This document shows, one piece after another, positions 1-32,000 of a stretch of 32,000 nucleotides of DNA; positions within the stretch are counted from its first letter, which is position 1, and the number at the start of each line of letters is the position of its first letter. The notes below the pieces were generated by a model. It was given only the letters and a program-made list of their open reading frames with translations. It was not told the DNA's origin and did not search any database. This DNA is from Rhodobacter capsulatus SB 1003 (GTDB lineage: Bacteria; Pseudomonadota; Alphaproteobacteria; Rhodobacterales; Rhodobacteraceae): assembly GCF_000021865.1 (NCBI RefSeq), contig NC_014035.1:90001-122000 (forward strand), read 5' to 3'. Both the position numbers and the translations under genes were made by a program.

Positions 1-98
1 AAGGCCAGTTCCAGCAGCCCCGAGGCGACGGCAGAGCCGAAATCGAGCCAGAACAGGCGCCGGTGCGGGCGGTAATGGGCGATGAACTTGCGCAGCAT
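1..98 (-). CDS. N-terminal fragment of a fused permease/ATPase-type ABC exporter (continues beyond window start)
   Basis: Minus-strand ATG at 98-96 reads MLRKFIAHYRPHRRLFWLDFGSAVASGLLELA, a typical N-terminus of MsbA-like/siderophore-associated ABC exporters. It lies 14 nt downstream of the FhuC-like stop on the same strand. Confidence 0.5.
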   Translation of the reverse strand, partial: MLRKFIAHYRPHRRLFWLDFGSAVASGLLELA

Positions 99-112
99 CT
101 TTTGTCTTTCGC

Positions 113-880
113 TCAGGCAGGCAGGGCGACGGGATGGCCGCCCAGCGTCGTCACGGTCATCGGCAGGCCATAGACCCGGGCCAGCGCCTCGGGGGTCAGC
201 AGATCGCCGAGGGGGCCGTTCAGCACCAGCCGCCCGCCCTCCAGCGCCACCACCCGGTCGCAAAACCGCGCCGCCATGTTCACGTCATGCAGCACGATCA
301 CCGCCGAAAGCCCGCTGTCGCGGCACATCGCCTGCACAAGGCCCAGCACCTCGACCTGATGCGCCACATCCAAGGCCGAAATCGGCTCGTCCAGCAGCAG
401 CGTCCGCGCGCCCTGCGCCAGCATCATCGCGATCCAGCCGCGCTGCCGCTCGCCCCCGGAAAGCGTGTCGACCAGCCGCTCTTCCAGCCCGGTCAGGCCG
501 CAGCGGCGGATCGCCCCGGCGACGGCGGCGTGATCCTCGGGGCGAAAGCGGCCAAGCGCGCCGCGCCAGGGATACCGCCCCAGCGCCACCAGCTCGGCCA
601 GCCGCATCCCCTCGGCCGGGGGGGTGACCTGCGGCAGACAGGCCAGCGCCCGGGCCAGATCGCGGCGCGGCCATTGCGAAAGCGGCCGCCCCAGATGCGT
701 GATCTGCCCCGCCGTGGGCCGGACCTGCCCCGAGATCAGCTTCAGCAGCGTCGATTTCCCCGATCCGTTGCGCCCGATCAGCGCGGTGACGCAGCCCGGG
801 TGCAGCGTCAGATCAAGCCCGTCGATCAGCCGCCGCCCGGGCACGTCGAAGCACAGGTCCCGCAGGGTGAAAAGCGTCAT
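113..880 (-). CDS. Iron(III)-siderophore ABC transporter ATP-binding protein (FhuC/FepC-like)
   Basis: Walker A GRNGSGKST, signature LSGGERQR and Walker B LLLDEP are present. The real start is the internal MTLFTL at 880, whose ATG overlaps the upstream permease stop (ATGA). Confidence 0.9.
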   Translation of the reverse strand: MTLFTLRDLCFDVPGRRLIDGLDLTLHPGCVTALIGRNGSGKSTLLKLISGQVRPTAGQITHLGRPLSQWPRRDLARALACLPQVTPPAEGMRLAELVALGRYPWRGALGRFRPEDHAAVAGAIRRCGLTGLEERLVDTLSGGERQRGWIAMMLAQGARTLLLDEPISALDVAHQVEVLGLVQAMCRDSGLSAVIVLHDVNMAARFCDRVVALEGGRLVLNGPLGDLLTPEALARVYGLPMTVTTLGGHPVALPA

Positions 881-2847
881 GCGCGCCCCTTTCGCAGCAG
901 AAGGACGAAAAGCCAGGGCCCGCCGATCAGCGTTGCGCAAAGGCCCAGCGGCAGGTCATAGGGGCTGGCCAGGGTGCGGGCGGCAAAGGCGGCAAGCAGC
1001 ATCAGAAGCGCGCCGATCAGCCAGCTTGCGGTGACAAAGGGCACCGGCCGCACCAGGCCAAGGCTGCGCGCCAGATGCGGCGCCATCAGGCCCACGAAGC
1101 TGACCGGCCCGACAAGGATCGTCGCCGCGCCGGTGGCCAGCCCCGCCAGCAGGATCAGCCCCGGCCGCAGCGGCGTCAGGGGCAGGCCAAGCGCGCGGCA
1201 GAGGGCCGGGCCAAGCGGCAGGATCTCGAGCCAGCGGGCGGCCAGCAGCAGCGCCGCCAGCAGCGCCGCGGCCGCCGCGGCCAGGGCCAGCGCCGCCGCG
1301 GGCGTCACCGCCGCGGCACTGCCCGCCAGCCAGCCCAGGATCGCCCAGGCGCGCGGATCGCCGGTGGCGATGATCGCCGCCAGCACGGCCGAGGCAAAGG
1401 CGCCGATCGCGAGGCCCGCCAGCAAAAGCCGGGCCGGGGCGATGTCGCGGCCAAAGGCGAGGGCAGAGAGGCCCGCCAGCGTGACGGCACCGCCAAGCCC
1501 GGCGCCAAGGGCGAGCGCCCCCGGACCCGGCGCGGTCTGCAGGAACAGCGTCGCCGCATAGCCAAGCGCGGCGCCGCCGGTGACGCCCAGCACCTCGGGC
1601 GCGGCCATCGGATTGGCGGTCAACCGCTGCAGGATCGCCCCCGCCCCGGCCAGAAGCGCGCCCGCCGAAGCCGCCGCCAGAAGCGCCGTTGCCCGCAGCG
1701 GCAGGAAGCTGGCGCAAAGCCCGGGCGCGATCACGCCCCAGCCCGCCGGGCCGCGGCCGAGGACCAGCGTCAGCGCCGCCGCCGCCAGCAGCAGCCCGGC
1801 GAGCAGCGCCAGCCCCCGCGCGGGATGGCGGGCACGACGGGGCGGAGCCGCCCCGGTCTCGAGGGGGGGCGGCACATGGGTCGGCATCCGCGGCAGAAGC
1901 CACAGCAGAAGCGGCCCGCCGATCAGGCCGGTCAGCGCGCCGGTGGGCAGGTCGGGACCGCCAAGCGCCGCGACGGCCAGCAGCAGGCTGTCGGCCAGCG
2001 ACAGCAGGACCGCCCCCGCCAGCGGGGCCAGAAGCAGCCGGTGCCGCAGCGTTCTGGCGCCAAGGCCGCGGGCGATGGCGGGGGCGGCCAGGCCGACGAA
2101 GCCGATCAGGCCAAGCTCGGCCGAGACCAGCGCCGACAGCCCGACCGCCAGCGCCAGCGTGATCAGGCGCAGCGGCGCCGCCGCAAGGCCCAGCCCCCGG
2201 GCGCCCGCCGCCCCAAGCGACAGCACCAGAAGCGGACGGGCCAGAGCTGCGGCGCCGAGGATCGCGACCGCCAGCGCCAGCGCCAGATGCGCGGCGGGGG
2301 TCCAGTCGTCCTGGGTCAGCGCGCCGCCGTTCCAGATCAGCAGCGACAGCAGGTAATGCCCCTGCGCCAGCGTCAGCGCGGTGGCCAGCGCACTGGCGGT
2401 CAGCCCGACCAGCATCCCGGCCAGGGTGGTGGCGAGCGGGGCAAAGCCGCGCCCTGCCGCCAGCGCCATCCCCAGCGCCGTCGCGGCCCCTGCCCCGGCC
2501 AGCGCCACCGGCAGATTGCCGCCCGCCAGAAGCTGCGGCGCCAGAACCGTGGCGGCGACGATCGCCAGCTGCGCCCCCGCGGCGGTGCCGAGCACGGTCG
2601 GATCGGCCAGCGGATTGCGCAGCACCGCCTGCATCAGCGCCCCCGACAGGCCCAGAGCCGCCCCGGCGAGCAGCGCGACGACCGCGCGCGGCATCAGCCC
2701 CTGGGTCAGCAGGATCTGCGGCAGCGCCATCTGACCGATCTGCCAGGGCAGCGCGGGCCAATCGGCGACAGGCAAGGCCATCCGGGCGGCCAGCAGCCAC
2801 AGCCCCACGGACAGAAGCGCCGCCACAGGCAGGGCAAGCCGTCTCAT
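877..2847 (-). CDS. Iron-siderophore ABC transporter permease, fused double-domain FhuB-like (656 aa)
   Basis: This is the C-terminal 656 aa of the 983-aa track ORF, starting at MRRLALPVAALL. The protein is highly hydrophobic with two FecCD-like halves (LRNPLADPTVLG and LTANPMAAPEVLG). Its start ATG overlaps the binding-protein stop (ATGA). Confidence 0.88.
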   Translation of the reverse strand: MRRLALPVAALLSVGLWLLAARMALPVADWPALPWQIGQMALPQILLTQGLMPRAVVALLAGAALGLSGALMQAVLRNPLADPTVLGTAAGAQLAIVAATVLAPQLLAGGNLPVALAGAGAATALGMALAAGRGFAPLATTLAGMLVGLTASALATALTLAQGHYLLSLLIWNGGALTQDDWTPAAHLALALAVAILGAAALARPLLVLSLGAAGARGLGLAAAPLRLITLALAVGLSALVSAELGLIGFVGLAAPAIARGLGARTLRHRLLLAPLAGAVLLSLADSLLLAVAALGGPDLPTGALTGLIGGPLLLWLLPRMPTHVPPPLETGAAPPRRARHPARGLALLAGLLLAAAALTLVLGRGPAGWGVIAPGLCASFLPLRATALLAAASAGALLAGAGAILQRLTANPMAAPEVLGVTGGAALGYAATLFLQTAPGPGALALGAGLGGAVTLAGLSALAFGRDIAPARLLLAGLAIGAFASAVLAAIIATGDPRAWAILGWLAGSAAAVTPAAALALAAAAAALLAALLLAARWLEILPLGPALCRALGLPLTPLRPGLILLAGLATGAATILVGPVSFVGLMAPHLARSLGLVRPVPFVTASWLIGALLMLLAAFAARTLASPYDLPLGLCATLIGGPWLFVLLLRKGRA

Positions 2848-3755
2848 GCGGCCTCCAGCGCTTTGGTCAGGGCGCGGGCAAAGCGCAGCGCCGAAGGCAG
2901 GCCGCCGAAACCGTTGATCGCGCCCAGAGCGCTGACCCGGCCCGCGCGCCGGGCGGGCAGCGCGTTCCAAAGCTCCGAGCGGGCAAGGCCGCGGGCGGTC
3001 TGAACCGGGATCTCGCCGGTGAGGACGATCCGCGCGGTCGGAAAATCGGCCAGCCGTTCCAGCGGCACCGGCGCGGCAAAGGCGAAGCGGCTTTCGCCGT
3101 CCCAGGCATTGGTCAGCCCGAGCGCCGTCAGCGCGCCGTGAAACAGGCTGTCGGTGCCGAACAGGCGGACATGCCGGGCGTCGCCGATCTCGACCAGAAG
3201 ACAGGGCGCGGCGGCGGTTTGCGGGATGCGCCGGGCAAGGGCGGCAAATTCGGCGCGGCTGCGGGAGAGCACGGCGCTGGCGGCCGCGGGGGTGCCAAGC
3301 CGCGTTGCCAGATCCTGTGTCGCGGCGATCAGCCGGGGCAGCGGCGGCACCCCCGGCACGAAGAGCGGGCGCGAAAACACCGGCGCGATGCCGGCCAGCC
3401 GCGCCTCGGCGAAGCTGTAATAGCTTGAGGACAGGATCAGATCGGGCGCCGCAAGGGCCAGCGTTTCCAGGCTGGGCCCGCCGCGCAGGCCAAGGTCGAT
3501 GGTGTCGGCCGAAAGCGGCATCGGTGCGGTGCGGCGAAAGGCGGCCAGCTCGGCCAGCGCCTGCGGCGGATGGCCAAGCGCGGCGGCGGTTTCCGCCATC
3601 GCCCAGTCGATCGCCGCCAGCCGCAGCGGCCGGACCGCCGCTGCCCCCTCCCCTGCCCCGGCCCGTCCCGCCACCACGGCCGAGGCCGCGGCAACCAGGA
3701 CGGCGCGGCGGGTCACCCCGCCCCCTCGCCCGCTGACATGTGGCCCGCTTACCAT
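2844..3755 (-). CDS. Periplasmic iron-siderophore substrate-binding protein (FhuD-like)
   Basis: There is a Tat-like signal (TRRAVLVAAASAVVAG) and the protein sits between the receptor and the permease. The ATG at 3755 overlaps the receptor stop. A GTG a few codons downstream (VTRRAV) is an alternative start. Confidence 0.8.
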   Translation of the reverse strand: MVSGPHVSGRGGGVTRRAVLVAAASAVVAGRAGAGEGAAAVRPLRLAAIDWAMAETAAALGHPPQALAELAAFRRTAPMPLSADTIDLGLRGGPSLETLALAAPDLILSSSYYSFAEARLAGIAPVFSRPLFVPGVPPLPRLIAATQDLATRLGTPAAASAVLSRSRAEFAALARRIPQTAAAPCLLVEIGDARHVRLFGTDSLFHGALTALGLTNAWDGESRFAFAAPVPLERLADFPTARIVLTGEIPVQTARGLARSELWNALPARRAGRVSALGAINGFGGLPSALRFARALTKALEAA

Positions 3756-5860
3756 GTGACGCCAAGGCTGGCCGAGACGGTGCGCTCGTCGCCCGGATAG
3801 CTGGCGAAGGACCCGACCCCGGCCACATAGGCCTTGTCGGTCAGGTTCGAGACGTTGATCCGCCCGGTCACGCCGTTCTGCCAGGTATAGGAGGCGCCAA
3901 GGTCGAGCAGCGTCACCGCCCCCAGCCGCGCGGTGTTGGCGTCATCGGCGTAGCGGCTGCCGATATGGCGCAGGCCCCCGCCCAGCGTCAGCCCCTGCAT
4001 CTTGCCCGCGAAGTCATGCGACAGCCACAGGCTGGCCGCATGTTCGGGCACGTTCTTCAGCGCGGTTCCGGCCTGTTCGCCCGCCAGCACCTTGCTGTCG
4101 GTCCGGGTATAGGCGGCCTTGAGGGTCCAGCCCTGCGCCAGCTCTGCCACGCCTTCCAGCTCCAGCCCGCGGATCCGGGCCTCGCCGATCTGCCGCAGTC
4201 CGGTCCGCGCGCCCTCGGTCACGGTGGTGTTGCGGTCGGTCTCGCGCAGATCGAAGAGCGCGGCGCTGAACAGGCCCTCGAAGGCGGCGGGCTCGTATTT
4301 CACCCCAAGCTCCCATTGCTTGCCGCGGGTGGGATCCAGCGCCCGGCCGTCGATATCGGCGCCCGGCTGCGGCAGATAGGAGGTGGCATAGGACAGGTAG
4401 CTGGCCAGGCCATTGTCGGCGACATAGCCCAGCGAGACCTGCCCGGTCGTCGCCGCATCCTTGCGGGTCAGATCGGTGCTGCCGTAATTGGTGACATTCT
4501 GCCCGTCCTGATCGGACCATTCCCGGCGCAGACCCAGCGTCGCGCGGAATTTGCCGAAGCTCATCTCATCGACGCCATAAAGGCCGAGCTGCGTCACCTC
4601 GATGTCCTTTTGCGCGGTATACCACGGCGCCCCGAAGCTGCCGCCATAGGCCGGGGCGGTGATGTCGATCGCGGCAAGGCTGGAAAAGCCGGTCGTGGCG
4701 CTTTCGCGCAGCCGCATCGCATCAAGGCCGAAGGTCAGCTTGTGGCTGACGCCTCCGGTCGCGGCCTCGCCGCTCAGCCGCAGATCGGTGCCGAGGCTCT
4801 CGAAGCTTTCGCGCTGCGCGATCACGCCGCGCGTCGCGGTGCTGGCGGTGCCGCCCGAGACATAGACGCTGTCGTAATCCCAGTCGTGACGGGTATAGCG
4901 CAGCGTGTTGTTCAGCTTCCAGCCATTGCCGAAATCATGCGTCAGGCCAAAGGACAGCGTGCGCATCTGCCGGTCGCTTTGATTGATCGCGGGATCGCCG
5001 AAATCGAAGCTGCGCAGCCGGTCCCAATCGACCACCCCCAGCATCGCCGCGGGCACGCCGGTCGGTGATTGCGGCGCGTCGTCATGCATCGAGGCCATGA
5101 TTTCAAGCTCGGTCGTGTCGGTCAGCAGATAGCTGGCCGAGAGCGCCAGATAGTCGCGGCGGTTGTCGATCTGTTTCACCGCGGTGTTGGTGTCGCTTGA
5201 TTTCGCGGTCAGACGATAGGCGAAGCGGTCGTTCACCACCCGGTTCGCATCGCCGAAAACCTGCCACGAACCTTGGCTGTCGAAACCGAACCCCAGTTCG
5301 GTGGTGTCGCCCGAGGCCTGCGCGCGCTTCTGGATCATGTTGATCACGCCCGCGGGCGTGCCCGCGCCATAAAGCACCGAGGCCGGGCCTTTCAGCACCT
5401 CGACCCGTTCCAGGCCGTAAAGCTCGAAACTGGGCGCGCTGGTCGGATATTGCGTCGAGCGCATCAGCCGCAACCCGTCCAGAAGCTTGTCGTTTTCCAG
5501 GTTGAAGCCGCGCAGGTAAAGGCTGTCAAAGCGCGGATCGGCGCCGAAATTCTCGGTCACGACACCGGCGGTATAGCCCACCGCCTCGGCGAGGCTGGTG
5601 GCGCCCTGCGCCGCGATCTGCGCGCGCGGGATCACCGAGACGGCGGCCGGGGTTTCCAGGATCGGCGTTCCGGTCTTGGTCGAGGCGCTGGTTTTCGCCA
5701 CCGATCCGGCCAGCGGCGCGGTCGGGTTGGCGCCGCCCTGCACCGAAATCGTGCCAAGGAAGGTTTCGCGGCTGTCGTCCTCCTCGGCCAGCGCAGCGCC
5801 GGCCGCAAGGGCCGCCAAGCTGGCCCCGAGAAGAAGACGGGAAGAAAGGGTCTTGCGCAT
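3749..5860 (-). CDS. TonB-dependent siderophore receptor
   Basis: Signal peptide MRKTLSSRLLLGASLAALAAGAALA, plug motifs (ETPAAVSVI, VEVLKGPASVLYG) and a beta-barrel ending in the aromatic terminus SLGVTW. An AGGAA RBS lies 7 nt before the ATG at 5860; an ATG at 5866 is also possible. The upstream part of the 1059-aa track ORF is read-through. Confidence 0.9.
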   Translation of the reverse strand: MRKTLSSRLLLGASLAALAAGAALAEEDDSRETFLGTISVQGGANPTAPLAGSVAKTSASTKTGTPILETPAAVSVIPRAQIAAQGATSLAEAVGYTAGVVTENFGADPRFDSLYLRGFNLENDKLLDGLRLMRSTQYPTSAPSFELYGLERVEVLKGPASVLYGAGTPAGVINMIQKRAQASGDTTELGFGFDSQGSWQVFGDANRVVNDRFAYRLTAKSSDTNTAVKQIDNRRDYLALSASYLLTDTTELEIMASMHDDAPQSPTGVPAAMLGVVDWDRLRSFDFGDPAINQSDRQMRTLSFGLTHDFGNGWKLNNTLRYTRHDWDYDSVYVSGGTASTATRGVIAQRESFESLGTDLRLSGEAATGGVSHKLTFGLDAMRLRESATTGFSSLAAIDITAPAYGGSFGAPWYTAQKDIEVTQLGLYGVDEMSFGKFRATLGLRREWSDQDGQNVTNYGSTDLTRKDAATTGQVSLGYVADNGLASYLSYATSYLPQPGADIDGRALDPTRGKQWELGVKYEPAAFEGLFSAALFDLRETDRNTTVTEGARTGLRQIGEARIRGLELEGVAELAQGWTLKAAYTRTDSKVLAGEQAGTALKNVPEHAASLWLSHDFAGKMQGLTLGGGLRHIGSRYADDANTARLGAVTLLDLGASYTWQNGVTGRINVSNLTDKAYVAGVGSFASYPGDERTVSASLGVTW

Positions 5861-5946
5861 GGGCATTTCCTGAGAGGGCGGATGAATTCCCGAGCGTTTA
5901 ACACGGGTATTTTCGGTCTGTCTTGAACAGGGCTGCGGGGATTTGT

Positions 5947-6843
5947 TCAAAACCCGGGATTTGTGCCGCGCCGCCAGACCGAGGGCGGCAGGCCATGCGC
6001 GGCGCGAAACAGCCGGGACAGATGCGCCTGATCGGCAAAGCCGGTGGCATGGGCGATTTCGGCCAGCGACAGCGCCGGATCGGCCATCATCGCCCGGGCC
6101 GCTTCCAGCCGCAGCCGCGATTGCCAGCGCTGCGGCGTTTCGCCGAACTGCTGCTTGAACCGATGCGCAAACCAGCTTTCCGACAGGCCCGCCACCTCGG
6201 CCAGTTCCGCCACCGTCACCTGTCGCGACAGATGCGCCCGCAGATGGCCCTCGACCGCCGCGCGCTGCCGCGGCGTCAGACCGCCCCCGGGCGGCGGTGC
6301 GGCCCCCTGCCCCGGCCCCTGCACCGGCTTGTCCCCCGGCCCCTGCCCCGGTTCGGTCCGGTCGAAAATCTCGCCCAGAAGCGCCGAGAGCAGGCCATCG
6401 AGCACCATCTCGCCGCGGCGCGGCACCCGCACCTCTTCGGCGGCCATCTGCGCCAGCGCCCGCAGCCGGGGATTGTCGCCGATCATCTGCGGCTGCGCCA
6501 GATCGGGGCGCACCGCGGCCCGTCCCAGCCGCTGCGCCAGCGCGGCGCCCTGCAGGTGGAAATCGATATGCGCCAGATCCTGCCCGCGCTCCAGCCTGCT
6601 CCAGAGCGGCACGCCGGGGGGCATGTAAAACGCCTGCATGCCGCGCAGCTCCGGCCCGGCTTCGGCCGCGCGCAGGGTCATCGCGGTCTCGGTCAGGAAA
6701 ACGACGATGCGCGGATCGGGGGCAAGGTAAAAGCCGCCGCCGCCGGTTTCGCCGCGCACCGACCAGACATCGGCGATGGCGCCTTCCAGACGGCGAAAGG
6801 CCAGCGGCGCCAGCGTGCGCAGCGCCTGTGTCCGCGTCTGCAT
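5947..6843 (-). CDS. AraC-family transcriptional regulator (siderophore-uptake type, PchR/YbtA/RhrA-like context)
   Basis: The C-terminus has the double HTH VTVAELAEVAGLSESWFAHRFKQQFGETPQRW and SLAEIAHATGFADQAHLSRLFR. The start is ambiguous between ATG at 6843 and TTG at 6906. Confidence 0.85.
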   Translation of the reverse strand: MQTRTQALRTLAPLAFRRLEGAIADVWSVRGETGGGGFYLAPDPRIVVFLTETAMTLRAAEAGPELRGMQAFYMPPGVPLWSRLERGQDLAHIDFHLQGAALAQRLGRAAVRPDLAQPQMIGDNPRLRALAQMAAEEVRVPRRGEMVLDGLLSALLGEIFDRTEPGQGPGDKPVQGPGQGAAPPPGGGLTPRQRAAVEGHLRAHLSRQVTVAELAEVAGLSESWFAHRFKQQFGETPQRWQSRLRLEAARAMMADPALSLAEIAHATGFADQAHLSRLFRAAHGLPPSVWRRGTNPGF

Positions 6844-7273
6844 CCGCGGGGTGAACGTCTGTCTGAGCTGACCCAAATCGACCCTGTCCGTGAGGAGCCT
6901 CGGCAAAGGGCGTATCTGACAGAAACAATCAACTTTGGCAATGCGCTTGCGCAGCGCCCGGTCCTGGTCGCAATCCCGGCGCCCGAAGCGATTCGATCCG
7001 CTCGGGTTTGCGAGGGATGGTGGCTTGAGGGGCCACCGCCACCAGATCTCGCGTCGGGTGGCGCGCAGGGGCGAAAAGCAATTTTAATCAGGGACTTGTC
7101 TGATCTGAGGGCGCAAGCGGACCGGCCTTGTCAGGGCGATGGCCCCCGACTTTGCAAAAAACTGTTGTCTGGGGGAAAGTTGCGTGCAATGTCTGATCTT
7201 GTCGCAAAAAGGCGCAAACAACGCGTTTTCGCGACGAAACCAAGACGGCCCACCAAGAGGCCAAGAGGGCAGA

Positions 7274-8476
7274 ATGAGCATATCGTCAAAACCGGCCGTC
7301 TCTGGCTCTGTTGCAGCCTCCATCGCCGCGAATGCCGTCAGGCTGTCGGAGGCGCTGGACAATCATATGCGCAACAGCTTTCAGCCGGAAAGCCGGAAAA
7401 CGCTGCGGAAATTCCAGCCTGCCGAAGTTTCGGAACTGACGGGAATCAGCATGTCGAACCTGCGAACCCGGCATCAGGACGGCGATTTCCCCGAGGTGGA
7501 GACCGATTCGCGCGGGCGGCGGCTGTATTCCGCGGCCGAGATCGACCAGATCCGCCACATCATGGCAAAGACCGGCCGCAATGGCGACGCCTATCTGCCC
7601 GGTCGCCGCGGCACCGATGCGCTGCAGGTGATCTCGATCGTGAATTTCAAGGGCGGGTCCAGCAAGACCACCTCGGCGATCCATCTTGCACAGCGCTATG
7701 CGCTGCGCGGCTATCGCGTTCTGGCGATCGACATGGACCCGCAGGCCAGCCTGACGACGATGTTCGGCTATCGGCCCGAGATCGAATTCGCCGAGGGCGG
7801 CACGATCTATGACGCGCTGAAATACGAAGAGCCGGTGCCGATCAGCCAGGTCATCCGCAAGACCTATTTCCACAATCTGGATCTGGCCCCGGCCGGGCTG
7901 ATGCTGTCGGAATACGAGACCGAAACCGCCTATGCGCTGCAGCACAAGATCGACCCGCCCTTTACCCAGCGGCTGGCGATCGCGCTGGACGAGGTGGAGG
8001 CAAACTACGATCTGGTGATCATCGACTGCCCGCCGCAGCTTGGCTTTACCACGATGACGGCGCTTCTGGCCTCCACCGGGCTTTTGATCACCGTCGTGCC
8101 CAGCATGCTGGATGTGGCCTCGATGGCGCAATTCCTTGAAATGGCGGGCGAAACCGTGCGTGCGCTGGAAGAGGCGGCCGGGCCGATCCACTGGAATTTC
8201 CTGAAATTCCTGATCGCGCGCTATGAGCCGACCGACGTGCCGCAATCGCAGATGGCGGGTTTTTTGCGCTCGATCCTGCTCGATCAGGTGCTGACGACGC
8301 CGATGCTGAAATCGACGGCGATTTCCGATGCGGGCATGACGCAGCAGACGATCTATGAAATCGAGCCGTCGCAGGTGCTGAAAAAGACCCTCGACCGAAT
8401 TTTGGAAAGCGTGAACGGCGTCGCCAATGAATTCGAAACGGTGATCCAGAACGCCTGGGGGCGGGAGACTGACTGA
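7274..8476 (+). CDS. repA: RepA, ParA-family partition ATPase of a repABC operon
   Basis: Deviant Walker A NFKGGSSKTT, followed by AIDMDPQASLT. The start is the internal MSISSKPAV at 7274, preceded by an AGAGGGCAGA RBS. Confidence 0.92.
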   Translation: MSISSKPAVSGSVAASIAANAVRLSEALDNHMRNSFQPESRKTLRKFQPAEVSELTGISMSNLRTRHQDGDFPEVETDSRGRRLYSAAEIDQIRHIMAKTGRNGDAYLPGRRGTDALQVISIVNFKGGSSKTTSAIHLAQRYALRGYRVLAIDMDPQASLTTMFGYRPEIEFAEGGTIYDALKYEEPVPISQVIRKTYFHNLDLAPAGLMLSEYETETAYALQHKIDPPFTQRLAIALDEVEANYDLVIIDCPPQLGFTTMTALLASTGLLITVVPSMLDVASMAQFLEMAGETVRALEEAAGPIHWNFLKFLIARYEPTDVPQSQMAGFLRSILLDQVLTTPMLKSTAISDAGMTQQTIYEIEPSQVLKKTLDRILESVNGVANEFETVIQNAWGRETD

Positions 8477-9453
8477 TGGCACGTCGCAACCTGTTCCAGC
8501 CCCCTGCCCCGCCCGCCGAAAAGCCTGCCGAAAAACCCGCGCCGGAAAGCAAGTCCCGCTTTCCGAACACCGGCGCGATGAGCGGGGTGAAATCGACGCT
8601 GAAGGATCTGTCCAGCAATGCCGTGCGCGAGATCCCGCCCGAGCTGATCGAGGAAGGCGGCCCCAAGGACCGGCTGGCCTTCAGCGATGCCGATGTCGCG
8701 CAGCTGGCCGAAAGCATCCGGCTGCACGGGCAGCAGGTGCCGGTGATGGTGCGGCCGATCGCCGACCGGCCGGGCAGCTACCGCATCGTTTACGGGCGCC
8801 GCCGGCTGCGGGCGCTGCGCCTGCTGGGTCTGCCCGCGAAGGCGCTTGTGCGGGCGCTGTCCGACGACGAGGCGATTCTGGCGCAGGGGCAGGAAAACGC
8901 GCAAAGGCTGGATCCGAGCTTCATCGAGAAATCGCTGTTTGCGGCGGAACTGGCGGCAAGCGGCTACGAGACGGCGGTGATCCTCGACGCGCTGGCGATC
9001 GACAAGCCGATGCTGTCGCGGATGCAGAAGGTCGCGCGCAGCATTCCCGAGGCGGTGGCGCGGCGGATCGGTCCGGCGCATGGCATCGGTCGACGGCGCT
9101 GGGAAGAGCTGGCCGATCTGGTCAACGCCCATGGCCTTGATCTGGAGGCGCTGGCGGAAACGGTGCTGGCGCCGGGTGCCGACAGCTCGGACGGGCGGTT
9201 TGCGCAGCTGGCGACGGCGGCCGCGGCGGCCCTGCGCCGGGCAGAGCCGGAAACGGCGCCCGCCGCCCCTGCCCTGCCGGTGGTGGCGGACGACGGGATC
9301 CGGCTGGCGCAGATCAGCGAAACGGCGCGGGCGGTGACGGTAAAACTGTCGAAGACCGAGGCCCCGGAATTCGCCCGCTGGTGGCGCGAACATGCAGAGG
9401 CCGAATTGCGGCGTCTTTACACGGAATGGCGGTCAGGCCCCCGGGCCGACTGA
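8476..9453 (+). CDS. repB: RepB, ParB-family partition protein
   Basis: The start overlaps the repA stop (TGATG). ParB-box sequence QQVPVMVRP and YRIVYGRRRLRA is present, in the canonical repA-repB-repC order. Confidence 0.9.
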   Translation: MARRNLFQPPAPPAEKPAEKPAPESKSRFPNTGAMSGVKSTLKDLSSNAVREIPPELIEEGGPKDRLAFSDADVAQLAESIRLHGQQVPVMVRPIADRPGSYRIVYGRRRLRALRLLGLPAKALVRALSDDEAILAQGQENAQRLDPSFIEKSLFAAELAASGYETAVILDALAIDKPMLSRMQKVARSIPEAVARRIGPAHGIGRRRWEELADLVNAHGLDLEALAETVLAPGADSSDGRFAQLATAAAAALRRAEPETAPAAPALPVVADDGIRLAQISETARAVTVKLSKTEAPEFARWWREHAEAELRRLYTEWRSGPRAD

Positions 9454-9496
9454 CGGAAACGGACCCCCGCAGCAGAAAGGAGCACGAAAGCAACCC

Positions 9497-9550
9497 GAAA
9501 AGAAAGAGCCCCCCAAGGTCATCCCCGGAGAGCCCCCATCTGTTCTTTGC
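9497..9550 (-). ncRNA. Predicted antisense counter-transcribed RNA (ctRNA, inc-alpha type) of the repABC operon
   Basis: It lies in the 223-bp repB-repC spacer on the minus strand. Promoter: TTGACT (9585-9580), 16-nt spacer, TACATC (9563-9558). A GC/GU hairpin GGGCUCUCCGGGG-AUGA-CCUUGGGGGGCUC follows (about 9535-9506), then UUUCUUUUC (9505-9497). The predicted length of about 55 nt matches what I recall for repABC ctRNAs. Confidence 0.55.
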
Positions 9551-9676
9551 ACCTTCAGATGTATCAGCTTCTCCGCCGCAGTCAACAGCAACCGATTCGG
9601 TTGTCGGGTTCTTTTTGCCTTGCGCAAGGGATGATGGCCAAAGGGCTCTTGCAGCCCGGTTTGCCGTGAAAAACGC

Positions 9677-10780
9677 ATGGCTTTCATTCAAGCGACCGCA
9701 GCCTTCGGCTTGCGGGCCCGGGATCTGTTGTCCGCGGACAATGCCCCGGCGGCCCGGGCCCTTCCGGAACGTCACCTTCTTGTTGAAACCCTGCGGCAGG
9801 CGGCGCCGCTGCTGGGGCTGAAGCCGACCGTGCTGGCCACGCTCGAGGCGATGCTGTCCTGCCTGGCGCCGAAGCGGAACCATCACATGGTTTTCGCCTC
9901 GAATCTGACGCTCAGCTCTCGCCGCAACGGGGTTTCGGACCGCACCTTGCGGCGTCATGCGGCGGTGCTGCAAGAGGCCGGTCTGTTGCAGCGCAAGGAC
10001 AGTGCGAATGGCAAGCGCTTCACCCGCTACGATCCCGACGCGAGGCAGGCGCTGCACTTCGGCTTTGATCTCAGCCCCCTCTTCGACAGGCTTGCAGAGA
10101 TCACCGCGCTGGCGCTGCGGGCGCGGCAGATGTCGGAGCAGATCGCCTATCTGAAATCGAAGATCCGGGCGCAGCTTCGGGTGCTGCTGCAGGCAGACCC
10201 GACTGATGCGCGGGGCCTTGAACTGCTGCGCCGTCTGCGCGGCAAGCTGACGGTCGAGGCCCTGTCGGACCTGTCCCAGGCGCTGCCGCAGGCGGTGCAT
10301 GAAGCGGCGGAGGACCGCCCCGAACCCCCTGCCCCGACACAGGCCCCGACACAGGCATTGTCCGCCAGCGACGGCCAAAATGTCCGCCACCATCAGAAGT
10401 CAAAAAAAGAAATTACTGAAGAAGAAACGACGGCGCGGGAAAACACCGGCGCGGAAGAGGCGCTGACCCTTGCGGAACTGGTGACGGCCTGCCCGGAGGC
10501 AGCGTCTTTTTCGCTGCGACGCATCGAAAGCTTTGCCGATGTGGTCTCTCATGCGCAGAGGCTGGCGCCGATGATCGGCATCGATCAGGCCACCTATGGT
10601 CAGGCCGTGCGCAGCATCGGCGCCGTGCCAAGCGCGCTGACCGTCTGGGCGATGGTCCAGTGCCACACGCAGATCAGAAACATCGGCGCCTATTTCCGGG
10701 CGATCACCAGCGGCGCCAGGCGGCAGGATTTCGACGCGGTCAGACTTGTCAGACGGCTTGGGCGCAGGGTCGCGGCGTGA
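9677..10780 (+). CDS. repC: RepC replication initiator
   Basis: It is the third gene of the repABC operon. RepC-like sequence is present (LKPTVLATLEAMLSCL and DRTLRRHAAVLQEAGLLQRKDSANGKRF). Confidence 0.9.
   Translation: MAFIQATAAFGLRARDLLSADNAPAARALPERHLLVETLRQAAPLLGLKPTVLATLEAMLSCLAPKRNHHMVFASNLTLSSRRNGVSDRTLRRHAAVLQEAGLLQRKDSANGKRFTRYDPDARQALHFGFDLSPLFDRLAEITALALRARQMSEQIAYLKSKIRAQLRVLLQADPTDARGLELLRRLRGKLTVEALSDLSQALPQAVHEAAEDRPEPPAPTQAPTQALSASDGQNVRHHQKSKKEITEEETTARENTGAEEALTLAELVTACPEAASFSLRRIESFADVVSHAQRLAPMIGIDQATYGQAVRSIGAVPSALTVWAMVQCHTQIRNIGAYFRAITSGARRQDFDAVRLVRRLGRRVAA
9727..9742. repeat. parS-like 16-bp palindrome GTTGTCCGCGGACAAT (copy 1, inside the 5' end of repC)
   Basis: The core is a perfect 14-bp palindrome, TTGTCCGCGGACAA. 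It matches 15 of 16 positions of the repABC parS consensus as I recall it (GTTNNCNGCNGNNAAC). Confidence 0.7.
10395..10430. other. AT-rich island inside repC, candidate oriV unwinding element
   Basis: The sequence agaagtcaaaaaaagaaattactgaagaagaaacga is very AT-rich against the high-GC background. oriV of repABC replicons has been mapped within repC. Confidence 0.5.
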
Positions 10781-10781
10781 A

Positions 10782-10797
10782 ATTGTCCGCGGACAAC
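10782..10797. repeat. parS-like 16-bp palindrome ATTGTCCGCGGACAAC (copy 2, 2 nt after the repC stop)
   Basis: It is the exact reverse complement of the 9727-9742 16-mer. Confidence 0.7.
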
Positions 10798-10923
10798 GGA
10801 TCGGCGGGAAGGGCAGGGGGCCGCCCGGCCGGATCACCTGGCGAAAAGCCGCGGGGCTTTGGAAACTTAACAGCTTGTTCAACTATCGCGCGCATTCTGA
10901 CCCCCTGCATCGAGGAGTGGCAG

Positions 10924-11766
10924 ATGAGGAAATACCCCGCCTTTCCGCGCGATCTGGCCGCCGCCGCCGAGGCGGATCCGCTTTCCTTTGCGGTGGCCGG
11001 TCGCGACCGGGAAACGCTTGCGATGGTGCGCCGCGCGATCGACCGGGGCGATGTGCTGCTGGCCTTCCAGCCGATCATGCAAACCGCCCGGCCGGAGTTT
11101 CCGGCGTTTTACGAAGGCCTCATCCGGGTGCTGGACGATACCGGCCGGGTGATTCCCTCGCATGATTTCTTCGCCGCCGCCGAAACCACCGACCTGGGCC
11201 GCAGGCTTGACTGTCTGGCGCTGGATCTGGGTTTGCAGACGCTGGCCGAAAACCCGAAGCTGCGGCTCTCGGTGAACATGTCGGCGCGTTCGATCGGCTG
11301 GCCGGAATGGACCCGCATCCTGACCCGCGGCCTTGCCCGCGACCCGACCGCGGGCGAGCGGCTGATTCTGGAAATCACCGAAGCCTCGGCCATGACGATG
11401 CCCGAACTGGTCTCGGTCTTCATGCATGAAATGCACATGAAGGGGATCTGCTTCGCGATCGACGATTTCGGCGCGGGCTATACCTCGCTGCGCTACCTGA
11501 GAGAGTTCTATTTCGACATCCTGAAGATTTCCGGCCAGTTCATTTCCGGCATCGCGGACAATCCCGACAGTCAGGTTCTCACCCGGGCGCTGATGTCGAT
11601 CGCAGGGCATTTCGAGATGTTCACGGTGGCCGAAGGGGTGGAAACCGCCGAAGATGCCGCCTGGCTGGCAGGGCAGGGGGTCGATTGCATGCAGGGCTAT
11701 TACTTCGGCGCCCCCACCCTGACCCCGCCCTGGAGCCTGGCCGCGGCCCGGCAGGCAGAGCGCTGA
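10924..11766 (+). CDS. Stand-alone EAL-domain protein (putative c-di-GMP phosphodiesterase)
   Basis: EAL-domain motifs FQPI, EGLIR, SVNMS, EITE, DDFGAGYTSL, EGVE and QGYY are present. The ATG at 10924 is preceded by a GAGGAG RBS. There is no N-terminal sensor domain. Confidence 0.85.
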   Translation: MRKYPAFPRDLAAAAEADPLSFAVAGRDRETLAMVRRAIDRGDVLLAFQPIMQTARPEFPAFYEGLIRVLDDTGRVIPSHDFFAAAETTDLGRRLDCLALDLGLQTLAENPKLRLSVNMSARSIGWPEWTRILTRGLARDPTAGERLILEITEASAMTMPELVSVFMHEMHMKGICFAIDDFGAGYTSLRYLREFYFDILKISGQFISGIADNPDSQVLTRALMSIAGHFEMFTVAEGVETAEDAAWLAGQGVDCMQGYYFGAPTLTPPWSLAAARQAER

Positions 11767-11784
11767 GCGGCCCGGATCGGGCCC

Positions 11785-12741
11785 CTAGCCGCGGCCTCTT
11801 TGCGCCAGGAACGCGCAGACCAGAAGCTGGCTCATGTGATAAAGCATCGCGGGCAGGACGATTGCGCCGACCTGATCGGCAGGAAACAGCGCTGCGGCAA
11901 TCGGCAGGCCGGTGGCAATGCTTTTGGTGGCGCCGCAATAGAACAGCGCCGCGCGGTCGGCCGTCGGCAACCGGCAGGCCCGCCCGGCCATGACCATCGC
12001 CGCCATGCCAAGCGCCAGGAACAGCGCGATCACCCCGGCCAGCAGGATCAGCCGCAGCGCCGGGATCGCCTGCCACAGCCCCGCGATCGTGCCCGCGCTG
12101 AAGGCCGCATAGACGATCAGCAGGATCGAGCCGCGGTCCACCGCCATCGTCAGGCGCTTGTGCCGGGCCACCAGGCCGCCGATCCGCGGCCGCAGGATCT
12201 GCCCCAGCGCGAAGGGCAAAAGGATCTGCGTTCCGATGCCCGCCACCGCCCCGAGGCTGGTTCCGCCCCCGGCGCGATGCATCAGCAGCGTGACCAGAAG
12301 CGGCGTCAGCGCCACGCCGATCAGGTTCGACACCGAGGCCGCGCAGATCGCCCCCGGAACATTGCCCCCCGCCAGCGCGGTGAAGGCGATCGAGGATTGC
12401 ACGGTCGAAGGCAGCACCGACAGGAACAGCAGCCCCAGTGTCACATCCGGCCCCAGCACCGGGGCGAAGACCGCGGCAAAGCCGATCCCGAGCAGCGGAA
12501 ACAGCAGATAGGTTGCGCCAAAGGTCAGCCCCTGCAGCCGCCAGTTCAGCAGCTCCGCCCGCACCGTGCGCGGGTCCAGTTTCGCGCCGTACAGAAAGAA
12601 CAGCAGCCACACCGCCCCCCAGGTGACCTGTTTCAGCCCCGCCGCCAGCGCGCCCCCGGCGGGCAGGAAAACCCCTGCCAGCACCATCGCCAGCAAAAGA
12701 AGCATGTAGGTGTCGATGCCGAAGCGTTTGAGCGGGTTCAT
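11785..12741 (-). CDS. Bile acid:Na+ symporter (BASS) family membrane transporter, YfeH-like
   Basis: The protein is polytopic and hydrophobic, with LPSTVQSSIAFTALAGGN and FFLYGAKL motifs like YfeH/SBF-like proteins. The ATG at 12741 (MNPLKRF) has an AGGA RBS; the GTG at 12756 is less likely. Confidence 0.75.
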   Translation of the reverse strand: MNPLKRFGIDTYMLLLLAMVLAGVFLPAGGALAAGLKQVTWGAVWLLFFLYGAKLDPRTVRAELLNWRLQGLTFGATYLLFPLLGIGFAAVFAPVLGPDVTLGLLFLSVLPSTVQSSIAFTALAGGNVPGAICAASVSNLIGVALTPLLVTLLMHRAGGGTSLGAVAGIGTQILLPFALGQILRPRIGGLVARHKRLTMAVDRGSILLIVYAAFSAGTIAGLWQAIPALRLILLAGVIALFLALGMAAMVMAGRACRLPTADRAALFYCGATKSIATGLPIAAALFPADQVGAIVLPAMLYHMSQLLVCAFLAQRGRG

Positions 12742-12763
12742 CTTTCGTCCTTTCACGCAAGAG

Positions 12764-12790
12764 CCGGGCCCCTCCTTGCGGCGGGCCCGG
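12764..12790 (-). terminator. Weak hairpin downstream of bioY (possible operon terminator)
   Basis: A CCGGGCC / GGCCCGG 7-bp stem with a 13-nt loop lies 24 nt after the bioY stop. The downstream U-tract is poor (CUCUUGCG). Confidence 0.25.
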
Positions 12791-12813
12791 CGGGGGAGGG
12801 GGCAGGGCGGTCC

Positions 12814-13383
12814 TCAGGCCGCGGTGGCGCCGCGGGCGCGGAGGATCGGCCAGGCCCGCTTGACCGACAGCGCGACCGCGGCGGTGATCCCCGCCTTGAC
12901 CAGATCGCCCGGGATGAAGGGGGCGGATCCCAGCGCGGCCGCCTTGAGCGACAGCCCCGCCTGTACCGCCAGCACCGGAACGCCGAGGCCATAGAGCACG
13001 ACGATGCCGCCGATCGTGGCAAAGACGAACGAGCGGAGCGCGGTCAGGCGTTTCCAGCCCAGCTCGTGCAGCAGGCCGGTCACATAGGCGGCCGGGATCC
13101 AGCCCAGCAGGAAGCCGACCGTCGGCCCGGCAAAGACGCCCAGCCCGCCGCGCCCGCCCGACAGGATCGGCAGCCCCAAAGCGACCAGCACGACGACAAG
13201 CCCCATCGCCAGCGCGCCGCGACGGGCACCGATGACCGCGCCCGCGAGCATCGGCCCCATCGATTGCGCGGTGATCGGAACGCCGATCAGCGGCAGGGTG
13301 ATCGGCGGAAACAGCGCCAAAGCGGCCGTCAGCGCCGCGAAAAGCGCGATCAGGACGATGTCGCGGGTGGAAAGGGAAGTCAT
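12814..13383 (-). CDS. bioY: BioY, biotin ECF-transporter substrate-capture (S) component
   Basis: A 189-aa protein with about six TM segments and BioY-like sequence (PITAQSMGPMLAGAVIG, GPTVGFLLGW, FIPGDLVKA). Confidence 0.9.
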   Translation of the reverse strand: MTSLSTRDIVLIALFAALTAALALFPPITLPLIGVPITAQSMGPMLAGAVIGARRGALAMGLVVVLVALGLPILSGGRGGLGVFAGPTVGFLLGWIPAAYVTGLLHELGWKRLTALRSFVFATIGGIVVLYGLGVPVLAVQAGLSLKAAALGSAPFIPGDLVKAGITAAVALSVKRAWPILRARGATAA

Positions 13384-13405
13384 CGCAGGGGTCCTTCGGA
13401 GGGGG

Positions 13406-13999
13406 TTATCGGGAAATGGCGGCGCCGTCGTGATGACCGGACCGGGCCTCGATCGCCTCGGCGACCTCGTCGGCGGTCTTGAGAACGCGCAGGATCAGCG
13501 GCAGGATCAGCGCCAGAGGATGGGTGCCAAGACCGCGCGCCGCCTGGGCTTCGCGCACCCGCAGCGCCTCGTCGCGGATCACCGGCAGGAAGCGCAGCGC
13601 CAGCGCCAGCGCCAGACCGACCTTGGCCGGGTTGACGCCGAGCGGCGCCAGCGGGGCCAGCAGCCGTTCCAGCGTCGCGATCAGATCTTCGGTGCGGGTG
13701 GTCAGGGTGACCAGCGCGGCGAGCAGGATCAGCGTCAGGATCCGCAGCACGACCAGCGCGGCCAGGCTCCAGCCCGCCAGCCAGCCCTGCACCGGAAAGA
13801 GGATCGCCAGCATCCACAGCAGCGGCGCGACCTGCGCCCGGATCTGCGCGCGGCCGAAGCCCGCCAGCCGGAAGCCCGCCAGCGTCAGCGCCAGCGCGGC
13901 CAGCATGATCGCGGGCGCTTCGACCAGCATCAGCCCGGTTCCGGCCAAGGCCAGCGCGGCCAGTTTCGGTCCCGGCGGGCAGCGGTGCAGGGGGCTCAT
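13406..13999 (-). CDS. bioN: BioN, ECF transporter transmembrane (T) component, CbiQ family
   Basis: A hydrophobic 197-aa protein with the C-terminal ARG motif region REAQAARGL. Its start overlaps the bioM stop. Confidence 0.85.
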   Translation of the reverse strand: MSPLHRCPPGPKLAALALAGTGLMLVEAPAIMLAALALTLAGFRLAGFGRAQIRAQVAPLLWMLAILFPVQGWLAGWSLAALVVLRILTLILLAALVTLTTRTEDLIATLERLLAPLAPLGVNPAKVGLALALALRFLPVIRDEALRVREAQAARGLGTHPLALILPLILRVLKTADEVAEAIEARSGHHDGAAISR

Positions 14000-14757
14000 G
14001 TCATCCGCTCCACATAGGACCGCAGCGCCGGGCCGGGTTCATCATCGGCGACGATCCGGCCCTGATCAAAGACCAGCACGCGGTCGAAACCGGCCAGCAG
14101 CGGCAGGTCATGGGTGACGACGATCGCCGTCTGTGCCAGATCGGCGATCACCTGCCCGATCCGGCGGGCATTGCGCAGATCCAGCAGCGTCGTCGGCTCG
14201 TCGAAGACGATGCAATCGGGCGCGGTGATCAGCACGCCCGCAATCGCCAGCAGCTGTTTTTGCCCGCCCGACAGCCGATGCGCCGGGGCCTGGCGCAGAT
14301 CGGCCAGGCCGAAACGGTCAAGGATCGCGGTGACTTTCGCGGCGCGCTCCGCCGCGCCGGACTTCTGGCCCTTGAGTCCGAAGGCGATGTCTTCCTCGAC
14401 CGTGGGCAGGACGATCTGGGTATCGGGGTTCTGAAACACGAAGCCGACCTTGCGCCGTACCGCCCTGGCCTCGCGGGCGGTCTCCAGCCCGTCGATGCGC
14501 ACCGTGCCGCGGTCGGGCAGCATCAGCCCGTTCAGCAATCGCGCAAACGTGCTTTTGCCCGACCCGTTCGCGCCGACGATGCCAATGCGCCGCTCGGTCA
14601 GGGTCACGGAGATCCCGCGCAGCACGTCGCGCCCGTCAAAGCTTTGAAAAACATCGGAAATTTGTATGGTGGTGGGTGCCGCAGGCAGGGAAGGAAGGGC
14701 ACTGCCTGCGGCGCCTTGCAACCGCAAGCTGCTGGCGACAATACTTGAAACCATCAT
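13996..14757 (-). CDS. bioM: BioM, ECF transporter ATPase (A) component
   Basis: Walker A GANGSGKST, Q-loop FVFQNPDTQ, signature LSGGQKQ and Walker B IVFDEPT are present. The start is ambiguous between ATG 14757/14754 and ATG 14787. Confidence 0.88.
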   Translation of the reverse strand: MMVSSIVASSLRLQGAAGSALPSLPAAPTTIQISDVFQSFDGRDVLRGISVTLTERRIGIVGANGSGKSTFARLLNGLMLPDRGTVRIDGLETAREARAVRRKVGFVFQNPDTQIVLPTVEEDIAFGLKGQKSGAAERAAKVTAILDRFGLADLRQAPAHRLSGGQKQLLAIAGVLITAPDCIVFDEPTTLLDLRNARRIGQVIADLAQTAIVVTHDLPLLAGFDRVLVFDQGRIVADDEPGPALRSYVERMT

Positions 14758-14824
14758 CGGTTTGCCCCATTTCACTTGTGGTTGCATGGTTCTGGTCACT
14801 CGGTTGGACGTTCCGCCAAGAAAA

Positions 14825-15586
14825 TCAACCGAAGAGAGCGGCGAGGGTCATGTAACCGACCGAGGGCACCATCAGGCAGCCGAAGCCGGTGTAGAAGGTC
14901 GCCGTCAGCGCGCCATAGGGCACCAGTTTCGGATCGGTCGCGGCAAGGCCCGCGCTGACACCGCTCGTCGTGCCCATCAGACCGCCGTAAACCGCCGCCG
15001 CCGCAGGCGTCGTCAGCCCCGCGGGTTTCGCCAGAAGCGGCGTCAGGATCATCACCGCGATGGATTTCACCACACCGGCCGCCACCGAAAGCGCGATCAC
15101 CTCCGACGAGGCGCCAAGCGCAGCCCCGGTCACCGGACCGACGATGAAGGTCGTCGCCCCGCCGCCGATCGTCGCCATGTCGACCACGCTCGTATAGCCG
15201 AAGGCATAGGCCACCGCCGCGCCGATCGCGGTCGAGATGATGACCGAAATCACCAGCGCGATGCCGCCCGCCAGACCGGCTTTCTTCACCTCTTCCAGTT
15301 TCACCCCGAAGGCGGTCGAGACGATGGCGAAATCGCGCAGCATCGCGCCGCCCATCAGCCCGAAGCCCGCGAACAGCGAGACATCCGAAATGCCCTTGCT
15401 GCCGCCGGTGACCTTGCCGCCGATATAGGCCAGCACCAGCCCCGCGACGATGGCGATGGCCGAACCGTGGATGCGGTTGTTGACCAGTTTGCCGATCGCA
15501 TAGGAAATCCACATGATCACGCCGACGATGGCGAAGGCGGTGATCAGCGGCAGTTTTTCCAGCGTCCCAACAATGATGTCGAGCAT
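14825..15586 (-). CDS. madM: MadM, malonate transporter subunit
   Basis: The start is the internal MLDIIVGTLEKLPLI at 15586, one nt after the madL stop (TGAcATG). The 253-aa polytopic protein has MadM-like sequence and is paired with madL. Confidence 0.85.
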   Translation of the reverse strand: MLDIIVGTLEKLPLITAFAIVGVIMWISYAIGKLVNNRIHGSAIAIVAGLVLAYIGGKVTGGSKGISDVSLFAGFGLMGGAMLRDFAIVSTAFGVKLEEVKKAGLAGGIALVISVIISTAIGAAVAYAFGYTSVVDMATIGGGATTFIVGPVTGAALGASSEVIALSVAAGVVKSIAVMILTPLLAKPAGLTTPAAAAVYGGLMGTTSGVSAGLAATDPKLVPYGALTATFYTGFGCLMVPSVGYMTLAALFG

Positions 15587-15587
15587 G

Positions 15588-15989
15588 TCATTTTGCTCCT
15601 TGCGCAGCGCGTTTGGCCGCGTCTTCGGTTTCGGCGGTGCCACCAAGCGCCGCCAGCGGACGGATCAGCAGGAAGCCGGCAACAACCGGCAGGAAACCGG
15701 CGATGAAGGCCATGGTGCCCGCATCGAAGGCCGCAACGACGTTCTGGCTGGCCGCCATGGCGACGACGATCGGAATATACATCGCCGACCAGAATTTGAT
15801 GCCGTCCTGCGCCAGTTCCGACATCCGCTCGCGGTCGATGAACCAGCGCGAGATGACGACCAAAAGCAGCATCGCGATGCCGACGCCGCCCACGTCGGCA
15901 TCGATGCCGACCATGTGCCCGATCAACTTGCCGATGATCACGCCTGCGATCAGGCAGCCGCTCATCAGCGAGACCCCGTAAATCAACAT
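15588..15989 (-). CDS. madL: MadL, malonate transporter subunit
   Basis: A 133-aa protein with four TM segments (MLIYGVSLMSGCLIAGVIIGKLIG). It has a strong AAGGAGGA RBS and is paired with madM. Confidence 0.85.
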   Translation of the reverse strand: MLIYGVSLMSGCLIAGVIIGKLIGHMVGIDADVGGVGIAMLLLVVISRWFIDRERMSELAQDGIKFWSAMYIPIVVAMAASQNVVAAFDAGTMAFIAGFLPVVAGFLLIRPLAALGGTAETEDAAKRAAQGAK

Positions 15990-16020
15990 GTCTTCTGTCC
16001 TCCTTGATCGGCGGAGAAGA

Positions 16021-16041
16021 GCGCCTGCCCCGTGCAGGCGC
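16021..16041 (-). other. Intra-operon GC stem-loop between madF and madL
   Basis: GCGCCTGC (16021-16028) pairs with GCAGGCGC (16034-16041): 8 bp with a 5-nt loop. On the minus strand it is followed by UCUUCUCC. It may be a partial terminator or an mRNA-stability element. Confidence 0.35.
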
Positions 16042-16055
16042 CCGTCCGCCTGTCC

Positions 16056-16265
16056 TTATTCGATGATCATGATCACCGCACCGGGTTTCAGACGGTCGCC
16101 CGGGTTGACGGCGATCGACTTCACCGTGCCGTCGATCGGCGCGGGGGTGTCGTTCTTCATCTTCATCGCCTCGACGACGGCGACGCATTGCCCCTTGGTG
16201 ACGGTGGCGCCCACCGCGACCTCGATCGAGACGATCACCGAGGGCATCTTCACTTTCACATCCAT
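16056..16265 (-). CDS. madF: MadF-like biotin carrier protein (69-aa biotinyl domain)
   Basis: It has the canonical biotinylation motif EAMKM within a lipoyl/biotinyl fold, and an AAAGGAAAAGG RBS. Confidence 0.88.
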   Translation of the reverse strand: MDVKVKMPSVIVSIEVAVGATVTKGQCVAVVEAMKMKNDTPAPIDGTVKSIAVNPGDRLKPGAVIMIIE

Positions 16266-17008
16266 TGCCTTTTCCTTTCTGGCTGTTTGATTGGGTGTTG
16301 CGGGTCGGGCCGCGCCGGGGGCGGGGCCTCGAAAAGGGAGATCAGGTGGGGGCGCTCGATCAGCTCGACGCCGGTGATGGTCTTGCCCAGCACCGAGCGC
16401 GCCCCCGACAGAAGTTCGGTCAGCTTGACGCCGATGCCGCCGGGCAGGGCGACTTCGGCATCGACCGCCAGGCCGCGCCGTTTCGCCAGCGTGGCCAGCA
16501 TCGTTGCCAGTTGTTCCAGCGCGCGCAGGCTCTCGGCGCGGACCACCAGATCAAGATCGGAGTCCGGGCGCAGATAGGGCAGGCCGGTCACCGTCTGCAG
16601 CGCGGCCGAGCCGATCAGGCCGATCTCGACCCCGGAGAGGGCGCCTGCGCGGGCGATCTCGGGCAGGGCGGGATGCAGGTTCGGGCCGAGGATCAGGGCG
16701 CGGTCCATCACCTCCCAGGGGGTGAAAAAGGCCGAAACCTGGCCGCGCCGCACCGGCACCGCGGCGCGCACCCGTTCGGCGCCGTGGCGGAACGGGAAGG
16801 AGAACCCGAGCTGGCCGCCGCCATCGGGGCAGGGGCCGGTGGGACGGCAGACGATGCCGGGGATATGCGCCTTGCTCATCGCGTCGCGCACCAGCTTGCG
16901 GGTGCCGGGGTCGCGCATCTGCTCGGGCAGCGCGTCAAGAACCGCGGCCAGGATGCCCGGGCGCGAGGCGGGCGAGACATGGGCAAGGCTGTGACGGATG
17001 CGGAACAT
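16256..17008 (-). CDS. mdcG: Malonate decarboxylase holo-ACP synthase (phosphoribosyl-dephospho-CoA transferase, MdcG-like; occupies the madK position)
   Basis: It has an MdcG-type nucleotidyltransferase motif (GLIGSAALQTVTGLPYLRPDSDLDLVV). Its ATG lies one nt after the madH stop. Confidence 0.75.
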   Translation of the reverse strand: MFRIRHSLAHVSPASRPGILAAVLDALPEQMRDPGTRKLVRDAMSKAHIPGIVCRPTGPCPDGGGQLGFSFPFRHGAERVRAAVPVRRGQVSAFFTPWEVMDRALILGPNLHPALPEIARAGALSGVEIGLIGSAALQTVTGLPYLRPDSDLDLVVRAESLRALEQLATMLATLAKRRGLAVDAEVALPGGIGVKLTELLSGARSVLGKTITGVELIERPHLISLFEAPPPARPDPQHPIKQPERKRQWM

Positions 17009-17009
17009 C

Positions 17010-18095
17010 TCAGCGCCTCTTGATCCAGGCGGGGTCGGTCTTGGCGCTTTGCGCCATGTCGCGCTGCGCGGTGACCAGCGTGTCGAAAAGCACCGTCGCC
17101 TCCGGGCCTTCGATCACGATCGGCGCGGCCCGGCCAAGCGCGGGCACCAGTTCCAGCCGCGTCGCCCCGGCCCCCACCGTCAGACCCTGCGCCACCTTCA
17201 CCACCCGGCTCTTGATGCGCAGGATGGTGCGGGCGGTCTTTTCGATCACCTCGGCGGCGGTGGCGGGGGTATGGGTGACGATCACCTCGTATTCCGGATA
17301 GGTGCGGGCGCGGCGATAGGTGATGATCCGCCCCGCGCGGTCGCAGACATGCCCGGCGTCGGACACGACGAAACTGTCGCCCATCGGCAGACCGCCCACG
17401 ACCAGTTCCCGCCAGGGATCGCCCAGAGGCGAGGGGACCAGCGAAATATCGGCGCGCAGCGGGCGGCCATCCAGCACCAGCCAGCCGAATTCCTGACAGC
17501 CGTAAAGATCGTGCACGGCATAGCCAAAGGCCTCGGCCACCGGCAAAAGCTCGGCATCCAGCGGCGTTCCGGCACACAGAAGCACGCAGCCCTGCGGCAT
17601 CCGCGGCTTCAGATCCAGCCGCAGGGCCTGTTCCAGCGTCGCGCGCAGGAACGAGGATTCGCCAAGGATCAGCCGCGGCTGCTCGCGGCAGGCGGCCAGC
17701 AACAGCGCATCGCGGCTGGAGCGTTCCAGATGCGACCAGACCAGGCCGCAGCCCTCAAGCGCCTGTTTTGAAAACACATTCACCAGCGGCGGATAGGTGA
17801 CAAGCATCCGTTCGCCCGCCGGGATCTGCAGCCGCCCGAAAATCTCCCGGGCGACTGCATTGCGGTTTTCCAGCTCGGCATGGGTCACGCCGACGATGGT
17901 CTGAAAGGCCGACGATCCGGTGGTGAAGGTCAGATAGGCCAGATTGAAGGGGGTGTGGACCTCCTCGATCACATGCGCCGCGGTGGGGCCCGCGATGCCC
18001 TTGTGCGCCAGCGTGCGGCGGGGCATTTCCGCCAAAGTCGGCACCGCGCCTTGCAGGCTCAGCGCGTCTTCGAGGGCTTTGAGATCGTCTGACAT
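17010..18095 (-). CDS. madH: Adenylate-forming ligase-like protein in the madH position (putative acetate:SH-ACP ligase)
   Basis: A degenerate P-loop-like TFTTGSSAF and YGCQEFG resemble PaaK/F390-synthetase-type ligases. It sits between the carboxyltransferase and holo-ACP synthase genes, as madH does. Confidence 0.6.
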   Translation of the reverse strand: MSDDLKALEDALSLQGAVPTLAEMPRRTLAHKGIAGPTAAHVIEEVHTPFNLAYLTFTTGSSAFQTIVGVTHAELENRNAVAREIFGRLQIPAGERMLVTYPPLVNVFSKQALEGCGLVWSHLERSSRDALLLAACREQPRLILGESSFLRATLEQALRLDLKPRMPQGCVLLCAGTPLDAELLPVAEAFGYAVHDLYGCQEFGWLVLDGRPLRADISLVPSPLGDPWRELVVGGLPMGDSFVVSDAGHVCDRAGRIITYRRARTYPEYEVIVTHTPATAAEVIEKTARTILRIKSRVVKVAQGLTVGAGATRLELVPALGRAAPIVIEGPEATVLFDTLVTAQRDMAQSAKTDPAWIKRR

Positions 18096-18129
18096 CTTCG
18101 TCTTCCTTTGGCCGTCGGTCTTTCGGGGC

Positions 18130-19023
18130 TCAGCGGCTGGGCGCGTAGCGATCCGCCACGGCGGCGAAATCGCGGCTCATCATCTCGATGACGCGGGGAC
18201 GCTCGATCCGGCCGCCGCGGGCTTCGCCCAGCTTGCCGCGGCCCCAGGGGCCAAGATCGTCCTGCCGTCCCTCCAGCTTCGCGGCCCGGACCTCGGCGAT
18301 CCGCGCGACGATGGCGGGGCGCATGCCATCGAGCGTCTCGACCAGCGCCTCGACGCCGCCAAGCGAGTGGAAGAAGCGCGGACCGGCGGCAAAGACGGCG
18401 CTTTGCTTCGACAGGACTTCCAGCGTTTCCAGATCCTTGCGGATGATCCGCGAGACCGAGGTCAAGGGCATCACATGGATCATCGTGCCGAATTGCGCAT
18501 CGAGCGACAGGATCGCATCGGCCTGCAGCCCGTGGCACAGGAACGCCCCCGAGATCGCCCGGCCGATCACCATGGCGATGATCGGATGGCCCTTCAGCCG
18601 CGCCTCGGCCAGCGCCAGCTGATAGGCGGCGGTCGATTTGTTCATGCCGAAGATTTCCTCGACCTTGCCCGGGCCGTTGCCGGGGGTGTCGACGATCAGC
18701 ACCAGCGGCCGTTTTTCCGCCAGCGGCTTTTCGGCATCCTCGATGATCGAGGCATAGACCGCCTCGGCCATCTTGTAGCCTTCCTCCAGCCCGATGATCC
18801 CGGCGTAGACCACCGGGAATTTCTCGTTCATCGCGCCGCCATCCGAGGCGATGATCGTGCAGACCGTGCCTTGCAGCGTCGCGGTGCCGACGACCGCGCC
18901 CGGCCCGAATTCGGGATCGTCGAAGCTTTTCGCCCCCACGGTGCCCTCGGCGAAGCTGCCCGCATCGACGATCATCTCGATCGCGTCGCGGCCCCGCCCC
19001 ATCATGCTTTCCTGCATGTCCAT
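18130..19023 (-). CDS. madD: Malonate decarboxylase carboxyltransferase subunit (MadD / MdcE gamma-like)
   Basis: Carboxyltransferase-alpha-like sequence is present (LVLIVDTPGNGPGKVEE, IIAMVIGRAISGAFL). Confidence 0.85.
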   Translation of the reverse strand: MDMQESMMGRGRDAIEMIVDAGSFAEGTVGAKSFDDPEFGPGAVVGTATLQGTVCTIIASDGGAMNEKFPVVYAGIIGLEEGYKMAEAVYASIIEDAEKPLAEKRPLVLIVDTPGNGPGKVEEIFGMNKSTAAYQLALAEARLKGHPIIAMVIGRAISGAFLCHGLQADAILSLDAQFGTMIHVMPLTSVSRIIRKDLETLEVLSKQSAVFAAGPRFFHSLGGVEALVETLDGMRPAIVARIAEVRAAKLEGRQDDLGPWGRGKLGEARGGRIERPRVIEMMSRDFAAVADRYAPSR

Positions 19024-19042
19024 GATTTTTCTCCTTTTCGGG

Positions 19043-19999
19043 TCAGACGGCGAGACGGCGCACAGTGGCCAGAAACTCGGACAGGGGCAGGTCGATCAGC
19101 CCGTGGGCGTCAGTGTTGCCCGCCCGCGTCCAGACATCGGTCGCATCAGAGGGTTGCATCTCGGCCGCCAGCGCCACGGCGCGCAGCTGCGCCTTGACCT
19201 TGGCGGGCGAACCGATGCGGCGCATCTCCTCGAAGGCCTCGATCGAAAGCCCGGCCAGCGCCGAGACCTGCTCGCGGAAGGCCGCGACGGTGTTTTCGAC
19301 CAGGAAATTCGCATCGCCCATGATGAACTTGTGCCGCCCGCCGGTGGTGCGGTAGACAAGCGCGCGGTCAGAGGCGTCGAATTCCTCCTTGCCCATTTCC
19401 TGCTCGATCACCTCGGGGCCGGTCAGGCCAAGGCGGCCGAATTCCGACATGATGATCACGTCGGTGGCGGCGGCGACGAAGCCCATCCCGCCAAAGGCGC
19501 CGACCTTGGAGCCGATCAGCGCGATCACCGGCACCTTGCCGCGGGCCTTTTGCAGCTGGTCCATCACCTCGGCATGGGCCAGAAGCCCGGCGTTGGCCTC
19601 GTGCAGCCGCACGCCGCCGGTCTCGAAGGAAATCACCACGAGGGGCTTTTCCTCTTCGTCGAGGTCGTCGAATTGCGCCACAAGATCGTCATGGAAGTCG
19701 ATCGCCAGCTTGATCGTGTTGACCATTTTCGCGCCGCCGATCTCGCCGACCGAGCCGCCGATGAAGCGGCCTTCCTGCGAGATCACGAAAACGGGGGTGC
19801 GGCCGATCTTGCCGACGCCGGTGACGATGCCGTCGTCAAAGGCCACGGCATCGCCGAGCAGGGCCAGGTGCGGGCTGGTCACCCGGTCGAAGGGGCCGGC
19901 CAGTTCGGTGAAGCTGCCCTCGTCCACCAGACCGATGGCACGGTCGCGGGCCGAGGCTTCAAGGAAGCTGCGGGGTTGCAGGTCTGTCCAGTTGGTCAT
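19043..19999 (-). CDS. madC: Malonate decarboxylase carboxyltransferase subunit (MadC / MdcD beta-like)
   Basis: The start is the internal MTNWTDLQPRSFLEASARDR at 19999, with a GGAGAG RBS. Carboxyltransferase-beta-like sequence is present (GGSVGEIGGAKM, FETGGVRLHEANAGL). Confidence 0.85.
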   Translation of the reverse strand: MTNWTDLQPRSFLEASARDRAIGLVDEGSFTELAGPFDRVTSPHLALLGDAVAFDDGIVTGVGKIGRTPVFVISQEGRFIGGSVGEIGGAKMVNTIKLAIDFHDDLVAQFDDLDEEEKPLVVISFETGGVRLHEANAGLLAHAEVMDQLQKARGKVPVIALIGSKVGAFGGMGFVAAATDVIIMSEFGRLGLTGPEVIEQEMGKEEFDASDRALVYRTTGGRHKFIMGDANFLVENTVAAFREQVSALAGLSIEAFEEMRRIGSPAKVKAQLRAVALAAEMQPSDATDVWTRAGNTDAHGLIDLPLSEFLATVRRLAV

Positions 20000-20013
20000 C
20001 TCGTCTCTCCGCC

Positions 20014-20322
20014 TCAGGCCGCGGCCAGCGCCTGTTGCAGGCGCAACAGCACGACGGCGGGGGTGGCGTTGTTGTCGTTGATCTCGATGCGGGCGTCGCA
20101 AAGCCCGGACTCGTCGAGGAATTTCTGCAAGACGCGGGTCCAGAGCGCGTCAAAGCCGGTGACGGGGGTGACCACGGTCACCGCGACGCGGCCCGAAAGG
20201 TCTTCGGGATGCATCATGATTTCCAGATCGCTGGATCCGGTGACGCCCACATGCAGGCGGGCTTGGATCTTCGTCTTCGGCGCGGCGGCGGCCAGATCCA
20301 GGGTGAGAGTGTGCAAGGCCAT
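20014..20322 (-). CDS. madE: Malonate decarboxylase acyl carrier protein (MadE / MdcC delta)
   Basis: A 102-aa protein with the prosthetic-group serine motif VGVTGSSDLE. It lies between the alpha and beta subunit genes. Confidence 0.85.
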   Translation of the reverse strand: MALHTLTLDLAAAAPKTKIQARLHVGVTGSSDLEIMMHPEDLSGRVAVTVVTPVTGFDALWTRVLQKFLDESGLCDARIEINDNNATPAVVLLRLQQALAAA

Positions 20323-20336
20323 GATTTTGCCTGTCT

Positions 20337-22010
20337 TTACCAGTTGCGGAAGCGGGCGGGCGGGTTGTAAAGGCCGCCGGACCAGGTCACGAGATCGCGC
20401 ATGCTTTTCGCGGCCAGCAGGTCGCGGTTGGCACGGGCGGGGTTGATGCCCAGATCGGAGACGGTCTTGACGATGCCCGCCTCGCGCAGGGCGCGGGTTT
20501 CTTCGGGTTTCGCGGCAAGGCCGATGTCGGTGAAGCCCGCGACGGCGCGGATGGCGGCCATGCGGGCCTCCATGTCCTTGCAGCGGTTCAGGTAGGCGAT
20601 GCCTTCCTCGGTGACGATATGGGTCAGGTCGTCGCCGTAGATCATCACCGGCGGGATCGGCAGATCGGCATCCCGCGCCAGTTTCCAGGCGTCAAGTTCG
20701 TCGACAAAGACCGGGGCACGGCCCTCGCCGAAGGTTTCAACCCCTTGCACCACAAGGCGTTTGCCGCGCGGCAGATTGCCGATGTCACGCTCGAGCGAGG
20801 GCAGTTCCTGGCCGCATTTCAGCCAGGCGTCGGTCGGGTGGCGCCGCCCCTTGGCATCGCAGCCCATGTTCGGCGCGCCGCCGAAGCCGGCCACCCGGCC
20901 CGCCGTCGCGGTCGAGGAGTTGCCGTATTTGTCGATCTGCAGCGTGCCGCCGATGAACATGTCGATGGCGTAATGCCCCGCCGTCTGGGCAAAGGCCCGG
21001 TTCGAGCGCAGCGAGCCGTCCGGCCCCACGAAGAACACGTCCGGCCGCGAGGCGACGTAATCTTCCATGCCCAACTCACCGCCGAAGCAATGGATCGTGT
21101 CGACCCAGCCTTCCTCGATCGCCGGGATCATGGTCGGATGCGGGTTCAAGATCATATGCGTGCAGCATTTGCCCTTGAGCCCCAGTTCCAGACCATAGGT
21201 CGGCAGGATCAGTTCAATGGCCGAGGTCAAAAAGCCGATGCCGTGGTTCATCGAGCTGACGCCATATTCGGCATAGATCCCCTTCAGGCACATCATCGCC
21301 AAAAGGATCTGGCTGTCGGTCACCAGCGCCGGATCGCGGGTGAAAAGCGGCTCGATGAAGAACGGCTTCGGCGATTGGATCACCGCATCCACCCAGTCGC
21401 CCGGAATATCGACGCGCGGCAGTTCGTCAACGATTTCATTGACCTGCGCGATGACGATGCCTTCGCGGAACTTTGTCGCCTCGACGATGGCGGGGGTGTC
21501 TTCGGTGTTGAAGCCGGTGTAAAGGTTGCCCTTGCGGTCAGCCTTGTAGGCGCAGACGAGCGAGACCCGCGGCGTCAGGTCCAGGAAGTAGCGGCCGAAA
21601 AGTTCCAGATAGGTGTGGATCGCGCCCAGCTCGATCTTGCCATTGGCGATGAATTTCGCCACCCGCCCGGCTTGCGGCCCGCCAAAGGCGAAGTCGAGTT
21701 TCTTGGCGATGCCGTTTTCAAAGAGATCCAGATGCGCGGGCAGCGGCACCGCCGATTGCACCATGTGCAGGTCATGGATCTTGCCGCGGTCAACCTTGTT
21801 CAGGCATTCGGCCAGGAAGTCGGCCTGTTTCTGGTTGTTGCCTTCGATGTTGATGATGTCGAAGGGGCGGATCACCGCTTCCAGAAGCGCCACCGTATCC
21901 TTGGCGAGCACTTCCTTGCCCTTGACATAGAGGGGCGCTGCCGCCTCCTTGCGCGCGGCGGTATCTTCCGCCCGCTTGCGCCAGCTGTTGCGCTTGTCTT
22001 GCTGCGTCAT
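20337..22010 (-). CDS. madA: Malonate decarboxylase alpha subunit (acetyl-S-ACP:malonate ACP transferase, MadA/MdcA)
   Basis: A 557-aa protein with MdcA-like sequence throughout and the characteristic C-terminus PPARFRNW. It has a strong GAAGGAGGAAG RBS. Confidence 0.92.
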   Translation of the reverse strand: MTQQDKRNSWRKRAEDTAARKEAAAPLYVKGKEVLAKDTVALLEAVIRPFDIINIEGNNQKQADFLAECLNKVDRGKIHDLHMVQSAVPLPAHLDLFENGIAKKLDFAFGGPQAGRVAKFIANGKIELGAIHTYLELFGRYFLDLTPRVSLVCAYKADRKGNLYTGFNTEDTPAIVEATKFREGIVIAQVNEIVDELPRVDIPGDWVDAVIQSPKPFFIEPLFTRDPALVTDSQILLAMMCLKGIYAEYGVSSMNHGIGFLTSAIELILPTYGLELGLKGKCCTHMILNPHPTMIPAIEEGWVDTIHCFGGELGMEDYVASRPDVFFVGPDGSLRSNRAFAQTAGHYAIDMFIGGTLQIDKYGNSSTATAGRVAGFGGAPNMGCDAKGRRHPTDAWLKCGQELPSLERDIGNLPRGKRLVVQGVETFGEGRAPVFVDELDAWKLARDADLPIPPVMIYGDDLTHIVTEEGIAYLNRCKDMEARMAAIRAVAGFTDIGLAAKPEETRALREAGIVKTVSDLGINPARANRDLLAAKSMRDLVTWSGGLYNPPARFRNW

Positions 22011-22040
22011 TTGCTTTCGTCTTCCTCCTTCAGAGGGTTT

Positions 22041-22871
22041 TCAAAGGGTTGCCTGCGTCGCGGCGAGGGGGATCTCGCCGAAGATGACGCTGTGAAGGGT
22101 GCCGTCGGCGGTGCGCAGACAGAGCGCGCCATCCGGGCCAAGCGCCTCGGCGATGCCCTGACGGGGGGCTTGCGGGGCGGAAAGGGTGACGGGCTGGCCC
22201 AGCGTGCAGGAGCGCACCGACCAGGCATGCCGGGCGGGCTCGAAGCCGAGGCGTTCCCATTCGGTCAGCCGGTGGTCGAGCCGTTCGACCAGCGCCGCGA
22301 AAAGATCGAAGCGGTCGACCTTGCGGCCGGTTTCGGCGCTGATCGAGGTGGCGATGGCTTGCAGCTCCGGCGGGAAATCCGTGCGGTTCTGGGCGATGTT
22401 GATGCCGATGCCCGCGATGATGTGATCCAGATCGCCTTCGGGGGTCAGCACCAGTTCGCACAGGATGCCCGAAAGCTTGCGGCCCGCGACCATCAGGTCG
22501 TTCGGCCATTTGATTTGCGGCGCAAGGCCCGTGCTGCGGGTGATGGCCTCGGCCGCGGCGACGGCGATGACAAGCGTCACCTGCGCCAGATCGGCCAGAG
22601 GGCGGGAGGGACGCAGAAGCACCGAGGCGAGCAGGCTTTCCCCGGGACGCGAAACCCAGGGTCGGTCGTATTTGCCCCGTCCGGCCGTCTGATGATCGGC
22701 CAGAACGATGGTGCCCGTGGGCGCGCCCCTCCGCGCCAGACCGGCCAGGAAGCTGTTTGTGGAGGACAGAACGGGCCGGTGGTGGACCGCGCAGCCGATC
22801 CCGGTCCGACGCCGGACGGGAAGGGCAAGCGTCGGGAGGTTCGGGAGAAGATCGGGATGGTGCGCGGTCAT
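22041..22871 (-). CDS. birA: Biotin-[acetyl-CoA-carboxylase] ligase, group I (no N-terminal HTH)
   Basis: BirA motifs are present: the biotin-binding loop HQTAGRGKYDRPW and KWPNDLMVAGRKLSGILCE. It has an AGGAG RBS and is embedded between madB and madA. Confidence 0.9.
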   Translation of the reverse strand: MTAHHPDLLPNLPTLALPVRRRTGIGCAVHHRPVLSSTNSFLAGLARRGAPTGTIVLADHQTAGRGKYDRPWVSRPGESLLASVLLRPSRPLADLAQVTLVIAVAAAEAITRSTGLAPQIKWPNDLMVAGRKLSGILCELVLTPEGDLDHIIAGIGINIAQNRTDFPPELQAIATSISAETGRKVDRFDLFAALVERLDHRLTEWERLGFEPARHAWSVRSCTLGQPVTLSAPQAPRQGIAEALGPDGALCLRTADGTLHSVIFGEIPLAATQATL

Positions 22872-22906
22872 GGGTTTGCTCCTGTGAGCGGGTCAGGGAC
22901 GGTCGG

Positions 22907-24115
22907 TCAGTTGACCAGACCGATGGTCGAGGCGAAGACACCGACGGCGATGGCCGAGACGATGACCCCGCAGATCGAGGCGCCCATGGCGAGCGGCATG
23001 ATCATGGCGTGGGGGTTGGCTTCGAAGGCTTCCTTCTGGGCGATCTTCGCGGTCGAGGGCATGCAGGAGACGCCGGCGATACCGATGACGGGGTTGTAAT
23101 TGCCCTTCGACAGTTTCCAGACCAGATAGCCGCCGCCGATGCCGCCAAGCGCCGAGACGGCCAGCGCGGTGATGCCAAGGATCAGCAGCAGCGCGACTTG
23201 CGGATCAAGCAGGGTTCCGGCTTCGCACAGCGTCCCCAGCACCAGGCCCAGAAGCAGGGTCGAGGCGTAAGTGACGGTGTTTTCAAGGAACTTCTGGTAG
23301 GGCTCGATTTCCGCTTCCTTGATCGCGACGCCGAGGAAGAACGACAGGATCAGCGGCGTGGCGACGGGCAGCAGCAGGCACAGCAGACCGGCGGCAACCA
23401 CGGTGAAGATGAATTTCGCCTGCGGCGTGACATCGGGGAAGTCGTAATCGACTTCGATGGCGCGGTGCTCTTCCTTGATCAGCCAGCGCACCAGATAGGG
23501 GTAGCCCGCATAGGTCAGCGACAGATAAAGATAGGCGATGATCGAGATCGGCACGAAGAGGTTCTTCGCCATCATCAGCGAGCCAAAGAGCACCATCGGA
23601 CCATCGGCGCCGCCGATCGTGCCCACGGCCGCGGCTTCACCGGGCGTCAGGCCGCAATAGTAACCGATCACCAGCGTCACGAAGGTGCCCAGTTCCGCGC
23701 AGACCGCGACCGCGATCGAGGCCCAGGGCCGGGCGAGGATGAAGGAAATGTCCGCCATCGTGCCGATGCCCATGAAGAGCATGCAGGCCACCAGCGAGTT
23801 GACGAAGGTGAAGTTGTAGATCGGCTGCAGGAAGTTGATCTGCATGATGTCCATGAGCGCATTCGTCTCGGATACCAGGGGCGAGATCACCAGCGTGCCG
23901 ACCTGGCCGCCTTCCAGGATCATCACGCCGGCGTTGACCGCCATCATGCCAAGGCCCATCGGCACCATGATCAGCGGTTCCAGCGTGCGCTTGAAGCCCA
24001 GATAGGCCAGCAGGAAACCAAGCCCGATGAACGCCAGACGGGCGAAGGAAATCAGCGGGTCCTGGATGAAGAGTGTCCCGATACCGGGAAAGATGTTGAA
24101 CAGGGTCTCAAGCAT
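22907..24115 (-). CDS. madB: Membrane carboxybiotin decarboxylase, Na+-translocating decarboxylase beta-subunit family (MadB/OadB/GcdB)
   Basis: A 402-aa polytopic protein with OadB-family motifs (TIGGADGP, IGIAGVSCMPSTAK, PLAMGASICG). Confidence 0.88.
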   Translation of the reverse strand: MLETLFNIFPGIGTLFIQDPLISFARLAFIGLGFLLAYLGFKRTLEPLIMVPMGLGMMAVNAGVMILEGGQVGTLVISPLVSETNALMDIMQINFLQPIYNFTFVNSLVACMLFMGIGTMADISFILARPWASIAVAVCAELGTFVTLVIGYYCGLTPGEAAAVGTIGGADGPMVLFGSLMMAKNLFVPISIIAYLYLSLTYAGYPYLVRWLIKEEHRAIEVDYDFPDVTPQAKFIFTVVAAGLLCLLLPVATPLILSFFLGVAIKEAEIEPYQKFLENTVTYASTLLLGLVLGTLCEAGTLLDPQVALLLILGITALAVSALGGIGGGYLVWKLSKGNYNPVIGIAGVSCMPSTAKIAQKEAFEANPHAMIMPLAMGASICGVIVSAIAVGVFASTIGLVN

Positions 24116-24124
24116 TTGAGCGCC

Positions 24125-24241
24125 TCAGGATGCGTTGGGAGAGGAGAGGAGTTTCGAGATGCCGACGATCACGCCGATCACCGCAAAGGAGATCGCGGCG
24201 GTGATCAGGTAGCTGAAGGCGGCATAGGTGATGATGTTCAT
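24125..24241 (-). CDS. 38-aa single-TM peptide, candidate accessory subunit of the membrane decarboxylase
   Basis: MNIITYAAFSYLITAAISFAVIGVIVGISKLLSSPNAS. A GAGG RBS lies 7 nt before its ATG, which is 7 nt after the madG stop. Its stop lies 9 nt before the madB ATG, and that gap holds a GAGG RBS. Confidence 0.5.
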   Translation of the reverse strand: MNIITYAAFSYLITAAISFAVIGVIVGISKLLSSPNAS

Positions 24242-24248
24242 GGATGCC

Positions 24249-25205
24249 TCAGGGGTTGCAGGGGGCGAAGGGCAGGGCCTCCGCGGGGAAGATCGGGGGC
24301 AGCTCGCCCCCGGAAAGCGCATCGACGCCAAGGGTCACGGCCAGAAGATCGGCCGCGCCGCCGGGGCTGATGTGTCGTTCGATGAACCGCGCATCGAGCG
24401 CGTGGATCGCCGCCAGCCCGTCGCCGGTCAGCGCGCCGCCAAGGGCGAGGATCTTGCGGGCCTCGGTCCGCATGAAGCTCAGCGCCGCGGGACCGCCGCG
24501 CCACAGCACGGTGGTGTCCTCGGTCTCGGCCATCAGCGCGATCAGCGTGTGGCACAGGCTGGTGGCCAGCGTCGCGCCGCTGGCGCGGGCGGCGCGCAGG
24601 GCGGGCAGGCCGTGGTTGCGCACGGTCGGATAGCCCGCCTCGGCCTCGCCGCGGATGCCAAGGACACCGTATTGACGAAACAGTTTCTCGCCCGCGGTTT
24701 CGGCCTCGCGGTGCAATCCGGCGCGCAATTCGCGGTCGCAGATCCCGGCGACCATCGCCGCGGCGGTGTCGAACAGCGCCGCCTCGGTCAGGTCGTCCCT
24801 GCGGGCGGCCAGCCCCGCCGCCGCCGCCAGCACGCCCGCCGAAAACAGCAGCCCGCGCTGGGTGTTGACGCCGCGCGTCGCGGCCAGAAGCCGGGCCTCG
24901 TAGATCTCGCCGATGGCGCGCACCCGGGGCAGCAGCGTCAGGGCCGGGCCGGCATGGTCAAGCCCGGCCTCCGCGCATTGGTAAAGACAGGGCGCAATCA
25001 CCGCCGAAGAGACCATGAAGGTCTGCAGGTTCATGTCCCGATGCGCGCCGTTCGAGCGCGGCGTCACCAGACCGGGTTTGGGATGGGTGGAGATTTCCAG
25101 CAGCGCCCCGGTCAGGAAAGCCGATCCGATCGACCAGGCGCTGGTTTGCGGTGACAAGGCAATGTCGCTGAACCAGTCCAGCGGCCTGCGCAACGCGTAT
25201 TTCAT
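24249..25205 (-). CDS. madG: Triphosphoribosyl-dephospho-CoA synthase (MadG / MdcB / CitG family)
   Basis: CitG-family motifs are present (THPKPGLVTP, ISPGGAADLLA). The ATG at 25205 (MKYALRRPL) is preferred over the TTG at 25223. Confidence 0.88.
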   Translation of the reverse strand: MKYALRRPLDWFSDIALSPQTSAWSIGSAFLTGALLEISTHPKPGLVTPRSNGAHRDMNLQTFMVSSAVIAPCLYQCAEAGLDHAGPALTLLPRVRAIGEIYEARLLAATRGVNTQRGLLFSAGVLAAAAGLAARRDDLTEAALFDTAAAMVAGICDRELRAGLHREAETAGEKLFRQYGVLGIRGEAEAGYPTVRNHGLPALRAARASGATLATSLCHTLIALMAETEDTTVLWRGGPAALSFMRTEARKILALGGALTGDGLAAIHALDARFIERHISPGGAADLLAVTLGVDALSGGELPPIFPAEALPFAPCNP

Positions 25206-25567
25206 GGGTTTCGTCCCGCGCAACTGACGGCAGCGCGGCGCTTCGTGAACGCCAGGCGTTCCACGGCCAATGCAGGGATTACCTCTGGTCGGGGAAACCG
25301 TCAGACATGCGCCACACCGATGTCACTTGCTCACGCGGCGCTTTGGGTTCGTCAGCCGTCGCAGCCCCACGCGGGCAGACGGCTCATCACGGGATCACGG
25401 CCCTGTCGGGCAGCTTCGCCTCACGTCCTTGTGATCGTTCGTGATCCGAAGCATGGCAGCATCGTTACGCCTGTCGCCCGGGCTTGTCCAGAAATCGTTT
25501 TCAGGGCGCAAGAGGCTGCGTCAAAGCGCCGCAGTTTTGCAGCTATTCATGGCAAAATCAATGACTT

Positions 25568-25583
25568 GGCAAAAATGGAGCCA
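25568..25583 (-). promoter_or_regulatory. Sigma-54-like -24/-12 element facing madG
   Basis: The minus strand reads TGGCTCCATTTTTGCC, which has the exact GG-N10-GC spacing of TGGCAC-N5-TTGC. It lies about 360 nt upstream of the madG ATG. No enhancer-binding protein gene is present in the window. Confidence 0.35.
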
Positions 25584-25650
25584 GCTTTGCAACAGCGGCG
25601 CGCGGGAATTGGCCCGCGGCTTGCGGCTCGCGTTTTCGTCAACGGCGACA

Positions 25651-25689
25651 GGCGATTGCGGCGCGGCGGCAGGCCGGGCGGCAATCGCC
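25651..25689. repeat. 9-bp perfect inverted repeat GGCGATTGC-N21-GCAATCGCC (extendable with mismatches)
   Basis: It lies 17 nt after the hutP-like stop and about 110 bp upstream of the predicted sigma-54-type start. It could be an activator UAS or an RNA hairpin ending the hutP-like transcript. No U-tract follows. Confidence 0.4.
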
Positions 25690-25705
25690 ATGCAGCCATG
25701 GAAGT

Positions 25706-26122
25706 CTAGATATGCATCACCCCGAAGCCGATGCGTTCGTGGTTCGTCGTGGGATGAAAGGCCGATTCGCCATGCGCGGCGACGGCGACCCAGTGCCCGT
25801 CCGAGACCAGCGCCACCTTGAGCTTGAGGTTCGATTCCGCCACCACCGTCGCCGAGACCCCCTGCAGGCATTCCAGCCCGGCGTGAATCACCCCGTGCAC
25901 GGCGCCCGGGCGGTTGTGGATCACCCCGCCGTTCAGCGCACAGGCGACGATCGACTTGACGAAGCCCTTTTCGATTTCGGACCGCCGCCCGGTGACATAG
26001 GTGATCCCCACCTTCCAGGTCGGATGGGCCAGGATCTGCTCCTTGATCAGGTCTTCCTCTTCGCGGCTGCTGATGGCGGCCATGATGGCGGCCTTGCCGA
26101 TTCTGTCTGCTGTGACTTGCAT
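25706..26122 (-). CDS. HutP-family protein (putative ligand-dependent RNA-binding antiterminator)
   Basis: This 138-aa protein aligns by eye with B. subtilis HutP. AVHGVIHAGLECLQGV matches ALYHATMEALHGV, WVAVAAHGE matches WIAVSLYGT, and the C-terminus IGFGVMHI matches TFGVGINHI. The HxxxH pair and the C-terminal His are retained. Confidence 0.7.
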   Translation of the reverse strand: MQVTADRIGKAAIMAAISSREEEDLIKEQILAHPTWKVGITYVTGRRSEIEKGFVKSIVACALNGGVIHNRPGAVHGVIHAGLECLQGVSATVVAESNLKLKVALVSDGHWVAVAAHGESAFHPTTNHERIGFGVMHI

Positions 26123-26227
26123 GTTCGTTCCGATCCGACCCGTTTCACCGCGTTCATAGCGGCGCGACAGGGGCGGCTCAATCGCGATGATCGCGGCCCG
26201 CGCGGCGGCGCGGTGAAAGCCGCCCCG

Positions 26228-27466
26228 TCAGCCGTCGGGATCCGCCTTCACGAAGCGGCTCATGGCGCTGCCGATGTCTTCGGACAGCCGCAGGATGGTC
26301 TCCAGCCGGGCCTTGATCTCGGCGTGAAACAGATCGAGCTGATCGATCGTCGAGACCAGACCGGCGCCGTTTTCGCGCAACCGGCCGCATTCGACGCGCC
26401 CCATCACCCGGATCGTGTCCAGACCCAGCATCAGCCGCCGGATCTCCGCGCTGGATCGGGCCAGCTCCTCGGCATGGCCGACCGCAGTCGTCAGCGCGGC
26501 ATGGCTGTCGCGCCGGGTGGCGCCGCGTGCCTCGGCCAGTTTCGCGGCCTCGGTCTGCCAGTCCAGCCCGGGAACCGGCTCGGCCTGCCGGAAGGTCGCG
26601 ATCATTTCCGCCATCACCCGATTGGCCCCCAGCAGGAAAAGCGCCCGCGCCACCTCGCGCGAGACGCGGTCGCACAGATTCTCCCGGCCGCTGACGAAAC
26701 TGCGCAGCCGGTCCGAGATCACCAGGCTCGAGGCGCGGTAATTCTCGGAGATCGCCGAAACCGGCCCGCCCGAGGGTTCCAGCCGCGAGGCGACAAGGCG
26801 CATGTTGTTCGGGATCGACTGCAGCGATTCGAAACTGCGCAACAGCTTCTTCTGTTCCTGCGTCACCCGTTCGAGGGCCTCGTTCATCTCGATCAGCCGC
26901 CGGGTGCGCGGGTCTTCCGGGCGGCCAAGCCGATGGTCGCGCGCGGCCAGTTCCTGCCCCAAAGCGCTGGCCATGAAGGTGGTGTAGCTGGTGAATCCCG
27001 CCTCGGTGATGATCGTCCAGAGCCTGCGCGCGCTGTCGCCGGGATCCAGTCGCTCGGCGCGTTCGCGGGCCGCAAGCTCGGCATAGACCTTGCGGATCTG
27101 CGCGAAAAGCGGCGTCGAGGGCTTGAGACGGACCGACAGGAACCCGCCCTCGGTGGGCAGGATCACCGCGAAGACCCAGTAGAAATCGCCATTGCGGGCG
27201 CGGTTCTTGACATAGCCGCCCATCGGAAAGCCGTTGCCAAGCGCATCCCACAGGATGCGAAACACCGCACGGGGGGTGTCGGGGTGGCGGATGATCTTGT
27301 GCGGCGCGCCCAGAAGCTCTGACCAGGCGAAGCCGGAGACATTCTGGAAGACATCGTTGCCTGCCAGAATGACCCCGCGCGGATCGGTCCGCGAAAAGAA
27401 AAGATCGTCGAGTCGAAAATTGACCTCGCCCTCGGGCTGGCCGGAGAGATCGCGCTGATGAGTCAT
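26228..27466 (-). CDS. Soluble PAS-domain sensor with a degenerate MCP-signalling-like coiled-coil C-terminus
   Basis: The N-terminal PAS domain reads FFSRTDPRGVILAGNDVFQNVSGFAWSELLGAPHKIIRHPDTP and GDFYWVFAVILP. The C-terminal helical region (IPNNMRLVASRLEPSGGPVSAISENYR) distantly resembles the MCP hairpin tip. No TM segments are present. Confidence 0.6.
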   Translation of the reverse strand: MTHQRDLSGQPEGEVNFRLDDLFFSRTDPRGVILAGNDVFQNVSGFAWSELLGAPHKIIRHPDTPRAVFRILWDALGNGFPMGGYVKNRARNGDFYWVFAVILPTEGGFLSVRLKPSTPLFAQIRKVYAELAARERAERLDPGDSARRLWTIITEAGFTSYTTFMASALGQELAARDHRLGRPEDPRTRRLIEMNEALERVTQEQKKLLRSFESLQSIPNNMRLVASRLEPSGGPVSAISENYRASSLVISDRLRSFVSGRENLCDRVSREVARALFLLGANRVMAEMIATFRQAEPVPGLDWQTEAAKLAEARGATRRDSHAALTTAVGHAEELARSSAEIRRLMLGLDTIRVMGRVECGRLRENGAGLVSTIDQLDLFHAEIKARLETILRLSEDIGSAMSRFVKADPDG

Positions 27467-27564
27467 GAGCTTTCTCGCTGAAATTTTCGCAAGCTTATCG
27501 TCAGCGGTCTTAACGGCTGATTTACGGCGGCTGAAAAAATCGCTTTGCCGGGGTAGGGGGGCGA

Positions 27565-28929
27565 TCAGGCGATCCCGGCCAGATGCGCCAGAACGCCAAG
27601 ACCGGCCGACCCGGCCAGCACCGCCGCCATGCCCCAGCCGCGCCGGAACAGCGCCCAGACCGCGACGGCGGCAATTCCGGTTGCGGGCAGATCAAGCGTG
27701 GCCATCTGCGGCAGATCAAGGCTGACCGGCCCAAGGCTGATCCGCGTGACCCCGCGCCAGAGCAGATGCAGCGCAAACCACAGCGCCAGATTGGCGATCA
27801 CCCCCACCACCGCCGCGGTGACCGCCGAAAGCGCCGCGCCAAGGGCACGGTTGGCGCGCAGCCGCTCGATGAAAGGCGCCCCAAGGAAAATCCAGGCAAA
27901 ACAGGGGGCAAAGGTGACCCAGCTGGCCAGAAGCCCGCCCAGACTGCCCGCCAGCAGCGGCGCCTCCCAGCCCGCGGCGCGAAAGGCCGCCATGAAGCCG
28001 ACGAATTGCAGCACCATGATCAGCGGCCCGGGCGTCGTTTCCGCCATGCCCAGCCCGTCCAGCATCTCGGTCGGCCGCAGCCAGCCGAAATCGGTCACCG
28101 CCGCCTGCGCCACCCAGGCCAGCACCGCATAGGCGCCGCCAAAGGTCAGCACGGCAAGTTTCGAAAAGAAAAGCGCGATCGCGGTGAAGACACTCTCGGG
28201 TGCAAGCAGCCAAAGCGCCGCCACCGGCAGCAGCCACAGCATCAGCGCCACGGCGCCCGCCCTCAGCGCGGCGCGGCGCTCGGCTCCGGTCGGGTCGCCG
28301 TGCTCCTCGCCCAGAAGCGTTTCGGCATCGGGGGTCGCAGGGCCGCCCGCCGCGCCATGCCCGCCGGGCGCAAAGGCCGCGGGCGCGATCAGGCCGCCAA
28401 GCACGCCGATCAGCGCCGCCGCCGCCACGATCAGCGGGAACGGCAGGGCCAATGCGAAAAGCCCGACAAAGGCCGCCACCGCCAGCGCCCGTTGCGCCCG
28501 GGTTTTCAGCGCGCGTTTCGCCAGCCGCAGCACCGCCTGCGCGACGATCGCCAGCACCCCGGCCTTGAGCCCGAAGAAAAGGCCCGCGACCAGCCCGCCC
28601 CCGCCCCAAAGCGCATAGATCCAGCTGAGCGTCATCAGCGCGGCCACACCGGGCGCGAGGAACAAAAGCCCCGCCAGAACCGCGCCGCGCACCCCATGCA
28701 GCAGCCAGCCGACATAGGTGGCCAGCTGCATCGCCTCGGGACCGGGCAAGAGCATGCAGAAGTTCAGCGCATGCAGGAAACGGGCGTCGCCGAGCCAGCG
28801 TTTTTCCTCGACAAGGATGCGGTGCATCACCGCGATCTGCCCCGCCGGTCCGCCAAAGGACAGGCCCGCGATCCGCGCCCAGACGCGCGCGGCTTCGCCC
28901 AGACCGGGCCTTTCGATGCTGCCGCTCAT
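27565..28929 (-). CDS. chrA: Chromate efflux transporter ChrA (CHR family, two-domain)
   Basis: The N-terminus has FGGPAGQIAVMHRILVEEKRWL and the second half repeats it as FGGAYAVLAWV. The protein is 454 aa and polytopic. Confidence 0.88.
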   Translation of the reverse strand: MSGSIERPGLGEAARVWARIAGLSFGGPAGQIAVMHRILVEEKRWLGDARFLHALNFCMLLPGPEAMQLATYVGWLLHGVRGAVLAGLLFLAPGVAALMTLSWIYALWGGGGLVAGLFFGLKAGVLAIVAQAVLRLAKRALKTRAQRALAVAAFVGLFALALPFPLIVAAAALIGVLGGLIAPAAFAPGGHGAAGGPATPDAETLLGEEHGDPTGAERRAALRAGAVALMLWLLPVAALWLLAPESVFTAIALFFSKLAVLTFGGAYAVLAWVAQAAVTDFGWLRPTEMLDGLGMAETTPGPLIMVLQFVGFMAAFRAAGWEAPLLAGSLGGLLASWVTFAPCFAWIFLGAPFIERLRANRALGAALSAVTAAVVGVIANLALWFALHLLWRGVTRISLGPVSLDLPQMATLDLPATGIAAVAVWALFRRGWGMAAVLAGSAGLGVLAHLAGIA

Positions 28930-29147
28930 GGTGTCGCCCCGCCTGGCCGGTCCCGGTTGCCCCGTCGCGGGGCTTTCGGCGCACCATGCCCCGGCCCCTC
29001 CGGCCTGTCAAACCCGGCCCCGCCCGAGAGACAGCCGCCACGGGGGCGCTTTCGTCGGGCGGTCTGTCGTGGCAGGATGCCGCAAGGACCGCGGCTTTGC
29101 CGGACCAGCGGGGCAGGGGCCCTGCGTCTTTGAAAGGGCAGAAGAAA

Positions 29148-29957
29148 ATGGCTGACATGGCCCGAAAGGACTTCACCGCGGCGAACCGGGCGGCCTGGAA
29201 CGCCTCGGCCCCCTTGCATGCACAGGGCGACCCCTGGGCGCAGCTTCTGGCCCGCGCGGGGGAGCCGGGCTTTTCCGTACTCGACCCCTGTCTGACCGCC
29301 GTTCTGCACCGGCTCGGGCTGGCGGGGAAATCCGCCGCGCAGATCGGCTGCAACAATGCCCGGGAGCTGCTGTCGCTGGCCTCGCTGGGCATCCGCCCGG
29401 CCTTGGGGATCGATCAGGCGGGGGCGTTCCTGGCCCAGGCCCGGCAGCTTGCCGAGGCCGCCGGTCTGGCGCCGCGGCTGGTCGAGGCGGATATCTACGA
29501 CCTGCCGCCGGATCTTGGCCAGGTCGATCTTGCGCTGATCACCATCGGCGTTCTCAACTGGATGCCCGACCTGCCCGCGTTCTTCCGCGTCACCTCCGGG
29601 TTGCTGGCGCCCGGGGGCGTTCTGGTGATCTATGAAACGCATCCGTTTCTCGAGCAGTTCGACCCGGCCGCCGCCACCCCCTTTGAACCGGCGTTCAGCT
29701 ATTTCGAGCGCCGCCCGCAGCTGGTGACCGAGGCGATCAGCTATGACGGCAAGGACCACGGCAAGGGCGAAACCGGCTATTGGTTCCTGCATCCGCTGGG
29801 CGAGATCGTGACCGCCTGCGTGCGATCGGGGCTTGCGATCGAGGAGCTGACGGAATTCGGGCACAGCATCCGGGAACCGGAATATGACCTTTACGAAGGC
29901 CGGGCCGCGCAGATCCCGATGAGCTACTGCCTGATCGCCCGCAAGCCGCCCGCGTGA
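29148..29957 (+). CDS. Class I SAM-dependent methyltransferase
   Basis: The start is the internal MADMARKDF at 29148. It has a motif I-like sequence (QIGCNNARE) and a post-I acidic residue, plus LAPGGVLVIYE. The substrate is unknown. Confidence 0.7.
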   Translation: MADMARKDFTAANRAAWNASAPLHAQGDPWAQLLARAGEPGFSVLDPCLTAVLHRLGLAGKSAAQIGCNNARELLSLASLGIRPALGIDQAGAFLAQARQLAEAAGLAPRLVEADIYDLPPDLGQVDLALITIGVLNWMPDLPAFFRVTSGLLAPGGVLVIYETHPFLEQFDPAAATPFEPAFSYFERRPQLVTEAISYDGKDHGKGETGYWFLHPLGEIVTACVRSGLAIEELTEFGHSIREPEYDLYEGRAAQIPMSYCLIARKPPA

Positions 29958-29960
29958 CTT

Positions 29961-30575
29961 TCAGCGCGCGGCCCGCAGCTTCACCCGCACGACCTTGCCC
30001 AGCCGCACGCAGACGAAATCAAGCCGAATGTGGGGGGCACCGCGTTCGAATTCGTGAACGACGATGCTTGGCGCGTCCTGAAAGTCCGCAAGACGAATGT
30101 TGCCTTGCGCAAGCCGTCTTTTGCCGACCAGAACCCGCACCCGGGAGCCGGTCATCTGGTTGCGCAGCACGAGCAGGTGGTTGCGCCCCCGGTCCTCGAT
30201 GTCGTCGAGGTCATAGATCTTGAGCAGCGCCCCGGATCGGTCGCGAAACACGCGCGCGCGGCCGGACGGGACACGCTTGACCCGGACCGACTGCTGATAA
30301 TCGTCCGTGCACGCGTGCTTCGGCCAGGGCCAGCCGACATCGTCGAACAAGACCCGCCCCCCGTGTCGGCTTTGGTAAAAATACACCCGCGCGCCGCAGA
30401 CCGGGCAGGAGGCGTTCGGATCAAGGTAACAGTCCTGCGTCCAGCCCTCACGGGGGACCGGCTCGGTGACACGTTCCAAGCCGTCACAAAGCCCGCCGCC
30501 GATGTGAAGCGGCCTGAGCACGCCATCGACATAGCGAAACGCGATCTCGCCGCCGCATTTGTCACAGATTGCCAC
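29961..30575 (-). CDS. Hypothetical protein with tandem CxxC...HxnC zinc-ribbon-like modules and a basic beta-rich C-terminal domain
   Basis: I chose the GTG at 30575 because an AGGAAGG RBS lies 8 nt upstream. The longer track ORF would run into the divergent antitoxin gene. The two modules are CDKCGGEIAFRYVDG...HIGGGLC and CPVCGARVYFYQSRHGG...WPWPKHAC. Confidence 0.5.
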   Translation of the reverse strand: MAICDKCGGEIAFRYVDGVLRPLHIGGGLCDGLERVTEPVPREGWTQDCYLDPNASCPVCGARVYFYQSRHGGRVLFDDVGWPWPKHACTDDYQQSVRVKRVPSGRARVFRDRSGALLKIYDLDDIEDRGRNHLLVLRNQMTGSRVRVLVGKRRLAQGNIRLADFQDAPSIVVHEFERGAPHIRLDFVCVRLGKVVRVKLRAAR

Positions 30576-30757
30576 CTCGGGCGCCTTCCTCTGCTCGCAG
30601 CATCCCCTCACAGATCCGAGACATAACCCTCCCCGGCCGCGTTGACGACATAGGTGCTGCGGACAGGAAAGACGACCCGCAAGGAACATCCGCCCGGCAA
30701 GGCACCGACCGCTTCGGGTGAATGCGCCGCTTTCGAAGGACTTTCCCGACCGAACTC

Positions 30758-30786
30758 TTGATTTGTACGTCCATTTGGCGTACATG
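30758..30786 (+). promoter_or_regulatory. Candidate promoter/operator of the toxin-antitoxin operon
   Basis: TTGATT (30758-63), a 17-nt spacer, then TACATG (30781-86). The spacer contains the inverted repeat TGTACG-N9-CGTACA (30764-30784). Confidence 0.4.
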
Positions 30787-30810
30787 ATGGCTGCGACACA
30801 GGAGGCGGCC

Positions 30811-31119
30811 ATGCTTGGTTTCCACGACAGCACGCGCGCGATCGATGAGCGGAACGAGGCCCGGATGAATTTCCGGACGAAGCCGCGCATCAAGGCCGCG
30901 ATCCAGCAGGCGGCGGCGCTTTCTGGCGTCGACGATTCCGTCTTCACGATGAATGCCGCCTATCAGGCCGCGCTGGCAACGATTGCCGCGCATGAACGCA
31001 CAATGCTGCAGCCGGTCGATCATGACGCGTTTTTCGCGGCACTCGATGCTCCGGCCGCGCCGACAGACACCCTGCGCGCGGCCTTCCGTCGGCATGGCAA
31101 AACGGTCGTGTCGCAGTAG
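30811..31119 (+). CDS. DUF1778 / TacA-type RHH antitoxin
   Basis: RMNFRTKPRIKAAIQQAAALSGVDDSVFTMNAA is the typical DUF1778 N-terminal RHH. The ATG at 30811 has an AGGAGG RBS 5 nt upstream. The stop codon directly abuts the toxin ATG. Confidence 0.85.
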   Translation: MLGFHDSTRAIDERNEARMNFRTKPRIKAAIQQAAALSGVDDSVFTMNAAYQAALATIAAHERTMLQPVDHDAFFAALDAPAAPTDTLRAAFRRHGKTVVSQ

Positions 31120-31680
31120 ATGGCGGCATCGCAACCGGCCTTCTGCCGCATTGAGCCGTTCGATCCGGAAAGACATGATCGGGCGGCTTTTTCTTGCGGC
31201 GTCAAACAGGTCGACACCTACTTTCAGAAGACGGCCAACAAGCTTGCCAAGGCGGACAATGTTCGTCTCTATGTGATGGTCGATCCGGGCGGCACGGTCA
31301 TCGGCTTTTATGCTCTCAATGCGCATGCCGTTCACTTTGCGGATTTACCTGCAAAATTCGCGCGGACACGTCCGTCGCACGGCAACATCCCGGCGGCATA
31401 TATCTCGATGATCGGGCGCGATCAGAGGGTCCGCGGGGGCGGCTATGGCGGCGATTTGCTTGTCGATGCGCTGCGCCGGATTGCGGTTGCCGCAGAGGCC
31501 ATCGGCGTCGCGGTCGTCATGCTTGATGTGCTCGATTGTGGCGATCCCGCCCGCGTGGCCCGCCGCAAGGCGCTCTATGAAAGCTACGGCTTTCTGCCGC
31601 TCGCCTCGAACCCGCTGAGGATGTTCCTGCCCGTCAGCGTCGTTCGAACCCTTGTCGCGGAAGAGCCATCCGGCCGATGA
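31120..31680 (+). CDS. GNAT-family acetyltransferase toxin (TacT/KacT/ItaT type)
   Basis: A 186-aa GNAT fold (FYALNAHAV, IGRDQRVRGGGYGGDLLVDAL, YESYGFLPL). It is genetically paired with the DUF1778 antitoxin. Confidence 0.85.
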   Translation: MAASQPAFCRIEPFDPERHDRAAFSCGVKQVDTYFQKTANKLAKADNVRLYVMVDPGGTVIGFYALNAHAVHFADLPAKFARTRPSHGNIPAAYISMIGRDQRVRGGGYGGDLLVDALRRIAVAAEAIGVAVVMLDVLDCGDPARVARRKALYESYGFLPLASNPLRMFLPVSVVRTLVAEEPSGR

Positions 31681-31762
31681 AGAACGCGGCCGGGCAGCGG
31701 TTGTTCTTTCGCGCGGATCGACGGTGCCCGATGTCGATCTGAAGGCGTGGGGCCGCTTTTGA

Positions 31763-32000
31763 CGGCGGTCGGGCCGGGATCGACGCTTTCGTCGCGAGCT
31801 CTACAAGATCGGGGTCAATGTGAACCAGATTGCGTCGGCGGCGAACCGGGGCAGGGTGTCGATGGTCAAGGAGCAGTGGGCCGGACTCGACGCGTTGCGC
31901 CAGAGGTTGCCGGTGCTGCGCGCGACCCTGTCGCAGGTGATCAACGAGCGGCGTCGGAGGGGCGTGACGCTTTACCGGAAGTTTGTGGCAGAGCATCAGG
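31763..32000 (+). pseudogene. MobC-like mobilization protein remnant (N-terminally truncated or interrupted; runs off window)
   Basis: The frame reads RFRRELYKIGVNVNQIASAANRG...LRATLSQVINERRRRG, which carries the MobC signature (G-N-NQIA-N). An in-frame TGA sits at 31760-62 and there is no plausible start. There is no room for the N-terminal RHH domain between this and the toxin stop at 31680. Confidence 0.45.

Follow-up and report, generated by a model that had tools for sequence, protein, structure and literature searches.

The window, a 32,000-nt stretch of Rhodobacter capsulatus SB 1003 DNA, contains 16 closely spaced minus-strand genes between positions 12814 and 25205, with intergenic gaps of −10 to 66 nt (Table 1). 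The genes follow the order madG, a small membrane peptide, madB, madA, madE, madC, madD, madH, madK, madF, madL, and madM, with a gene for a biotin protein ligase between madB and madA and bioMNY placed after madM. The original prediction had named all of these genes with the right strand and coordinates, but its count of 17 genes with gaps of 0–67 nt was slightly off; 17 is reached only if either the downstream SBF-like transporter gene or the upstream HutP-family gene is included. The SBF-like gene begins 57 nt after bioY and is possibly cotranscribed with the cluster, and it also adjoins bioY in R. capsulatus plasmid contigs. The start codon of bioM is uncertain; in the longest open reading frame, the ATPase domain starts at about residue 45. 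A repABC replicon had been proposed, and we located the replication and partition cassette in the window. A 132,949-bp R. capsulatus repABC plasmid matches the window at 99.9% identity and encodes an identical RepC; the replicon is the 133-kb repABC plasmid of this species. The window's MadB is the same as the SB1003 protein on a 132,962-bp contig, which is presumably pRCB133.

Table 1. Genes and features of the mad region and its replicon
Feature	Position	Strand	Supporting matches
repA-repB-repC replication/partition cassette	7139..10780	+	ParA-type ATPase; ParB_N and RepB; RP-C and RP-C_C
SBF-like (DUF4137) transporter	11785..12756	-	PF13593, E=8e-82
bioY, biotin S component (189 aa)	12814..13383	-	PF02632 BioY
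bioN, ECF T component (197 aa)	13406..13999	-	PF02361 CbiQ
bioM, ECF-type ABC ATPase	13996..14799	-	PF00005; best NCBIfam match is an ECF ATPase model, below cutoff
madM, malonate carrier subunit (253 aa)	14825..15586	-	PF03818, TIGR00808
madL, malonate carrier subunit (133 aa)	15588..15989	-	PF03817, TIGR00807
madF, biotin carrier (69 aa)	16056..16265	-	PF00364 Biotin_lipoyl; biotinyl-Lys35 in EAMKM
madK, holo-ACP synthase, MdcG type (250 aa)	16256..17008	-	PF10620, PF20866, TIGR03135; M. rubra MadK 28%
madH, putative ACP-SH:acetate ligase (361 aa)	17010..18095	-	M. rubra MadH 56%, full length
madD, carboxyltransferase subunit (297 aa)	18130..19023	-	PF06833; TIGR03134; M. rubra MadD 69%
madC, carboxyltransferase subunit (318 aa)	19043..19999	-	PF01039; TIGR03133; M. 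rubra MadC 65%
madE, acyl carrier protein (102 aa)	20014..20322	-	TIGR03130; G-S-S-D-L-E serine motif
madA, acetyl-S-ACP:malonate ACP transferase (557 aa)	20337..22010	-	TIGR01110, 936 bits; M. rubra MadA 71%
birA, class I biotin protein ligase (276 aa, without HTH domain)	22041..22871	-	TIGR00121, PF03099, PF02237
madB, membrane carboxybiotin decarboxylase (402 aa)	22907..24115	-	OAD_beta; TIGR03136; M. rubra MadB 66%
Single-TM peptide (38 aa)	24125..24241	-	Homologous 37-47 aa ORF immediately upstream of madB-type genes
madG, triphosphoribosyl-dephospho-CoA synthase (318 aa)	24249..25205	-	PF01874 CitG/MdcB; TIGR03132, 334 bits; M. rubra MadG 46%
Leader between hutP-like gene and madG (500 nt)	25206..25705	-	Alignments
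HutP-family gene heading the conserved module (138 aa)	25706..26122	-	Pfam HutP, E=1e-34

Every Mad component of Malonomonas rubra, which possesses a Na+-pumping malonate decarboxylase (EC 7.2.4.4), is encoded between 12814 and 25205. The M. rubra core order G-B-A-E-C-D-H-K-F-L-M, given in the original prediction, was confirmed in the contig of M. rubra DSM 5091, where a hutP-like gene, madG, and a small peptide gene likewise precede madB. Compared protein by protein, each of the 11 core proteins has an M. rubra ortholog that aligns over the full length, at 28–71% identity, and conservation extends to the ACP serine motif, the biotin carrier motif, and the Na+-site residues of MadB. MadF is 42% identical to its M. 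rubra counterpart with the EAMKM motif aligned, and the MadE serine motif aligns with both M. rubra MadE and Caballeronia MdcC. Family assignments from Pfam and NCBIfam cover all 15 assignable cluster proteins. MadH had no match in our Pfam and NCBIfam profile searches and no sequence relative in the PDB; a precomputed PF27502 MadH_C assignment exists for L083, a nearly identical copy on an R. capsulatus plasmid. The Rhodobacter cluster differs from that of M. rubra in its biotin ligase and bioMNY genes, in having the SBF-like transporter gene where M. rubra has an EamA-type gene after madM, and in its setting on a plasmid of a facultative phototroph. Of 43 mad loci, 29 have a linked birA gene, which M. 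rubra lacks.

The cluster could instead encode the soluble, biotin-independent Mdc enzyme (mdcABCDEGH(LM)R in Klebsiella, Pseudomonas, and Acinetobacter), with madB and madF belonging to an unrelated oxaloacetate or methylmalonyl-CoA decarboxylase. The two enzyme types share the alpha subunit, the ACP, the beta/gamma carboxyltransferase-like subunits, MdcB, MdcG, and MadLM, and some sources, including the older SB1003 annotation, call MadB an oxaloacetate decarboxylase beta subunit. MadC and MadD even pass NCBIfam equivalogs named for biotin-independent beta and gamma subunits, so that for these two proteins sequence models alone cannot separate the enzyme types. However, with the Caballeronia grimmiae plasmid p1 cluster as the Mdc comparator, the shared homologs are 34–60% identical, and the proteins are consistently closer to M. 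rubra Mad, as for MadA (71 versus 58%), MadC (65 versus 41% to MdcD), and MadD (69 versus 34% to MdcE). MadB, MadF, and MadH have no Mdc counterpart, whereas the MdcH transacylase and LysR regulator of the Mdc type are absent here; the lack of mdcH, claimed previously, was borne out by tblastn across the entire window. There is also no OadA-, MmdA-, or GcdA-type alpha subunit in the cluster, and MadB passes the MadB-specific equivalog and not the OadB models. The genes madB, madF, and madH are interspersed among madA/E/C/D/K in precisely the M. rubra pattern, an arrangement kept in at least 40 genomes. The Mdc assignment is contradicted by this sequence evidence and is highly improbable. We conclude with considerable confidence that a pRCB133-type repABC plasmid here carries a complete operon for a biotin-dependent, membrane-bound malonate decarboxylase of the Malonomonas (Mad) type, most likely under upstream HutP-family control.

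The biotin carrier and membrane beta subunit on which the original prediction rested were both identified, and the 402-aa protein lies inside the decarboxylase beta-subunit family, the placement on which that prediction had staked itself. MadB scores 793 bits against TIGR03136 (cutoff 597) but 180 bits on the general beta-subunit model and 140 bits on the OadB model. It is homologous over residues 99–395 (E=6e-38) to OadB of the OadABG Na+ pump, for which a Salmonella beta3-gamma3 structure is available (6IVA/6IWW), and is about 33% identical to enterobacterial OadB genes in tblastn matches. OadB residues that bind Na+ or are essential have been established by mutagenesis (PMC7274780), and in our alignment the equivalents of E40, D203, Y229, N373, G377, S382, and S419 are all conserved in MadB. 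D203 and S382 correspond to MadB D171 and S350, the first Na+-site residues, which, like the whole membrane subunit, are strictly conserved among MadB proteins; Asn412 of the second Na+ site is replaced by Ser380 at a position that varies across the family. In the Mad system the carboxyl donor is malonyl-ACP acting through MadC/D and a free 69-aa carrier, in place of the fused OadA.

In all phyla examined, M. rubra included, a homologous ORF of 37–47 aa directly precedes the madB-type gene, and we propose that the 38-aa single-TM peptide is probably a small membrane subunit. Its gene adjoins the beta subunit gene as oadG does, but no similarity between the peptide and OadG could be detected, and its length leaves no room for an equivalent of the C-terminal tail of OadG (residues 61–84); it had no match in Pfam, NCBIfam, or the PDB. 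At a Flavonifractor methylmalonyl-CoA decarboxylase locus, a homolog of the peptide sits between the carboxyltransferase and beta subunit genes.

By analogy with the M. rubra enzyme, from which each step is taken, malonate would be imported by MadL and MadM. MadG would produce 2′-(5″-triphosphoribosyl)-3′-dephospho-CoA, to be attached by MadK to Ser30 of the ACP MadE, and MadH would acetylate the resulting thiol. MadA would then exchange acetyl for malonyl on the ACP with release of acetate, and MadC and MadD would move the free carboxyl group to biotin on Lys35 of MadF. Carboxybiotin would be decarboxylated with Na+ export by integral membrane MadB, probably joined by the 38-aa peptide, and BirA and BioMNY, as alphaproteobacterial additions, would supply and attach biotin. 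Acetate would enter carbon assimilation, and the exported Na+ would at least recycle Na+ brought in by MadLM symport. Na+ coupling of the Rhodobacter system is inferred. According to a review (PMC8085960), MadLM uptake in M. rubra was reported to be Na+ dependent, which also fits a system serving primarily malonate detoxification and carbon acquisition in a phototroph and not energy conservation, where MadB export merely balances the Na+ entering through MadLM, or moves H+. The hosts are mostly purple non-sulfur phototrophs that do not depend on decarboxylation energy, and the second Na+-site residue is not maintained. A soluble Mdc-type enzyme would suffice for that role, however, without a membrane subunit, biotin carrier, or dedicated ligase, and strict conservation of Asp171, Ser350, and the entire membrane subunit argues against it; we regard a function primarily in detoxification and carbon acquisition as rather unlikely.

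The absence of an MdcR/MatR-type regulator, noted in the original prediction, is literally true, but the HutP-family gene of the conserved module lies just beyond the interval it considered. Synteny with other strains stops just upstream of this gene, at ~26200. The encoded protein is 46% identical to the HutP-family protein encoded upstream of M. rubra madG, and 37 of 43 mad loci have such a gene linked to them, in one of three positions depending on the phylum. Equivalents of His73, His77, His138, and Glu81 of Bacillus subtilis HutP are kept in the alignment; that of Arg88 in the L-histidine pocket is not, and the pathway here is malonate decarboxylation. As in the hut operon, the HutP-family gene heads the operon and is followed by a long leader. 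The 3′ 290 nt of the leader (25206–25500) are strongly conserved within Rhodobacter and contain two GUGA-N4-GUGA sets (25387–25398 and 25323–25334) and two hairpins (25414–25451 and 25309–25341), both supported by compensatory pairs. GUGA repeats are enriched across lineages on the sense strand only, and sense-strand GUGA-N3-5-GUGA sets occur in the leaders of 10 of 11 lineages, against 0.01–0.04 expected. The M. rubra leader shares the GUGA core, but the two leader sequences are not alignable. Four loci that have no hutP-like gene are likewise devoid of GUGA repeats; GUGA pairs were not seen at L023, L026, L032, and Enterobacteriaceae loci despite the hutP-like gene there. We found no Rfam match, conserved ORF, or canonical HutP UAG-N4 repeats in the Rhodobacter leader.

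B. subtilis HutP binds two XAG-rich sites (PMC2425495), and the mad leaders mirror these with two sets of two to three repeats separated by 4-nt spacers. The repeat core differs (GUGA with an 8-nt period versus UAG with a 7-nt period), as does the spacing between sets (50–90 nt versus 12–17 nt), and the high-GC Rhodobacter leader, in contrast to hut, has no clear intrinsic terminator. Alternatively, the HutP-family protein might not regulate by binding RNA but serve the decarboxylase as an accessory or assembly factor, the GUGA repeats being DNA operators for another factor or lineage-specific sequence. In Bacillota and Actinomycetota the hutP-like gene is internal to the operon, flanked by madB and madA, which would suit such a role, as would the missing canonical RNA sites, the lost Arg88 equivalent, and the lack of periodic repeats in enterobacterial clusters. 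Yet the Pfam HutP match is full length with the metal-site histidines kept, the repeats are strand specific and lie in transcribed leaders, downstream of recognizable promoters in MAG loci, and low-GC relatives have intrinsic terminators in their leaders. An accessory role is conceivable but doubtful. Because the HutP-family gene travels with mad clusters and precedes the conserved GUGA-N4 leader, the sequence data suggest antitermination control.

The mad module was present in all 10 Rhodobacter genomes retrieved. The same 17-gene module, under purifying selection, occurs in Rhodobacter, Afifella, Breoghania, Roseospira, and Rhodospirillum rubrum, and mad clusters are found in many other purple non-sulfur alphaproteobacteria. 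The proposal of a transferable module on a mobile replicon holds for the plasmid described here but only for some strains, since R. rubrum and the R. capsulatus strains SP18 and SP36 carry the cluster on the chromosome. Strains DE442 and R121 lack pRCB133 genes (PMC3924369). A cluster both common and already characterized had been named as grounds for abandoning the prediction: it is common, and public NCBI annotation already names the Mad proteins, but we found no experimental paper, and for Rhodobacter none with biochemical or genetic evidence on malonate use, avidin sensitivity, membrane association, or Na+ dependence. The upstream HutP-family protein, a candidate RNA-binding regulator, most likely controls mad expression by acting on a structured GUGA-repeat leader RNA; this HutP-type regulator and the conserved 38-residue membrane peptide are features of the system that have been overlooked so far.

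The gene chain was delimited by GC3-guided ORF calling and translation, and families were assigned with Pfam and NCBIfam. An unbroken minus-strand chain of 16 genes runs from 25205 to 12814 with intergenic gaps of -10 to 66 nt, so that the tightly packed operon of the original prediction is real and its gene count falls from seventeen to sixteen. Pfam and NCBIfam back every gene assignment in the operon except those of MadH, for which a PDB sequence search gave no relative, and of a short hydrophobic peptide.

Genes of the mad operon and its upstream HutP-family gene, with corresponding leader loci in other genomes (L numbers are fetched loci; identities are to Malonomonas rubra orthologs)
Feature	Position	Strand	Basis
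HutP-family gene, 138 aa	25706-26122	-	Pfam PF09021, E=1e-34
madG	24249-25205	-	TIGR03132; 46% identity
38-aa hydrophobic peptide	24125-24241	-	without Pfam/NCBIfam family
madB	22907-24115	-	TIGR03136, PF03977; 66% identity
birA	22041-22871	-	biotin protein ligase; linked in 29/43 mad loci
madA	20337-22010	-	TIGR01110; 71% identity
madE	20014-20322	-	ACP; TIGR03130; 44% identity
madC	19043-19999	-	TIGR03133; 65% identity
madD	18130-19023	-	TIGR03134; 69% identity
madH	17010-18095	-	56% identity; near-identical copy carries PF27502
madK	16256-17008	-	TIGR03135; 28% identity
madF	16056-16265	-	69 aa; PF00364; 42% identity
madL	15588-15989	-	50% identity
madM	14825-15586	-	61% identity
bioM	13996-14799	-	PF00005, best match an ECF ATPase model
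bioN	13406-13999	-	PF02361 (CbiQ family T unit)
bioY	12814-13383	-	PF02632 (S unit)
Leader/repeat loci in other genomes	L087:8371-8885 (R. rubrum), L022:1999-2379, L016, L017, L018

The core gene order G-B-A-E-C-D-H-K-F-L-M, originally given for M. rubra, was verified on contig FQZT01000031 of strain DSM 5091, where a HutP-family gene, madG, a 47-aa ORF and madB-A-E-C-D-H-K-F-L-M are followed by an EamA-type gene. Every core Mad protein of the window aligns over its full length with its M. rubra ortholog, at 28-71% identity. Identities to the biotin-independent malonate decarboxylase (Mdc) proteins of Caballeronia grimmiae plasmid p1 are 58% (A), 40% (G), 36% (E), 41% (C), 34% (D), 45% (L) and 60% (M), and in this one-by-one comparison, which the original prediction had proposed, the shared proteins prove more distant from Caballeronia Mdc than from M. 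rubra Mad. The Caballeronia cluster has no counterpart of MadB, MadF or MadH. Conversely, tblastn over the whole window gave no match to the MdcH transacylase, bearing out the earlier impression that mdcH is missing. The biotin-independent Mdc type was therefore rejected, MdcH being absent while MadB, MadF and BirA are present.

The original prediction had named a case against itself, that the 402-aa protein might fall outside the decarboxylase beta-subunit family. This protein, MadB, matches PF03977 and scores 793 bits (cutoff 597) on TIGR03136, the equivalog model for the Na+-transporting malonate decarboxylase carboxybiotin decarboxylase subunit, its scores on the general beta-subunit model and on OadB models being 180 bits and about 140 bits, respectively. 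The PDB relatives of MadB are limited to Salmonella OadB, and alignment equates MadB E46, D171, Y197, N341, G345, S350 and S387 with OadB E40, D203, Y229, N373, G377, S382 and S419, residues that mutagenesis has shown to be essential or Na+-binding (PMC7274780). The equivalent of OadB Asn412 is Ser380 in the window MadB, a position that varies within the MadB family. MadF carries the biotinyl-lysine motif EAMKM (Lys35), aligned with EALKM of M. rubra MadF, and the prosthetic-group serine motif of MadE is G-S-S-D-L-E, conserved as G-S-x-D-L-E. These sequence comparisons support the identification of the cluster as a Mad-type (Malonomonas-type) biotin-dependent malonate decarboxylase, as originally made. 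The models TIGR03133, TIGR03134 and NF005530 for madC/madD (18130-19999) bear the title [quoted passage not shown]; inside a biotin-dependent cluster, such titles make the automatic annotation of Mad clusters internally contradictory.

The A, T and S units of a predicted ECF biotin transporter, BioMNY, are encoded together at 12814-14799. The prototype ECF biotin transporter, R. capsulatus BioMNY as studied in the Eitinger laboratory, is distinguished by a 235-aa BioM and an 11-nt bioN/bioY overlap with a TTG start. Identity of the window genes with this prototype was rejected because they do not match these features, and the window bioMNY is probably a paralog, a second copy reserved for the mad operon. 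Following bioY by 57 nt on the same strand is an SBF-like (DUF4137) transporter gene (11785-12756), which occupies the place of the EamA-type gene after madM in M. rubra.

The proposed location on an alphaproteobacterial repABC replicon was confirmed: a single operon at 7139-10780 encodes ParA-type RepA, ParB/RepB-type RepB and RP-C RepC by Pfam, and an identical RepC is encoded on the 132,949-bp record CP198943.1, which matches the window at 99.9% identity. SB1003 MadB (ADE87387.1, identical to the window MadB) is encoded on a 132,962-bp contig that we infer to be plasmid pRCB133. Between repC and the SBF-like gene, near-identical contigs annotate an EAL-domain gene (~10900-11766). Beyond the opposite end of repABC, 113-6928 encodes an iron-siderophore uptake set made up of a TonB-dependent receptor, an FecCD permease and an ABC ATPase; the near-identical R. 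capsulatus contigs L084 and L085 annotate an AraC-type regulator in this region, and the stretch 1000-3000 has 76-78% G+C and a strong AT skew.

A megablast search of PLSDB with the 12.4-kb region gave only four weak matches (71-74% identity, coverage at most 9%) to mdc/madM genes, and the single close match to MadB by tblastn against PLSDB was a Klebsiella record of chromosome size. MadB is correctly named by NCBI in R. capsulatus, Cereibacter (plasmid), Rhodobium, Afifella, Breoghania, Roseospira, Rhodovastum, Rhodospirillum rubrum, Rhodoplanes and Bradyrhizobium oligotrophicum. Scanning a single genome per species detected a MadB relative encoded in 154 genomes. Eighty loci were fetched, 43 of which contain madB, madA, madC and madD together and are referred to here as mad loci. 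The arrangement hutP-like-G-peptide-B-birA-A-E-C-D-H-K-F-L-M-bioM-bioN is exact in ten Rhodobacter genomes (five of the R. capsulatus group plus R. aestuarii, R. maris, R. lacus, R. viridis and sp. TJ_12), with bioY found wherever the 10-kb flank extended far enough. The order is likewise exact in Afifella, three Breoghania genomes, Roseospira and R. rubrum ATCC 11170, lying on the chromosome in the last of these; Rhodopseudomonas palustris BisB18 shares it except that the hutP-like gene is missing. The R. capsulatus SP18 and SP36 records that carry the module are labeled chromosome. Further afield, mad clusters are present in Desulfovibrionaceae, Deferribacteraceae, Bacillota and Eggerthellaceae. 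Linkage of bioM and bioN (16-17 of the 43 mad loci) is essentially confined to the alphaproteobacterial group. Among Enterobacteriaceae, a Mad-type cluster is found in Klebsiella grimontii, K. spallanzanii, a K. pneumoniae record, Kluyvera, Phytobacter and Raoultella (L028, L033-L035, L040, L057 and search hit H5), with MadB 59-66% identical to the window protein and, in most of these clusters, a distant HutP-family gene after madM.

Our literature search turned up no paper dealing with mad genes or malonate decarboxylation in Rhodobacter or any other purple bacterium; a single review includes KEGG MadC and MadD orthologs in a pathway table for purple non-sulfur bacteria. The original prediction had counted it as refuting if the cluster were common and already characterized in this genus: it is common there and annotated, but the literature searched holds no characterization. 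Identification of the gene cluster itself is already captured by automatic annotation.

An ORF of 37-47 aa lies directly upstream of madB in every phylum checked (L005-L062), with the consensus MNIxxYALxxYGLTAVISxAVIGVIVxINK, and is often left uncalled by gene finders. The peptide also precedes MadB-like beta subunits at loci without madA and madE; in Flavonifractor porci (L049:9859-9999) its ORF is flanked by the genes of a 520-aa carboxyltransferase and the beta subunit, with methylmalonyl-CoA mutase, MeaB and an epimerase-like gene adjoining. In methylmalonyl-CoA decarboxylase operons, the delta-subunit gene occupies a comparable position. Membership of the peptide in the OadG/GcdD/MmdD family was rejected, there being no sequence link in Pfam or PDB: 22 peptide homologs gave no match to OAD_gamma (PF04277) at E<=10, the peptide shows no detectable similarity to any Pfam family, and it did not match the OadG chains of 6IVA and 6IWW. 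It resembles OadG only in position and single-transmembrane topology. We infer that the peptide is probably a beta-associated membrane micro-subunit, and pumps of the MadB clade may possess a conserved single-transmembrane subunit of ~40 residues that is absent from current enzyme models. The MadB-like beta subunits at loci without madA or madE (58-62% identity; L038, L041, L049-L055 and L058-L061) belong to Oscillospiraceae, Gracilibacteraceae and Flavonifractor, and these loci also encode the micro-peptide, a long carboxyltransferase and a biotin carrier of 69 aa. Malonate decarboxylases therefore do not make up the whole MadB clade.

Just outside the operon as originally delimited, upstream of madG, is a gene of the HutP family, 46% identical to the gene upstream of M. 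rubra madG. Of the 43 mad loci, 37 have a HutP-like gene; it precedes madG in alpha- and deltaproteobacterial loci, stands between madB and madA in Bacillota and Actinomycetota, and follows madM in Enterobacteriaceae. The window protein aligns end to end with HutP structures 4OK9, 1VEA and 1WMQ, retaining the His-x3-His motif and the C-terminal His. In B. subtilis HutP numbering, the equivalents of His73, His77, His138 and Glu81 are kept and that of Arg88 is not. Nucleotide synteny with other Rhodobacter strains and species stops at ~26200, just upstream of the HutP-like gene. A PAS protein encoded at 26228-27466 was rejected as a module member, being kept in only one other strain and lying beyond this break. 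No paper found in our literature search ties HutP to malonate.

The spacer between the hutP-like gene and madG, which we call the leader (25206-25705 in the window), is ~380-540 nt long in Rhodobacter, R. rubrum, M. rubra and a Desulfovibrionaceae genome, and contains no hidden ORF conserved across genera. A gathering-threshold Rfam scan of the whole window gave no match, and nhmmer with the Rhodobacter leader matched Rhodobacter only. The 3' 290 nt of the Rhodobacter leader is far more conserved than the remaining spacer, and hairpins at 25414-25451 and 25309-25341 are backed by compensatory changes: five pairs differ at both positions, and pairing holds in 96% of cells versus 26-47% with partners slid, the covariation coming from two clades only and hence from few independent events.

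The window leader contains GUGA-N4-GUGA at 25387-25398 and 25323-25334. This sense-strand GUGA repeat is often triple, e.g., GUGAucuuGUGAuuucGUGA. Afifella, Breoghania, Roseospira, R. rubrum, four alphaproteobacterial MAGs, M. rubra and a Desulfovibrionaceae genome have it as two sets, spaced 50-90 nt from each other, upstream of madG. At least one GUGA pair falls within 420 nt in 10 of 11 lineages, against 0.01-0.04 expected from shuffling, and the antisense strand of the same leaders contains none. The sole exception, Rps. palustris BisB18, also lacks the hutP-like gene, and repeats are likewise absent from three deltaproteobacterial or unclassified loci without that gene. Clear intrinsic terminators are present in low-GC relatives, including Neobacillus, Propionispira, a Clostridia MAG, Adlercreutzia, Rubneribacter and Desulfovibrionaceae, either within the leader or immediately downstream of the hutP-like gene, with GAGU/GUGA repeats nearby. 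B. subtilis HutP recognizes two sites of three XAG repeats with 4-nt spacers, flanking a terminator stem (PMC2425495). The analogy is close, yet the mad-leader repeat is GUGA-N4 rather than the canonical motif: AG-N5-AG-N5-AG is absent from the window leader, and the 18 leaders scanned gave one chance-level match (L015).

On these sequence patterns, mad expression is probably under antitermination by a new HutP branch. Our confidence in this is moderate: the high-GC Rhodobacter leader shows no evident terminator, and several clusters that carry hutP lack a simple repeat; no periodic repeats were found upstream of enterobacterial or several Bacillota clusters. The branch would be a dicarboxylate-responsive, probably malonate-metal, RNA-binding antiterminator, with two (GUGA-N4) repeat sets as its mad-leader target replacing the (UAG-N4) of the hut leader. 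In the madF-madL spacer (15990-16055), a GC-rich hairpin is present in Rhodobacter; the R. rubrum spacer (L087:18238-18304) has GUGA motifs and a terminator-like hairpin, and those of Afifella, Breoghania and Roseospira (L010, L012-L015, ~18170-18360) have GUGA-N4-GUGA pairs. This spacer may be a second control point before the carrier genes. A 2025 review of RNA-binding antiterminators discusses HutP for Bacillus hut operons only, and both the HutP-type regulator with GUGA repeats and the micro-peptide appear undescribed in the literature searched. The combined reading, in which a new HutP branch controls mad operons of several phyla by antitermination and the MadB clade has a subunit of ~40 residues, is put forward tentatively, its two parts holding together at somewhat under even chances.

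A mechanism for the Rhodobacter system can be proposed from the M. rubra enzyme (PMC8085960, PMC7274780) and from the general background on Mad and Mdc enzymes. Malonate would be taken up by MadLM, and the prosthetic group would be built and attached to MadE by MadG and MadK and acetylated by MadH. MadA would then exchange acetyl for malonyl, MadC and MadD would carboxylate biotinyl-MadF, and MadB, by analogy, would decarboxylate carboxybiotin with Na+ export. BirA and BioMNY would secure biotinylation of the minimal 69-aa carrier. Malonate is an inhibitor of succinate dehydrogenase, and in a phototroph the main gain may be acetate carbon and malonate removal, in which case ion export would at least cover the cost of uptake.

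Mad biochemistry has so far come almost only from Malonomonas rubra. The complete, apparently intact SB1003 copy is a practical genetic system for complex assembly, the pumped ion and regulation, with strains lacking pRCB133 genes (DE442, R121) as natural controls and a chromosomal copy in R. rubrum ATCC 11170. The widespread occurrence of the biotin-dependent type in purple non-sulfur bacteria, together with some Klebsiella, Kluyvera, Phytobacter and Raoultella, qualifies its usual assignment to anaerobes. The new biology likely lies in a HutP-family regulator with a different RNA repeat and in a conserved micro-subunit, ideas for which R. capsulatus and R. rubrum are genetically tractable hosts.

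Follow-up and report, generated by a model that had tools for sequence, protein, structure and literature searches.

The window, that is, the whole 32-kb stretch of Rhodobacter capsulatus DNA analysed here, carries at 25706..26122 on its minus strand a gene for a HutP-like protein of 138 amino acids, which is called HutPL in this text. Its open reading frame starts with ATG and shows a GC3 of 0.86, as is usual for real genes of the same replicon. Downstream of it, in the same orientation, lies a complete operon for a biotin-dependent, Na+-linked malonate decarboxylase of the Malonomonas type, in the order madG-B-birA-A-E-C-D-H-K-F-L-M-bioMNY. Its first gene, madG (24249..25205; CitG family, triphosphoribosyl-dephospho-CoA synthase; PF01874, E 3e-77), more likely starts at ATG 25205 than at TTG 25223, and ATGAAATACGC is conserved there in alignment A2 of Rhodobacter species. 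A small membrane peptide frame listed at 24125-24331, which stands next to madB in many loci, is followed by madB itself (22907..24115; OAD_beta Na+-pumping decarboxylase subunit; PF03977, E 2e-105) and by a birA-like biotin protein ligase gene inside the operon (22041..22871; PF03099 and PF02237). According to the operon annotation, madA (20337-22010), madE for the ACP (20014-20322), madC (19043-20101), madD (18130-19023) and mdcG/madK (16256-17008) come next, with a gene for 361 amino acids in the madH position (17010-18095), which is assigned by position and has no Pfam match. The biotin carrier gene madF is a frame for 69 amino acids with an EAMKM motif (16056-16265), and Pfam identifies madL (15588-15989), madM (14825-15646) and the ECF biotin transporter genes bioM/bioN/bioY (12814-14799), all on the minus strand. 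By Pfam, and for MadF by its motif, every component of a biotin-dependent Na+-pumping cluster is present: MadA, MadB, MadC/MadD, MadE, MadF, MadG, MadK/MdcG and MadL/MadM. A megablast search of the region against the plasmid database PLSDB gave no matches. A preliminary description of this DNA had stated that the operon lacks a LysR or GntR regulator; indeed, none was found in or beside it, and an AraC-type gene at 5947-6906, beyond repABC, is the only classical regulator found in the window.

HutP of Bacillus subtilis and Geobacillus is the hexameric antiterminator of the hut operon, activated by L-histidine and Mg2+; its homohexamer binds RNA on two faces. Does the Rhodobacter protein really belong to this family, as had been proposed from alignment by eye? 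The Pfam HutP profile PF09021 matches it over positions 1-128 of 128 with an E-value of 1.1e-34 and 119.8 bits against a cut-off of 25, and the credible matches in a sequence search of the PDB are HutP chains only (4ok9, 1vea, 1wmq). An AlphaFold2 monomer model (pLDDT 91.3, pTM 0.87) has the HutP fold, a four-stranded antiparallel sheet packed with helices, and the top 11 PDB matches of this model in Foldseek are all HutP, with E-values from 3.5e-9 to 3.7e-7 and TM-scores of 0.71-0.80. Both the profile search and the structure prediction thus place HutPL as a genuine member of the HutP family, and it probably forms hexamers as HutP does.

We take His73, His77 and His138 of HutP to be the histidines of its divalent-metal site; for His138, a role as metal ligand was reportedly described by Kumarevel et al. 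in 2005. H76 and H80 of HutPL, the HxxxH pair in VHGVIH, align to His73 and His77, and H128, within an invariant TNHER motif, aligns to His138; all three are invariant in 52 homologues. By alignment, therefore, HutPL keeps the triad as H76/H80/H128. The preliminary description was right about retention and about the HxxxH pair, and it misplaced the third histidine in the terminal MHI, whose His137 aligns to HutP His147. Most of the other contact positions differ. Arg88, Tyr69, Arg98 and Glu81 of HutP are presumably its contacts to L-histidine. Arg88 corresponds to Ala91 in a variable stretch of HutPL, Tyr69 falls in a gap, Arg98 becomes Lys100 (Ala or Met in Firmicute members), and Glu81 alone is kept, as Glu84. 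The positions of Glu137, Thr99 and Thr56, which we assume to contact RNA in HutP, are not conserved in the HutPL family alignment either. Loss of these residues is consistent with a ligand and an RNA motif other than those of HutP. The metal triad is the sole universally conserved feature of the pocket among the homologues, and a search of the alignment for residue positions that divide malonate-linked proteins from the others yielded none that is convincing.

HutPL is a member of an undescribed branch of the family and not an orthologue of HutP. It is about 23-26% identical to HutP and fails the NCBIfam HutP equivalog model NF002838 (31.2 bits, cut-off 155). No hut genes (hutHUIGM) were found near it in the window or in searches of 80 related loci. 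In the terminator RNA, HutP recognizes two groups of three UAG/NAG motifs each, set apart by 4-nt spacers (PMC2425495, PMC12591593), which makes a repeat of 7-nt spacing (UAGNNNNUAG; PMC2425495). As the preliminary description had reported for the leader, this site is absent: TAG-N4-TAG occurs 0 times in the whole window.

Where, then, do the relatives of HutPL reside? A survey of 80 related loci, in which Malonomonas rubra's own locus is not included, showed that a homologue adjoins malonate genes in about 60 of them, a far stronger tie than the sequence by itself could reveal. These malonate-linked loci span Alphaproteobacteria, Desulfovibrionaceae, Gilliamella, Spirochaetes, Negativicutes and Clostridia, so that the link of the HutPL clade to malonate operons holds in many phyla, and the earlier view of the family as belonging to histidine utilization in Firmicutes does not hold: its members are confined neither to that phylum nor to that pathway. 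The loci are of two biochemically different, non-homologous kinds. The ACP- and biotin-based mad cluster is present in 45, with HutPL as the first gene, divergent, as the last gene, or between madB/birA and madA; Rhodopseudomonas palustris BisB18 is an example of a genome with HutPL at the distal end of the operon. A combination of CoA-transferase, malonyl-CoA decarboxylase and MadLM makes up the other kind; the family III CoA-transferase is found in about 18 loci, Sporomusa malonica among them, and in one locus (L036) the genes behind it encode MadL, MadM, a 516-aa carboxyltransferase, OAD gamma, a biotin carrier and OAD beta. Linkage to two non-homologous systems of malonate activation points to a regulator at the level of the substrate rather than to an enzyme subunit. 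Malonate contexts occur on both main branches of the HutPL tree, and malonate catabolism is the dominant and apparently ancestral context. Close relatives, about 48% identical, nonetheless adjoin genes for V-ATPase (L027/L029/L031), for CapB/CapC of poly-gamma-glutamate (L037/L043) or for a rhodanese (L068), which means that malonate cannot act as effector in every member of the clade.

The preliminary description had also anticipated that any RNA target would differ from that of HutP, and a candidate is now at hand. HutPL genes are accompanied by GUGA-type units (GUGA, GUGU, GUGG, sometimes GGGA or GAGA) with 8-nt spacing, a run of three of which can be written as RNA as (GUGAUCCC)3. The pattern GTGA-N4-GTGA has 47 matches on the sense strand in the 4.2% of sequence flanking HutPL and 20 in the other 95.8%, both strands counted, an enrichment of 53-fold, as compared with only 2.6-fold for TAG-N4-TAG beside the same genes; a histogram of GTG-to-GTG spacings has one sharp peak, at 8 nt (5.4-fold). 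The arrays are without exception on the sense strand of the putatively regulated genes, and at divergent loci they are on the mad strand and not on the HutPL strand. Phased GUG units surround the 5′ arm in 17 of 35 terminator-like hairpins just 3′ of HutPL, versus 19 of 877 in the rest of these loci (odds ratio 43), with P-values inflated by the phylogenetic relatedness of the loci. In Firmicutes and Spirochaetes the units extend into the 5′ arm of an intrinsic terminator, and in Gilliamella too they overlap such an arm, the terminator lying between HutPL and the malonate genes; where HutPL is inside the operon, in Negativicutes and Clostridia, a repeat-preceded terminator separates it from madA. 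In loci of Thermoanaerobacter, spirochaetes and Bacteroidales, GUG repeats extend over the ribosome-binding site of HutPL itself, which suggests autoregulation. The repeat is common to HutPL genes of at least five phyla and to unrelated target operons, with the remaining leader changing completely. Within the window alone the GTGA motif has 2 matches against 0.58 expected, which is not significant (15 of 100 shuffles reach 2). These units are the candidate RNA target of HutPL, unlike the UAG site of HutP.

In Rhodobacter the intergenic region has its own arrangement. Just after the HutPL stop codon, a GC-rich hairpin, GGCGATTGC...GCAATCGCC, can be read from the sequence at 25651..25689 on the minus strand; a hairpin is in the same place in all nine loci compared (L001-L009), and in two of them (L006, L007) it has the form of a canonical terminator with a T-run behind it. 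It is likely the end of the HutPL transcript. Further on, AT-richer blocks, GTTGCAAAG ... TGAATAGCTGCAAAA (25535..25593, minus strand), are conserved in Rhodobacter loci as the surrounding intergenic sequence is not, and they possibly form a protein-binding or UP region for the promoter-like element that follows. This element (25461..25490, minus strand) consists of TGGACA (25485-25490), 17 nt and TAACGAT (25461-25467); CTGGAC is found in all 17 co-oriented alphaproteobacterial loci inspected and is invariant in A2. From this conservation we infer the mad promoter, which the consensus scan of 24900-26600 did not call, giving neither a sigma-70 promoter nor a minus-strand terminator. A sigma-54 promoter, TGGCTCCATTTTTGCC, considered at about 25565-25582, was dropped, as the block is not conserved in L001-L005 and an enhancer-binding protein is absent nearby. 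HutPL has a hairpin of its own behind it, and a promoter-like element and some 250 nt of leader intervene before madG, so that it looks like a separate transcription unit. The gene had been described as heading the malonate operon, which stands as to its upstream, co-oriented position and not as to its being the first cistron.

The mad leader (25206..25455, minus strand) has a mean column identity of 78% among Rhodobacter species in A2, with the spacer upstream poorly conserved. A search of 24000-27600 with Rfam, in which E-values up to 1 were allowed, matched no family, and no hairpin with a U-tract was found on the minus strand of 25206-25705. The leader is thus without a recognizable intrinsic terminator, and antitermination of the Firmicute kind cannot simply be transferred to Rhodobacter. 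It carries two candidate sites, both on the minus strand. Site I, GTGATCCC GTGATGAG (25383..25398), has two GUGA units at 8-nt spacing; its block CCGTGAT.CCGTGATGAGCC is invariant in A2, and its consensus GUGAUnnnGUGAUCAG occurs also in Breoghania, Afifella and Roseospira leaders. Upstream of it, GGATCACGAACGATCAC (25431..25447) holds two AUCAC blocks complementary to site I and is predicted to pair with it in the minimum-free-energy fold of the single sequence, a fold which as a whole is no more stable than those of shuffles (z -1.35). Site II (25309..25341) is a predicted hairpin, GCGCC[GC GUGAGCAA GUGACAUCG GUGU]GGCGC, with three GUG units in the loop. In a 19-sequence alignment (A4), which was partly assembled by stem searching and so carries a selection bias, pairing amounts to 94.7% with covariation at 2 of 5 pairs, and 0 of 500 shuffles are as good. 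The covariance model of the site (R1) matches only mad leaders in 1.09 Mb, including three matches outside the training set; one of these is a second copy in a single locus (L042), some 540 nt ahead of madL, the sequence between carrying no annotation. Further downstream, a helix of CUGACGG (25298-25304) with CCGUCAG (25224-25230) would close a 3′ domain (25224..25304) before the madG ribosome-binding region; it is 98.6% paired with one compensatory change. RNAalifold on the whole Rhodobacter leader pairs site II long-range with CCGUCAGUUGCGCGG near madG (columns 285-310), without compensatory changes, and this pairing is kept as an alternative conformer only. Both need the CCGUCAG segment, so that the two pairings are mutually exclusive.

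Putting the above together, we consider it probable, on grounds that are computational throughout, that HutPL is a ligand-gated RNA-binding regulator of the mad genes, with the HutP fold and a new RNA specificity. Each subunit would read one GUGA-type unit, as HutP reads one NAG, so that two or three successive units would be bound by one oligomer face. In Firmicutes, Spirochaetes and Gilliamella, binding would block terminator formation, which is classical antitermination in the layout of hutP-terminator-hutHUIGM. In Rhodobacter, HutPL would be transcribed alone, and the mad operon would have its own promoter-like element and a leader with sites I and II. There, site II and the CUGACGG segment may compete for CCGUCAG beside the madG ribosome-binding region, and because of this competition HutPL binding would most likely switch between alternative leader pairings and thereby act on madG translation initiation or Rho-dependent termination. 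Such a translational or Rho-dependent model draws on two short helices in a single genus, with one compensatory change each. The most speculative step concerns the effector, which may be malonate with a divalent metal at the histidine triad, replacing L-histidine and Mg2+ of HutP. As the relatives of about 48% identity stand beside other operons and no residue signature accompanies the difference, malonate is just a guess from the context.

It is also conceivable, though we would bet against it, that HutPL regulates mad RNA through the GUGA repeats with an effector other than malonate: the metal alone, another metabolite or state (acetate, a CoA or ACP thioester, Na+ status), or none, in plain autoregulation at a fixed level. 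The relatives beside V-type ATPase, CapB/CapC and rhodanese genes, the lack of an evident pocket signature separating the groups, the triad as the one universal pocket feature and the repeats over HutPL's own ribosome-binding site all speak for this, as does the Na+ coupling of many of the regulated systems (OAD_beta pumps, MadLM, V-ATPase). The dominant and apparently ancestral context is malonate, however, the two enzymologies share only this substrate and the MadLM transporter, and the precedent of HutP is a substrate plus a metal.

Could HutPL instead be an accessory, assembly or metal-handling part of the Na+-pumping decarboxylase, for which the HutP fold has been reused? Its gene is between madB/birA and madA inside the operons of Negativicutes and Clostridia, it directly precedes an OAD_beta gene in Thermoanaerobacter, and the histidine triad is conserved. 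We regard this as very improbable, since HutPL is also linked to operons free of any decarboxylase (V-ATPase, CapBC, rhodanese) and invariably has phased GUG repeats and terminators or leaders beside it on the sense strand, which a structural subunit would not need; even the in-operon cases have a repeat-preceded terminator before madA, exactly as hutP-hutH. An equally slim chance is given to the view that the repeats and the conserved leader have nothing to do with HutPL and represent a protein-independent riboswitch or DNA operators of another factor. The length, structure and high conservation of the Rhodobacter leader speak for this, and the evidence that ties it to the protein is indirect. 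Against this, the repeat travels with HutPL through at least five phyla and unrelated targets while the rest of the leader differs (terminators in Firmicutes, hairpin display in Alphaproteobacteria); every flanking match is on the sense strand, which speaks against DNA operators; short units of fixed spacing are the hallmark of oligomeric proteins that bind RNA, HutP and TRAP for example (PMC2425495), and not of known riboswitches; and no Rfam family matches. Finally, the reading of HutPL as a Bacillus HutP orthologue controlling histidine utilization, suggested by names like 'Hut operon positive regulatory protein' that databases give to its homologues, is effectively refuted by the equivalog score, the low identity, the absence of hut genes nearby in the window and the loci examined and of UAG-N4-UAG in the window, and the loss of Arg88 and Tyr69.

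Returning to a HutPL that acts on mad RNA, how does it compare with known systems? It resembles HutP in fold, in size, in the HxxxH plus third-histidine triad and in a putative target of evenly spaced short units on single-stranded RNA; Firmicutes and Spirochaetes also share the HutP order of regulator gene, site overlapping a terminator and catabolic genes. It is unlike HutP in its low identity and failure of the equivalog model, in its unconserved L-histidine and presumed RNA contacts, in a candidate GUGA-type unit at 8 nt in place of UAG/NAG at 7 nt, in its association with malonate instead of histidine genes, in its occurrence in Gram-negative phyla and, in Rhodobacter, in its separate transcription unit and a leader without a U-tract terminator. 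TRAP of Bacillus offers another parallel, as a ligand-activated oligomer that binds many short triplet repeats (GAG/UAG) with short spacers in a leader and alters the choice between terminator and antiterminator, and also translation, like the role proposed here. TRAP differs in its unrelated fold, its 11-mer ring, its spacers of 2-3 nt and its promotion of termination, and our searches found no sequence or structural similarity between the two proteins. The known malonate regulators are MdcR of Klebsiella (LysR type) and MdcY and MatR of Acinetobacter and Rhizobium (GntR type). These proteins make the expression of malonate catabolic operons respond to malonate, as proposed for HutPL, but are DNA-binding factors of the biotin-independent mdc/mat systems, whereas HutPL would act on RNA.

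A 2025 review lists hut as the only operon for HutP (PMC12591593), and our literature search met nothing relevant that links HutP and malonate, nothing on non-hut members in the HutP literature since 2012, and no description of a regulator of the biotin-dependent mad system. The HutP fold, hitherto treated as a one-operon curiosity of Bacillus, would then appear to be a ligand-gated RNA-binding module that can be reused, and to have at least one further role of importance, controlling malonate breakdown in organisms from Clostridia to purple bacteria. A second RNA code, made of GUGA units set 8 nt apart, is suggested as well. If this is true, HutPL is the missing regulator of the biotin-dependent mad system and provides a compact malonate-responsive pair of protein and RNA, usable as a biosensor part. 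It is a rare candidate for a protein-mediated catabolic switch at the RNA level in Alphaproteobacteria, and the hypothesis is directly testable with one protein and one 250-nt RNA.

A bolder version, which we put forward tentatively and hold to be rather less likely to be right than wrong, makes HutPL an old, cross-phylum class of malonate RNA switch. It would comprise a hexamer, a malonate-metal chelate and the 8-nt GUGA code, with antitermination in Firmicutes and Spirochaetes, terminator-independent leader remodelling (translation or Rho) in Alphaproteobacteria, and re-targeting of the scaffold to V-ATPase, poly-gamma-glutamate and rhodanese operons; MadZ or MadY would be the same regulator. 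The genes of Malonomonas rubra, in the account of Berg, Hilbi and Dimroth from 1997, are said to run madYZGBAECDHKFLMN. The operon in the window has the same order G-B-A-E-C-D-H-K-F-L-M as this mad cluster (Berg, Hilbi and Dimroth 1997, as cited in PMC8085960) and differs by the addition of birA and bioMNY. HutPL stands just upstream of madG, where the function-unassigned madZ or madY lie in Malonomonas rubra.

The gene of HutPL, the HutP-family protein of this locus (25706-26122, minus strand; 138 aa, ATG start), is genuine, with a third-position GC of 0.86, the same as in the replicon's other genes, and an N-terminus that agrees with those of its homologues. The preliminary description had proposed kinship along the full length with HutP, the L-histidine- and metal-dependent antiterminator of the Bacillus hut operon, and both the profile search and the fold prediction that it suggested agree. 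PF09021, the Pfam HutP profile, is matched over its whole extent (E 1.1e-34; 119.8 bits against a cut-off of 25 bits), HutP chains are the sole credible PDB relatives by sequence search, and the top 11 Foldseek matches in the PDB for an AlphaFold2 model made from 52 homologues (pLDDT 91.3, pTM 0.87) are all HutP structures (E 3.5e-9 to 3.7e-7, TM 0.71-0.80). Because the NCBIfam HutP equivalog scores 31.2 bits, below its cut-off of 155, and identity to HutP is 23-26%, HutPL is, judged by sequence, not an orthologue of HutP. Its nearest relatives are in Rhodobacter capsulatus strains (98% amino-acid identity), and the family is small yet broad: at E <= 1e-10 it forms 485 clusters when grouped at 90% identity, and 63 representatives remain at 50%; homologues are named 'HutP family protein', 'Hut operon positive regulatory protein' or 'transcriptional regulator' in databases. 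The idea of a Firmicute-only family has to be given up, as members also occur in Gram-negative lineages. In a distance tree the HutPL loci have B. subtilis HutP as a remote outgroup.

By HutPL-PDB sequence alignment (numbering of 1vea), His73, His77 and His138 of HutP, which reportedly bind the metal, align with H76, H80 and H128 of HutPL, all three invariant in the 52 homologues and in 79 translated loci. Thus the metal histidines are retained as supposed earlier, with a correction of the third: it is H128, in an invariant TNHER motif (LEHET in HutP), not H137 of the terminal MHI, which aligns with HutP His147. In HutP, Arg88, Tyr69, Arg98 and Glu81 are reported (Kumarevel et al. 2005, also for the metal histidines) to contact L-histidine, and Thr56, Thr99 and Glu137 to contact RNA. 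Arg88 corresponds to Ala91 in a variable stretch of HutPL, Tyr69 and Thr99 to gaps, and Glu137 to invariant Asn127. If these reported roles are right, HutPL would have lost the L-histidine contacts Arg88 and Tyr69 and its presumed RNA contacts would be changed, as is expected for a protein with another effector and another RNA motif.

With what genes does such a protein travel? A genome scan with each species represented once gave 80 loci, classed by tblastn with proteins of the window and of a spirochaete locus, plus Pfam. HutPL lies beside an ACP/biotin malonate decarboxylase (mad) cluster in 45 of them, beside a family III CoA-transferase route in about 18, and directly upstream of an OAD_beta gene in five, one of which, from Halothermothrix (L067), additionally has a CoA-transferase. 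A V-type ATPase operon (Bacteroidales) accounts for three loci, CapB/CapC for poly-gamma-glutamate (spirochaetes) for two and a multi-rhodanese gene for one, the rest being unresolved or truncated; the malonate linkage first seen in the window thus recurs in the neighbourhoods of the homologues. The mad-cluster loci span Alphaproteobacteria, Desulfovibrionaceae, Gilliamella, Negativicutes (Phascolarctobacterium), Clostridia and Peptococcaceae, and HutPL has four placements there: it precedes the operon in the same orientation, diverges from it, stands at its far end or lies between madB/birA and madA. Loci of the CoA-transferase type have the transferase gene at or near that of HutPL. One of them (L036) continues from it with MadL, MadM, a 516-aa carboxyltransferase, OAD gamma, a biotin carrier and OAD beta, which by sequence is a route of malonate uptake, CoA-transfer and malonyl-CoA decarboxylation. 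Among this group is Sporomusa malonica, an organism that decarboxylates malonate for growth (PMC8085960). Could HutPL be an enzyme subunit instead of a regulator? Two non-homologous malonate-activating systems and varied gene positions are what one would predict for a substrate-specific regulator, not for an enzyme subunit. Malonate contexts occupy Firmicute and Gram-negative branches of the tree alike, and the comparison shows an association with malonate that is ancient and widespread. In the literature searched, nothing connected the HutP family with malonate and no members outside hut were described, and a 2025 review of RNA-binding antiterminators gives HutP for the Bacillus hut operon only (PMC12591593).

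The canonical HutP RNA site is UAGNNNNUAGNNNNUAG (PMC2425495). Its absence from the leader, noted earlier, extends to the whole 32-kb window, where TAG-N4-TAG does not occur, and beside HutPL genes this pattern is merely 2.6-fold enriched. Reading of the intergenic regions downstream of HutPL revealed another repeat, GTGA-N4-GTGA, of which, over all loci, 47 copies fall in the 4.2% of sequence that flanks HutPL (sense strand) and 20 in the other 95.8% (both strands counted), a 53-fold enrichment for which binomial P-values overstate independence, the loci being related by descent. In dereplicated loci the one sharp maximum of GTG-to-GTG distances is at 8 nt (5.4-fold), with a lesser rise at 16-17 nt. 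The pattern recurs in at least 10 separate lineages, and accompanies HutPL also in non-malonate contexts and distant phyla. Where HutPL and mad are divergent, it is the mad strand that carries the repeats, which points to an RNA rather than a DNA element. Thus the expectation of an RNA target differing from that of HutP gains a predicted candidate, and the earlier reading, in which a HutP-family protein is a candidate regulator of malonate genes through an RNA target other than the canonical one, is right in substance; the comparative evidence supplies a concrete, testable RNA motif for it.

Downstream of HutPL in Firmicutes, Spirochaetes and Gilliamella stands an intrinsic terminator whose 5' arm the units enter in an 8-nt register, as in Sporomusa (GUGAAUGA|GGGACAGA|GUGG) and Thermoanaerobacteraceae (GUGAUUGA|GUGAUAGA|GUCG). 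Among the 35 terminator-like hairpins that come directly after HutPL, 17 have their 5' arm surrounded by phased GUG units, against 19 of 877 others in the same loci (odds ratio 43). The order in these loci, regulator, site with terminator, catabolic genes, is the same as that of the hut operon (PMC12591593). In some loci repeats also span HutPL's own ribosome-binding site, which suggests autoregulation. In three Thermoanaerobacter loci (L050, L054, L055; 7941-7965), GUGAGAGA GUGAAAGA GUGAGAAAGG AUG comes right after a good promoter and covers this site, an arrangement that suggests control at the level of translation.

How, then, may the Rhodobacter operon be controlled? HutPL had been described as heading it, and it is indeed upstream and co-oriented, but apparently as a separate transcription unit, with its own GC hairpin (25651-25689, minus strand as are all features of this leader; a canonical terminator in L006 and L007, two related loci) and then a promoter-like TGGACA-N17-TAACGAT (25461-25490) whose CTGGAC core is present in 17/17 co-oriented alphaproteobacterial loci. 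The spacer between them is poorly conserved save for two AT-richer blocks (25535-25593), GTTGCAAAG and TGAATA(A/G)(A/C)TGCAAA in the Rhodobacter loci, which may be a site for a DNA-binding factor as a second layer of control. The leader of about 250 nt (mean 78% identity across Rhodobacter species; no Rfam match) has two candidate sites: site I (25383-25398), GUGAUCCC GUGAUGAG, and site II (25309-25341), a hairpin displaying three GUG units in its loop. In a 19-sequence alignment from several genera, the 5-bp stem of site II is 94.7% paired with compensatory changes at two pairs, and 0/500 shuffles do as well, a figure affected by selection bias as some sequences were found via a stem search. 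Its covariance model matches only mad leaders in 1.09 Mb (both strands), with three matches outside the training set, one being a second copy in L042, another HutPL locus. This second three-unit hairpin (10878-10910) is about 540 nt before madL, downstream of a promoter-like TTGACT-N17-TACTGT; a perfect inverted repeat of about 15 nt, AATAGTAATCATAGA ttt TCTATGATTACTATT (11335-11385), just upstream of madL is possibly an operator. The Rhodobacter leader has no U-tract terminator and, folded as a single sequence, does not exceed shuffles in stability. CCGUCAG (25224-25230), adjoining the madG ribosome-binding region, has two possible partners, CUGACGG (25298-25304; 98.6% paired, with a single compensatory change) or, in an RNAalifold alternative, site II, and we therefore infer that protein binding would choose between these pairings; the chosen one would affect madG translation or Rho-dependent termination. 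This selection step is the weakest part of the Rhodobacter model.

Which effector would HutPL sense? For members linked to malonate genes the obvious choice is malonate, because both pathway types share only the substrate and its carrier. In HutP the amino-carboxylate of L-histidine chelates the triad-bound metal, and a dicarboxylate could do likewise in HutPL. Against malonate, relatives of about 48% identity stand beside V-ATPase, CapBC and rhodanese operons, and no residues separating malonate-linked from other members were found in the 79 translated loci; we put malonate at slightly below an even chance. These non-malonate homologues, which share about 47-48% identity with HutPL of the window, stand first in a V-type ATPase operon in L027, L029 and L031 (about 8400-12750 in L031), ahead of capB/capC in L037 and L043, and ahead of a four-domain rhodanese gene in L068 (Desulfosporosinus), every one with GUG repeats in flanking non-coding RNA.

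Gene-by-gene annotation of the window agrees with a co-oriented malonate operon that has no LysR or GntR regulator within or beside it. It is a complete Malonomonas-type, biotin-dependent, Na+-pumping set, all on the minus strand: madG (24249-25205, CitG family), a small peptide ORF (listed as 24125-24331), madB (22907-24115, OAD_beta), birA (22041-22871, biotin protein ligase), madA (20337-22010), madE (20014-20322, ACP), madC (19043-20101), madD (18130-19023), a gene at the madH position (17010-18095; 361 aa, no Pfam match), mdcG/madK (16256-17008), madF (16056-16265; 69 aa, EAMKM motif), madL (15588-15989), madM (14825-15646) and bioMNY (12814-14799, ECF biotin transporter). The order equals that of Malonomonas rubra, reportedly madYZGBAECDHKFLMN (Berg et al. 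1997, cited in PMC8085960), where madZ or madY, of no assigned function, may encode a HutPL-type protein. With its own birA and bioMNY the operon seems self-sufficient for MadF biotinylation; an SBF-like Na+-coupled transporter gene (11785-12756) follows. For madG a mechanical ORF call gives TTG 25223; ATGAAATACGC, conserved in all Rhodobacter loci, indicates that the real start is ATG 25205. The small ORF, with no Pfam match, probably encodes a membrane peptide of about 40 aa with a single transmembrane helix, from MNIITYAAF...; by tblastn most mad loci have it beside madB, in other loci OAD_beta is preceded by a comparable peptide, and it may be an OAD-gamma-like subunit.

Immediately upstream of HutPL, a gene for a 412-aa protein with an N-terminal PAS_3 and no other Pfam match (26228-27466, minus strand) terminates in a strong GGGGCGGC...GCCGCCCC hairpin and is conserved in the closest strain only (L001); in Sporomusa malonica the genes at this position encode a PocR-MCP signalling protein and CheW. 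In Breoghania, two HutPL paralogues share one MAG contig (CAXXGA010000002; L012 and L047); they have 62% and 44% identity with the window protein, and each has mad genes of its own alongside. About 2 kb past the end of the mad/bio operon stands repABC (7139-10780), with repA (ParA-like, 7139-8476), repB (8476-9453) and repC (9677-10780), and the malonate cluster is therefore on a repABC plasmid or chromid; homologues from Cereibacter sphaeroides and Azospirillum humicireducens are likewise annotated as plasmid-borne.
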